The position numbers and the translations under genes are program-made. The notes below the pieces were generated by a model. That model worked only from the letters and a program-made list of their open reading frames with translations, made no database searches and was not told the origin of the DNA. A stretch of DNA of 63,054 nucleotides, filler included, from Asterionella formosa (Eukaryota): assembly GCA_002256025.1 (NCBI GenBank). It is 23 parts of 23 records of this genome, joined end to end, with 100 filler letters (N's around TTAATTAATTAA, not from the genome) between each part and the next. Parts side by side here need not be neighbours in the genome. Positions count along the whole stretch, not along the records: positions 11,795 to 37,860 come from NKIB01001859.1; 22 more parts are not named here. The stretch is one strand, 5' to 3'. Positions 1-63,054 of the stretch are shown piece by piece (the stretch's first letter is position 1; the number at the start of each line of letters is the position of its first letter).

Positions 1-351
1 ATGTACATTATTCAATATTACGTATCATACTTCGGTGATGTATGCATCGATGTAACCTTATGATGATATCACAGTATCATCTTATCAATCATGATGAGAT
101 GATTGGGAAGCAACTGTATTCTGCATCGTGCTACAGGGTATATTATTATATCACGCAATTTAGTAGCAAAGTCACTCCGCCTGTAATGTACTAAAGTCGA
201 CAGTGCACATACCGGGTACCGGTACTCAAACGCTCATCAGGTTTGAGGCAATGGACAGTGGTTCGAACGAGCGAATGATGATACGGTACCAATTTTTCCA
301 ACGAAAGAACTTGGCTCTCTATTGATGAGGATGACACGGACACCGACTTTT
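1..351 (-). repeat. Interspersed repeat segment X; inverted copy at about 50066-50407
   Basis: Aligns by eye with the reverse complement of 50066-50407, with scattered mismatches and small indels. Confidence 0.9.
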
Positions 352-567
352 TATTTGCAGACGCAAGGAACGATTTTCTTGATTTCGGAAGGCTTCCGGG
401 CATGGTCGAGAACTGATTTATTGGAGACCCTGTCGTACACATTGACCAACGCTTGCTTTGGCCTTCGTGTAGCATACAACGTTCATACATATAGCTACCG
501 GTAGCTAATATATATATTAATAGAAATAACTAGTACTGCTGTGTTGTGTGCATGCATATCTAGAATC

Positions 568-1585
568 TCAAAATGAGAAAAAAGATTGCCAAGTATGCTG
601 AGGTTTAACTTGTAATACCGACCCAGGTATTCCTCCAATATTAGGGACAACAACAGCAGGAGCAGAAATACAATCGACTGTAACAAACATGAGCTGTTTT
701 CTCTTTCCTGATTCATAACCCATCAGGTGAGCTATCTCAAACATTTTAGAACGACGGCTATTAAATAAACTCTCACTTGGATCCTTACATGAGTTCACAA
801 TTGCAAAGATTCCAGTTGTTTCGTTGCGGAGTGATGCACACAATCGTGGATCAGTAAAATCAAATTCAGGCCCAAGCAATACAAAACCAAAGATTTTCCC
901 CAACACTATGTAAGGTATACCACTTTCCTCGTCTATCCATTTGAAGTCGGCCCAATCATACCAAGACCCCTGTCCCAAATAATTGGGATGGGCATGGAAA
1001 GTATTTCCATCTCGTTTGTGTTCACACAGGACCTCAATTGACTTTTTGGTTATGAAGGGATGCACTTCCTTTCCTAGAAATCGAATTAAATCAATGTCAA
1101 CTCCTGATGTCTTTATAGTCGCCGAATTGGAAGTGACAGATGCAATAGCGAATCCACCATTATTTTCCTGTAACTTTAAGATAAAGCGTGCACCACCTGT
1201 AGATGTGCTTATACTGTCAGTCCCAGTGCTTGGTGTTTCATTAGTAGAACCATCATCGGCGAGCGAATCTGTATCGTCATGTTCAAAAGGATCTTTTCCC
1301 AAAAATTCCCGACATGCAACACCTATGGCAATGTTTTCGATAATTCGTTGTCCAGATTGAAGGTCCATTAGGTGATGTCGTTTTTGAGATGTTTTAGCTG
1401 GTAACTTGCAAAGGAATTTTAAATTTTTTTCCATTGGTCCACCATTGAAAACTTGCGGACTGCCAAACCGTTCGATATTTCGGACAGTATGCATCTGCTG
1501 ATGAAACTTTGTCATTTTCCAGCCTTGCTCTGTCGTTTCTCTTGGGAAAATCTTGACTAATTTTGTGTAGTACTTGACAATGGAT
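568..1585 (-). mobile_element. C-terminal part of a Plavaka/CMC(EnSpm)-like transposase, 5'-truncated by the contig end
   Basis: Motifs GWKMTKFHQQMHTVRNIERFGSPQVFNGGPMEKNLK and FHAHPNYLGQGSWYDWA match the KxHxxxH...FG...ExxxK and AHPxYxG..WYDWA blocks of Plavaka/EnSpm-like proteins. Confidence 0.65.
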
Positions 1586-1685
1586 NNNNNNNNNNNNNNN
1601 NNNNNNNNNNNNNNNNNNNNNNNNNNNNNTTAATTAATTAANNNNNNNNNNNNNNNNNNNNNNNNNNNNNNNNNNNNNNNNNNNN
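1586..1685. other. Artificial contig spacer, first of 22. The others start at 3270, 4954, 6643, 8327, 10011, 11695, 37861, 39544, 41227, 42909, 44591, 46272, 47938, 49619, 51300, 52980, 54660, 56340, 58019, 59698 and 61377.
   Basis: 100-nt blocks of N around TTAATTAATTAA, which has stops in all six frames. Sequences on either side are unrelated. Confidence 0.99.
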
Positions 1686-2229
1686 TGAACATATTTATTG
1701 CGTTTGACTCCTTTCTTTTGCTTGTTGTCTTTTACAGTATGATGGCGAAACAAGAACCGATATGTCAAGAAAGAAATGCAAAAGTAAAAAGCAAAATGTA
1801 AAGAACAAAGAAAAAATAGATTTTTGGATAAAATGCAAAGCAAAGTAGTTTACTTGCAGTTGCTTTTAGTGATGGATCTGCTGACGCAATGAATGGTCGG
1901 GTCGGCGTGCGCGATGCATGCATAAGGATTTCTAGCTATACACAGGACACAGTAGTGAGCATAGCTATCCGTAATGGGCGCGCTCTGATAAAAAATAAAA
2001 AATATCCTATTATGTGTGTACTATTATAACACAAAATATTTTGGTGATTTGCTACATAAAATCCTACACCACGCACTACAGCATCCATGATTGCTTCTTG
2101 AGTCCATTCTGGACTTTGTTCAACAGCAAGCATGATGATGCTCTGATTACCTTGTGTGTTCCAACCTTAGCAAGGAAGAGATTCCTTCCACTAGTACAGC
2201 ATCTTGGCCATCACCCACCAGCAATGCCC

Positions 2230-2760
2230 TCATTACTTGCTGGGGTGACTAGTATGTGAAACTTTGCAACAAGCAATGTGGCGTGGTCTAGTATTGTTCC
2301 ACTACTATTGACAGGTATCAGATGCTCTTTCAGGAATTGAACTACAGGAGAAAATTCTTTCATGGAACAGAACTTACTTACACATGTACATGTTGGGGGT
2401 TAAAAGTGAGATGAATACTAGAATTCCACTCTTGGAAGAGTTGGCCTAGTATATTACGCCGGAGGGGTGGATCAACAATTGCATTTTAGTGATAATGTGT
2501 TGGACACCATGAAACATGGAAATAGGCGGGTTCGAGTTACTCTAGAGAGTAACTCCAATCTTTTTCATGATGCTGATGATATCTCTTTTGATATAGATGC
2601 AGTGATTGGACACAATGCTGGAATTGGGTCCTATTACTCTTGGTTGTACACCCCCTCATGATGGTAATTTCCTGCAACATCCCGTTTGCCTTTAGTGCTG
2701 ACTACACCAGGAATACAGTTTGACACCATTGAGATTGAACTATTCCTCACACTATTACAA
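2230..2760 (+). pseudogene. Degenerate MSS51 C-terminal-domain-like (MYND-associated) gene fragment
   Basis: Frameshifted pieces LHMYMLGVKSEMNTRIPLLEELA, DAVIGHNAGIGSYYSW and LPLVLTT resemble the HxxG..E...EEL, xNAG..Y.SW and PxxxT blocks of that family. Confidence 0.3.
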
Positions 2761-4304
2761 ATTGGAATAATGATCCCATTGCAAAACTGTTCAACTTGTC
2801 TTTCATTCAGAATTCTCCAATGGATATTTCACTTCTCTCAACCCCTTTCATGGTATTGTTGGAGATGATATTGCCGCAATTTTAATACCCAACCTGAGCA
2901 ATGGCTATCTACTTGTAGGAACAAGTAGGAAGGGGCAACCAATAAGAATGAGTAATGCAAGATCATGCTGGTTTTTGCTGAACAACCACTTACATATATA
3001 TATATATACCTTTACTTCAGCATCCATTGGATACTTGAATCTTATGAACTTCATGTTAGTACACAAACTCAACATCAATTTTTTAGGTTCTACTTCCCAC
3101 TATACATACAGCCAGCAAACATACCATCCAATACTTTCAATCATAGTAGCTGCTGGCTACTCAGGTACAAAGGATCAATTGATGATGAACCTGCGAGCAA
3201 GTGATAGTGACTACCATATACTTATTGAAGTTTCTCTTGCATGGTGCCAATCCTTAAAGATCCCACTACNNNNNNNNNNNNNNNNNNNNNNNNNNNNNNN
3301 NNNNNNNNNNNNNTTAATTAATTAANNNNNNNNNNNNNNNNNNNNNNNNNNNNNNNNNNNNNNNNNNNNGTAGCAAACAAGAGGGCGTTGGAGAGAAATA
3401 TGCCAACGCCAAGCGGCAACCTAATTGAAAGGACCTTATCGGAAATTTGTTGACTGTGTAGTTAACAACAGATGAGGGGTGTGAGCGATGTGTTTTCCTT
3501 ATTATGCCGAGAAATGAGTGTTTTGATGACGGATCCTTCGCTCATGCCTGCATCATGCACTGGTCAAAGGTACCAGGTACCATGGTACCTGGTTCCTACC
3601 AGGTACCACCAAGTACCTTGTCTGTCAAGAAGACACACACTGTCGTTACTACAGGTTGTACCTGGTCTGGTACCTGGTACCTGGTACTCCGGAGTACTTC
3701 TTACTATCGTATGCTGTAGAAGATGGGAGTGTGACTCCCGATGATGTGTTGTTGTGTTCCAATTTTGTTGAGGTTTCTTCATTTTGCTAAACGCAAATTG
3801 CCCTCATACTTCACGTAGGCAGACTTTTAGTATAATAGAGGAATGGTAATACTATCATATTTAAATCATAGGAGTACGAAAATACATAGCTGGTGCCAGC
3901 TACTCCTGCAAGTTGCGGTATGTAGTTGGGGTGAAATGAAAAAATTAGATATCTTTATCCGATATTAAAGTTTTTATTTACAGAAAGCCAAATGACCGCA
4001 ATGCTGGTACCCTCTTGGTACCAGGCAGTGTACCGGGACTTTTCCCAAAACGGGATGAAACTGGAAAAACTATTCGTAAATTCAACTGCCCATTGGCATT
4101 TGCACCACCATTGCACCACAATTGCACCACTTTACTTAGAGTAACCTGAATTGCACCAGACTATATCAAATCCGTGCAACCATATAAATATACATAACTG
4201 TATAGGAATACATGTGATCCTCAAAATTACAGCCCGCCAACATTTGATGAATAATTTGTTCACTTAACTTGCCAATTTCGCATCCATATACTTGAATTGT
4301 CAGA

Positions 4305-4953
4305 ATGAGTAAGAATAATACACGCAGTGAGACTAAAAAGCTTGCCAATCTACCTCGGGATGTCTTATATGCCAAGGATATACCAGCAGATATTGAAGAT
4401 AAAGTAGCCCAAGGAATTCTGAATGCTTTGGACAAATTTAAAAAGACACCTGTTGACCAACGTTTGGCGAAATTGACTGGTACAAGTGCACTCCGGTATC
4501 CTACAGAGCTAAGCTATGAGGTTCACTTTCGTGGTCTTACAAAATTCTTCAAGTTGATTGGTGATTATGAGTCACTGTTGATGCTTAGGGACAAATGTCC
4601 TGCAAACTGTCCATCGATGATGGTAGAATCCCTTGTAATGTATGTATGGTGGAAATACAACGCATCAAGTATGACATTATTGGATCTTGGTGGAAAGGAA
4701 GTTTATGATGTCATGGGGCATCTTATAAAATGTCGTGGGGATTGGAATGCCCCTGAAAAGCGTAAGGGATTTTGTACTGCAGTATGGTGCATTCATAAGG
4801 CTCACAATCAAACTGGTAACTACATACAGGCTTGTCAAGACTGTCGTGATATGCCCTTTGATGAGTGGTATAAGGGATGCAGTACCCACAAGGGTCATCC
4901 TGCTCTACTTAGATCTGGTAATCCTGCATATAATTCGGTCTTTACAGATTGTT
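4305..4953 (+). mobile_element. N-terminal part of a Crypton-like tyrosine-recombinase ORF, 3'-truncated
   Basis: Uninterrupted ORF of about 216 codons with SYEVHFRGLTKFFKLIGDYESLL, a Cys/His cluster (CQDC...GCSTHKG) and GNP. Resembles the core-binding region of stramenopile Crypton-type recombinases. The catalytic domain is not on this contig. Confidence 0.5.
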
Positions 4954-5699
4954 NNNNNNNNNNNNNNNNNNNNNNNNNNNNNNNNNNNNNNNNNNNNTTA
5001 ATTAATTAANNNNNNNNNNNNNNNNNNNNNNNNNNNNNNNNNNNNNNNNNNNNAATCTATTTTCGATCGCCTGGTTGAGCTGGGCTTGAAAAAATGATTA
5101 TGTGAGCCCTGTATGTCATTGTGAACCTTTCTAGTCACCTATTCAGAGTACCCATGATGTGCAAGACATCGGGGATTATAGTCCACTCTTAGTTTATTTA
5201 TTTCAAGTTCAATGCTGACTTTGAGACTGACTAAGTATATATTACTCATGAACTCCTGGTTACTAGAGTATAAGTTCTACTTTCTTTGTAGAGGTGACCG
5301 TTTAACCATACTAAGGAAATCACTGTATGATATCCTCCTTCGAAATCAAACATTGTAGTAAGTGTTCTGAAATGTGTGGTTATGCCTTTTACTAGGCTAA
5401 ATGCTAGTAGAACATGTCTATAGCTGATGAATCATATATCTGGGCGGGGTTGGTTTACATAGCCACACTAGCTATCCCTATAGGTCAGATCCATTCTTGA
5501 GCTAGCTAAAGTTCTACTTTAGTAGAGCTTTTGGAATAGTCAACATTTGCTATGTTTGTTGTAACTATTTAAATAGCCTTATGTGTACGCTACCCAGCCA
5601 AGCAATGTACCATAGGTCCATGTCACACAGCTTGCTCTAGGAACCAACAAACCAACAATCAAGCAGGTATTGCGGACAAAAAAAGCAAACATGGATGTG

Positions 5700-6040
5700 G
5701 ATCCTGATAATGAAAGAAACCTTCCAAGGCACCAAAACTATATTTGTTCTTTGGCAAGAATGGGAAGTTGGAATCACCGAACAAAAAACCAGAAAGGCTA
5801 CTTTTTACAAGCAGCAGGGCAGGGAGGATGAGGAAATATGCATCTACTATCAGCAGGCGCAAGGTTGTCTGGGATGCAGTGGCGACTCTAGCTAGTTTGA
5901 GTGGGTAGATGGCACATCTAGCCCTGTATTAAATCTATGAGACATATGGTTTGGATAAGATTGTTACTTACATTCTCGTCAACCAAATGTTGAAAGGTTG
6001 CAGTGGTGGGCATCCACAACTACAGCCGTGTTAAGCTAGA
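5700..6040 (+). mobile_element. Degenerate C-terminal (GCR1_C-like) DNA-binding domain of a Crypton-like element
   Basis: Frameshifted pieces PKTIFVLWQEWEVGI, RRKVVWDAVATL and IYETYGLDKIVTYIL. Confidence 0.55.
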
Positions 6041-6511
6041 TAAATGCGTATACTACTAAATAACAAAATAAATACTTAATAAATGAAATTCAAATTTCAT
6101 TTTCAATGTACTGTACCTTGTTATTTCATTGCCTGCTTCTTACCTGGTATAAATACCAGACCAGTTGAATCAGCATTAGACACAACGAAGCTAGCAAAAT
6201 CCGGCAACACCAGGTGCTGGTACCTGGTACATACCGTAGTACCAGGTTCCTGGTACCAGGGTACCAGGTACTTCATGCATTGTAACAGCATCGCCCCTGG
6301 TAACACTGGTACCTGGTACCAGCACGGTGGCACCCCCCCCCACTCATACACAGTGCATGCTTTGTACGTGCATCATGATAGTTAACTAGTGCACTAGCTT
6401 TCACTACGGCAAAAAATGGTAGTATTGGGGGTAGAATTAATTGTCAATACTAGCACAGTATTGACAACATTTTACCGTGGTAAAATTAGGTACTGACCTC
6501 CAAGAATTTCT

Positions 6512-6578
6512 ACCCGGTTGCATTGGCGGTTGAATTTTTCCTCTTCTTTTGGTTGAATTTTCAACTCAGATTAGTCGT
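6512..6578 (+). repeat. Dispersed repeat; second copy at 42644-42710
   Basis: ACCCGGTTGCATTG(G/A)CGGTTGA...TTTTGGTTGAA..TCAACTC.GATTAGTCGT is shared between the two contigs. Confidence 0.8.
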
Positions 6579-6767
6579 ATATTGTTGTAACCTCTTGGGA
6601 AATTCAACCGCTCCACCATCATAAATCAATCTTATTTGTCCANNNNNNNNNNNNNNNNNNNNNNNNNNNNNNNNNNNNNNNNNNNNTTAATTAATTAANN
6701 NNNNNNNNNNNNNNNNNNNNNNNNNNNNNNNNNNNNNNNNNNAAGAGTAGCTACAACCAAATATAAT

Positions 6768-7440
6768 TTAACTCAAATTTTTGTCTGCACATCCTATTAA
6801 ATCCTTCCTGAATTTTTCCAATGTGAGCCCACTTAAATCCATGTCCTTCATGTAAATGTTTGCTAGTCGAAGCTTCTTGCCTAACTCTGATGAATCAACA
6901 AGGAGTAATGCCAGTTCTTCTGTTGTGTCAAAAAAAAGGGGGTAGGAATTGCCAAGGTATTCTTCAGTACTGTCGATTCGCCGAATTAGCATGGGAATCT
7001 GAAGGCCAATGGCTTCTTCAAGGATGGCATTGTTGGCAGTAGCAGCCCATAAATCAACAATTTTGATGTTCTGCTTAAGGAGTCTGGCATAATCTGAAAA
7101 TGAATGGGAATATATAACTTCAACTAAGGGATCAGATTCACATTTAGCGATACCAAGCTCTTTCTCAACCTTCCCTTTAAGAATATCGAATTCAGTGGTA
7201 TTTAACTTGTACCCTGGGAGCCAAAGCTTCTTCCTACTCGTTTTCAATTGATGTATGGTAGCTAGTCTTCGATATTGTTGTCCCAAGAACAGGACACCTG
7301 CGCTTCGATTTTGAACTAACACCTCTAGATCAACATCTGACATAAATGGCTCAACACCTTCAGTCGTAATGGGGTGGTGAAGAGCACACACATGTATTTT
7401 AGGTACCTCAGGAAGTTATCTATCCAAAAATTCTTGGACG
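6768..7440 (-). pseudogene. Glycosyltransferase-like (GT-B/GT4-like) gene, 5'-truncated, with an in-frame stop near 7417
   Basis: Motifs LHHP, VLFLGQQYRRL, KKLWLPG and YARLLKQNIKIVDLWAATANNAILE...IPMLIRR...EEYLGNSYPLFF. The upstream frame reads NVQEFLDR*LPEVPKIHV. Confidence 0.6.
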
Positions 7441-7922
7441 TTTCAGGCAGCATTCTTACTGAAACACACTATTCCTTAACAAATTCCCGCTCCAGCTATC
7501 GTCTTGCCATTCGGGTACTTCTAAGTAATTTTTAGTCTCTAAGTAATTTCTTAAGTAATTTTTATTTAAGGGCAATATGGGGCACATCGAATTTTTCGGG
7601 AATAAAATTGCCGATTTTAGCATGACAACCAAAATAACGGTAATATGCATGGAGATGGTACAACAAGTGTAAAACACACGAGAATGATTGTAACATGCAA
7701 CATCAATGAAAATTGAACATGATGTTTGGAGCAACCAAAGTATGAAATGCGATGTAATAAGTAGCATCAAATGAGAAATAGAAAAAATTGTTTTGGGTTA
7801 GAAATGAAATAAAAAAATAAGAGTTCCAATGGAGACGTATGCATTGTGAATCATTGTAGTACTTACACACGAGGCAACATTCACTTTCCATCACCACACA
7901 ATCGAAGACCAAAATAAGAAGG

Positions 7923-8326
7923 GAAAAGCTGAACCCAATCTTGACCTACATCATTATGTAGCGTAAATGGTCTGGTTTCTGCAACCATGCGCATCGCTGT
8001 AGTAGCCTGACACCAGTAGCAGTATTTCCGCCACAGTCATTCCTCTCCGCTGCCCACCAAACAAGCAACCCTGATCATTCCATTCTGAGCAACTGTGATC
8101 GCCACGCTGCTCCAGAACTATTGACTCTCTCTAGCTGAGTATTCTTCATGTAGCTTCTGATACGAACTCGTAGTAGAAATGTAGCAAAGCGCGTTAGTAC
8201 AAGAAAAGCATTGCTTGGCGGCAATATTGACATCATTGTCAACGACTATACAAATCAACAAATACGATCAACAACGGCACAATACCACATCTTCAATGAG
8301 TAGTCATTGATAAATGCATTGGTTCT
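7923..8326 (-). repeat. Near-identical inverted copy of 37457-37860, end to end between two contigs
   Basis: The 404-nt contig end matches the reverse complement of the long contig's end with only a handful of substitutions. Confidence 0.95.
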
Positions 8327-8426
8327 NNNNNNNNNNNNNNNNNNNNNNNNNNNNNNNNNNNNNNNNNNNNTTAATTAATTAANNNNNNNNNNNNNNNNNN
8401 NNNNNNNNNNNNNNNNNNNNNNNNNN

Positions 8427-9750
8427 CACTTGATTGATTATCCAATAGTATCCAGTCACGCATCTCAGATGCTTGGTAAAATTGTAGTTTCATATGAGCT
8501 CCCGTCCATCCAAATTGATTGGCATTTGCTTGTTGTGAAGCTTGTGATGACGGCGGGTTGTTGGAATTAACAGAGGTAACTGTACTCGTGTCGGATGTAT
8601 TAGTAGCCTGTGCCTGTGCATGGCTTTGAGCCTTGTTGATAGCCCATTCCTCTTTGGGTTTATTCTTGTCTCGGCACGAAGGGGATTTGTGACCTGCTTT
8701 TCCGCAGCAGTAACATTTTCCTTCTAACTGTGCAAACGATAAGTTCACATCTTCGTCTTCCCTGCCTGCATCCTTCTGTTTCCTCTCTTTATCATTATCT
8801 CCTGGTTTCTTGTAGACGGATTTATTTGTTACGTCAAACCGATGGTTGCTGAGAACATTATTTGATTCGGTGATGGTCTTCGGGTATTGATCGTTGCCAA
8901 GTGATTGTTGAGTGTTCAGCCCGGTCATAATTGAACCGTATTTAGCTTTATCGGCATTATCGAGATATAAATATGCCATAAATTGACTGAAAGCTTGTTC
9001 GCGAAATTTATCTTGTTGTTTGATGTCATTCTCATTGTATCCATCCATGGCTTCAACGAACTTGGTGAGGATAATGGGTCCTCCCATGTGTGACTTGAGC
9101 ACATCACGTGCCACACGGAATCTCTTGGTGTAGTCTTGTAGACTTTCTCCTTCTTTCTGCTTTGTAAATAAAAGCGTTTTCATCGCATCTAAAATGATCG
9201 ACATAGAATATCGATTTTCTTGAAAATTTAGTGCGTGTTCTTTAATTGCCATAAGCAATGTTATTGGGTTATTTTTGATCCTATTATAATCGGATCTTGC
9301 TTCAATCTTGTTCTTCATGGCTTTGTTGCATCTTTCCCAGAGCAACGCATATGCCTTGGTATTATTATTTTCGTAGGCCTGTACCCTTTTACTGTAGGTG
9401 TCATAGTCAGCTTTGAACTCAATCTCATATTGTCGATTCTCTGCAGCGCGATCTTCTTCTGTTGTTGCAATGCTCACTTGCATTCTTGGCTTCCATGCCA
9501 ATGTGCTCATTGGTTCTAATAACTCGAGCGCAGTTCCTATGTCGTTGCCATAGTCGAACACTTTCTTGATATGATTGATGAGGTACTCAGTAGTAGTCTC
9601 ATAATCAGATGCCAGCTTCGATGATCCGAGGTAGTAGTTATAGTCATTGACTGACTTCTTGATTGATTGAGAAGCAATATTGCTCCCTCCCTTGGCTTGA
9701 AACTTGCCCTTGGCTTGAGCCTTCTTGGTAAACTTTCCTTTGCCACTCAT
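8427..9750 (-). mobile_element. Diatom-type Ty1/copia (CoDi-like) retrotransposon gag and start of protease, 3'-truncated
   Basis: Gag-like QKEGESLQDYTKRF, zinc knuckle CYCCGKAGHKSPSC and protease WILLDNQSS; the frame is open to the contig end. Confidence 0.85.
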
Positions 9751-10980
9751 GATGCGCCTTGTGCGACTTCTTCAGACTCTGGATGGTCTGGTACCCTCAG
9801 ATCTTGTCTCTGGACTCTCAATTGTCCGCTTGTTGTTGATTGTGGTATCACGGCTCTTCCTGGCCGGCTAATTCTATTAAAACTGTTGAAATTGCGTCCC
9901 GAAGCACTCTATGCTTTCTTGTATCCTGTAAGGACACGTCAGGGACCAAATAGGCTGTAGATATAACAACGATGTCTCCGTGATCGATTGTAATCGTTCC
10001 TAAGAGTTTTNNNNNNNNNNNNNNNNNNNNNNNNNNNNNNNNNNNNNNNNNNNNTTAATTAATTAANNNNNNNNNNNNNNNNNNNNNNNNNNNNNNNNNN
10101 NNNNNNNNNNGCAAGTGTGTATGAAAGATATCAGTGTGAATGTTTTTGTAAATGTATTGTCTGCACCAATTGAACTGAACAAAACTACTGAATGAAGAAC
10201 AAAAACTACCAAAATTACCAAAACAACAAAAACAACAACATGAAATTCTATCAAGTTCGGTTTGCTCGCTGTGAAATGTTTCCTTAGAAGACACACTCGA
10301 TCGTTCAAGTAACAACTGGTTTGGGACCCAGTAACCCCTACGGAGGTACGCCCTCGAGTTCAATTGTCTTCTTCTGGTCTCATCTCACAACAGGTAGACC
10401 GTTCTAACAAACCAAATGAGGCGGCGAATTACAACAATTTATTATTATAGAGCTAAAGTCTTATGAAGCTTTTCTTTTCGTGGATGACTATTTTGTATTA
10501 TAGCAGGAGGCATAACCTTTTTTTCGGTTATGATATGACAATAACTTTGTCTTATAGAAGCTATAGAACGATTGGAGTTATTTCATTTCATTTCATTTTA
10601 TCGGTATCGGTATCGGTAGTCTTGAACGAGAGCATCATCATTGGGTTTTAGGGTTTTAGACAACGAATAAAGTGAACAACACTTGTTGCGATTCAAGACC
10701 TTAGCGACCGTAACTGATTTAAAAACTGGGCACCAACAGGCTTAGTGGCAGGCAACAGGCAACAGTTTCTCACCCGCCGTACCGTGATCTCCCAGGGAAC
10801 CAACGTATAAATTAAATGTTTTCAATAAGAGGGAAAAATCCCCGAAGGCTCTTTTCCAACCAGACATGAGTTTGTTTATGTCAACGTAATCTCCAGAGTT
10901 CAATGAATCGAGCATGCTTGCCACACCGGACCAGGCGTACAAGTATCGAATAGGCTTTTGATCGGGTAGAAAAGAAAAGA

Positions 10981-11066
10981 AATCAGATGAAATCAGATGA
11001 GATCAGATGAGATGAAATGAGATCAAATCAGATGAAATGAGACCAAATCAGATCAGATCTGATCTC
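10981..11066. repeat. Degenerate pentamer microsatellite (AGATG/AAATC/AGATC)n
   Basis: aatcagatgaaatcagatgagatcagatgagatgaaatgagatcaaatcagatg... Confidence 0.9.
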
Positions 11067-11455
11067 ACGAAATAATCATCTCGTAATTAAAATCAAAAAT
11101 CATCCAATGTTCCAACTTTGAATTACATATTTGTTGAACAGTTGTTGATAGGAGGCACAGTCCTTGGACACTTCGCTACCCGATGATGGAAATATAATGG
11201 AACCATTTTGATGCAGACAATGGACAGTGGATTGTGTGGACACAAAATATCGAGAACTCTCATGGAAGCTTTTTTGCAGAGCTGATGTGACCGCGGGTGA
11301 CCGCACGCTCGCGTATTCGACTTTGGTATACTACCAGGTACCGGTAGCATCAGAGCAGCTTCTGTCAAGTCGACAGGACAAGGAGGAGGAGTTAGCGCAG
11401 CAATTTGAGTGAATCGAAGAATTCATGGAAGGATTCAGACTTGTCATTGTATCGT

Positions 11456-11509
11456 GCATCGAGCATCGAGCATCGAGCATCGAGCATCGAGCATCGAGCA
11501 TCGAGCATC
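11456..11509. repeat. Perfect heptamer tandem repeat (GCATCGA), about 7.7 units
   Basis: Read directly from the sequence. Confidence 0.97.
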
Positions 11510-11794
11510 TTTTGCTGGTTCAATTTGTCACACCCCGCCGCCATCAAAAGCGCCCTGTGGCTGTGGATTTTATGCGCAATTTCAAGTGCGAATGTTGTGC
11601 AAAAAAGAGTTAAGAGCGAATTCAGGGGAATTCGTCCCTTGACGACCAACAACTTACCGGTACTCCGAGTCCACCATTGTCTGCTGCTGGTACCNNNNNN
11701 NNNNNNNNNNNNNNNNNNNNNNNNNNNNNNNNNNNNNNTTAATTAATTAANNNNNNNNNNNNNNNNNNNNNNNNNNNNNNNNNNNNNNNNNNNN

Positions 11795-12640
11795 ACCCCT
11801 TATCGCTCTGGCCTGGTCTATGACCGCATTGTGCCTGATGGTGCTGAACTTTCCCCCAAAGCTCGCGCGGCCATTATTACACAATACCAGTCACTCATTG
11901 GGGCTCTCAATTGGCTGGCTGTCAGCACACGTCCTGATGTCTCTGTGGCCCTCACTCTCCTGGCTCAGCACAACTCCTATGCCACCCCTGCTCACCTTTT
12001 AGGTGCCAAGTATGTGTTACGATACCTGGCTGGCTCTGCCGATCATGGCATTGCCTTTACCTCGCAATTTGCTTCCTCATACCTCTCCACCACCTTTGGC
12101 TGGCCCAAGGACACTCCCACTCTCACCACTTACACCGATGCCAACTGGGGCCCCCAAGATGCTTCCAAACCCAACCCCACCGACATCATCTCTCTTGCCA
12201 AGTGTTGCTCCCTTCTTGGTTCCATCAGTACACGTACAGGTGGCCCCATTGCCTGGCATGTCATTCGTGAACCTCGTGTGAGCCGCAGTACCTGCGAATC
12301 TGAAATCAAATCTGCAGATGAGGGCACCAAGGTTACCCAATTCATCCGCCATATCCTTAGTGACCTCCACATGCCTGATGTCACTCTCCCCACCCCTCTT
12401 TGGAATGACAACCAAGGTGCTGTGGACTGGTCCCACAACTGTGCTAACAAAAAGATGCGGCATATTAATATCCGCAACATGGCTGTGCGCGACGCTCACC
12501 GTTTTTCCGAAATCTTTGTCACCCACCTCCCAGGGGATACCAATGTTGCTGATCTGTTCACCAAAGAACATAAAGATGATGCCCATTTTCTCCGCCTCCG
12601 CAATATTATTGTCCCGTCTCATGGGAATTTTCTCACTTGA
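11795..12640 (+). mobile_element. Ty1/copia (CoDi-like) RT C-terminus and RNase H, 5'-truncated
   Basis: YQSLIGALNWLAVSTRPDV, YTDANWGPQDAS, SRSTCESEIK, LWNDNQGAV, KKMRHINIR and NVADLFTKE. Confidence 0.95.
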
Positions 12641-12646
12641 GGGGGG

Positions 12647-12817
12647 TGTTGGTACCATATACCGGTTACTCCGTATATCCTACCAAGATTCCTGTAAGTG
12701 CTTAATTCCCGTGAGTACTGGTCCCTCTACAGCTAGTTAAATACTACTTTAGAATCTCAGTTCCTTGTTAATGTAGCTGCCGCTGGCATCCGTTGCAAGC
12801 GTTTCTCCCTCTCAACA
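12647..12817 (+). repeat. 3' LTR (171 bp) preceded by a polypurine tract
   Basis: GAGGGGGG overlaps the stop codon and is followed by TGTTG...CAACA inverted termini. Confidence 0.8.
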
Positions 12818-13347
12818 CACACACTTTTATCAGCCATTGTCTTCCTCATACCGGTATGTAGTGCTGGTGTCAATAGAACCAATAGTATATAAACACATGA
12901 ATATAAATATTCATCTCGGAATGGAAGTGGATCGGTGTTCGCACGATCACTGCAACGGAACTATTCGTAGTTAGATTAAAGTATTCGGATATGTATATAA
13001 ATTTAATTTGTACTTCCAGTACATGTGCACCATCTACCGTTATGGCAGCTTTACTAACACTTGGAATCATTGTGCCGGATATATACTGTATACCGGGGTA
13101 ATAAGGTATGGTCAAATCTACCGGTACTGGTACCCGTAATTGTCTAGTACCTTTCCAAATTGCTTGTTGCCTTCCATGATTGTTTATATACCCAGGATAC
13201 CTATATGAATATATTTTATAAAGGATGAATAAAGGGCAGAATCACACTTAATTCAGTTATGTCATTTTCATCATTGTCATTTTGAACTGCTGAGAGTAAA
13301 AGTCTCTGTTATTAACGAGACTGCAACCCAGCCAACTTCCATCCACC

Positions 13348-15828
13348 ATGGCCACGAAACAAGGCCTCACAGCCTCCATTTATCAGCAGACAGAAGACGC
13401 CAAACGTGCCATTGTTAGTCGTTCTAAAACATCGTCTTGGTTTTCAAACATTAATACCACTTGTACTATCAAATCGGCGCCACCCCGTACACCAGAAGTG
13501 TTGCAATTGTTGGCGTGTCAATCCGGATATTTGTTTAAACGTAACGAACAACATGTATGGCAATCTCGGTGGTGTTGTATTGTCCCACATCACTTTTTGT
13601 ATTACTTTGATGCGAGCGAAGGGGGAAGTGGAAGCGGTGGAAGTGGTGGAGAGTATCAACACGTTCTCACATCAGAGCAACAAGATGCACTCAATGCAGC
13701 GGTTAGTAACAGTGGACGGAAACAAACACAAGCGAGGTCATCACTCAATATCTTTGCACCAACAACAACTACTACTGTAACGACAGAACCAGAAGTGGTG
13801 GACAATACGAACAATGCCTCCTTCAAAACACTCCTACCATCGGGGATTATTGATTTGGAATGTTACACCAATGTCCACAGATCACCACAGAATCCTCTTT
13901 TATTAGAATTGGCTGGAGATGAATCACTCAATCCAGAATTGAGATCTTTCTACTTTGTTGCCAATGATGAAGAAACTAGTGAAGATTGGACCAGATCCAT
14001 TTTGTCGAAACGACATGCAGCATTGATGGATGAACGAGAGGCATATCGACAAGTGTGTGATGGATTTGCTGAACAACTACAAGAATTGCATGCCAATTTA
14101 GATGACATGGACAAGGACTTGAGTGATGCCAAGGATGAGAATTACAGAATTAGGAGTGTTAGTGAAGAAACAAGGAGGCAGATATTGCGAAAGGTGCAGA
14201 ATGTTTTGGAACGAGATACACCAGTGTTTCGACAAAAGCGGAGGGAGTATCGGATGGAACTGGAAACTGTACGAACTCAGGATTTGGGGGGGTTTGCAGC
14301 CGTGCAACTATTGAGTGATTACACAAATGAATTGGAAGTGGCCTGCACGGACTGGATGCAAAAGGCACAAGCCGCACAAGAGCAATTGCAACAGGGGGCG
14401 GATTTGGGGAATACGCGAACGAAGGAGTTGGAAGAGCTGCTACAAAAAAAGGAGGAAGAACACTTATCAGAAGTCGAAAACTTGAAAGCACAATTTCAAA
14501 GTGCTCTAGATAGATTGGTACATGCTCAAACTGCATTGCAAGACAAGCAACAGCAAGCACAATCGCAAAAAATGGAATTCACCATGTACCAGTCCAGTAT
14601 GAAAGCAAAGTTGTTGGAAGTCAATTCACATAAGAAAATTCTCAAAAAGGAAGTGATTGATTTGAGAGTCAAATTGGATGAAGTTGGAAGTGAGCTGTCT
14701 CTTTTGAAACACAACTCTAGCATGTCCAAAGAACAAGTTGATATTGAAAGGCGCAAGTCAGAACTACTAGAAAAATACGTCGAAAAAATGGAATCGCAAG
14801 TCAAGGTGCAGCAAAATATGATGGAAATCATGTCAGCGCACTCAGGATACGGTAGTCAATATGGTGCCGGCAGCGAAAGTGCCAGATCCCGGGGTGATCC
14901 GCCGGACGCAGTAGATACGAACAGGTACAATAACAATACCATCAACAACAATGGGTTTGGCTTTGATGGGTCATCACCAAGGAATGCAAGACCCAACAAG
15001 AAAAATGTAACCAAGACAGATCGCGTCGTCATGAATTCACCGTCCGGGATTGATGATGAGGATGACGATGATGGTATTGTAGAAACGCACTCACAAATGT
15101 TGCGTAAAGCAATGGCAGACGAAGACAATAAGTCGCATATGAGCGAGTTGACCGAAGATCGAACACACCGCCACTTGGATTATCCGGATGATGTCCTGTC
15201 GTTCTACCGCAAGCAAATGAAGCCACCTCCGTCGTATATAGGTGTGGAACATTTGGATGGGAACAACACAAACAATAATATGGACCACCGTGATACCATC
15301 AACTCTTCAGCTGTGTCGTTGCCTCCAACAACCCGCACGTCGTCGAGTGTTCCTCGACCACCACAAGCAGCAAATAATAGTGGAGACTCAGTGGGCTCAA
15401 GTAGCCGATTGAGTGTTGCAACACGTGCTCGTCTAGATGCAGAACGGGGGGTAACAAACCGAGTGCGAACACTACCATCAGGCCGATCCCCCCAAAAGCC
15501 AGCTAGATCGCATTCCCAACCATCATTTCTTGCGAGCCTTAGCAAACAAATATCGGAGGCAATTGATAATTCTGTCTTGGGCGTGCCAGATCCCATGTTG
15601 ACGGCAGAGTTGTATCGATCGCGTTCTCCAGAGTCGGTTCGGTCCGAAGCAGAATCAACGGATATTGGACCCAGTGATGTGTTGTCATCGGCTAGTACAA
15701 ATGATACGAGTCAATTGAGTTTGTCAGAACGGCAACAGTTGCAGCGAGCCAAGCAGATTGCTTTCTTGAAGGAACAAGGGCTTTTAAAGAGTGAAAATGG
15801 TACGAAAGGCGGAGCTGGAGGACGATGA
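13348..15828 (+). CDS. PH-domain and coiled-coil protein (826 aa, intronless)
   Basis: Split PH domain (SGYLFKRNEQHVWQSRWCCIVPHHFLYYFD...GIIDLECY...RSFYFVANDEETSEDWTRSI), then a long coiled coil and a disordered tail; CCACCATGG start context. Confidence 0.85.
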   Translation: MATKQGLTASIYQQTEDAKRAIVSRSKTSSWFSNINTTCTIKSAPPRTPEVLQLLACQSGYLFKRNEQHVWQSRWCCIVPHHFLYYFDASEGGSGSGGSGGEYQHVLTSEQQDALNAAVSNSGRKQTQARSSLNIFAPTTTTTVTTEPEVVDNTNNASFKTLLPSGIIDLECYTNVHRSPQNPLLLELAGDESLNPELRSFYFVANDEETSEDWTRSILSKRHAALMDEREAYRQVCDGFAEQLQELHANLDDMDKDLSDAKDENYRIRSVSEETRRQILRKVQNVLERDTPVFRQKRREYRMELETVRTQDLGGFAAVQLLSDYTNELEVACTDWMQKAQAAQEQLQQGADLGNTRTKELEELLQKKEEEHLSEVENLKAQFQSALDRLVHAQTALQDKQQQAQSQKMEFTMYQSSMKAKLLEVNSHKKILKKEVIDLRVKLDEVGSELSLLKHNSSMSKEQVDIERRKSELLEKYVEKMESQVKVQQNMMEIMSAHSGYGSQYGAGSESARSRGDPPDAVDTNRYNNNTINNNGFGFDGSSPRNARPNKKNVTKTDRVVMNSPSGIDDEDDDDGIVETHSQMLRKAMADEDNKSHMSELTEDRTHRHLDYPDDVLSFYRKQMKPPPSYIGVEHLDGNNTNNNMDHRDTINSSAVSLPPTTRTSSSVPRPPQAANNSGDSVGSSSRLSVATRARLDAERGVTNRVRTLPSGRSPQKPARSHSQPSFLASLSKQISEAIDNSVLGVPDPMLTAELYRSRSPESVRSEAESTDIGPSDVLSSASTNDTSQLSLSERQQLQRAKQIAFLKEQGLLKSENGTKGGAGGR

Positions 15829-16889
15829 TTCAATAGTCAGGCCAGAGCCGGAAATATGATTTGAAAGCAAGACAATCGTGCACCCTGCACAACACCCAAA
15901 CACGTATTGCATGTACACTGCTATTTTGTAAGACTCCCCCTCCCAGCCTACCGGTACTACTTTTAGCAACTACTATATGCATACAGTAGCAGTATGGTAT
16001 CCTTCAAATTATACATATTAGATCACACCCTGTCCTTTGGTCAATTCACAATGATGGTAGTCTCTAATTTACGAACACCGCAAATCATGAATTCATCGAA
16101 AAAATTATAACAATAACTTTCAAACATCAGTCATGGAGATGCAAGGAAAAATTTTATACAAAGAATCATACAAACAACAAATTGTTAGTAAGTTACCGTA
16201 CATTCCTCAACATCATGTTACTATTATTACCCCCCGTCGCCTCCTCACACAAATGAATTGACATGCATACCGGTAGTCCTGTAGAGTATACACAATAAGG
16301 TACCCTTTCTCTACTACTGGTATCAGAGTGGTGATTCATACAAGGAGAAGGATTTAACATAAAACACAGCACGTAGAAGCATGACAACGTTCAACTGTTC
16401 GTCTGACCTTAATTTAACATCGGAAGTGGCTTTGGCGGCTGAGGTTCCCCCCATTATCGCGCCTTCGACTGTACTCGCCAGTGGCGTGATGCACCCATGA
16501 TTTTCGCACTTGTACAATAGTGTTTATATTTATTCCTGATTCTTCAAATGTTATGCTGAATGGTTTACGACAATGCTCTAGGATGTTAGGCTCGCAAATG
16601 GGTATTTCTATATACCTACGATTTGAACCTCAAACCACAAGAATAATCCATGGATATATTCAATATTACATTAACCATTATATTCCATAGAATTCTGTCC
16701 ATTCGAAAGGATCAATGACAGATGCCTTCGCCATCTCGCAGTCGGGTCAAAAAATGTATTCATGTGAAATAAAAAAGTTGCTTGATACATGATCTTCTTC
16801 ATTTAAAGAAAAGCCTTTTAAAAGGAAGGATAGAAGTATTTCATATGCAGTTGCTTGATTAGTGAGCTTCTTCATTTATAGAAGGTCTT

Positions 16890-17132
16890 CTAAAAGGAAG
16901 GATAACAGTACGAATTGGTAATGTCTCCAAGTGGATGACGAGACCGCTTGTTCTCGTTTGGATTTATTGATGCGTCGTCATCCCAAGTTCGTTTCCTCAC
17001 AAGGGGAATAATAGTGCTGTCCGCGATTGATGATGATGGGACTTGATTCGTTGTTGTAGCAGGAATCGACCACAAAGGTTGACTTATGGTAGGTTGCCAG
17101 AGGTATTCATTGGTAACTTGTTGTTGCGCCAT
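16890..17132 (-). CDS. Small orphan protein A1 (80 aa) with a bipartite NLS-like motif and a D-box; paralog of 31061-31318
   Basis: Shares QPT..P.WS, TTTNQ, IPLVRKRT..DDAS and KR.R.PLGDITN with A2; ACAATGG start context. Confidence 0.7.
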   Translation of the reverse strand: MAQQQVTNEYLWQPTISQPLWSIPATTTNQVPSSSIADSTIIPLVRKRTWDDDASINPNENKRSRHPLGDITNSYCYPSF

Positions 17133-18847
17133 TGTAAAAGAGTTGAATTTCGAAGTAGAATGAGGAAGGGAAGTATGCTTCGGTAAGAAGGGTGAAAACA
17201 GAATAAAATAGTGAGTATATTAAAACTTGCCAACTATGCCGCATGGATGCCCAAATCATGTGACCAACACATGCGCTTTGCACGACAAGAATAACTACAG
17301 AAATATACACGACCCTTGGTATCGCTAACCACGAAATCGGCGCAGCCCGATTCTCTCTTTCGTATTGGATGCAGTCTTGGGAAGGTTCGCGCTTCATTAT
17401 CCAACATACCGATTCAGTCCCATGTAGCAGAACTCGCCAAATCTACGGACACCAGAAAATACACACCGATAGCTCGCTTCCCCCGCTCAACTGTTGGATC
17501 TGCCCTTGGCACGTAAGGCCATCATGATGAATGTCTATCGTATAAAAGTATCTGGTACCAGGTACCAGGTACCGTCAAAGGAACCCGAGAAAGTTTTTGC
17601 CTGCCGATGGACAGACAGAGAGTGATAATTTTCTGTTTTCGTGTGGTGGTCATCCCAACAAGCATACCGGTATTTAATGTGGTGAACCGTTATATACCGG
17701 TCGACTGTACCAAGGTTACCGATATTTATGGTTGTCCGGAATTTCCAAGTGAACAGCCATAATGAAAGCTTTTAAAAGGTCACGTACCCTCGTATTACCT
17801 AGGTCTGACCTATTGTACTACCTGTACTCCCAGGAGTACTATCTTTTGCTGCTAGCCGTCGTGTTAGTTTTCACTATTACCCTTACTCTGTCAATTCTCA
17901 CTATTTTTTAATTACTTATTTTGTGAGCCTCTTAATCTAAAATCCAATTTCAAACCCATTCTTGGCATTGCACAACACACTTTGAGAAGCTGTTTTTTGT
18001 GTTCCCTTTTCACTGATGCAATCCTTCTTCAGATTGAACTAAACATCAATCTTGTTAGCAAGCTTCTTGACATCATAGGAACTCACCATTGACTCCTCAT
18101 TGGACTATAGTCGAGTCCAGCCACAGTCCTTGTGACTTGTTGTTATAGCCATCGATGCTATATTCTTGACAACCGGTATGTATTTTGCCATTCAAGCTGG
18201 GGGTTATAGGGTTTACATGCATTGAAAGCATGAACAGTGCTCTCCTTTTGCATCGTTGCTACAATTCAGCCAGTCTCTAGCCATTTTGTTTAGAAAATCA
18301 ATTGGTTGCAGTCTTTGGTACTATCAGCCAGTCTGACTTGGAGATGGGCAATGAAACAAGGGAATCTAGTAGCAAATGATTGGACCATTTTGGCTCATCC
18401 CCGCATTTTGGAAAGAGTTTGTTCATGCGGAAAACCTGAATCCTTGCATTCCCTTACACTGAAAATTAGTAGCGCTAAAACAAAGTGGTGTGCTTTCAAT
18501 GTATCATAATGCTAAAATCACACATTCAGTGAGTTGAATCATTTGATAGGACTTCTTGTACCAGGCAGGTAGTAGTCATCATTGGTATGAACCAGTAGGC
18601 ACATTCTTGCCAGTGAGATTTAAATGTGTTAGTAATGTGTGTTGGTCCATTTGGGCAATGCCTGTAGGCATATATAGCTCATGATGGATTATATGTGTCA
18701 TGGCTTAACTACATTGCTATATTGAGATGTTTGCATGCTCATGTACTTGTAAATATTTTGGTCAAATGTCGCAATAAGCATCCTCACTACCAATACTGGT
18801 AGTTAATTTCCCCCATGTGTGTTGTACTAGTACATAGTATGTAGAGA

Positions 18848-19108
18848 ATGAAAAGGCGGGCGGTTCTTGGAACAAGCCGAATTTCTCATTGCAGCTTCAA
18901 GGAAAATGGCGACCATGATAGAACAACAAGCAATAACACATTTCAGCCACAAGTCGCTCCAGTAGACTGGAACCAAACAACACTCAACATCCAGGCCTAT
19001 GACCACCTGCAAGACACCACACCAGCAGTTTCAACAACAATCCCACCAGCTCAGAACATTGATAGCAAATTTTTTCCACAACTACTCCTGCATGAGGGGG
19101 AGGAGTGA
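18848..19108 (+). CDS. Possible small orphan protein (86 aa) with RxxL and KEN motifs
   Basis: Begins MKRRAVLGTSRISHCSFKENG with an ATG start. No paralog supports it. Confidence 0.3.
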   Translation: MKRRAVLGTSRISHCSFKENGDHDRTTSNNTFQPQVAPVDWNQTTLNIQAYDHLQDTTPAVSTTIPPAQNIDSKFFPQLLLHEGEE

Positions 19109-19946
19109 CCACCATGAAAACCTCCACTGTTCTCTCTCGACTTCGGAGCAAGGGTTACCTATCTAAATCGGTGCTGGTACATAGAGATATTTATCATAAA
19201 AAAGCCCATTCCAATACTTACGTCCTTTGTCTTTATCAATCACGACATGGTGTATATATACATGTATTGTCTTGATGACAAAATGAGCTTCAAATATTAA
19301 TGACTTTATTACTGTATTTCATTTTAATTGTTCCTATGCAGCATGACATAATTGTTACAAGTGATCACAGCGACGACATGTGGAGTTATTTAATAGTGGT
19401 GCCGAAACGCTCATAATTATTTACGGGGGGGGGAAGGGGGCAACACAAAAAACTTCACTTTTAGTACAAGCCAAATCGTTATGACATTTATCAATTAGTT
19501 CGAATTGCGCGGTTGAATCATAATGGTGCCGGTAAAATGATAAATTAAACTGCAGTAATGTTACCGCCAGTAAGTACTACTGTGTACTTCGTACTGTACA
19601 ATGTATGTATAGTCGTGCTGGTTTGGAGCGAGATGTAGAAAAATTAAAAAAGTATGATACTGGTACTATAGGTACATGGGACACTGACATAATAGGTACA
19701 GACAGAGCGTAACGAGAGAAGCACAAGTTATAGGAACGCGAAGCTAACTCTCGTCGCTTGCGTCGTTGGCCCTTGCTTAGAATCACACTTGTGGGAAAAC
19801 CAGTTGTTAAATTCGCAATTATAGTATTGCTTAGCCCCCCTTCGTGCACTCTTCAAGATCTAAAACAAACGCCAATCAATCCAATCAAGCAGTAGTGAAG
19901 ATACTATTTATTTATTACAGTTTGGATATCGGTAGTCACAAGAACA

Positions 19947-20948
19947 ATGGCGCGATATCGCCATTCAGCTTCGTGCACATCAGTTGATACGGACGAGTCG
20001 GAAGTGGACTTGTATGCTGTGGTGGAAGGCCGAGCTAGGTCCAAGCCGTCCACGTCGTCGCGTTTAGAAGAGGAACTGGATGATCTGGAACGAAAAGGTC
20101 GTGCCGCTATTAAGCATCGAAATGTTGAATGGAGGTCTCATAGCAGACGCTTGGACGGTCGCGGAACGGAAAATGATCTTGTTGTACCACACACTGAAGA
20201 TGCTCTGTTGCATAGAGTCATAGTCTCTATTAACAGCAGGAGCAACAACAATAACAGTAACAGAAATCCTACATGCCATGCTCATCGTCAAAGGCAGCAG
20301 CGTCCTAGTACTACCGATTCAAAGTCTCCCAGAACTACTGAGGCAGATCGAGGCGTGTTGCAACTGTCTCTAAAACACTCTCGCAGAGATATGGCTGTTG
20401 TTACTCCCAATGCAACTGCTGCTGTGCTACAGAAGCATCGAACGTTCATCAAGGACGAAGACTTCCATCATAAGCCTTCCGGTGTGATGGGCAATGGCGG
20501 AAGGAGGGAGACTGTGCGACCAAGATCGCTCTCTACATCAGAATCATCAAGTCGTGCAATCATGATGAAAAAACATGGATTGGTGTCGAAAAGTCATTCA
20601 AACTTTGAAGCAGCCACCAAATACAATAACACACATAGTGCTACTAGACGTGACCATGCTCCTCGTCAGCGATCCATGAGCTTTACTACGAAATCTCAGT
20701 ATCAAAGTACAAAGGATACATCTCACTGTCCCCCCAACATTCACTTGGCCACCACAACCACCACCAAGTCGATCGCCTCCTCAGGGGTTCAAAAGTCAGT
20801 TGTGCCACAAGTTACTCCTAATCGAGGATTCTTCATTGGTACATTCATTGGTCGACATTCAAAACAAAGTCCTGATGGTCGTCAAAAACAGCAGCAATGG
20901 AAGACTGACAAGGAAAAAGCATACATAAATTCATTATTTCAAAAGTAA
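19947..20948 (+). CDS. Ser/Arg-rich disordered orphan protein B1 (333 aa); paralog of 31844-33184
   Basis: Long ATG ORF sharing DLYAV(V/I)EGRARSKPS and a C-terminal TD..K.Y...LF motif with B2. Confidence 0.75.
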   Translation: MARYRHSASCTSVDTDESEVDLYAVVEGRARSKPSTSSRLEEELDDLERKGRAAIKHRNVEWRSHSRRLDGRGTENDLVVPHTEDALLHRVIVSINSRSNNNNSNRNPTCHAHRQRQQRPSTTDSKSPRTTEADRGVLQLSLKHSRRDMAVVTPNATAAVLQKHRTFIKDEDFHHKPSGVMGNGGRRETVRPRSLSTSESSSRAIMMKKHGLVSKSHSNFEAATKYNNTHSATRRDHAPRQRSMSFTTKSQYQSTKDTSHCPPNIHLATTTTTKSIASSGVQKSVVPQVTPNRGFFIGTFIGRHSKQSPDGRQKQQQWKTDKEKAYINSLFQK

Positions 20949-21848
20949 AATAAATATCATGATCATTATATGTATGATTCATGTGCTGGTACTTGATATA
21001 TTAATAACTATCACTGACTATTATGACAATTAGCTATTGATTCATAATTCAGTTGCTCAAAAATGAATCATTGCTCACAATTTCCAATTAAGTATGCATG
21101 AGGTATTCTAACGCACATATCAATGGCCAAGGGGGAATCTCATTTGAATAGCTCCTATAAAAGTCACAGCCGCCAGCCAGCCAGCCAGCCAGAACAACAA
21201 CAACAGCAGAACGGCAGTTTCCATTTAAGAAAACATCTATACATCTCTAAGTCAGGGAATTTATTCGATGGACAATGAAAAGAAATGATTGATTGCCTTT
21301 CTGATCCAGCCATAGCACTTCATTCTTCCTACACCGGCTCACAATACATTTGCTAATTTTCTGCAGGCAATGCGCCTCACAAGACATTTGCTAATCTTCT
21401 GTAGGCAATGCGCCACCGTCCATTTGTGTGGCCGTTTGTTGAGTGCTCTGATCGCTTGCACCTCATTCAATGTTGCTTTATAATCCATAACTTTCTTATT
21501 CGCTTTCTCACTCTCCTTCTGCTCTGCTCTTCTTTTCTCCTAGTCATATCGTCAAGTGCTTCCGCTCCCAGTTTAAAGCGTCCAGTCGCCACATAAAGTC
21601 CTGCCATGCCATAAATATACCTTTTATTTTGCGCGATCGCCAATAGCGCCAACTGGCAAGCCATCTGATCAAGATTGATGCCGACCACATGCTTGTGGTG
21701 CTGGAGTCCCCCCCCCCCTCTCACCGGAAAGTTGTGTTTGTTGAGTCTCATGCTGTTCCGGTCTATTGGCTAGATTATTGTTTCTCACACTGCTGTGTTT
21801 ATCTGCATTACATGTATCTGGTGTCAAAGTGGACGATGCAGTAGTGGT

Positions 21849-21950
21849 GGCTCTGGTTCCAAAGGTAAGTGTACTGCTAGTTTCGATTTGTTCTGCTGGG
21901 GAGCAATCCAATAGCACTATAGAATTCAAACCCCCTACTACTGGATCTTT
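21849..21950 (-). pseudogene. Kinesin motor C-terminal fragment (degenerate)
   Basis: KDPVVGGLNSIVLLDCSPAEQIETSSTLTFGTRA resembles the kinesin consensus DSLGGNSKT..I.C.SP....ETLSTL.F..RA. Confidence 0.5.
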
Positions 21951-23203
21951 GTTGTCATTATTCAATTTCTTCACAGTATACTTCACCATTTCTTTTGTTA
22001 ACCACGTTTTTGTGTCAACTTTGTCTGCTACTTATAATCTAGATAGCAATAGCGCCACTTGGTAAAACAACTCCTCCACCGCTAGCCTTTCTAGCGTCTA
22101 CTTCTCTGACATTGTTGTTTAGTAGAACAAGCTTTACTAAATCCTTATCTAGAGACTTACAAATAATTCTGTACTTGCTCGAGGTTTGGTACTTCTTCGG
22201 TTAATTACACTAAGTTGTAAGATCCGGAGAAATGAAAACGTGGTATATTGTGATGGTCTCAAGAGCATTACAGAATGCATCTATGTTGACAGTAGAAAAT
22301 CACTAAATTGCCAAGGTGCGAACTAGTGTGCATGTTTTCATTGGGATGTCGCACACAATCACGCCGTAATTATCATCCAACAAAAGAAAAAAGCGGCCCC
22401 GGCTTAACCCTAGTTTGGAGAAAATATCACTAGGGTTGTAAAAACGGCTTGGAACAGGGAGTTTTCTACTATGAATTCCCATGATTCGAGTGTCGATTTG
22501 AATATTTGAATTAAATAGGAATCGGCGCCAGATTGATAGAGTTCCATTCAAACAAACTAAAATGATATTAAAACGTTTATACTATATCAGCATTGCTGGA
22601 TGTAAACATTGTTCTGCTCAATGCAAAAACACATGTATAAATCAGGTGTTAAATTCTTCTGCAGTCTGACTGAAATGCTAGCTCTTTCTAGACAAGCTCA
22701 GTGTATTAAAACCTTCTGTTCTAATCCCACCTTATTGTGAGCTTATTTGATCTATCTTGTAATCGTTCACATGACCAATTATTAAGGTTCTCTTCCCAAA
22801 TTTGTATATAGATATTCATTGTGTTGTTAGACATTCAATTCTCAACTGACAACTCAACTCCACTCACTTAGTAGAACAATCGTGAATATTCAATGCTATC
22901 TGCATTGCATATATACCTTTCCTTCATTGAAATATTGATTACTTAGAACATTCTCCATTCGAATATTTACCTTGGTTTGCTGATATAGTTCTTGGCAATC
23001 AATGCTGTTCAAATTCTCACAGCATTTCAATACAGGATTTTGGCTGGAATATTATTCAAGATTGATTAGTTCGACTGAATTAATATGCACGCAGTACTAA
23101 ATCTTGACACAGGAGCACCCCGACATGTACGCTCATCGTTCGTGTTTATACGTTGCATTGAACCTACCCTACTGTATGTAGGCTAAATAAAAATCAGTAC
23201 GGT

Positions 23204-24706
23204 ACCAGCAAGTTGCGGTAATTTTGCTGAAACTAATGATTTAGCTATCTTTATCCGAGATTAAAATGTTAGTTAAAGGTTGCGGCCCCGCAGTTACACA
23301 ATGCGAAGTCCGTTTTTCCCCAAAATAATTTTATTGTGTACGTCAATCCACACAGTACGAGCAACGAAATAAAACAGGTAAAGGTAAAATTAGCTTTCAC
23401 CAATACGACTACTTTGCATATGCTTAGATACAGTCATGGGTCGACTTGGTGGTATGATCTATACTCATTTCTGCAGAGAAGTGGCAGTCATCCCTCTTGG
23501 AATTTATTTAAGTGAAAGAAACGTGAAAACAATATTTCGGACATAACTCTACATCGATAAAATCTGGGCCTGCTCCTGCCTTTACCGGCAACTATTTGAA
23601 AATGAAATAGTTCGTGGCAATGAGAAATTTTTTTAGCTATGAGCAAAAATTTCAGGTACTGAGCAAATTTATTTAGCGACGAGCAATTCCTCAGAGCAAC
23701 GAGCAAATGCTATTAGCCATGAGGAAATCTTTCGTGTAGTGAGCAAATTGGAGGGTTTATAAAAATGGGGATGCCAAATCACTAAGTACGGTTATAATTT
23801 AAACTTACTTAAAAAACGAACATGGATAGGCAGCCAGCCGACTCCAATGGTCGGTTGTACTTGCAAAGCCCTTCAGGCGGGGTGAAACGAAAAAGCGCGC
23901 AGACAGCGCAATCACCGAACCTTCCACCCTGGTTCCACTGTACCGGTAGTACATAATCTCGGTTTCATGACGATGGAAGACAGGATGAAACTAGTGCCTG
24001 GTACCAGTACCGGTGAACCGGTACTGATTTTACCTGCTGGTATACAATACATGTGGTTCAAGTGTGGCTGGCATGTTTTTCAACCAATCAGAATATGTGT
24101 AGTGACACGGCAACGTACCCTGGAGTCTTTTCGCACTGAGAGCTGAGCAACAAAACATACCTACGCAAGACTCTAACTCTACAAGAACGTTTTGCACATT
24201 CAAATTCCGATTCCAATATTTTGGCGACTGTTGAAAGAGCCGATCGGGTAGACTTTTTGGAGGATGATTGCTCTCCATTTGCGGGGATTCATCCAGATTA
24301 AGTAGATAGCCGTGTACCCTATATTGTCAGGAGTTAACTTCTTGAGAGAAACTGCAGTTTTGTATTGTAGATTTTTAGAAAAGCTTCGTAGCCCCTTTTT
24401 TGACTACAATTTTTGCGATGGTTATGATTCTACGATACTTAAGTGCAGTTCCTTTCCAGAGATGAGGTATCCGTAGATAAAAGATACCCCTAAGTCGACC
24501 CATGACTGTATCTAAGCATGTGCAAAGTGGTCGTATTGGTGAAAGCTAATTTACCTTTAACTATTTTATTTACTTGTACGTAATGTGTTGATTAAGGTAC
24601 ATCGTAAAATTATTTTGGGAAAAAACGGACCTCACAATGTGTAACTGCAGGGCCACCTTTATTTGGAGTATAAAACATAAGCTAACAAATCTCGAATATG
24701 AAGATA
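23204..24706. mobile_element. Non-coding foldback/long-TIR element; arms about 23245-23457 and 24483-24706
   Basis: Imperfect inverted arms of over 200 bp (e.g. TAGCTTTCACCAATACGAC...CAGTCATGGGTCGACTT and its reverse complement) around a spacer of about 1 kb. Confidence 0.85.
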
Positions 24707-24721
24707 AAATGTCGGCCCAGC

Positions 24722-24737
24722 TAAGAGCATCGCCAAG
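24722..24737 (+). mobile_element. Left terminus of PIF/Harbinger element A (TAA plus GAGCATCGCCAA TIR)
   Basis: Matches the Tourist/PIF-type (A)GAGCATCTCCAA terminus with a TAA target triplet; GACCAAA-rich subterminal repeats follow. Confidence 0.6.
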
Positions 24738-25126
24738 GCATCGACCAAATACCAAGCCAATTGAAGTTGCGGGTCATTACACGTCATGATGCGTTGAGTT
24801 GGTCGAAAAAGCAAAAATATTTTAGCCACCACATCAACCAAGACCAAATATGCTTTGGTCTTGATCGAGGATGACCCCCTTTTCGACCAAATATCGGGTA
24901 ATGGTTGATTAGACTCCGACCAAAGCCAAATAAAAGGAGCATTTCTATTGGTTTAGATTGTGGCACACGCCGGCAACCTAACGTTTATAGTTTAATGAGT
25001 GCATACATAATCACAGTACATTCACTATGCTCTCTTCATTTAGATTTCTATAGGCCAATGTGATCTTGGTGTTGTGTATACATCATATTGAGTCAACATC
25101 ATAAAACAACAATCGTCATTGTTAGG

Positions 25127-25892
25127 ATGGGTTCCGGTGTCACGTGGGAGAAGGAAGAGGACGAAGCACTCTCTCGGGCCTGGGTAGCTGCAAGTGAAGA
25201 CGCAATCACTGGGACTGGTCAGAAAGCAAGAAAGTTTTGGAGCAGGGTATTTGAGATTTATGTTGAGCTTATCCCAGATGGGAAGGATCGCACCTCAACA
25301 GCGTGCACTGCTTGATGGGGAACAATCAATCAAGATGTGACAAAGTTTTGCGGCCTCTATTCACAGGTTGCGTCCATTGCTAAATCAGGTTGGCCAGACG
25401 ACAACACCTTGAAGAAGCAGGTAGAGAATTCTTGTTTGAAGGGTGTTGGCGAATTTTGAAGGATGCCCCAAAGTGGAAGGGTGGCTGTGGATATCTCCAC
25501 GATCAGCAGCAAATCGCAAAGAAGAGTCCTGAGTTACTAGATGTGTGTCCCATAGGGACGAAATCAGCAAAAGATAGTAAGCTGCTCGCAAATGCTCAGC
25601 TTATCATTGAACATAAAAAACACGTTCAGATGTTGGAAAGAAAGGTGAAGACGCAACGTGATGAATTTTTGTTTAAGATTTTCTCTCTTAATATTATTCA
25701 GAGGAAGCTAAAAGGAGGTTTGCTATGAAGGCTCAAGAAGCTATGGAGGAGATGGAGGATAGTTCAAAACCATCACGCAAAAAACCCAAGAACGGTTCTT
25801 TGGAGTCAGGCAGTTCAGTTGAAATCGATGTTTCAACTTCTCGTTCATTATCTATTGATGATGAGGTTTCGACTCTAGAGACTGGACCATAA
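25127..25892 (+). pseudogene. Harbinger A Myb/SANT-like (NAM-associated-type) accessory gene, with a stop and frameshifts
   Basis: MGSGVTWEKEEDEALSRAWVAASEDAITGTGQKARKFWSRV...*WGTINQDVTKFCGLY...FEGCWRILKDAPKW...PIGTKSAK. Confidence 0.85.
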
Positions 25893-26012
25893 GAGTATTA
25901 AACTAGTTTGATAAAAGTGACATTACATTACACTAATCCTTTCATTATTGCCAATATAGAACTTGTATTTTACAGACTAAAAAATATACATCTAGAATCA
26001 AGTTATTATCTA

Positions 26013-26273
26013 CTATTTGTTCTCGTTTTGAGTCCACAAGTGCTCGATCAAATTGTTACGCAATTGAAAGTGCTCAACTTCAATCATGTAGTTCATTCTA
26101 ATATTCTTGAAATCAAAAAATGTGTGTACATTGTCATGATTCACGTTGTCAACCAAAAATCTATCCTGAATATTGTCAAATATTGTGGTTGGTTGTTGAT
26201 GGCAAACTGTACTTTTGGAGTCCTTCCAGCTGACAAAATTCTTGATTTGCCATGAGTCAACACAGACATGCAA
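26013..26273 (-). pseudogene. C-terminal remnant of the Harbinger A (plant-type PIF) transposase
   Basis: Ends HFQLRNNLIEHLW (HxxLxxDLIEHxW motif) and is convergent with the Myb gene. Confidence 0.6.
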
Positions 26274-26348
26274 GATCGTCTATACACTTCTTCTTACACT
26301 TCCGCTTGCCATCTTCCCCTTTCAGGTTTACAACAAGCAATCAGCACC

Positions 26349-27753
26349 ATGTCATCATTGTCACTGCACAACGACGAACAAATGGATCAACATTGGACTG
26401 AAGGTGCCATAAATATCAATGATGGCAATGATGATGATGGTAATGATGTCATCAGTAATCAATTTTTTTATAATGAAAACAATCATCAATTCTTTGATTA
26501 CGTGACCATGATCAATTTTTTATCATTTGTCATCTGGCTCTGGAGGCTGAAACGAAAGTTAAAAAGAGGAAGACGAAATGGGAGCATGAGAAAATGTCAT
26601 GGCATTCTCATGTCAAGAAGCTGTGTCATGAGGACGCTTTTGAAAAGACTTATAGAATGTCCCTTCGAGCCTTTAAGAAGTTGGTTTACTTGCTGGAGTG
26701 TGATGTCATTGGGATTTTTTTTAAGTGCGGTACAGCTACTCCCATTTAACCAGAAATTTTGCTGGCCATTGGCATTCGATGGTTGGCTTGAGGCAGCTAC
26801 ATTGAAATTCGTCATGCCAATGGCTGTAGCATAGCTTCAATCTATAGATGCCAAGATTCATTTCTTGAAGCTGTGCTTAACTGTGATTATCTGAAAATTA
26901 TATTTCCTAAAACAAGGAGTGATTTGGTGAAATTGGCTATTGCCTTTGAACAAAAGAGCACAGAAGGGTTGATCAGAGGGTGTGTTGGTGCTATTGATGG
27001 TTTTTTAGCCACAATTAGTCACCCCATGCTACGTGACTGTGGAAACAATCCAGGAGCTTTTTATTCTGGACATTACATGACTTATGGTTTCAATGTTCAG
27101 GCTATCTGTGATGTTGAGAGTAGATTTATATTTTTTGGGGTGATTGCTCCTGGACAATGCAGTGATCAAGTTGCGTTTGAGAGAACTGCTCAACCCAACA
27201 AAACTGCATTATTTGATTCTGGTTTCTATCTTTTTGGTGATGCAGCATATACATTGTCAGATGTCATGTTAGTTCCATTTGTTGGTTCTCATCGTGATGA
27301 CCCAACACAAGATGCCTATAATTTCTTTCTTTTCCAGCTAGCCACGGATTAGGATAGAAATGGCATTTGGTTTGTTACAGACAAAATGGGCTGTTCTAAA
27401 AAGAAATTTAAAAACTGGTTTGGAAACAACTGCAAAAGTGCTTGAGGTATATGCACGTTTGCAATGTCATAGACGAAAATAAAGTTGATAAGGATATTTC
27501 TGGGTCATCTGGAAGTGATGAGGCAGATGACATCCAGGAGATTTTAGCTGAAATCACTCCAGTCTACAATTCTCCACTTGGTTGGGGATATTTGCCAACG
27601 GTTGAGAAATTGGATGTAATGCCTGGTAGTTCTGTCATTCAAGATGTTATTCTTGAAAGAATTGCTAACATGGGTTTGCAAGGACCTCCAGGTAATATTG
27701 AAAGAAAAAAGGTTGGAATTACATGAATTAAGTTTAATGTGGATTATAATTGA
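26349..27753 (+). pseudogene. Harbinger B HARBI1-type DDE transposase, frameshifted
   Basis: FEKTYRMS...F, LAIGIRWLA.GSY, GCVGAIDG, FYSGHYMTYGFNVQAICD, GDAAY and RIEMAFGLLQTKW. Confidence 0.92.
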
Positions 27754-27774
27754 TTGTTGAAAAACAATTATTCA

Positions 27775-29304
27775 TTTCAATGTGTCACCTTGAGACAAGA
27801 GATTGAAGACCTGATCACGCTTTCTTTTACACAATGCATTTTATAAAAGAGCTTGGACAATGTCAGAACTTGAAGAGTCATAATCTTTTTTTTCGAGTTC
27901 TTCCAATTCCTCCTGCGCAACTCTTAGTCGGACCTCATACTTATCCAAGACATCCAGTAGATAATTCTCTCTGCGTGGTGCAGTTGTAGACTCTAGCAGT
28001 CTGAGTTTTGCAACATTTGACTTCCCAAATGATTCCAATGCACTTGCAAGTTTTTGAGAAGATGATGTAGGTTTTTTTCGTCAAGATTGCATATCTTCCC
28101 TTCTTTCTAACACTGAAATTGCTTGAAGATTTTGATTTTGATGACAATGTGGTGGCAGTATCGTCAATGTCTATACTCTCACGGAAGGCATAATTTGGTA
28201 ACAGTGGTACAGCAAAATTCAATAGATGTGGAACTTGACACAACCCAAGATGTGGAACTTGACACACCCAAAGATGGTAGTAATATAAGAAATGACGTGA
28301 CCCAACAAAGTTGATAAAATCATCATGATTGCCTGATTGTTTGTTTTTTCGATAGGCAACTTGATAATGATGATTAATGTATCCCATTACCAATGAAAAG
28401 TCTTTGGAAGTGAGGACATCATATTTTTTTGCGTAGTCAGCATCAATTCCAACTTGGTCCCAGTATTCATCTTTGGGAAATGCTAGAATGGTGCAGTCAT
28501 CATCCTCATCATCATTAAATGTGACAACAAGTCGATTGACAATGAACTTGTGTCGAAATCCTCTTGCATCAAGTTCAGCCAGAGTTGCTTGGTGGCTGAC
28601 CTAGACGCAAAACATCACTGCGATGCTTGTTGCACATGTAGACATTAATGACACAGAAGTATGTGTTGCTGCAGGTCACAGCATGTGGAGGGGTTGACTT
28701 TGCCTGTGCCTTATTCTTTTTCGCTTTTTTACAGGAGGGTTCACTTCCTCTTGTTCAAACTGAGGATCAACAAAACACTCAAGTGGCTGCACTGCTGTTG
28801 CCTCTTGAACTTTGTTGTTCCTTTCATCATTATCATCTTCGCAATCTTCATCAACTTTGAATTCCTCATCATTAATTGATGAATGTTTTCATTATCATTA
28901 TCACTATCCAATTCAATGTCTGATTCATTGACATTGAAAGATCTAGGGTATATCCTCTGTGACAAGCTTTCTCTCTTCAAAAGTCGAGCAATCAAAGCAA
29001 CAGTGAAAGTCTTCTTCGCATTTTTGTATCCAGAAACTTTGTATCTAACGCAAATTTTTCGGAGAACCTTGACCGAGATCTGCTTCATTGCAACACCTTT
29101 GATGAAAATCACCTGTGTCCTTTCACTATCAAGCACAAAGTCATCAGGAAGTATGAGGGAGTCAACAAATCGATCGACTTCAGTATCTGTAGCAAGAGAC
29201 TGCATTGTATTGTTGAAGGTGGTGGGTTGATCTTGATATACAGTGGTCTCCACATCAACAGTTGTTGTTAGCGTTTGTGTGACTGGTTCCATATGCGGTT
29301 CCAT
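27775..29304 (-). pseudogene. Harbinger B accessory ORF, frameshifted, convergent with the transposase
   Basis: Pieces ISVKVLRKICVRYKVSGYKN and KQSGNHDDFINFVGSRHFLYYYHLW plus a coiled-coil tail, lying between the transposase and the right TIR. Confidence 0.6.
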
Positions 29305-29584
29305 TTGCCTTGCTTGTAGTATCTTCAGGGAGATTCCAATGACTGATCTGTAGTAACAAATACACAAAAACACTTGGGAATTAATTATAAGATCGCCAAG
29401 TATAAGTTTGTGTCTGGTGCCAAATAATTGTATCAATGGTGTTGCTTGGACGATGTACGCAGCCAGCATAAAATTGAAGGAATAGTATATGCCATATATA
29501 TTATCAATGGTGCCTTGCCGTGCAGGTTTATTTTCGGTTATTTTAGTAGTGACAACGGAAATGATACCCACGTGAAAACGTCAG

Positions 29585-29758
29585 TATCACTGATACCATT
29601 TTTGGAGGGGGCAAAAAAGGTATCAATTTTGTATCAATGATACAAAATTGATACCATCAAGTTACCATTGCTGATACCATGTTTTGATACCAACCGTCAC
29701 TTTTTGCCCCCAGCCCGGAAATGATACAGCAAATTCGGAATGATAAGAACGACCCTAA
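29585..29758 (-). mobile_element. Right terminus of Harbinger B: TGATACC subterminal repeats, a palindrome, and TIR GGGTCGTTCTTATCA with TAA
   Basis: ...TGATAAGAACGACCC|TAA at 29741-29758; perfect palindrome with 18-bp arms at 29619-29655. Confidence 0.7.
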
Positions 29759-30356
29759 AAAAATAACCGAAAATACGCCTGCAGGGTAGTACTTTTGTTG
29801 ACATCTACATAATATACACAAAAGTTGTATGGTGTGCATCAAAGAAGCACCATGCAATCATTATAGCGGCCGTGTGTGGCAATGTTCAGCCACAACACCA
29901 AAGAACGACAACCACAGAGTCGAGAATTGAACAGATTGAGTCATGTGCATAGAGACATAGTACCTGGTACCCGGTATCTAATTACAGTTACCTGGTACTA
30001 ATATTCAAAAATTCATGACAAAGTATAGGAGAGAAATAGTACAACGTGCCCCAGGTAAGCAAAGTCATTCAATAGTGAACAGGCACGGTATGGTAGAAAT
30101 ATGTATGACCAATTCATATGTATGTTGAACAACCCATGCATGGATTTATACCGGGCTAACCAACAGATACCTGGCTGGTACCTGGTACCAGGTACCAGAC
30201 AGCAGTAAAACCAACAGGGTATGAAATTAATTATATAGCACACATTAGTAGAATTAAACATTTGGTAAACGTATTTCTCTTTGTCCGGCAACGACTGGGT
30301 TTGTCGTGATTTGCAATTCAGTTGTTTATATCGTGTTTCCACTTTCCTTTTCTTAA

Positions 30357-30520
30357 GTACTAGGCAATAGAATACGAAAACGATCACGTGACTACGACAT
30401 ATACTAGCTGTCCAAATACTTAGGCTTTGGCTGTCACTACCGGCGCATTCTACCATCACTCGTCCAGCACGTACTAGGCAATAGAATACGAAAATGATCA
30501 CGTGACTACAACAAATACCT
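30357..30520. repeat. Direct repeat pair of about 50 bp (30357-30406 and 30471-30520)
   Basis: GTACTAGGCAATAGAATACGAAAA(C/T)GATCACGTGACTAC occurs twice. Confidence 0.9.
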
Positions 30521-31060
30521 GTGCAAATACCATTGACTATAGTAGTCCATATACCGGTAGTCCCAGGTACCACGCGCCGGGGTGCTGGTAATAGCAGTGG
30601 ACGCTCCTGCAATTCATTACCAGCTACCAGGTACTGTCATCCCGCCAACGGCTTTTTTTGCTGCTTCCTCCGTGTTGCTAATTCTAGCGATGGAATAAGC
30701 AGCAGGCATCGCTTTTGAATTAGTTTCATGGGACTAGCCTTGCCTGTTCGCTGATGCATATTGACCCATATGCTGGTACATGCATAGGTAAAGAAATCCA
30801 AATTCTTTTGAGAGGGACTCGTTCCGAATGACTTGGAACAAAGCTTGCCACGAATGCACCCAAGATTGATGAGGTAATGGTTAGCGATATAAAGGGTCGT
30901 GGTTTGCAGAATTATGTGTCGGTTCTGGCCAAAATGTAAAATGAGAACAATCAATCAATAATAGCATTACGAATTTTGTCCATGAAACAGTTTTTGATCT
31001 CACAATTTCGATTCCTCCACATTTACGTTTTCATTTATTTCTAACAACTATTATTCAACC

Positions 31061-31318
31061 ATGGCTTCACAAGATACAGTTCAATACTTCCTGCAACCGA
31101 CCAATCTTCCTGTGTGGTCAGTACTACCGGTCAGCACAACAACTAATCAAGAGGCCCCATCCTTGTCAATATCATCAGAGGACTCGACAAGGTCCATTCC
31201 CCTCGTGAGGAAACGGACATCAGAAGACGACGCTTCTTGCAAGTCATCCGCCACAACCAAGCGATTCCGGGAACCACTAGGAGATATCACGAATTTGTAC
31301 TATCCGTCATCCTATTGA
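31061..31318 (+). CDS. Small orphan protein A2 (85 aa) with an NLS-like motif and a D-box; paralog of 16890-17132
   Basis: IPLVRKRTSEDDAS...KRFREPLGDITN; ACCATGG start context. Confidence 0.72.
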   Translation: MASQDTVQYFLQPTNLPVWSVLPVSTTTNQEAPSLSISSEDSTRSIPLVRKRTSEDDASCKSSATTKRFREPLGDITNLYYPSSY

Positions 31319-31843
31319 TTGCGACGGCGATGAAAGGCGTTTCCTGCAGCCTTTGTACGAACAAAAATTATTATACCAGCACTATGATGCTTTCAAAAGT
31401 AAAATGTAGCTGAGGTTCGCCCGAAAACTAAATTGTATGGTACTAGATTATTTCTGATAATGCATTAATTGAGTGTCGCAAAACCTCGGTAGAGTGAAAA
31501 CAACGCTTTGAATGAGGCCTACAAATGATGTTCGCCAAAAGCATCATAATAATAACCAGTCTTCAGTCCTTGTCGGGGCAATACACCATTTCATGTACAC
31601 AACATGCTTTGGCACCAGGTAGCGCATTGAACTCGCATTCAGCAAGGACTACAATGAAAAGCAGAAAGGTTAATTCGTCATATACTGACACATACAGTAT
31701 TTAGTCCACTATTGATGAAACTATGCTCAGGTAGTGTTCTCACGATTATTTAAAGCAAGGTACAGTATATCCATTATTCGGAATATAAGTACGTTACGTT
31801 ACTAGTACTTTTGATTCCCCGAATACCACTACTCAATGATGAA

Positions 31844-33184
31844 TTAACTGAACAACATGTCCATGTACTTCTTTCTGCTACTATCTGTCATTTCTTGTCC
31901 ATCCTCACGTCGGAGACCATATGCAGACGCCTCACAAGAAGGGGAGGACGACAATTTGCGTGTCGCTGACCAAGCAATAGCATTTTCACATGACACACGA
32001 CGCGACATGGTTGTTGGCTTCAAAGCGGCGATACTTTGCCACGAAAGTTTTCGCGTTTCCTTTTTTGCTTCCAAGGACGACGTTTTTGTGTCCGAGTTGC
32101 TCTTTGCCGTAGCGTCGGTACACATAAACTTGTCGTTGGTGTGATCCCATGGATCTGGTTCCACACTGTTCAGTGAACTGTTAGGTCTTGGTTGACGCAA
32201 AGCACTTTGGTTTTCTCCAATGATGTGATTCCTATCCGCAGCACAAGCAGTAGTAGCCCCTTGTCTCTGATGCATAGTGAAACCATTTCTCCCTTGTGCG
32301 GTCGCTATAACGTCACGTCGAGGTCGAGGTCCAGGATCCTCGTCCCCCTTCAATTTCTCGATGCGAACTGCTGGTCTACCCAAAGGACGCCGTGTTGTAG
32401 TAGTAGTCTTGACGTCTGAGGTTTTCAAGCTGGTTTCCGAGATGGGTATCAGGGGTCCAAGATTCCTTGGCATGGACGGTATGGAAAGCAAGTGAACTGG
32501 ACGATCATGATGTGACTGTGCTGCGCTTGCTGGGCGTAATTCTTGGGGTTTACTAGAAGAAGTTGGTGAACTTTTGCGGCTTCCTCGTGAATGATCAGAC
32601 TGAGTAGTCAATACTACCTGTGTCGGGACCTTTCTATCTTCCAATTGACGGTGTTCTGTGCTTGCTTTGTTCCTGTCACACGATTCTGCCGATCCACTGC
32701 GCACTCGATCCATTGACGACAATGGCGCTCGCTTCATTTTCGCATTCTCTTGATGAAATCGATACCTCTGTTCAAGGGGAGTGTCTCGACTGGGCTGATG
32801 CTGTCTTGATGAGCGTCCTGAACCAGCAACAGGAGGGGGACTGTGGGACCTTACAACATGTCGTCGTGTTCGGTCACTTTGTCGATGATCATGCTCTGAC
32901 TGACTCACAGTTCTGGGGCGATGAATTCGTTCCTTCTCTTCCAAACGGATGCTGCATCTGGCGCTTTTACTATGAGTCTGCTGCTTGATATCATCCAGTG
33001 AAGAAATGGATGGCTTGGACCTTGCTCTGCCTTCAATGACTGCATAGAGATCAACGAATGACTCCTCGTCAGAATCCAAGTCTTGGATATCCTCATAAGA
33101 AGTAGCAAGCTTAATGATGCCGTCCATCGACCCTTCATCGTCGTCGTCCAGTCGCATACATTCGGTTTGCTTTGAAATTGCCAT
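31844..33184 (-). CDS. Ser/Arg-rich disordered orphan protein B2 (about 446 aa from the ATG at 33184); paralog of 19947-20948
   Basis: DLYAVIEGRARSKPS and C-terminal TDSSRKKYMDMLFS; long uninterrupted ORF. Confidence 0.78.
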   Translation of the reverse strand: MAISKQTECMRLDDDDEGSMDGIIKLATSYEDIQDLDSDEESFVDLYAVIEGRARSKPSISSLDDIKQQTHSKSARCSIRLEEKERIHRPRTVSQSEHDHRQSDRTRRHVVRSHSPPPVAGSGRSSRQHQPSRDTPLEQRYRFHQENAKMKRAPLSSMDRVRSGSAESCDRNKASTEHRQLEDRKVPTQVVLTTQSDHSRGSRKSSPTSSSKPQELRPASAAQSHHDRPVHLLSIPSMPRNLGPLIPISETSLKTSDVKTTTTTRRPLGRPAVRIEKLKGDEDPGPRPRRDVIATAQGRNGFTMHQRQGATTACAADRNHIIGENQSALRQPRPNSSLNSVEPDPWDHTNDKFMCTDATAKSNSDTKTSSLEAKKETRKLSWQSIAALKPTTMSRRVSCENAIAWSATRKLSSSPSCEASAYGLRREDGQEMTDSSRKKYMDMLFS

Positions 33185-34112
33185 GTTGTTTGATGTGTCA
33201 TTAATAATTGATTCAATTATTATTGCACACAAAAATTATGTGTTGGGATGGAGCGTATCGAAACGACACGGAGGAACAAAGGAAATGACGTTGATTTACG
33301 CCGGACATTTTATTTCAGCCAACGTCAGCTGTGGTTGCCGAAGGCCATTCTTGCTGTGACCTCCGACAAAATATCGAAACACAATGTTCTTTGATACATA
33401 CCGGCATTACGGTATCTTGAATATCAGTCCTGAGCGATGCCTTATGGTGCTGGAATGCAACCTGCTGTTTGATCCTGTATTCTGCAGAATTGACGATGAG
33501 TTATTTGTTGTCAAATGACCCCGAATGATGTCACAGTTTACGACCATCAACCAATCACAAATTGTTATTGCAATGACCCACCGGGCATCCTTTGCTCACA
33601 GCCACTAAAAGTAAAGTTTTGATATTTGTGAAAGGTAATACAAGTACCTGATTACCTGTAGACTCGTATTTGATATAGTCATTATCAGAAGTACAGTACC
33701 AGGTACCTGCATTTTGGAGAATCTATACAGACATTGTAATCCAAGCATTTTTCACATACAATGACTTTAATGAAACGTACCGGTAGTTTAGGACATAAAT
33801 GGCGATATCCTCCCTGGTACCAGTGTGACATGTTGCCCTGACCAATAATTTTTAGATACTGTACTTATATGCATGTAGCGGTTTACCAGCAGGACTAAAA
33901 GTCTACGAGCAGTCCAACATAACCTGGTGCCTGGTAGACTTCCAATGTATCCACTCTGACATATGTCGACTGTGAAGTTTCGGTACCAGATTCTTCAAGA
34001 CTACCTTCGTCGGAGTGGTACCTGGTACCAAGTATTATCGCAATGCAAACTACATTTATATCCTGCTCAGAAGGATTTGCAACCTGCCAGCGTGCACATT
34101 TGAAGATCATCA

Positions 34113-34440
34113 GATACCACTGTCCACCACAACAAGAAGGGCTATGATTCAATCTTGCACACGTGAAGTATTTACAAGTAATACGGTACCAGGTACCATC
34201 AGCTACTTGAAAGTTGCTGTGCCTGGTACCTGGTACCGTTTCGTTCATGCCTCAAGTAGGACGCAGTACCGGGAGATTAGACCACCGGTCACCACAACAA
34301 GAACGGCTTTGATTCAATCTTGCACACATGAAGTATTTAGAAGTACTACGGTACCAGGTACAATCAGCTACTTGAAAGTTGCTGTCCCTGGTACCGTTTC
34401 GTTCATGCCTCAAGAAGGACGCAGTACCTGGTACCGGAAG
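34113..34440. repeat. Tandem duplication of a unit of about 165 bp (2 copies)
   Basis: CACCACAACAAGAA.GGCT.TGATTCAATCTTGCACAC...CAGCTACTTGAAAGTTGCTGT...GGACGCAGTACC is repeated. Confidence 0.9.
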
Positions 34441-35069
34441 CTACGGTAGACAAAATATTTCCAGAGGAATTTGTCGTACATGATAATCCTGGTGATTCTA
34501 CGTGCGGTACCGGTACTTGATGATTTGTTGCCCCGGACTGATAACTGGTATCAGGTAACAGGTACCTGGTGAAGTATCTAACTAGAAGTACCGGTAGTAT
34601 TATTCGTTGAATATATGAGCTAATTACCGGTAATCTTTTGTACAACTTGTTTTCCCAAGTTGACATCAAAAGCATATGGAAAGGGTGTGTATTGGTGAAA
34701 GCTCCGTTGAGCGTTATACATATTTAATTTGTTTGTGAAAAGTATGTGTTTGATTAGTCTGACTCAATATTATTTTCTTAACCCTACCTCGAGCTAGGGG
34801 TTCAAATGCAGCAACCTTAAATTCGAGTTCTGATATATTTGATATAACCCTAACCCCATAAATATCTGTATCGATGTGCAGGATTGCTCACTCTCCCACA
34901 ATTGAGGTAAAAGCTTTTACCTATGAAAAGGTTTGATACAACGAATATTAATTCGTTCTGTAATATGCATAGTGGGTTGAAAAGTAACTGTACCATTGGC
35001 ATATACTTGAATAATAGTATAAGGACCTCGTCCACAATCGTCCAAAGTAGTAGGATTATCCAAAAGTAT

Positions 35070-35429
35070 TAGTAAAATCTCATCACCCACTTTGTAATCA
35101 TAAGATCGACAACGAAAATTAATGCGACGTAAGCGTTTGTCTATTATAACCTGTCAACGTTGATGTATCAATTGTAAATCTGTTATCAATGGAATATTTA
35201 AAATCATATCACGTTGAAAAACCCATGCACCTGGTGAAATACGTAATATACTATGAATAGAAGTTCGAGCTGTATATGATGCAGTTGCAAAACACGTATC
35301 CACAATATTTTGGGCTTGAAATTCATTCATTGGAGGATGAGCCTTTAACATAACTCGAAGACTATTACTGATAGACTGATGTAGACGTTCACAGATAGCA
35401 TTTGCTTGTGGATTCTTGACTGTAGTTTT
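35070..35429 (-). mobile_element. Gypsy-like integrase C-terminal fragment, degenerate and cut off by repeat Y
   Basis: KTTVKNPQANAICERLHQ...SPGAWVFQRDMIL...YDYKVGDEIL. Confidence 0.75.
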
Positions 35430-35757
35430 GATCAAAATATGATTATGTTAAAATAGTCCAATGACAATAAAGTACGATAAAATATGTATGCAAGTGTTAC
35501 CAAGACATCATAGAATATAAATCAAGCAATCATAAATTATGTTAATTAATATATATGTTTGTCGTTTAATGTATACAGTTAAAGTCAACACTTAATATGA
35601 TAGTATTATACAGTGGATAGGATCCATGTATACGGATGCGTTGATATGTACATCACTATAATATGATTTGTGATATGGATTGATGCATATCACACACCGG
35701 TATCCTCAACAACCAGCCATCACGTTCATTGTCGTGTCGTTTTTCCTTGTTATAGCT
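35428..35757 (+). repeat. Interspersed repeat segment Y; direct copy at about 50473-50801
   Basis: AT-rich block of about 330 bp, highly similar to 50473-50801. Confidence 0.92.
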
Positions 35758-35978
35758 GTATTTATACCGGTATGTGTATTGTGTAAACACTTCGCTGGCG
35801 GAACATGCATATTACACTCACTGCTCTGCACTGTTCAACAATTACTACACTCGGTTACCATCACACCAGCTGCACCTCCACAAGGGCCGCAAAAAGCTCC
35901 GCGTTTCCCTTTCACTGTTTTACATCATAGTCTTCGCTCTGGCCCTTTGACAACTTTCCAAAAGGCATTTCATGGATT

Positions 35979-37860
35979 TCATGCAAAGGATCAGTCAAAC
36001 AAAAAACTTGACTTACTTCCATCGTTTACACTACACGACTTTATGTTTTCGGAAAAGAAGATGAAGAAAATTATGAAATCAATGGAAGATTTTTTTGAAT
36101 ACATTCACTCAAAGATCAAATGAATTTGAACAGATTCATAATACTCCAGAAAAAATAATGAAGTATGCCGATACAATAGTGGCTGAGATTGAAAAGAAGG
36201 AAAGATTGCTTTCGAAGAGCCAAGGAAACCCAAACAGTTGGTCTTTGTGGATGAAGACTCTATTCGTACAGAGTCACAGATCCACCATCCAGTGTCGTAT
36301 TTTGCTCCTCATTCTCCCGAAATCGCTGATAATGAAGAAGAACTCAGTGATTCTCATTCATTTGATGAACAAAATCATGCGATGAATGAAAATATCGGCG
36401 GAAATGTGGCAGACATTTCTTCAGAAGTAGAAATGGTTGAAAAGTTGCAAAACCAAGAAACATATCTCACTATCCGTCCAGAACATCAAGATGAACATCA
36501 TGAAAGCAGAGAAACTATTGCATTTCTAAAAGAAAAGATATTCAAGAAAAAGTCCGAGCTAGATCAAGACCTCGAATTCAAGAAGATCAATGCAGACAGA
36601 GATGTGATGACCACGCTGGCTAAGGCAGTTGATGCTCTGATTAGGGAACGAAGTCAGAAACACAAAATTGAATCTTTTTCCAAATCATACATGGAAGAAA
36701 AAGAATTTCTTTGTAAAATCATTGAAAACAATCCCGAAGGCAGCTACTTTTGTGAAGAGTCAGCATTTGAAATGTGTAGAGTTATTATGCCAAAGCAAAC
36801 GGCATTTTCCTTGAGTTTGCCGAAATTGCATGGACAACTAAAATTGTGGAAAGAGATGTACACTCATACTCCACAAGAAATATGCAATTACGCCTCCGTA
36901 TTTTATGGAGTCAAAGATCTCAAAAAATCATCTTCAGATTTTAAAGATCTTGCATATTGAGACCTTGAAACATTTACCTCTATGATCCATTATATAATTC
37001 ATGAACTTCATCCAAGTGATGTAAAAGTTATATTTGATCTGGATGAGAACCCAGAAAAGGGTAATAACAATCCATATATAAACCAAGGTGATTGTCATCC
37101 ACTTCATCACGAAAGTAACTATGTGCTAATTGTGTATTGCAAAAGATCAGATGAGGAGGAAAAAAATCATTTTGTGCATTATCTTTTTGCAATAAATGAT
37201 GGATTATGTCAAGTCCGTGACCCAGGAAAAGATGCAAGTTTGGATGAACATTATGATCAAGTACTTAATTTTGCCCGTAAGTACAGGTACTGCATCATCC
37301 CCAGATGCAGAATAGAATTGGAATTGTTATGCACCAATACAGGATATCTTCCACAAGAATCCCATGTACCTGAAGAAATTGGGTTTTCGGAATCATTCTA
37401 TATCGTTGTTTGTCGTTACGCACTGTCGTTTTGTTTTGATTGTACATATCTACATGAGAACCAATGCATTTATCAATGACTACTCATTGAAGATGTGGTA
37501 TTGTGCCGTTGTTGATCGTATTTGTTGATTTGTATAGTCGTTGACAATGATGTCAATATTGCCGCCAAGCAATGCATTTCTTGTACTAACGCGCTTTGCT
37601 ACAATTCTACTACGAGTTTGTATCAGAAGCTACATGACGAATACTCAGCTAGAGAGAGTCAATAGTTCTGGAGCAGCGTGGCAATCACGCTTGCTCAGAA
37701 TGGAATGATCAGGGTTGCTTGTTTGGTGGGCAGCGGAGAGGAATGACTGTGGCGGAAATACTGCTACTGGTGTCAGGCTACTACAGCGATGCGCATGGTT
37801 GCAGAAACCAGACCATTTACGCTACATAACGATGTAGGTCAAGATTGGGTTCAGCTTTTC
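35979..37860 (+). pseudogene. Long disrupted ORF of a putative large transposon; may contain a degenerate Ulp1-like peptidase and a Cys-rich region
   Basis: 36238-36960 and 36982-37479 are in the same frame, separated by one TGA. NHFVHYLFAINDGLCQVRDPG...LPQ is weakly Ulp1-like. Cys pairs continue to the contig end. Confidence 0.4.
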
Positions 37861-38472
37861 NNNNNNNNNNNNNNNNNNNNNNNNNNNNNNNNNNNNNNNN
37901 NNNNTTAATTAATTAANNNNNNNNNNNNNNNNNNNNNNNNNNNNNNNNNNNNNNNNNNNNAATCCTGTGCCACCAGAAATTCATCGTGCAAGAGGACGTA
38001 GGGAATCAATGGATGTTTCAGAGACCATGGCTTATCTTGGAAGGAGTCGCTTCAATCTTCCTCATCGATCCGTCGTAGATAGGCCAGCGAGAAAGCGCGG
38101 AAATCGAAAGGCATCAGGACGAGCACATAGATAAGCACTGCAAATATGGTTTGAGGGTCATGAGGGAAGTCAGCCTGTGAGTTGTTGACTGTGCCAAGCT
38201 GGTTCACGAGAGAGTTCAACATCAACCATTTTAGATTAGGAAAACTAGTCCATTTTAGCAGGGATCATATGGCTCAATATTCTGATCAAGCAATTACTGA
38301 AATGCTTAATTCACACTTACTGGTAGGTAGGCAAATCGGTTCCGGTATCGTACCAGCGGTTATTTCCTTTTTGCTTTGTTATCTACAGCCAGCAGAGGGT
38401 ACTAAGTACCGTAAGGTGCCACGTAACGTTTTGATCATATTTTAGGTTCTACTCTGGGTACCTGGTGCCAGA

Positions 38473-38558
38473 GGGAGTTACGGTAAAAGACGGTTCTCAC
38501 TATGAGGAATTTAGCTCTGTTTTCTTCATAGTGAAAACCGTCTTTTACCGGAACACCC
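38473..38558. repeat. Hairpin of about 86 bp, or a tiny MITE
   Basis: Arms CGGTAAAAGACGGTTCTCACTATGAGGAA and TTCTTCATAGTGAAAACCGTCTTTTACCG, with outer GGG...CCC. Confidence 0.8.
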
Positions 38559-39332
38559 TGGTACCAGCAATTTGCGGTAATTTTGCTTAAACTAAAGATT
38601 TTGCTTTCTTTATCTTATATTAAATTGTTTATTTAAGCAAAATGACTGCAACTTGCAGGTACTCGAAGTACTGGTACCTACGTTTCAATGATGTTTCAAT
38701 GCTATTGGAGTGAGTACTGGTACCAGGTACCCTGGTACTACTGGTAGACTACTGATAGTGTATTGATTTGAACAAACCTGGAACCAGGTACCGGTAGTCA
38801 CAAAATTATGTCAAAATCATATGTATGTACATAGCGGTGGTATGTACGGCAGAAGCAAGATTTGAACAACCCAACCAAGACAAAAGGGAAAATACCGGTA
38901 CATTGTTTCTAGTACATGTGTATTCATAGAAACAATGTACAGTACGTATTTTGTTTCTACTAGACCTATTTTACCGGTACCAGGGTACCTGTATGTGCAT
39001 ATACCAGTATATAAAGGGAAAAGAGATGCTAAATTATTTTGACCGGCGAGTGAAACATTGCAGCAGCACATATGGAAGCATTGGAACGGTCACTCTCTCT
39101 TTCTCTGCATACCAGTAGTCCTCCTTGGATTGGAGTATTCGTTCACTGAGGCATGTAAGTCTTTGGAAGGAAATCGGAGAAAAATGGAGACCCCTCGCTT
39201 AGAAATCGCAGAACGAAAAAAATAATATATATATACCGGGTATATCTGTTTCACCAGCACTAAACCAAATTAAGATGACTTTGTGTGTGCTTGCATGATG
39301 GGCTCACATATTTCTCTCGCGCGTGCAGAAGC

Positions 39333-39543
39333 ATGTCTCCTCCAGCGGTACTAGCTCCGTCACCAGTGTCAGCTGCCTTTGTAGACATTCAGAACTGTCA
39401 ACTCGACAAACTTCGACTAACCGCTCCCGAAAAAGCAACTTTACGAGCTGCCGAAGATAATCCAATAGAATACACGCTCGCCAAAGGAGACGAAGCAAAG
39501 GCTTGTGCTCGCGTGTTGATCAAGGTATTGGCGCAAGCGTCTG
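39333..39543 (+). CDS. N-terminus of a host gene, 3'-truncated; tentatively V-ATPase subunit H-like
   Basis: MSPPAVLAPSPVSAAFVD...AKACARVLIKVLAQAS is open to the contig end with coding-like composition. The product guess is weak. Confidence 0.45.
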
Positions 39544-39929
39544 NNNNNNNNNNNNNNNNNNNNNNNNNNNNNNNNNNNNNNNNNNNNTTAATTAATTAAN
39601 NNNNNNNNNNNNNNNNNNNNNNNNNNNNNNNNNNNNNNNNNNNATATATATATATGCATCACGATTGAAATGAGCGTGACGTCAGTGTGGAAAATGGAGC
39701 TGTAGTATATTACCGGCAAATGTATTGAGTCTATGATGGATGGGTGGAAACAAACAAAGTCGTGGTTGATTTTTCTGCACCAAACGAATCGATTTACTAG
39801 ATTGGCAAAATAGGAATGAGCGATGTGGTGACTTTCATTTTTCAATGGACTCGACAGACGACTACATACCGGTATGTATGTAGGGGTACACACCAGCTTG
39901 TATAATAACAGTGGTAAAAAAAGTGATTT

Positions 39930-41024
39930 TTAAATTGTTGGAATTGTTTTGAGAGCATCCAAATCCTGTTGTTCGTCGGCAGACAATGCACCTATTCCTA
40001 GACCAACTCGTACTCTCCACTCATTTCGAATATTCTCCATTCTTTGATAATACGTTTTATGAAAGTCTCCTTCCTTCTTTGGATTATATGTCAAAAATAC
40101 GGCGCGTCTCGGGAATGCAGAATTATTGGCGGACGACCTATGCGGCATCCATCCATCAAAAACCACAATATCTCCTGCTTTGCACACAACATCCTCAAAG
40201 TCTAACGAGTCTGACGATACCAAAGCGCCTGCTCGTCCTCCCGCATCAGGATTTCCACCTTTTTCTGGTTCCACCACTTCACAATGGTTTTCCCGCGTCC
40301 ATGCGCCCCTCACAACCCTTAGACACCCATTCTTGGCTGTCATCGTATCAATTGCTACCATGACAGTTACAAAGGTCTGCGGACCGTCCTCCCCAAGAGC
40401 CACATTCAAGGAAGGTGTGTCTAAATGAGGGGCGAACCCTGCGCCTCCAGGAGGTTTGAGATTGAGTTTTTCCTTGTAAAGAACCATCTCTTCCCCCAGA
40501 AGTGTAGCAACACAGGTAGCAATGTATCCCCGACACAAATCACTCCACTCCTCGTGATCATCGACGAAATTCTCCAGCCTTGTCAGCGCCCTTCTATCCT
40601 CTATTTTTCCATGCGCTAGCATCACCCTGATGGATTCGTACGTTCGATCCGCTTGTCGCTTGCCCCAGACAAGCTCATCGGTGAGGCGGCGCATTAACTG
40701 GGCGGGGACGGAAAGGGTATTTGGTAGAATGCAAATGGAATCGCTCGCGTACGTGCGAGCAAGCTGACTGGAGCAGAAAATCGATTCTATTCGCTCTTTA
40801 GACAAGCTAGGAATGGCATCAGATGCTTCCTGTATGTCGTGTTCATCAACGGCGTGCATTATTTTATTGATCGACTGTGATGGCAACCCGAGCATTTCAG
40901 AAAGTGCTTCATCGGCGCTATCTACGTCGTCGTCCACTCCTTCGACTTGTTCTTCCATGGGTAGAGGCACGTTGGAGTTAAACTCGAATCCTAGATGACG
41001 GAAAGATAGTACCATAGTATGCAC
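39930..41024 (-). CDS. PhyH-family Fe(II)/2-oxoglutarate dioxygenase (start uncertain)
   Basis: LYKEKLNLKPPGGAGFAPHLD (HxD), VAIDTMTAKNGCL, GDIVVFDGWMPHRSSAN (distal His) and RRAVFLTYN. Confidence 0.9.
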   Translation of the reverse strand: MHTMVLSFRHLGFEFNSNVPLPMEEQVEGVDDDVDSADEALSEMLGLPSQSINKIMHAVDEHDIQEASDAIPSLSKERIESIFCSSQLARTYASDSICILPNTLSVPAQLMRRLTDELVWGKRQADRTYESIRVMLAHGKIEDRRALTRLENFVDDHEEWSDLCRGYIATCVATLLGEEMVLYKEKLNLKPPGGAGFAPHLDTPSLNVALGEDGPQTFVTVMVAIDTMTAKNGCLRVVRGAWTRENHCEVVEPEKGGNPDAGGRAGALVSSDSLDFEDVVCKAGDIVVFDGWMPHRSSANNSAFPRRAVFLTYNPKKEGDFHKTYYQRMENIRNEWRVRVGLGIGALSADEQQDLDALKTIPTI

Positions 41025-41328
41025 ACGCGATCAGTCATTGGTCTCCTCACCTTAATAACATCATATCGACGAAATGCGGGAAGGATGCGCATGGGCCTGT
41101 AATTATGTTGTATACTATAAGAAACACTTACCGGTACCACGGGCCAATGCCCCGACGGGTAGGGCAGACCGCGTACTGGTCAAGAATTTTTTTTGCTGCA
41201 CACAGGTTTTTAGTCAGTGAAAGTCTNNNNNNNNNNNNNNNNNNNNNNNNNNNNNNNNNNNNNNNNNNNNTTAATTAATTAANNNNNNNNNNNNNNNNNN
41301 NNNNNNNNNNNNNNNNNNNNNNNNNNGG

Positions 41329-41535
41329 GATTTTGATCCCAATGACCCATTTTCAGTTTTGGGTATTCACCAAAGTGCAACCAAGAGTGAGATTGCAGCG
41401 GCCTTTCGTCGCGAGATGCTGAAACACCACCCTGATGTTCAGACTGGAGCTACTGATGCTGCCAAGGAGCGTGCCATAGAGAGATCCAAAATCATAACTG
41501 CTGCTTACCAACAACTCAAGAAGCAAACAAAGTAG
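41329..41535 (+). CDS. C-terminal J-domain of a DnaJ-family protein, 5'-truncated
   Basis: DPFSVLGIHQSATKSEIAAAFRREMLKHHPD...IITAAYQQLKK*, with the HPD motif. Not listed in the ORF track. Confidence 0.9.
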   Translation, partial: DFDPNDPFSVLGIHQSATKSEIAAAFRREMLKHHPDVQTGATDAAKERAIERSKIITAAYQQLKKQTK

Positions 41536-43008
41536 CATGATTGGATTTCAATTATCATTTTGTCATGTTGCTATTGATAATTAATGACTTTTGATGATAT
41601 TGAGCTCTTTCTTGATTTATTCAGTGCTGCAAGGTTACTTGGGTCTATTATGTCCCTTTGTGCTCAGAGTTGCTATTGTTCGTGTCAAATAAGCCATGCA
41701 AGTCCAGTAGCAACAATATGAAGTCCATTTTGACTCATTGATGGAATACAGAAATAAGAACAGCTATGTCTAAGCGAAGCAAACTTCACAGAAGTTGAAA
41801 ATATGAATATCCTCAAGAGCTGATGGTGTACAAAACTTAAAAAGAGTTGTGCATCTTGTTATGCCATGTATTATTGTGCATGTGCAATACCAAAATATGA
41901 ATGGATTTACCATCATCAACATCATGTGCAGGTACCAGTGTAGTCGAGATAGACTGCAACTGGTGCATCTTAATTATATTCAGGTTCAATAGTAAAGTAA
42001 TTGCTGGTACCAGTGTATTAACCATGTCAAGACATAAAACGTAAAGCAAAATAGATTTGATTAAGATGTATGATTCACTCTATAGTTGCTATACTTACAG
42101 TCTTGACTAGAATGGTGCTGGTATTACCGGTTAACTATTACTCCCTCTGTCTGGCAGCAGTTGTGGATATTTGCAGTATCTCAAGTTACATTTTATTTTT
42201 AGGATGGATTGCATTGAAACTTGCCAGATATCTATACACGAAGAAGCCTACTTGATTTATCTAGAGATGCCTAAGTATTAACTCTCATTCACTAATTAAA
42301 TTATTTACATAGATCAATCTAACATTTTATGTTCGTTGGGTACTGGATGCACAAATATTTGCAGGAAAGAGAATGAATCAGAGCAAGCCGCACAATAGGG
42401 CAATTGAGCCGGAGAAAATCGTAGGAGTCGAAATGGCCCCGGATAAATTTGAATTATCGATGCAACTGTTACTAGACAGAGGGGGGTACCAGGTACCCTG
42501 GTATTACTTGTAAAAATCAACCCAGGTTGTATTTTTCTGTAGGCCTCAAGTATCGTTCTACTGCGGATGGTAAAATACCTTGACGGTATTTTTCCGTACT
42601 TGATCACGAGAAAATACAGTATTGTACAACAAAGAAAAAATCAACCCGGTTGCATTGACGGTTGATTTTGTACTCCCTTTTTGGTTGAAAAATCAACTCT
42701 GATTAGTCGTAGAAAGGCCGGGATGTGCGTGATGATGCATAAAAATATGCACATGAAGCAAGATGGTTGTACCGGTACCATGTACCAGGTACCTGGTATC
42801 AGGGTACTCAGCATACCGGCAAGTTGCGGTAATTTTGCTAAACGAGCAGTATCCAAACTTTAGTGCTACATACGTCATCGTGCTGGCAATAGTGATTCCA
42901 ATTCCAAANNNNNNNNNNNNNNNNNNNNNNNNNNNNNNNNNNNNNNNNNNNNTTAATTAATTAANNNNNNNNNNNNNNNNNNNNNNNNNNNNNNNNNNNN
43001 NNNNNNNN

Positions 43009-43790
43009 GATAGCCGTCCACTGCCCCAGGATTAGTGGGCTTGAACTTGACCACGAAGTCAATTCCTTCCTTGCTGCTCAATGATCCTTCCGAAGGAACA
43101 ACAGTGAAATCACCTGGAGTTTCCGAAGTAAGGCCGCCCGAAAATCAGCGTATCCCATGAACTCATTCTTTAGATTGAATTCGTGAATTCGGATCTGACC
43201 AATGCGGGAGACGAGCTCAATAGTTTGCTATCCGGGACAACAGCACCAAATGCTTTCTCAAAATCGAAATCCTGTAGTTTTGCGAGAGACCTCGAGTTAG
43301 ATATTGCATAACAACTGATCAAAAATTAAATAATTCTAAGTCAATCTTTAATGACCATACCTGATTCCTCTGAACTCCAAACTTGGCAAGAGCCCGCCAG
43401 TCTTCTTCGGTGGACACGGAGTCAAAACTTTCAGTCAGTTCCCTGTGCGCATTCTTCTTTCGGCGGAGTTCCTGCTGGTTCATCCAGTTCTACATTTGCT
43501 GCGCCCGAACTACTTCTACTCCTTTTTCAATCAAGTTAGAAGCGTATCCCGTCGAGGTACCCCATGCGTTCTTGGCACTCATCGTCTTGGACTTCGCGAA
43601 GGAAGGGGACACGTCACTTCCAAACTTCTCGAGACCTTTCTTACCATCTCCAGCCACACCCATTTGGCCATCACCTCCATCGAATTCATCTCCAAAGTCA
43701 GCATATTTGTCCCACTTTGCAGGTCCGAAACGATCAATATCTTCCTTCTTTTGATTGGTAACTTCTTTCTTGGTTCCTTCAATGTGAAGG
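43009..43790 (-). pseudogene. Disrupted copy of a host protein gene of unknown function, with an intron at 43272-43360
   Basis: DFGDEFDGGDGQMGVAGDG...SAKNAWGTSTGYA...RAQQM*NWMNQQE with an in-frame TAG; GTATGG...CTACAG intron; frameshifts in the next exon. Confidence 0.55.
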
Positions 43791-44761
43791 CAGACACAGT
43801 AGTGATTCTCATGATGCCATACATGTATATTTCGTGTCAAGGAAAAGATTTTTTGTGGATCGCACCACAGGATGAGGCCAGCAAAGGATTGTTGGTACAT
43901 TTACCGGTGTGTACTACCATGGTACCGGTACCAAGTACCAGGTAGTTCAATGACAAGACAGCAACATCGCTCAAACTGCGGGAAAAACTAACTAATTCCC
44001 AAATGGGAATCATAATATTTCATTTATATAACTAGTCTAATAGAAATATTTTACTTTTTTTAAAATCGTTTTGTCATCCTACGTCACAGTAGATGGGTGG
44101 TTGACAGCATTTAGGATTTCCCAAAAACCGATAGCATCGTTTTTTCGTCAGTTGACCAAAACCAAAACCAATCCAAAAAAAAGTTTTTGGGTTTTGGTTT
44201 GGGTCAACGGTTAGCAACGGCCTTAGTATCCTCTAAAATTTATTTAATATGGCAACGACGTCATTGCGCTTTCACTCGTGCGCCATAATAAAGAGATAAA
44301 TTCAGTAATGGAAAACGTCAAATAGGAATTCCTAACCCTAACCACGACACAACAGAACATCAATGCGCCCACAGAGACTGCCACTCTCCCTCCTGATGAG
44401 TTAAACCTCCAAACTGGCTTTGCTGGAACAATTGTTGGAATAATTAACGAGTTTTGTAAACGTGAGTATGTGCGAAATGGAATCAACCAGCAGGAGGCCC
44501 AAGCTAGAAAGAGAAAGGAGACAGCGGATTCACACATTGAGGGACACAAGAAGAGGATAACAGCAGGACTACTGGCCTCTGCACAAACCTNNNNNNNNNN
44601 NNNNNNNNNNNNNNNNNNNNNNNNNNNNNNNNNNTTAATTAATTAANNNNNNNNNNNNNNNNNNNNNNNNNNNNNNNNNNNNNNNNNNNNTTTTCACATT
44701 TCCCTATCGCAGCGAAACACATCACATCGCCCCCTTCGATAACCCACCCATAACGAACAGA

Positions 44762-45364
44762 ATGCGCTCATTCCTCGTTTTCCTCGTTCTCTTGTTCGCC
44801 ACTGTTTTTTCTCAGGAAGATGATGGTGCTGCTCCTTGCAATTGTGACGCCGCTGTCGCAGAAGCCGCGTCCCTCTCCAATCAGGCCAAGGCAACACTTG
44901 AGCACCAAGTTAGTGAACTTTCCAACAAGATCGCTGCGACTGTTGAAGAGTTAACGCGCTGCCACAGCGACTCCGCCTCTAAATCGGCAATTCTAGTGAC
45001 AGAACAAGAGGAACTGCAGACCAAGATTGCGAGTCTCCAAGCGGAAAAGGCTACTCTTGAGGCTACTGCTAACAAGGTACCGACACTTGAGGGGGAGCTG
45101 GCATCATTGAATAAGGAGTTGGAGGGAAAGAAGGCCGAGGTGGAATCTGCCAAGGTAAGCGCAGCAATGAGCGCGAAAGAAAATAAGCTCATGTTGGAAA
45201 AGGCGCAGACAATGGGCAAGGAAGCCGTAGAAACCCTGGCGTCTACTAAGGCAGAGCTGGCTGAACTTCAAGTCAAGTCAAGTGGATACTTCAACTTTGG
45301 AAAGGTCAAGGATGATATCATATCTTTCATCAACAAGCTGACTGGAAAGTCTCCAGAACTCTAA
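44762..45364 (+). CDS. Secretory-pathway coiled-coil protein (200 aa) with a signal peptide and C-terminal SPEL
   Basis: MRSFLVFLVLLFATVFSQE signal peptide, CNC, then a heptad-rich body. Confidence 0.8.
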   Translation: MRSFLVFLVLLFATVFSQEDDGAAPCNCDAAVAEAASLSNQAKATLEHQVSELSNKIAATVEELTRCHSDSASKSAILVTEQEELQTKIASLQAEKATLEATANKVPTLEGELASLNKELEGKKAEVESAKVSAAMSAKENKLMLEKAQTMGKEAVETLASTKAELAELQVKSSGYFNFGKVKDDIISFINKLTGKSPEL

Positions 45365-45787
45365 ACGTCTTTTCGTCATGTGGATGTGTGCTGGTTTAAC
45401 TTGTTCATGAATTTATAATATTCATTTTCAATAGTAGCAACACAAGTAGGACGTAAATCAGAAAGTCAGCATCAGTATTTTCTTCGTCGCACTCATATAA
45501 AACAAATTACGTGGTGTCTACTCATAGACAATGGGCCGTCGTCCATTTAATCTTCGTCAAATGAGATCAATGGAAATGTGCACCTGCGTAATTGTCGAGG
45601 ATGAGACCATTCGAAGGGGAGAAAATAAGATCGGCCCGACTAAGTAAGAGCAGCTGTATTGTGTGTAGCAAACAATGTGAAACTCATGCATATTTGGCCC
45701 GATCAGAGAGGAATGAATAAGCGAAGAACGCTTTCGGACCTCACGTTTTGATTGCATTTCTGTTTAGTGCTGGGCTGTATACGAATT

Positions 45788-46147
45788 TCAAGTACGCCCT
45801 GTGTCACTCCACGTAATATGAAAGACGCCATCCGTCACGAGCTGGTCGTTACGGACTAAACCCAAATAAAAGTAGATCCAAGCTAAATTTCCTTTTTTTG
45901 TTTCTCGCTGTTCTCGTTTGTACAAAGTGCCTTCTCCTTCCACCTGATCCATGAGCTTTAAGATTCTGTCATCGATTTCGTAGACTTGCCCCGTCACCTC
46001 CAAGAAACCAGATTTCACCGCTGGATACCAATCTAGCATATACAAATTGCAATTTGAAATGGTATCATCGCAAACAAATGTTGCTCCCTCCAGATGGTAA
46101 TGCAATCTGCCACCACGTTTGAGGGTTCCATAGACGAACAACAGCAT
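45788..46147 (-). CDS. Gamma-glutamylcyclotransferase (GGCT/AIG2-like) protein
   Basis: LFVYGTLKRG, YPA, VTGQVYEID, MDQVEG..LYKR and AWIYFY. Confidence 0.92.
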   Translation of the reverse strand: MLLFVYGTLKRGGRLHYHLEGATFVCDDTISNCNLYMLDWYPAVKSGFLEVTGQVYEIDDRILKLMDQVEGEGTLYKREQRETKKGNLAWIYFYLGLVRNDQLVTDGVFHITWSDTGRT

Positions 46148-46371
46148 GTCGGGTCGGATCTTCGAGGAAAATGATGTTGTTATAAAACTAAATACCTGTC
46201 GGAAGTCCCGGTACTGGTTGGTACTCCGTACCTGGTTCTGGTATAATTATCAAGGTGGAGGACTGATGTCTNNNNNNNNNNNNNNNNNNNNNNNNNNNNN
46301 NNNNNNNNNNNNNNNTTAATTAATTAANNNNNNNNNNNNNNNNNNNNNNNNNNNNNNNNNNNNNNNNNNNN

Positions 46372-46606
46372 CGTTTTGGTCGGCATCCAACTGGAGGTCT
46401 GCCAAACTCAACCGAGACCGACGTTTACGTTTGCGCGTATCAAGTTCTACAATGTTTTCTGGCTCGTCAATGGCATCCACGCGATTGGGTCGAGTCACAT
46501 GCTGGCGTTCGCGACCACTGTTGTCGTCTTGCGTTGGACTGGCATCGGCAGGTCCAATGGAAGCGAGACCGAGAAAGAGGGTAGCCAAGCAGTAAATCTT
46601 CTTCAT
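46372..46606 (-). CDS. N-terminus of a secreted protein, 3'-truncated
   Basis: MKKIYCLATLFLGLASIGPADA signal-peptide-like start; frame open to the contig end. Confidence 0.55.
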
Positions 46607-46744
46607 GATGGAACCAACGTTTCGTGCTTGTCTTTGAAAACCCCCTGCGCGACGATTGAATGTCGTTGTGTCTCGCTGCGTATCAACTAATTCAGGAAGT
46701 AGTAATGATTGACTTGACAGAGGCTTGTCTACAAACAGAAACAG

Positions 46745-46776
46745 GAGCAGCAACAGCAGCAGCAGCAGCAGCAGCA
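46745..46776. repeat. (CAG)n microsatellite
   Basis: gagcagcaacagcagcagcagcagcagcagcag. Confidence 0.9.
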
Positions 46777-48350
46777 GAGTGTCAGCGTACAAGTTATGAC
46801 CGACCGGTACTCCTATGTACTGAATTTATGGACAGTGCTGCACTGCATGCAAGGTTTTTTTAATCTCGAAATATGCATTAGTTATTGCTTGGAAATGACC
46901 TTTAGCTTAGAGTCTACGTAAAATAGTCGCTGGCGGTCACAAGGTTCGTCAAGTTGTTAATCATTTTCATAGGCACATTTTAAGTAGAGTGTTAGGTACC
47001 CCGTACCGGTACCTGGAACCAGGTACCTGGTACAGTACCAGGTACCACTTCCTAGTACCTGGTACCACCTACCGGTAGTTCCCTAAATTTGTTTGGTGCG
47101 GTACGAGTACTAGGAAGTATGTTGTTCATACAAATTCCAGTAGAACTGGGCCGTTGGGAGAAATCATGGCTGGTTCCAGACCACGAGTAAGGTGTCTGCT
47201 ATACCGTTGTTGTTATCATGTCAAAGTCCGGAGTTACGAGTACATACATAAATATTGCTCTATGGGATGGATGCATATTTATTCATTTATTATAAATTTG
47301 AGGTTTGGTCATACCGATGGTTGATGAGAGGACGTTAAGAAACTGGTTCCTGGTAGAAATACTGTATACAAATCTGATCGGGGGTCCATGGTATTGGTCA
47401 TTTGCCTTATGTAACAATGCCGTATAATACTGAATGCCTGTACCGGAAGGTTTATATGCGCATGGCGAATCTTTGGGACAAAGCGACAGGATGACTTTCT
47501 TCGGATATGATGATCCAGGGACACAACTCTCTATCAGTAGTCGACTGGTACAAATATATTTCAAAAGGTCTTCTTGATATTGTTCAAGAGCAGAGATCAA
47601 ATATAAATATATAACCGATGGTGTTCGTGGTTGAGTCCAAATACAATGGTTGTCATCCAGGATTCTTTTTAAATAAACCGCAGTTCACTTTTGTCTTTAT
47701 TCAATTAAACATATTCAATCAACTATCTTTTCCTCATGTTAGAGTCATTGAATTTCCTTCACTTAGTCCTTGTAACATATTAATCTATAACTGTAGACAT
47801 GGACCCAACAATTCTAGGAGCAGTCACATCATCTGTTTCTTGTATCATTTGGAAACAGTAGAATCTAGGGGGCAAAAGTCCCAACCACTTTTCTCATGAA
47901 TTAAAATAGAGTATGCAATGACAATTGAACAAGTTTANNNNNNNNNNNNNNNNNNNNNNNNNNNNNNNNNNNNNNNNNNNNTTAATTAATTAANNNNNNN
48001 NNNNNNNNNNNNNNNNNNNNNNNNNNNNNNNNNNNNNTGTTGTAGATTCGACGGTGCTGGCTTCAGCCGAGCTGGTACCAAGGAGGTCTTATCTAGTATT
48101 GCTAGCGACTCCATGGTAGACAATGGTGATTGTGTCAATGCAGTGGAATTGTTCTGGACACCGAGTGAGCGAGATGAAGTACTGTCGTATCAAGATGCCT
48201 TGCTCGATTTTCCAGAGCTCGTTGATCTTTGACCAAGTTATTCAAGGCATAACAAACCAACCTCCATAAACAGCTATCTAGCATAAATGATTGTATCCTA
48301 ACAATTTGACATGTATGATCGTTCCTTATATTAGTATGAAAGCCGCACAC

Positions 48351-49618
48351 TCAATGGCCTTGATGGTAACCCTCGACATATCCAAAGTGGCCACCCTTGC
48401 GGAAACGGTGCAAGTAATTGAAAGCTTGCTTCTCAATAGGTGTTGGCTTGATACCAAAGTTTTCCATGGTGAGAATCTTGTCGACACCAACCTGGGCTTC
48501 GTATCCTTCCTTGGTCATGGCAGGCAAAAAATCCTCACTCCAAATTTCAGACAAACTAGGGGTGACCAAGGGGAAACGTTCCCATTTAAGAATCTTTGCT
48601 GCAGTCATCATTATTGGTTTAGGCACAGACAATAACGATGGTTTCTGACCAGTGATATCAATGACAAATTCTGCCAACTCCTTGTATGAAAAGTCCTCTG
48701 GACCAAAGCAATCAACAGTCTTGCCTTCAAACAGGGAAGGATCATCACAGATACGAGAAATAGTTTCGGCAACATCACAAACGTAGACAGGTTGCGTCAA
48801 AGCATGACCCCCATCCACCAAGGGAATGGCTCCAAACTTGTTGGCCACATTGGCAAACCAGTTCAAGAGACGGTCTTCAGGTCCGAACATTTGTGTTGGT
48901 CGAACAATGGTAGCCCAAGGATATATCTCCTTGACAGCTTGTTCTCCTTCATACTTTGTACGCATCCATTCCGATCCATGATTTGGTGAAGCACCAGCAC
49001 TAGACACGTGTATGAAATTGTCCACCTGCATTTCCTTGCAAATTTCCGCCAGCATAACTGGAATATCAATATTAGCATTTGCATAGGAATAATTCTTTCT
49101 ATAGCCAATGTACGGAAACGCTTTTTTCTGATACGGCTGCATGGTTTCGTAGTATTTGCCAATCAGATTGATGACGATGTCAGCATCAGCAATCACTTCC
49201 TTGACAGATTCTCGATCACGAGGACTGTAAAAGACAAAGCGCGTTTTGCCCAAATCAAACATTGGCTTGATATGACGGACCTCAAATTCATCGCCGCGAT
49301 TGGCAATATAAGCCATGACGCCGTTTGTACCTACGTATGTTTGCAATAAAAGGTGAGAGACTGGAATTGCACTCGACGAACTGCCCAAGGCATGGGCCAT
49401 AAATCTCATTCTCTCGACGCTTTTTGTGTCGTACCTAGCTCGCAGAGTAGATACCGGCCCAAGAAACCAGTGCCCCCAAACACAGCCACTTTGAATCCTG
49501 CATCGGAGGCTCTTCCTCCAGGACCTTGTTCTGTGGGTCGTTTATCGACTACTCGAGGAATGACGAGATTGGACGCCGCTCGGCGGCCATGAGCGACCGA
49601 AAGGCGACGAGCACAAGA
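48351..49618 (-). CDS. NDUFA9: Mitochondrial complex I 39-kDa subunit (NDUFA9), with an intron at 49331-49434; 5' end cut by the contig edge
   Basis: GPGGRASDAGFKVAVFGGTGFLGRYL, DIVINLIGKYYET, RTKYEGE, ATIVRPTQMFGPEDRLLN and QPVYVCDVA. Splicing GTACGA...CGTAG restores the frame (CELG-TNG). Confidence 0.93.
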
Positions 49619-49718
49619 NNNNNNNNNNNNNNNNNNNNNNNNNNNNNNNNNNNNNNNNNNNNTTAATTAATTAANNNNNNNNNNNNNNNNNNNNNNNNNN
49701 NNNNNNNNNNNNNNNNNN

Positions 49719-50801
49719 ATTCTGATTAGAACGCATTTCATTTTCATATCGCTCGCTCGTTTCTGCATTTGGCATACTGTACTTGAATTAACTATTGAAC
49801 TTGTCCGCATCTTTGATACCATCAAGAGAGCGAAAGCAAGTGGCTCTTTTCATTGTTGTTTGCTCATAGGAAGAATTTGATATCTTTATCGTCATTTGCT
49901 TGTTGGAATTGTCCGTTGCCTCAAACCTGCTTGGCGTGTGCGTACACACACTGTCGACTTGTTTTCAATGGTATGTTGTTCTTGTATTCACTGTTGAACT
50001 TGTCCGCATCTTTGTTAACATCAATAGAGCGACAAGTGGGTTTCTTCATTGTTATTTGCTCCTGGAAAAGTCGGTGTCCGTGTCATCCTCATCAATAGAG
50101 AGACAAGTTCTTTCACTGGAAAAATTGGTACTCGTGGTATCATTATTCGCTTGTTGGAACCACTGTCCGTTTCCTCAAACCTGATTAGCGTGTGAGTATG
50201 TGCACTGTCGACTTTTGTACATTACAGGCAGAGTGACTTCGCTACTAAATTGCGTGATATAATAATATACCCCATAGCACGATGCATAATACAGTTGCTT
50301 CCCAATCATCTCATCATGATTGACAAGATGATACTGTGATATCATGATAAGGTTACATCGATGCATACATCACCAAAGTATGATACGTAATATTGAATAA
50401 AGTACATCACATAGCTATGATACATTGATCCTAAAATTATGATGATTTTATAAAATGTATATGATATAATATTGATCAAAATATGATCATGTAAAAATAG
50501 TACAATGACAGTAAAATACGATAAAATATGTACGCAAATGTTACCACGACATCATAGAAAATAAATCAAGCAATCATAAAGTATGTTAATTAATATATGT
50601 GTTTGTCGTTTAATGTATACAGTTAAAGTCAACACTTAATATGATAGTATTATACAGTGGATAGGATCTAAGTATACGGATGCATTGATATGTACATCAC
50701 TATAATATGATTTGTGATATGGACTGATGCATATCACATACAGGTATCCTCAACAACCAGCCATCACGTTCATTGTTGTGTCGTCTTTCCTTGTTTTAGC
50801 T
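49719..50801 (+). repeat. Repeat block with segments X and Y contiguous, plus an internal duplication
   Basis: 50066-50407 is the reverse complement of 1-351; 50473-50801 matches 35428-35757; about 49790-49960 is related to 49990-50215. Confidence 0.85.
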
Positions 50802-50810
50802 ATATATATG

Positions 50811-51014
50811 CTCAGATCCGTTCCATTGCAAATCTTCCTTCAATAGGTCAAACTCGTCATCCTTGAGCATTTGCCTTCCAGTGGCATTGTAGGACTGAAG
50901 CGCGTCCAGAAAGATACGCTCCTTTTCGGCTACTGTGAGACGAATGAGTTCCCCACTTTCCGGATCGACGACACAGTATTCCTCGTCAGGACTACTTTCG
51001 TTTTTGCTTGATTC
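50811..51014 (-). pseudogene. PGRL1: PGRL1-like (PGR5-like protein 1) exon fragment truncated by repeat Y
   Basis: After a pyrimidine-rich AG acceptor it reads EEYCVVDPESGELIRLTVAEKERIFLDALQSYNATGRQMLKDDEFDLLKEDLQWNGSE, matching PGRL1 ExExxFLxALxxFY..G...M..EEFDxLKEeLxWxGS. Confidence 0.7.
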
Positions 51015-52040
51015 CTATGGGGAAAGATGGAAGTAAGAATTTTTATTTACTCATAAATAGTTACTAACAAAATGGTTATTTGTTTTTAATCAAGCACAGC
51101 CATTTGCAAATAACCGGACGCTGGTGTCGTTTCTTTTGCTCCATCGACCGAGTTGGACAGAAGTGTCATGTATATGACAAGTCTCTTCGTTCCAACCACT
51201 CCTCATATTCGAAACCGTTTGATTCGTCGTTGTGGCAAGTTTTGTTGCGCAGGAAGTCACAAATAGGCGGGAGACATCCATCGACCAAGTCGGACAGAAN
51301 NNNNNNNNNNNNNNNNNNNNNNNNNNNNNNNNNNNNNNNNNNNTTAATTAATTAANNNNNNNNNNNNNNNNNNNNNNNNNNNNNNNNNNNNNNNNNNNNT
51401 TCCTCAATGAAACACAGAATGTCTTGACAAGAAACTTGTATACAAGGTTTCGTGCTTGACCCGGTGTGATAAAATTCTCTTCAAGTCGTACTAGCTGAAC
51501 CAGCATGTCTGTCTCCGTGTATTGCTCAACTAGCTCCTCCATCTCGTCCTATCGACATTCCCTCTGGTCAGGCGAAGTCACAACAGTCGCAGAAGATGCG
51601 ATTCCCACAGCCTTCAACTTCTGACTCAAAAATAACATGATCAAGCAATACAAGTAATAGGACACGAAACATGATTGTATGGAAGAGGAGATTCATTCAC
51701 TGGGGGACATACAACAGAGCTCATGGTTGATTGTTGCAAGTTATTTTGTTGCTCAAAGGAGAACCAAGATTAAATAGTAGCAAGATGATTATATGCTCGT
51801 GGTATTCATAGGTGTGTTATGGCGGACAGGTCTTCCATTTTGTGTGAAATGGAACTCTATCAATGTGGCTTCAATTTCTACTCAGTTTAAATGTTCAGAC
51901 GGATACTTGAATCATGGGAATACACAGAATCTAATTCTCTGTTCCATGCCAATTTTACAACCCCGCCGTTACCCTGTTTTACTCCAAACTACTAGTAGAG
52001 TTAAACCAGGGCTGCACCTTACTACTATAATGTGTTCTCA

Positions 52041-52803
52041 CAGTGTTCAACTATAGTTGCACCACGCACGCTCAACGACTAACCTGGCTCAATCCACATC
52101 TTTGAAGAAGCCTTCTGTAGAAGCAATATGAATTTTCTATGCGAGACAATGCTGGTGACAGGTGTGTTGGTTAGATTGATATGTTGCAAAAAGTATAATG
52201 CTAACTAGTTAAACAACATGTGGATCAATTAGGGCTATTGATTTTCGTTGGCCAGCGTATTGACCTGTTATTTTGTGTGTAATATCGGCTATTAGTACCA
52301 AGAGATATAACTAAATAATCTGACATGCATGCATTTCTGGACAATAAATATTTCATTCTACAGATGTCGAATAATACCACAGCTAAGTTTTGTGCATGCC
52401 CAGATTTTTGACAAGCTGGCCATCCATGTTAACAGTCTCATCAGCCTTACTTTTGAGGTTGCGAAGCGAGCGAGCAATCGGCGATGTATGCATTGTCGCT
52501 GTTCTGGTGTAAAATCCTTCTTCTTATGATGTCTAGTATTGGCTAAGGAAGGGTCAATGAAGAGGGGGGGGGGTCCAGAGCAAACATTCTAATTGGGGCG
52601 CAATTTTACAAACAGCACGACAAAAAATCGAGGTGACGTTCTCCTAATTCTAGACCACATAGTACATATATTATATGCACCATTCAATTCAGAATAATTT
52701 TAAAATGGGAAGGGCTGCTGTTAGCTGGAGAATTATTGAATCTTGCTCATCATGAGTGACAGGCAGTGACATGAAGGTTGGTTGCAACTATAGTTGAACA
52801 GAG
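52041..52803. mobile_element. Degenerate non-autonomous TIR element (hAT-like CAGTGTT terminus)
   Basis: TGTTCAACTATAGTTGCA at 52044 and its perfect inverse ending at 52800; no target-site duplication visible. Confidence 0.55.
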
Positions 52804-53113
52804 GGAATATGCCTTTTTCGTTGTTGGTGTTGTTATATCTCTACATATTTTGTATATAAGGGAACTCTCCTTGGGATGAACTACTGTAATACGACAAGCT
52901 ACTTATAATAATTAATTCTGTAGTGTAGCAAATGCAAGTCCTGTCATGTGTACGTTGATTTTGACGAACGTGTGCTTCTNNNNNNNNNNNNNNNNNNNNN
53001 NNNNNNNNNNNNNNNNNNNNNNNTTAATTAATTAANNNNNNNNNNNNNNNNNNNNNNNNNNNNNNNNNNNNNNNNNNNNCGTCCACTTTAAGGCCACAGG
53101 CTACTCAGGAACG

Positions 53114-54659
53114 ATGGGAAGTGACGAAGACACGTCAGTGAGGTTGCCAACATTCGATGGGCAAGATGCTAAATGGCACATGTGGAAAGCGAAGTTTCTC
53201 GCATACGCGTGCTACAAGAACTTTCAAGAAATACTTAACGGTGACGAACTACCAAGAGGAGAGAAAGACCTAAAGGGCGATACGATCGTGTTGTCGGATG
53301 CTGACGAGAGACGCATCCGAAGGAGCAACACAGTTGCTTACGCAAGTCTGATAATGGCATGCCAGAGTGGGCCATTCGGACACGTAAATAATGCAAGAAG
53401 TGCCGAGTTTCCTAACAGCAATGCTAAAGAAGCATGGGACAAGCTCATTTCGACGTATGAGTCAGGCAACATGGCGAATGTCATTGCCTTGTCCCACCAA
53501 TGGACGAAGTGCACTCTAGGGGAAAACGAGAACCCCGACAGCTGGTATGTGGAGTTGGATCGAATCCCGGAACGATTGGGCAATACAAGCTCTGCCGTTT
53601 CGGATGGTGCCTATGTGGCACACATGATCAACAACCTACCGGAGAGCTACAAGAGTTTGGTAGTAGGAAGGTTCGGCCTGGCGCGCAACACGCTAACGGT
53701 CGAAGAGATTAAGACAGACATCCGGGACTACTACGATCTATATGTCCGGGATGACGTCAAAACGACTGACAAGAACAAGAGTGAACAGGCCTTCTACACG
53801 AAAGGGAAGTTCAAAGGTGACTGTCGTAATTGTGGCAATTATGGCCACAAGGCGGCTGAATGTCGCAGTAAGGGCAATAGTGCCGACAAGAAGGAGCTCA
53901 CTCCTGAGCAGAAAGAAAAGAGGAAAACGATCAAGTGTTTCAAGTGCCAACGCATGGGACACTACGCAAGTGAGTGCACCAGTAACAGTGCATCTAAGAA
54001 GAATAGAAACGAAGAGAACAACACGACTACCGGTACATCTACCCAGCAGCAAGGAATGTTCGTCGACACGTGCGTCGAAATTAGTTACAACGAGGAAGTC
54101 AACCTCGCTCGTGACGTCAGAAATCGCTGGTTGTTAGACAGCGGTGCTACTGTTCACATCTGCACGGACGTGCGCATGATGGAAGACAAGAAACAAGTGA
54201 GAGAAACGGTCGTGGTAGGAAATGGAACTGAGATAGTATCAACTGTCTCTGGTACCGTGACCCTGACGACTACGGACGAAGGAAAACGCTTGAAACTCAC
54301 CGATGTGCTTTATGCACCGGAGTTCAAGCAGAACATCATCAGTGTCTCTAGAATGATCGACAAGGGTAATCAAGTGATCTTCGAGGACGATAGGATGACG
54401 ATACGAAACAAGAGCGGTTTTCTAACCTGCAAAAGAGATAAAACTCGAAGGCTCGGAGCAATGTATCATGTCGAAGGTAATCCGATCATCAAGCAAACGG
54501 TGATGGAAGTCGATCAACTACAAGAGAACGCGACACAACAATCGATCGACGACTACAACGAAAACGATTGGACGAAAGTTGAAGCAAAGAAAACGAACAA
54601 AGGAAAGAACAAATGGAATAATCAAAATGGTGAGTTTAAAAATAATTATGTGATTGTCG
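53114..54659 (+). mobile_element. Ty1/copia gag and protease, 3'-truncated
   Basis: LPTFDG...WKAKF, INNLPESYKSLV, two CCHC knuckles (CRNCGNYGHKAAEC and CFKCQRMGHYASEC), WLLDSGATVH and LTDVLYAPEFKQNIISVS. Confidence 0.95.
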
Positions 54660-55321
54660 NNNNNNNNNNNNNNNNNNNNNNNNNNNNNNNNNNNNNNNNN
54701 NNNTTAATTAATTAANNNNNNNNNNNNNNNNNNNNNNNNNNNNNNNNNNNNNNNNNNNNAACGTGATGTATTCAGATAATATATAGATATATTCAAGTAA
54801 GCATTTTGATGTATTCAACTTATTCATGTGATCCATTCAAAATCAACTAGGCTTATTTACGTGATGGTCACTTCACATAATTCGCGGCTTAGATGTAGGA
54901 CCACATAGCCTTCTCTTGAGAACAAAATCCAGGACACTGTCATCTAGCCTCGTCTCCTTGTCTTTGTCATCATGATCAAAGTATCTAACCAGTAAGAGTC
55001 TCTCCTTACTCTTCTGTTGTCTCTTGAACAGACATGAAATACGCCATAGAAACACGTTTTTGCTGATTGAACAATCTACAATCGGTATCCCCTTCACAAC
55101 CATTATCGTTCCATTCCTTGTACTAGCACTCGGAACATTTGCCATTCCGCCCAGATAACAAGTGATATATTGCACTATCGATAGCGTGCGAATGTCAAGA
55201 GAAACAAGGAAGGAATAATGGTCTGTCAACAAAGGATTAAACAGTGGGCGAGTGCTGGATCAGAAGCGATGCAGCACCAACATACTCAGTAATATACATT
55301 AGCTAGATTGGTAGCGCAAAG

Positions 55322-55530
55322 CTACAGTTTCATAGTACCAACTTAGTAATAGGTATAGTTTCTTAGTACCTGCATCATGTTCTGACCGGGTATTGAAACA
55401 AGGGGAAGAAGGGAATGCTGGTAGAGCAAACCTACAGTCTCACAGTACTAACGTAGTAATAGGTATAGTTTCACAGTAGCCACCACGTCATGTTCCGACA
55501 GGGTATTGAAACAAGGGGATGATAGGAATG
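55322..55530. repeat. Tandem duplication of about 110 bp (2 copies)
   Basis: CTACAGT...TAGTAATAGGTATAGTTTC...GGGTATTGAAACAAGGGGA occurs twice. Confidence 0.85.
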
Positions 55531-55626
55531 CGGAAATTTTATTCACAGATGTTGGTGCCCGATAATCTAATTTAGTTCATGCTCACACTAATTTTCTTTT
55601 AGTTTCTAAATAGATAATTGTATGGT

Positions 55627-56339
55627 TTAGGGATCATCATTTACATTACAACGTGGTGGCCAAACAATCTTGTTTTGTTTCCATAAAATATCAAAATGTT
55701 CAATGACTTGACTCTTGAAGAACTGTAAACTTAAATGCCGGACCACTCGAACTGTATCAACATTCTTTGTCAGCACTTCAATATTGAAGTTGTCATTTGG
55801 ATCCGGCACTAAATTGCGAATTGCATCAGGAATTTGTCCATCACCATCATTACCAGGACCCATTCCAGAGGTATCAATTGTTCGCAAACTGGCTAATCCA
55901 AGAAGTACTGCCGGCCTTGCAACTGCATTTATCCTTTGAATAGCAAAAGGTGCTTCAGCTCCATTTAATTGGCCTAATGGTCCTTCCCAGTCACCTAAAC
56001 CACCATTTTGCCATCGCAGGTCTAAGCCATCAATATCAAGTAACATGTTATGAAATGCGCAACATGTTAGCCAGACCTTGTCGGGTTCTGTTACTCCATG
56101 TATTCGGATCCCTGATTTTAAAATCCGCCAGCGTCCCTTGAGTATTCCAAAGGTACATTCCACATCTTTTCTAAGTGACTCCAGCCATTCAAACCATCTA
56201 CGTTCTTGTTCAGTTTCTGGGTTTTTGGTTGGAGGCACTGTTGTAGACCATTTTAGATATCCATTGTCAACTATCAAAAAGCATCCACTATACTTTATGG
56301 ATACAACTGCTCCATTCCGATCTTTTTCTTTAAGCTCAA
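55627..56339 (-). mobile_element. PIF/Harbinger (plant-type) transposase C-terminal half, 5'-truncated
   Basis: IVDNGYLKWSTTVPP, WLESLRKDVECTFGILKGRWRILK and CCAFHNMLL. Confidence 0.92.
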
Positions 56340-58118
56340 NNNNNNNNNNNNNNNNNNNNNNNNNNNNNNNNNNNNNNNNNNNNTTAATTAATTAANNNNN
56401 NNNNNNNNNNNNNNNNNNNNNNNNNNNNNNNNNNNNNNNAGACGAGGCCGCAACTCCCCTAATGGGAACAAGAACTTGAAGGTTGCGAGACCAACTGGTG
56501 GAACTGCGAGCCAGTAAGAGGAGAGTAGCAAGCTTCAGGGTCTGGTATTTCGATTCAGTGAGTTTTAGTCGGACTCCTTTTAATTTTATGTCCCTTGCTT
56601 TGTTGTTGAGTTGATCCGATTGTCGACTTGACTGGGGTTCAGGATTCACTTTGATGAAGTCAATCAATCATTCCTTGTGTTCTGGAGGTGCGGTGAACCA
56701 GTGTAAATGGTACGGAGTATTGTGGTCTCAACAATAACCTCACTGTCAACAAAGAGTCGATTCCACTTGTGTCCTCTCCATCATGATGTATCTGTGGATT
56801 CTAAAAGAGTTCATTCCATCATGATCCAGCACGGCAAAGTCTGATCCCATGGCTGACATGATTTATCTGGTAATGAATAATCAGTGTCATGGCAGTGCGA
56901 TTCTGGTGCTCATCCGTCGGCACTCTCCTAGCATCTAGCAGGTATACCTGCTATAGCGTCGCTTGCAATCGTCGATACTATCCATGTCAATCGAATCATC
57001 AAATGTTGCTATGCATAGCTAAAAGCAACATCAGAAAGGGCCGCCATCCGCCATCATGTCATTTCATCACTATTTATTTATATAATACATAAATACATTT
57101 AATGTATTGAAGAGTTAACATTGTCGACTTCAGCTATCTTTATCAGAAGGTAAGGTAAACGACGGTTATCATCAGTAAATCTTATCATGCCGGTAACGAG
57201 GTGGTATATATCTTAGTACCAGGTACCAGTACTACACCACTGGTGAAGCGAAATTGCTTGCTCAATTTTGTCTGGTGCTTTTCTCCCCGGTCCTTCCGAG
57301 GGAGTCCCAGGAGACATTTTATCACTCCGCCGCATCAGTAACTTTATATGCAGTAACTTTATATGCAGTACGGAGTATAAAATAAATATCATATCCAATA
57401 TATTGACATTATTTTGAACATATGACGTGATCATGAGGTACGGGTAAAATTGATATTAATTATTTATGGCTAGCGAGGGGAAATATGTACGCCACATGCG
57501 AAACATAATTTGCGTACTGTATCATACTAGAGTATGCCGGATAGTGAGAGTGTATATCATATTCCTAGGAATATTCCATTATTTGTTGCTCTCTGCTTGC
57601 CCTGCTTCCATTATCGGTCACTTGCAAACGCTCGTCGAGTAATCAGACTCCGTCTTCCTCTCTGTTTATTTCGTCCTTTCATATTCGCTAGGAAGAAGGA
57701 AGGAAGATAACACAACCCCAACAGTGAAAAATAAGAGAGAAAGCTGTGGGCTTTTAGCACAATTCAAATTCATTCTCGGTTCATTGCTCAGAGCTGAACG
57801 GCATTTTCAGGGAGAAAAAAGACGTTGTCCGTCACGCGCTGTGTGAAAGTCCATTTCTTCGATTCGGATTTGCCTCTATAATTTTTCTTTCATCATTGCT
57901 GTTGCAGCAATTTTTTTGCAAAGATGACAGACTCGTCAAACGTATGGGTTCGTACCTCTTGCTTAGAGATTGCTATTTCAGGGAAAGAAAAGAGGGAAGT
58001 GAAACGAGGGCTCCCCCCNNNNNNNNNNNNNNNNNNNNNNNNNNNNNNNNNNNNNNNNNNNNTTAATTAATTAANNNNNNNNNNNNNNNNNNNNNNNNNN
58101 NNNNNNNNNNNNNNNNNN

Positions 58119-59324
58119 GGATCGCCAGTAGGACCCTTGTAGAGCTTCTTGCGGTCTTTGGTGCAGTACTCGAATAGTCCGCGAACCTCTCTGGTATCTC
58201 CCGTACGTAGCTGGTAGGGCGAGAAAATTGGAGACATTTCAGTCTGGAAATGTCTGGTGAGTGCACCACCAGAGTATCGTAACCCCTCGGGCGTGACGTG
58301 TCCAAACTTCGTTGCTTGCGTCATCGTCGTTAAGTATGATCGTGGTGAGTTGTCGCTTGTTGAAGTTCTTAGTTCAAGCTGCTGTGTTCGTACAGCACCC
58401 TCAAGAAACTTAGAACGACACACTTCACGAAGAGTACGTTTGTGATGTTACCTTGAATAGCAGAGGCGCTGATGCAGTGCTTGCTATCTCGCGTGACTAT
58501 GTACAGGGCTACAAGTCGAACGCGATCTCTTGCCTGACTCTCACAACCTTGTCGTGTAACAAACCTTGTTGTGTAAGAACAATTTAGCTACGAGCGTGTT
58601 GGGCTCATAACCAGTTGGAAGATGCAACGTATCTGTAGCTCTCACGCAGTAAAAATTGCTAGAAAAATGTTTCTACACAATTTGTTTGTTTTACTTTGTT
58701 TGCTAATAATTGTTTTTATAAAAGAGTGAGCTTAATGTAAATGTAAATTTGAATGTATGATTTTGAAACTTCCAAGCTCATGCATGTTTCAAAATAGAGG
58801 TGATCTTCGGAGGTGAGGTTCATTTGTGTTCCCAACTTGAACTGAGAATAAACTACATCCTCTTCCTAAATACACATTTGTCTTAATCTTGGCCTGTCTC
58901 AACTTAGGTCAGATGCTGTTTGATCGAAGACTGCTTACAGAATGATCCTGTTAATCATAACTAGATCATATCTAGTTTGATTCTTTAATGTTCCTTGATG
59001 TTGCGGACATATCTGTAATTGTCTAGTCAATCATTTATTGATTTGGCTTCTAGGTCTGATCGTCTTCTAGAGTCCAATTAACAGGTTAGAGAGAACTTCT
59101 CCTGAAAGTTCCTCTCTCAACTGTGGCATTTTACACGCGATATTTAACCATGTGATCTTGAATCAATCATCTAGTGGATTGTGGTACATGTTCCTAATCA
59201 GGTCACTAGAGGCGAAAATATATTGACACTCATAACCTGATCAGGAATCAGGAATCTCTATGTGTTTCAACTCTCCCTGCTCCCTTGTATTTATTACCTG
59301 ATTGTGTTAGTCAACATGTCAACA
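58119..59324 (-). mobile_element. 5' end of a copia-like element: LTR (about 58613-59324), PBS (58601-58612) and gag start
   Basis: The minus strand reads TGTTGAC...CCAACT then GGTTATGAGCCC, a copia-type PBS complementary to the internal tRNA-iMet half. A downstream ORF MTQATKFG...SPYQLR runs off the contig. Confidence 0.65.
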
Positions 59325-59797
59325 TACCTGTATCGTATGTAGCATGTAATGGTACCTGGTACCTGGTATTAAGGTACTCCACCAGATACCAGGTACCTGG
59401 AGTACCTGGTACCAGGTAGCATCAATGAGCATGGATGAGCACTAACAAACTAACCGGTGGTATAGTCGACAAGAAATTCATGTCATTTCATGATCACTTT
59501 CATCATCATGTCATCCTCTGAAATGTATACCGGTAAACAAAAATCCCTGGAAGCTCGTTTCCTAGCCCTGGAGAGTTCCCTTGGGTTGTTGCAACCCGTC
59601 AACACTGAGGCTTCGTCGTCAGCATCATCATTCAGAATCAAGCATCTGGATCTGACCAGCCGCCTCGACGCACTGGAGTGTAAAATCAATTCCTTCGNNN
59701 NNNNNNNNNNNNNNNNNNNNNNNNNNNNNNNNNNNNNNNNNTTAATTAATTAANNNNNNNNNNNNNNNNNNNNNNNNNNNNNNNNNNNNNNNNNNNN

Positions 59798-61376
59798 TTG
59801 TGTGTTATTGCTGCAACATGACATGATGACCATTCTATGGCGTTAGTCATTGTTCCAAATTTGAGATTTGGATACAATCTCAGTCTATATTAATCCCCAG
59901 TCAATGATGATGTTCAACTTCATGCAGTGGTCGCATAGTTGTAAAGTTATGTAATATCCAGTAGTAGAAACCTATCATTTTAATATTGTGTCTTTATGCT
60001 GCAACATGACATGATGACCATTCTATGTCGTTTGTCATTGTTCCCATTTTATGATTTGGATACAATCTCAGTCTATACAACTACTCAATCAATTGAGATG
60101 TCCAGCATCATGGAAAGGTCTCGTAGTTGTAAAGTTATGGAATATCCAGTAGTAGAAACCTATCATTTGAATTTTGTGTGTTATTGCTGCAACATGACAT
60201 GATGACCATTCTATGGCGTTTGTCATTGTTCCCATTTTGATATTTGGATACAATCTCATTCTATACAACTACCCAATCAATTGAGATGTCCAACATCATG
60301 GAAAGGTCGCATAGTTGTAAAGTTATGTAATATCCAGTAGTAGAAACCTATCATTTGAATTTTGTGTCTTTATGCTGCAACATGACATGATGACCATTTT
60401 TTGGCGTTTGTCATTGTTCCCATTTTGAAATTTGGATAAAATCTCATTCTATACAACTACCCAGTCAATTGAGATGTTCAACATCATGGAGAGGTCGCAT
60501 AGTTATAAAGTTATGGAATATCCAGTAGTAGAAACCTATCATTTTAATATTGTGTATTATTGCTGCAACATGACTTGATGACCATTCTATGGCGTTAGTC
60601 ATTGTTCCCATTTTGTGATTTGGATACAATCTCATTCTATACAACTACCCAATCAATTGAGATGTCCAACATCATGGAAAGGTCTCGTAGTTATAAAGTT
60701 ATGGAATATCCAGTAGTAGAAACCTATCATTTGAATTTTGTGTGTTTTTGCTGCAACATGACATGATGACCATTCTATGGCGTTTGTCATTGTTCCAATT
60801 TTGATATTTGGATACAATCTCATTCTATAATACTACCCAGTCAATTGAGATGTACAACATCATGGAATGGTCTCATAGTTGTAAAGTTATGTAATATCCA
60901 GTGGTAGAAACCTATCATTTGAATTTTGTGTGTTATTGCTGCAACATGACATGATGACCATTCTATGGCGTTAGTCATTGTTCCAAATTTGAGATTTGGA
61001 TACAATCTCAGTCTATATTAATCCCCAGTCAATGATGATGTTCAACTTCATGGAAAGGTCTTATAGTTGTAAAGTTATGGAGTATCCAGTAGCTAGTAGG
61101 AACCTATTATTTCAATTTTGTGTATTTATGTGACAACATCACATGATGACCATTTTATGTCGTTTGTCATTGTTCCAAGAAAGAGATATGGATACACTTC
61201 TAAACTATATTAGTCCCCAGTCAATTGAAATGTTCAACATAACGGAATGGTCTTATGGTTGTAAAGAAATGGTATATCCAGCAGCCAGTAGTAGCCTAGT
61301 AGAAACATATCATTTCAATTTTGTGAGTAGATTTTACAACATGAATGATGAACTGGCCCTTTCCATGGCGTTGGGA
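59798..61376. repeat. Satellite array with a 188-bp monomer, about 8.4 copies, degenerating at the right end
   Basis: The anchor GATA(C/A)AATCT occurs at 59871, 60059, 60247, 60435, 60623, 60811 and 60999 (spacing 188), then at 61191. Confidence 0.97.
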
Positions 61377-63054
61377 NNNNNNNNNNNNNNNNNNNNNNNN
61401 NNNNNNNNNNNNNNNNNNNNTTAATTAATTAANNNNNNNNNNNNNNNNNNNNNNNNNNNNNNNNNNNNNNNNNNNNTTCATATTCATATTTTAATTATAA
61501 TAGTGATGTGTTTTATTCAGTTTCCCACAAATGTTTGAGTGGCCAGCTCTAACAGCTACATTATAGGTTTGCCATGAAAATGTTTGCATGGTAGCGCTTC
61601 TTCCGTTTACTGTTTTTCACATCATGGCTACTACTAAGCTACTACTTTTCTTGCAGAAATAGATGAATTCCTGGTAGTAGGGGACCTACTTTGCTCATTC
61701 TTAATAGTCTCTCAGCTTTAACTCCATTGACTTGATTTGTGAGTTTTATTGCTTGCGTGTCCTGGCTCATTGCATCTGTCCTTGTCTGTAATATCAATTC
61801 TGCTACTATATGAAATTGTCTATTTCCATTTAGACATTCCTCAGACTACATCTAGTAGTCAGACACAGGTTGACACCAACAGCCTAATAGCCACATTCTG
61901 ACTTGTACCGGTACCTGGTAACCCTAAATATGCATTTCACAATGGTGGTTGTAGCTCACAGGGCTATTTTGTGCTGACTATAATACATGCTATACTCCCT
62001 GCAGGCTACAGTTGGTACCCGCCCGCCCTCGTACCAACCTGGTTACCCTACTATATCATGATGGTGGTTGTTGTCGGTTAGCTCTTACATAGGGCTATTT
62101 AGTCCTGACTACCTTGTACCTGGTACCGTATACCGGTACATCTACTCGGAGCACTATGTATCATGAGCGGGAAATGATTATGGGACAGAAAATTGCCCAG
62201 TGACATTCGCTCCCTACTAACAGTTTGAAAATGTCGTATCCAAAAAGTGCTATGTAAAAAATAAGAATATGTATCGTAATGAGCATGTAGCAGTTTAAGC
62301 AAAAGCTGGCAGCAAATATTTGGAGAATGATTGTCGGACAAATATATCGCAGTTATTGTTGGGATTATCGAAAAGCCAATCATCGGGATTCAACAGCCGA
62401 TCAATACATTTAATACTCCTCAGACACGTATAGCTTCATTTGACGATCGTTATCTGTGTTCCAGGTCTGGCCGACGATCAAACATGTAAGTTTTCAAATC
62501 GGGTGTATCCTCCTACGCGTTCAAGAATCGCCCATCCTCTCGCTCTGCGTTGGGTTGGATATTTGCAAATTTGTTGTATCTCATTCGTTGACTTTTAAGT
62601 GATAATAAACGAGGCCTAACTCATGTTATGGACGGGACTTTGCCGTGCTGGCGTTTTGGCTGTTACATGTGGATAAATACACATACATGTATATAGATAA
62701 AACATTGAACACTTATAGCAATATTGCAAATTTTGGTCGCCAGCTCGACTACCCAGCGCCTGACTTCTTTTGCATCTATATTCATCATGAAGACTTTCAT
62801 GATCGAACATCCTCTCCGTTGGATGGGGAGACTGGCGTCGCACAAGCCGCAACAGAATGAATTATTGATCTCCTCTATTGATCCTCCTTCGTTGTGGTGT
62901 TGACTGGGATAGGATCTACCCTCTCGAAAAGCCGCGACATACTTTTGCATTGGTGGTCTTGCGCTTGGGATTTGATTGTGTTGCCGATTTGTATTAAACC
63001 TTTCAAGCTGCAGAAGGACGACAAGACCAGAGCCTTCTCGTCATTTTACTACTC

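Follow-up and report, generated by a model that had tools for sequence, protein, structure and literature searches.

Two gene families, A and B, lie side by side twice on one contig of 26,066 bases from Asterionella formosa (NKIB01001859.1, here C1859; positions 11795-37860 of the window, the whole 63,054-nucleotide stretch of DNA that was analysed). The locus raises the question of whether these pairs constitute a selected two-gene module, as a first-pass annotation proposed, or neighbours that were copied together, and what role the short protein A may play. All four open reading frames were found intact on this contig at the places and on the strands claimed (Table 1), and RNA contigs from 3/3 RNA runs cover all four. 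The strong start contexts noted in the annotation were confirmed, with A at -3 and G at +4 in each of the four frames. Furthermore, the A1-B1 adjacency is also spanned by two abutting contigs from an independent DNA run. The stretch 18368-19601 has an RNA depth of 0-2.3 vs a DNA depth of 32, read depth serving here neither to rank genes nor to count copies. A1, B1, A2 and B2 are real, expressed genes.

Table 1. Features of the A-B locus on C1859, in window coordinates
Feature	Position	Strand	Remarks
A1	16890-17132	-	80-aa microprotein, intact; RNA contigs 16503-17221 (run X17), 16507-17058 (run X13)
A1 D-box-like motif RHPLGDITN	16914-16940	-	aa 65-73
A1 bipartite NLS-like motif RKR-x13-KRSR	16938-16997	-	aa 46-65; last R is D-box position 1
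Conserved 22-nt element upstream of A1	17310-17331	-	~180 nt upstream
B1	19947-20948	+	333 aa, Ser/Arg-rich, low hydrophobicity, single copy; RNA contigs 19856-21286, 19907-20937, 19838-20628
B1 N-terminal family motif S-x-V-D-L-Y-A-V-V-E-G-R-A-R	19998-20039	+	
B1 C-terminal motif YINSLF	20922-20939	+	
Repeat and transposon filler between B1 and A2	21453-30707	.	includes broken PIF/Harbinger-type element
DDE_Tnp_4 piece of broken PIF/Harbinger-type element	27026-27352		Pfam search
Conserved upstream element of A2	30878-30899	+	counterpart of the 22-nt A1 element
A2	31061-31318	+	85-aa paralogue of A1, intact; RNA contig 30960-31898 (run X17)
A2 NLS-like motif RKR-x14-KRFR		+	aa 50-70; pattern match
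A2 D-box-like motif REPLGDITN	31268-31294	+	
B2	31844-33184	-	446-aa B-family member; belongs to tandemly amplified set
B2 C-terminal motif YMDMLF	31850-31867	-	
B2 N-terminal motif	33020-33061	-	

The two A proteins are related over their full length. Only short motifs were said to be conserved between the paralogues; in fact, A1 and A2 align end to end at 64% identity, with 23 identities among 39 aligned residues of the N-terminal half, two lysines conserved, and a block YxxQPT..PxWS conserved in addition to the D-box region, and no alignment was found between their flanking DNA. The dN/dS comparison that the annotation had suggested gave 0.29 (dN 0.29, dS 1.0; pN/pS 95% interval 0.28-0.63), which indicates purifying selection on the pair. 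The 22-nt element is present only upstream of A copies (4 matches, control 0). A is rich in Ser, Thr and Pro and has no domain match: Pfam gave no family for A1, A2, B1 or B2 in a search of 15 contig ORFs, the PDB sequence search returned nothing for A, and Rfam gave 0 matches. Neither A1 nor the B motif drew an entry from the Atlas clusters, a blank that means neither absence nor novelty. At near length the only homologue was A itself (1/1 candidate), and the three longer matches among 557 candidates are the broken or frame-shifted A copies of A. formosa read through TGA, so that nothing points to A being part of a longer protein. The lineage specificity proposed for A is supported by these searches, in which no relative was found outside A. 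formosa.

Family B is of a different kind. It had been taken for an orphan whose paralogues share one short motif, and neither description holds: 22 family matches were obtained at E<=1e-3, B1-, B2- and B3-like relatives occur in other organisms, and B1 and B2 share an overlooked second motif, the C-terminal Y[IM]xxLF. The one named match, hypothetical protein MHU86_18375 of Fragilaria crotonensis (KAI2496144.1), shares the N-terminal motif and the low-complexity Ser/Arg-rich body, but lacks the C-terminal motif and belongs to another B subgroup. The metagenome and transcriptome proteins P0010-P0027 share the same motif and body and are likewise unannotated. Pfam matched 0/19 B members, the best and single PDB row, at E 5.1, is attributed to chance, and no literature was found on the B motif or KAI2496144.1. 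A tree of the B motif (44 columns) has long branches and leaves 13/19 inner branches open; it supports the B1 and B2 groups weakly. A scan of one metagenome gave a single near-identical B2 locus of 1490 bases. Taken by its sequences, B is an undescribed diatom protein family with two motifs, and its composition suggests disorder. Resemblances of the motifs to WH2, PIP-box, eIF4E-binding, YxxPhi and Plk1/CK2 sites are not claimed.

That each family occurs twice is true of the contig; genome-wide, many more copies exist. B2 DNA gave 22 matches on 15 contigs (14 besides C1859) and 5 further complete B2-type frames, counts that mix alleles and paralogues because the assembly collapses the array. 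The amplified copies are mostly intact, and contig C13190 carries a 4.7-kb tandem repeat. The other A copies comprise two frameshifted copies, three 3' fragments and one compensated frame. The array copies have dN/dS of 0.56-0.91, and since most of the intervals extend to 1, any selection on the additional B2 copies is weak or unproven. Contig overlaps lead from a convergent B-> <-A (C12674-C10552) through the upstream side of A into array spacer (C2079), where the step from C2079 to B is inferred from a similarity of 76% at the end of a contig. Apart from simple repeats, the array spacer and the intergenic DNA of A1-B1 share no similarity. Regarding the surroundings, the filler between B1 and A2 has a summed DNA contig depth of at least 706 in every bin vs 32-37 on unique flanks. 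The transposon frames there had been described as decayed, which is right for the Harbinger-type element (~26.3-29.5 kb), broken and with indels, but not for the Copia-type tail at 11795-12640, an open frame interrupted only by the contig end.

Since B2 is multi-copy and the region repeat-rich, A and B could be regarded as genes that a transposon or virus carries as cargo or accessories, with copies spread by transposition. Such an origin is extremely improbable, however: the contig overlaps place the copies as head-to-tail or inverted neighbours instead of dispersed insertions, no terminal repeats were found bounding the unit, and the A1-B1 region is single copy except for one 330-base dispersed repeat (40/319 candidates scored). 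Furthermore, 0/61 pattern matches in viral contigs were confirmed, and the 1/19 match in prokaryote genomes is weak (E 3e-4) and was taken as chance. Distinctly unlikely, though with more to recommend it, is a selected module in which A, as an APC/C pseudosubstrate or regulator, acts with B as scaffold or target, both co-regulated in the cell or sexual cycle. Every A copy found adjoins a B gene or lies in B-linked sequence, both pairs are intact with RNA contigs in the same runs, and the frame-restored array copy of A keeps both motifs and persists in an independent assembly; B1- and B2-like relatives have contigs of the same length, 4430 bases, in another data set, where P0028 and P0014 lie, which hints at older clustering. 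But the B3 and B4 contigs yielded no A-like frame, the amplified B2 units carry mostly broken A copies, and the organisms that have B gave no relative of A, with the proviso that searches easily overlook such short proteins. Only A has the conserved upstream element, no promoter element shared by A and B was found, A-vs-B upstream alignments stay at shuffle level, and one ancestral pair could give all A-B adjacencies. An excess of shared 8-mers between the A2 and B2 upstream regions was rejected: 24/500 shuffles reach the independent runs, the strands are mixed, and no alignment beats shuffles. Thus the linkage part of the annotation's proposal was upheld by the co-location search, whereas the fixed module is unsupported, given B3 and B4 without A, the mostly broken array copies of A and the lack of a shared upstream element; the module claim is weak. 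Joint copying of neighbours seems to describe A and B better than a fixed two-gene module does, and a functional link between them is possible because every A copy adjoins B.

A further alternative concerns the D-box itself. Both A proteins carry the core R1, L4 and N9 (RxxLxxxxN) with P/A at position 3 and I/L/V at position 7, as set out in excerpted text of PMC12401543, and the annotation's naming of A as a D-box microprotein was borne out by this strong match to the published consensus. RxxL matches are frequently not degrons (PMC9713472, in excerpt), and the match might be incidental: A would then be a nuclear peptide or cofactor of small size, bound to some other partner through its conserved C-terminal block and unconnected with the APC/C. 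Conservation across the whole protein, YxxQPT..PxWS included, and the lack of a KEN box and of an MR/IR/LR tail would agree with an incidental match. It is nevertheless unlikely, since P3, G5, D6, I7 and N9 match in addition to RxxL, since all nine positions but position 2 are identical in A1 and A2 despite dS ~1, and since the genome encodes the receptors, with 3 CDC20/Fizzy (CDC20/CDH1) genes above cut-off and 1 APC10. CDH1 lies on C5347 and the CDC20s on C1087 and C1231. For a D-box chosen after the fact, the extended form arose in 0.22-0.24% of 200,000 shuffles. Moreover, A1 and A2 both fit the classical bipartite NLS, described in an extract of PMC10807245 as an upstream KR, a linker of 11-21 aa and a downstream K-K/R-x-K/R. 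Because a near-consensus D-box overlaps the NLS-like motif and CDC20/CDH1 and APC10 are encoded, A is probably a nuclear APC/C substrate and possibly a competitor of other substrates.

Overall, a moderately probable explanation is that two unrelated families, old neighbours, were copied together by local tandem duplication, with A as an APC/C substrate and B as an adaptor. A would enter the nucleus by its predicted bipartite NLS and be recognised by APC/C-CDC20/CDH1 via the D-box, most likely as a short-lived, cell-cycle-timed substrate that may compete weakly with others. Since D-box position 1 is also the last residue of the predicted NLS, which contains both conserved lysines, a bound importin could mask the degron until release inside the nucleus. 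B would be an older, presumably disordered adaptor family with an acidic-serine/helix motif at its N end and a short Y-hydrophobic-x-x-L-F at its C end. A divergent arrangement (<-A, ~2.6-2.8 kb, B->) was probably ancestral, and head-to-tail copies of this unit would alternate A and B, placing every A between a divergent and a convergent B; the window would retain the divergent pair A1/B1 and the convergent junction A2/B2, turned by inversion, an order of rearrangement that we infer. The contrast of divergent and convergent pairs is real, and one inverted duplication was said to be unable to explain it, yet an alternating tandem array and one inversion suffice. Recent amplification would have left B2 frames largely intact while A passengers decay. 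In birth-and-death evolution, local tandem gene amplification is accompanied by passenger decay, and the locus resembles it in its head-to-tail units, in partial copies that are truncated and inverted, and in its frameshifted passengers; here the amplified gene, B2, encodes a motif-only protein.

The two motifs of B, an undescribed diatom family, can serve as baits. A, being expressed, under selection, 80 aa long and equipped with a near-consensus D-box, offers a concrete and inexpensive APC/C candidate. Searches of the literature on diatom APC/C, D-box and securin, with coverage that excludes most subscription papers, listed no paper on a diatom inhibitor or securin. Conservation of APC/C inhibitors does not extend across kingdoms (PMC3406007), and hence they cannot be found by homology. 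It is very doubtful that A represents a minimal kind of APC/C pseudosubstrate inhibitor of the diatom lineage, in which an overlapping importin-binding signal gates a single D-box and both KEN box and tail are missing, and that it plays the role of Mes1, OSD1 or Acm1 together with the two-motif scaffold B, whose dosage would be raised by tandem amplification. A1 and A2 match each of the consensus D-box peptides D2 (RLPLGDISN) and D19 (RAPLSDITN) at 7/9 positions, including R1, P3, L4, I7 and N9; these peptides were assayed on human Cdc20, and binding of D2 was undetectable, which was ascribed to solubility (PMC12401543, in excerpt). A has no sequence similarity to OSD1/UVI4, Mes1 or Acm1 and is only 80-85 aa long. 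The GxEN/KEN box ahead of the D-box in OSD1, UVI4 and Mes1 is absent from both A proteins (NEN occurs in A1, not in A2), as is their C-terminal MR (or RL/IR) tail, A1 ending in YPSF and A2 in PSSY, also without LR. Unlike in those inhibitors, the D-box of A lies at the C end and overlaps the NLS-like motif. What A has in common with OSD1/UVI4, Mes1 and Acm1, as these are described in the extract of PMC3406007, is that they are short, built around a D-box and not conserved between kingdoms, and OSD1 and UVI4 form a paralogue pair, as A1 and A2 do.

Within the window, a series of contigs set apart by runs of N, the locus lies on a 26,066-base contig (window 11795-37860, G000:C1859) carrying two paralogues of the D-box microprotein (A1, A2) and two of the Ser/Arg-rich protein (B1, B2). 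All four frames were confirmed as intact with strong start contexts, each having an A in position -3 and a G in position +4. The Pfam search of the contig's ORFs gave no match for A1, A2, B1 or B2, and the contig gave none in Rfam. A1 and B1 are divergent, 2814 bases apart, and A2 and B2 convergent, 525 bases apart. About 9 kb of repeats separate B1 from A2, including a broken DDE_Tnp_4 element; the first-pass annotation described the surrounding transposon frames as decayed, which fits this element but not the Copia-type tail at the left end, undecayed and merely cut off by the contig end. The gene adjoining A1 is intact (826 aa) and encodes a split PH domain and an extended stretch predicted to be coiled; it is likely an ordinary conserved neighbour of use for synteny. 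Immediately after the stop of A1 lies a tandem copy of its 3' end (~63 bases, 83% identity, period ~73). The dispersed repeat between A1 and B1 (~330 bases) recurs in at least 39 other places at 78-79% identity. Three ORF pieces near the right end (146, 192 and 165 aa) are without convincing Pfam match, and the last 350 bases of the contig match a repeat adjoining an A copy on another contig, C2079.

Features of contig G000:C1859, in window positions
Feature	Position	Strand
Split-PH-domain gene	13348-15828	+
Duplicated 3' end of A1	16776-16910	
A1 ORF	16890-17132	-
GGTACC-type repeat words, intergenic	17552-17573	
Dispersed repeat	17842-18180	
B1 ORF	19947-20948	+
GGTACC-type repeat words, intergenic	29957-30635	
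A2 ORF	31061-31318	+
B2 ORF	31844-33184	-
GGTACC-type repeat words, intergenic	34015-34566	
Three ORF pieces	35683-37479	+

All four are real genes and are expressed. Contigs of three RNA runs and one DNA run (from 24 listed; at most three samples) were aligned over 15900-34400, the assembled RNA contigs carrying no strand, level or transcript-end information. A1 was covered by RNA contigs 16503-17221 and 16507-17058, B1 by 19856-21286, 19907-20937 and 19838-20628, and the B2 bins had depth in all three RNA runs, whereas a silent control (18368-19601) showed RNA depth of 0-2.3 versus 32 in the DNA run. A single RNA contig (30960-31898) covers A2 and reaches the 3' end of B2, spanning its last codons, so that the convergent 3' UTRs may overlap or abut, these contigs being unstranded. 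In the DNA run, 15900-21461 was covered by two abutting contigs with 62 differing letters; A1 and B1 are thus neighbours there too.

B is an undescribed protein family, and its designation as an orphan had to be abandoned. A 52-column profile built from four paralogues and searched against 1.84 billion representatives recovered 22 proteins at E<=1e-3, of which four are the A. formosa B1-B4 types (B3 and B4 lying on other contigs) and 18 are divergent, including Fragilaria crotonensis MHU86_18375 and one MMETSP transcript; no other representative looked up had an informative name. The habitats of the sequencing runs, together with this one named relative, indicate that the source is a freshwater diatom. 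All share the N-terminal motif S-x-V-D-L-Y/W-A-V-V/I-E-G/R, which occurs three times in tandem in the relative P0027. A further motif, Y-[ILMV]-x-x-[LM]-F, had been overlooked; it is present in 9 of 22 sequences examined, and in seven it lies no more than five residues from the C-terminus. Judged by composition alone (13-14% Ser, 11% Arg, ~20% hydrophobic), the B body is probably disordered. B1 groups with the outside proteins P0010/11/12/15, B2 with P0014 and B3 with P0016 (tree support 93/96 and 86/74), each nearer to these than B1-B3 are to each other; the B1/B2 split therefore predates those lineages.

Each family occurs twice within the contig, as first described, but more often genome-wide. 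The B motif has 16 matches, and B2 DNA has 22, spread over 15 contigs and showing 88-94% identity beyond the window. Since A1-B1 divergence in another population is roughly 1%, and since the first 456 bases of C13190 are repeated 4708 bases further on, the B2 copies are tandem paralogues and not merely alleles. Among 12 B2-type motif places examined, six have complete frames (one in the window, five elsewhere), four are truncated and two run off the contig. dN/dS is 0.48-0.67 between window B2 and the copies and 0.56-0.91 among the copies, where most intervals reach 1. For A there are 10 matches, distributed over 8 contigs. Beyond A1 and A2, three 5' halves converge on one collapsed 3' node, two frameshifted and one frame-restored, and three additional copies are 3' fragments; independent assemblies contain the frame-restored copy (there P0060), one frameshifted copy and one 3' fragment. 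In the restored copy (L034 on G000:C2079 with L003 on C10552) a short duplication followed by a deletion recovers a 91-aa frame, with the middle scrambled, both motifs kept and the upstream element lost. Two loci, L021 (G000:C13190, 849-1430, minus strand) and L022 (C13687), carry a chimeric frame to which a B2 copy contributes the 5' part, joined through a 42-base insert to an A-copy 3' end read out of frame. A1-B1 is single copy except for the dispersed repeat, and B3 is split or truncated in this assembly but whole in other data sets.

The layout had been thought beyond one inverted duplication. Exact contig overlaps give the arrangement B-> <-A, running from C12674 through C10552 into the 5' halves of three A copies. 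On C2079 the sequence upstream of the A copy, past a repeat insertion, enters a spacer leading to an intact B on C13006; this last link is based on a contig-end similarity of 76%. Such alternation is expected when a divergent <-A B-> unit is copied head to tail, every A gaining one divergent and one convergent B neighbour; A1/B1 and A2/B2 are these two neighbour types, with one inversion, the order of events being inferred. The array spacer is unlike the A1-B1 intergenic DNA. Spread of A and B as a mobile element seems highly improbable.

The evidence on whether A and B form a true module points both ways. A was not found away from B, one array A copy regained its frame, and two pairs of B relatives lie, within each pair, on contigs of the same size (4430 and 4662 bases) in other data sets, a hint of older B clustering. 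However, no A-like frame (best E 0.11) was found on the B3 contigs (23.7 and 3.3 kb) or the B4 contig (24.3 kb), amplification retained B while mostly breaking A, A and B have no upstream element in common, and one ancestral pair could give rise to all adjacencies. The proposed linked module is quite unlikely. Lineage specificity is supported for A, for which searches that cover short proteins poorly found no relatives beyond A. formosa.

The alignment of A1 with A2 spans the full length of both proteins at 64% identity, contrary to the view that only short motifs are conserved, and the two are under constraint (dN 0.29, dS 1.0; pN/pS 1 reached in 0/1000 bootstraps). Their flanks are unalignable except for a 22-nt element ~180 bases upstream, whose four genomic occurrences each precede an A copy. 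The best-conserved blocks are aa 42-55 (12/14) and the D-box, with a linker (56-61) at 0/6. At 7 of 9 positions the D-boxes, RHPLGDITN in A1 and REPLGDITN in A2, agree with the consensus peptides RLPLGDISN and RAPLSDITN (PMC12401543). An incidental match is rather unlikely. RxxL matches can be false (PMC9713472), and the extended motif, chosen after the fact, arose in 0.24% and 0.22% of 200,000 shuffles; all six genome-wide occurrences of exact RxPLGDI[TS]N lie within A copies. Directly upstream, RKR-x13/14-KRxR fits the bipartite NLS pattern (PMC10807245). Its final arginine doubles as D-box position 1, and both conserved lysines fall inside this motif. The genome encodes APC10 and three CDC20/Fizzy proteins, whose CDH1 and CDC20 labels we assume. 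The third, L055 (G000:C1231), stands beyond the CDH1-like and CDC20-like genes and could be a specialised co-activator. A complete APC/C is described for P. tricornutum (PMC4392632). On its sequence A is a good D-box candidate, and we lean modestly towards A and B being neighbours, with A as an APC/C substrate. A differs from OSD1 and Mes1, both defined by a GxEN/KEN box and an MR tail (PMC3406007), in having neither.
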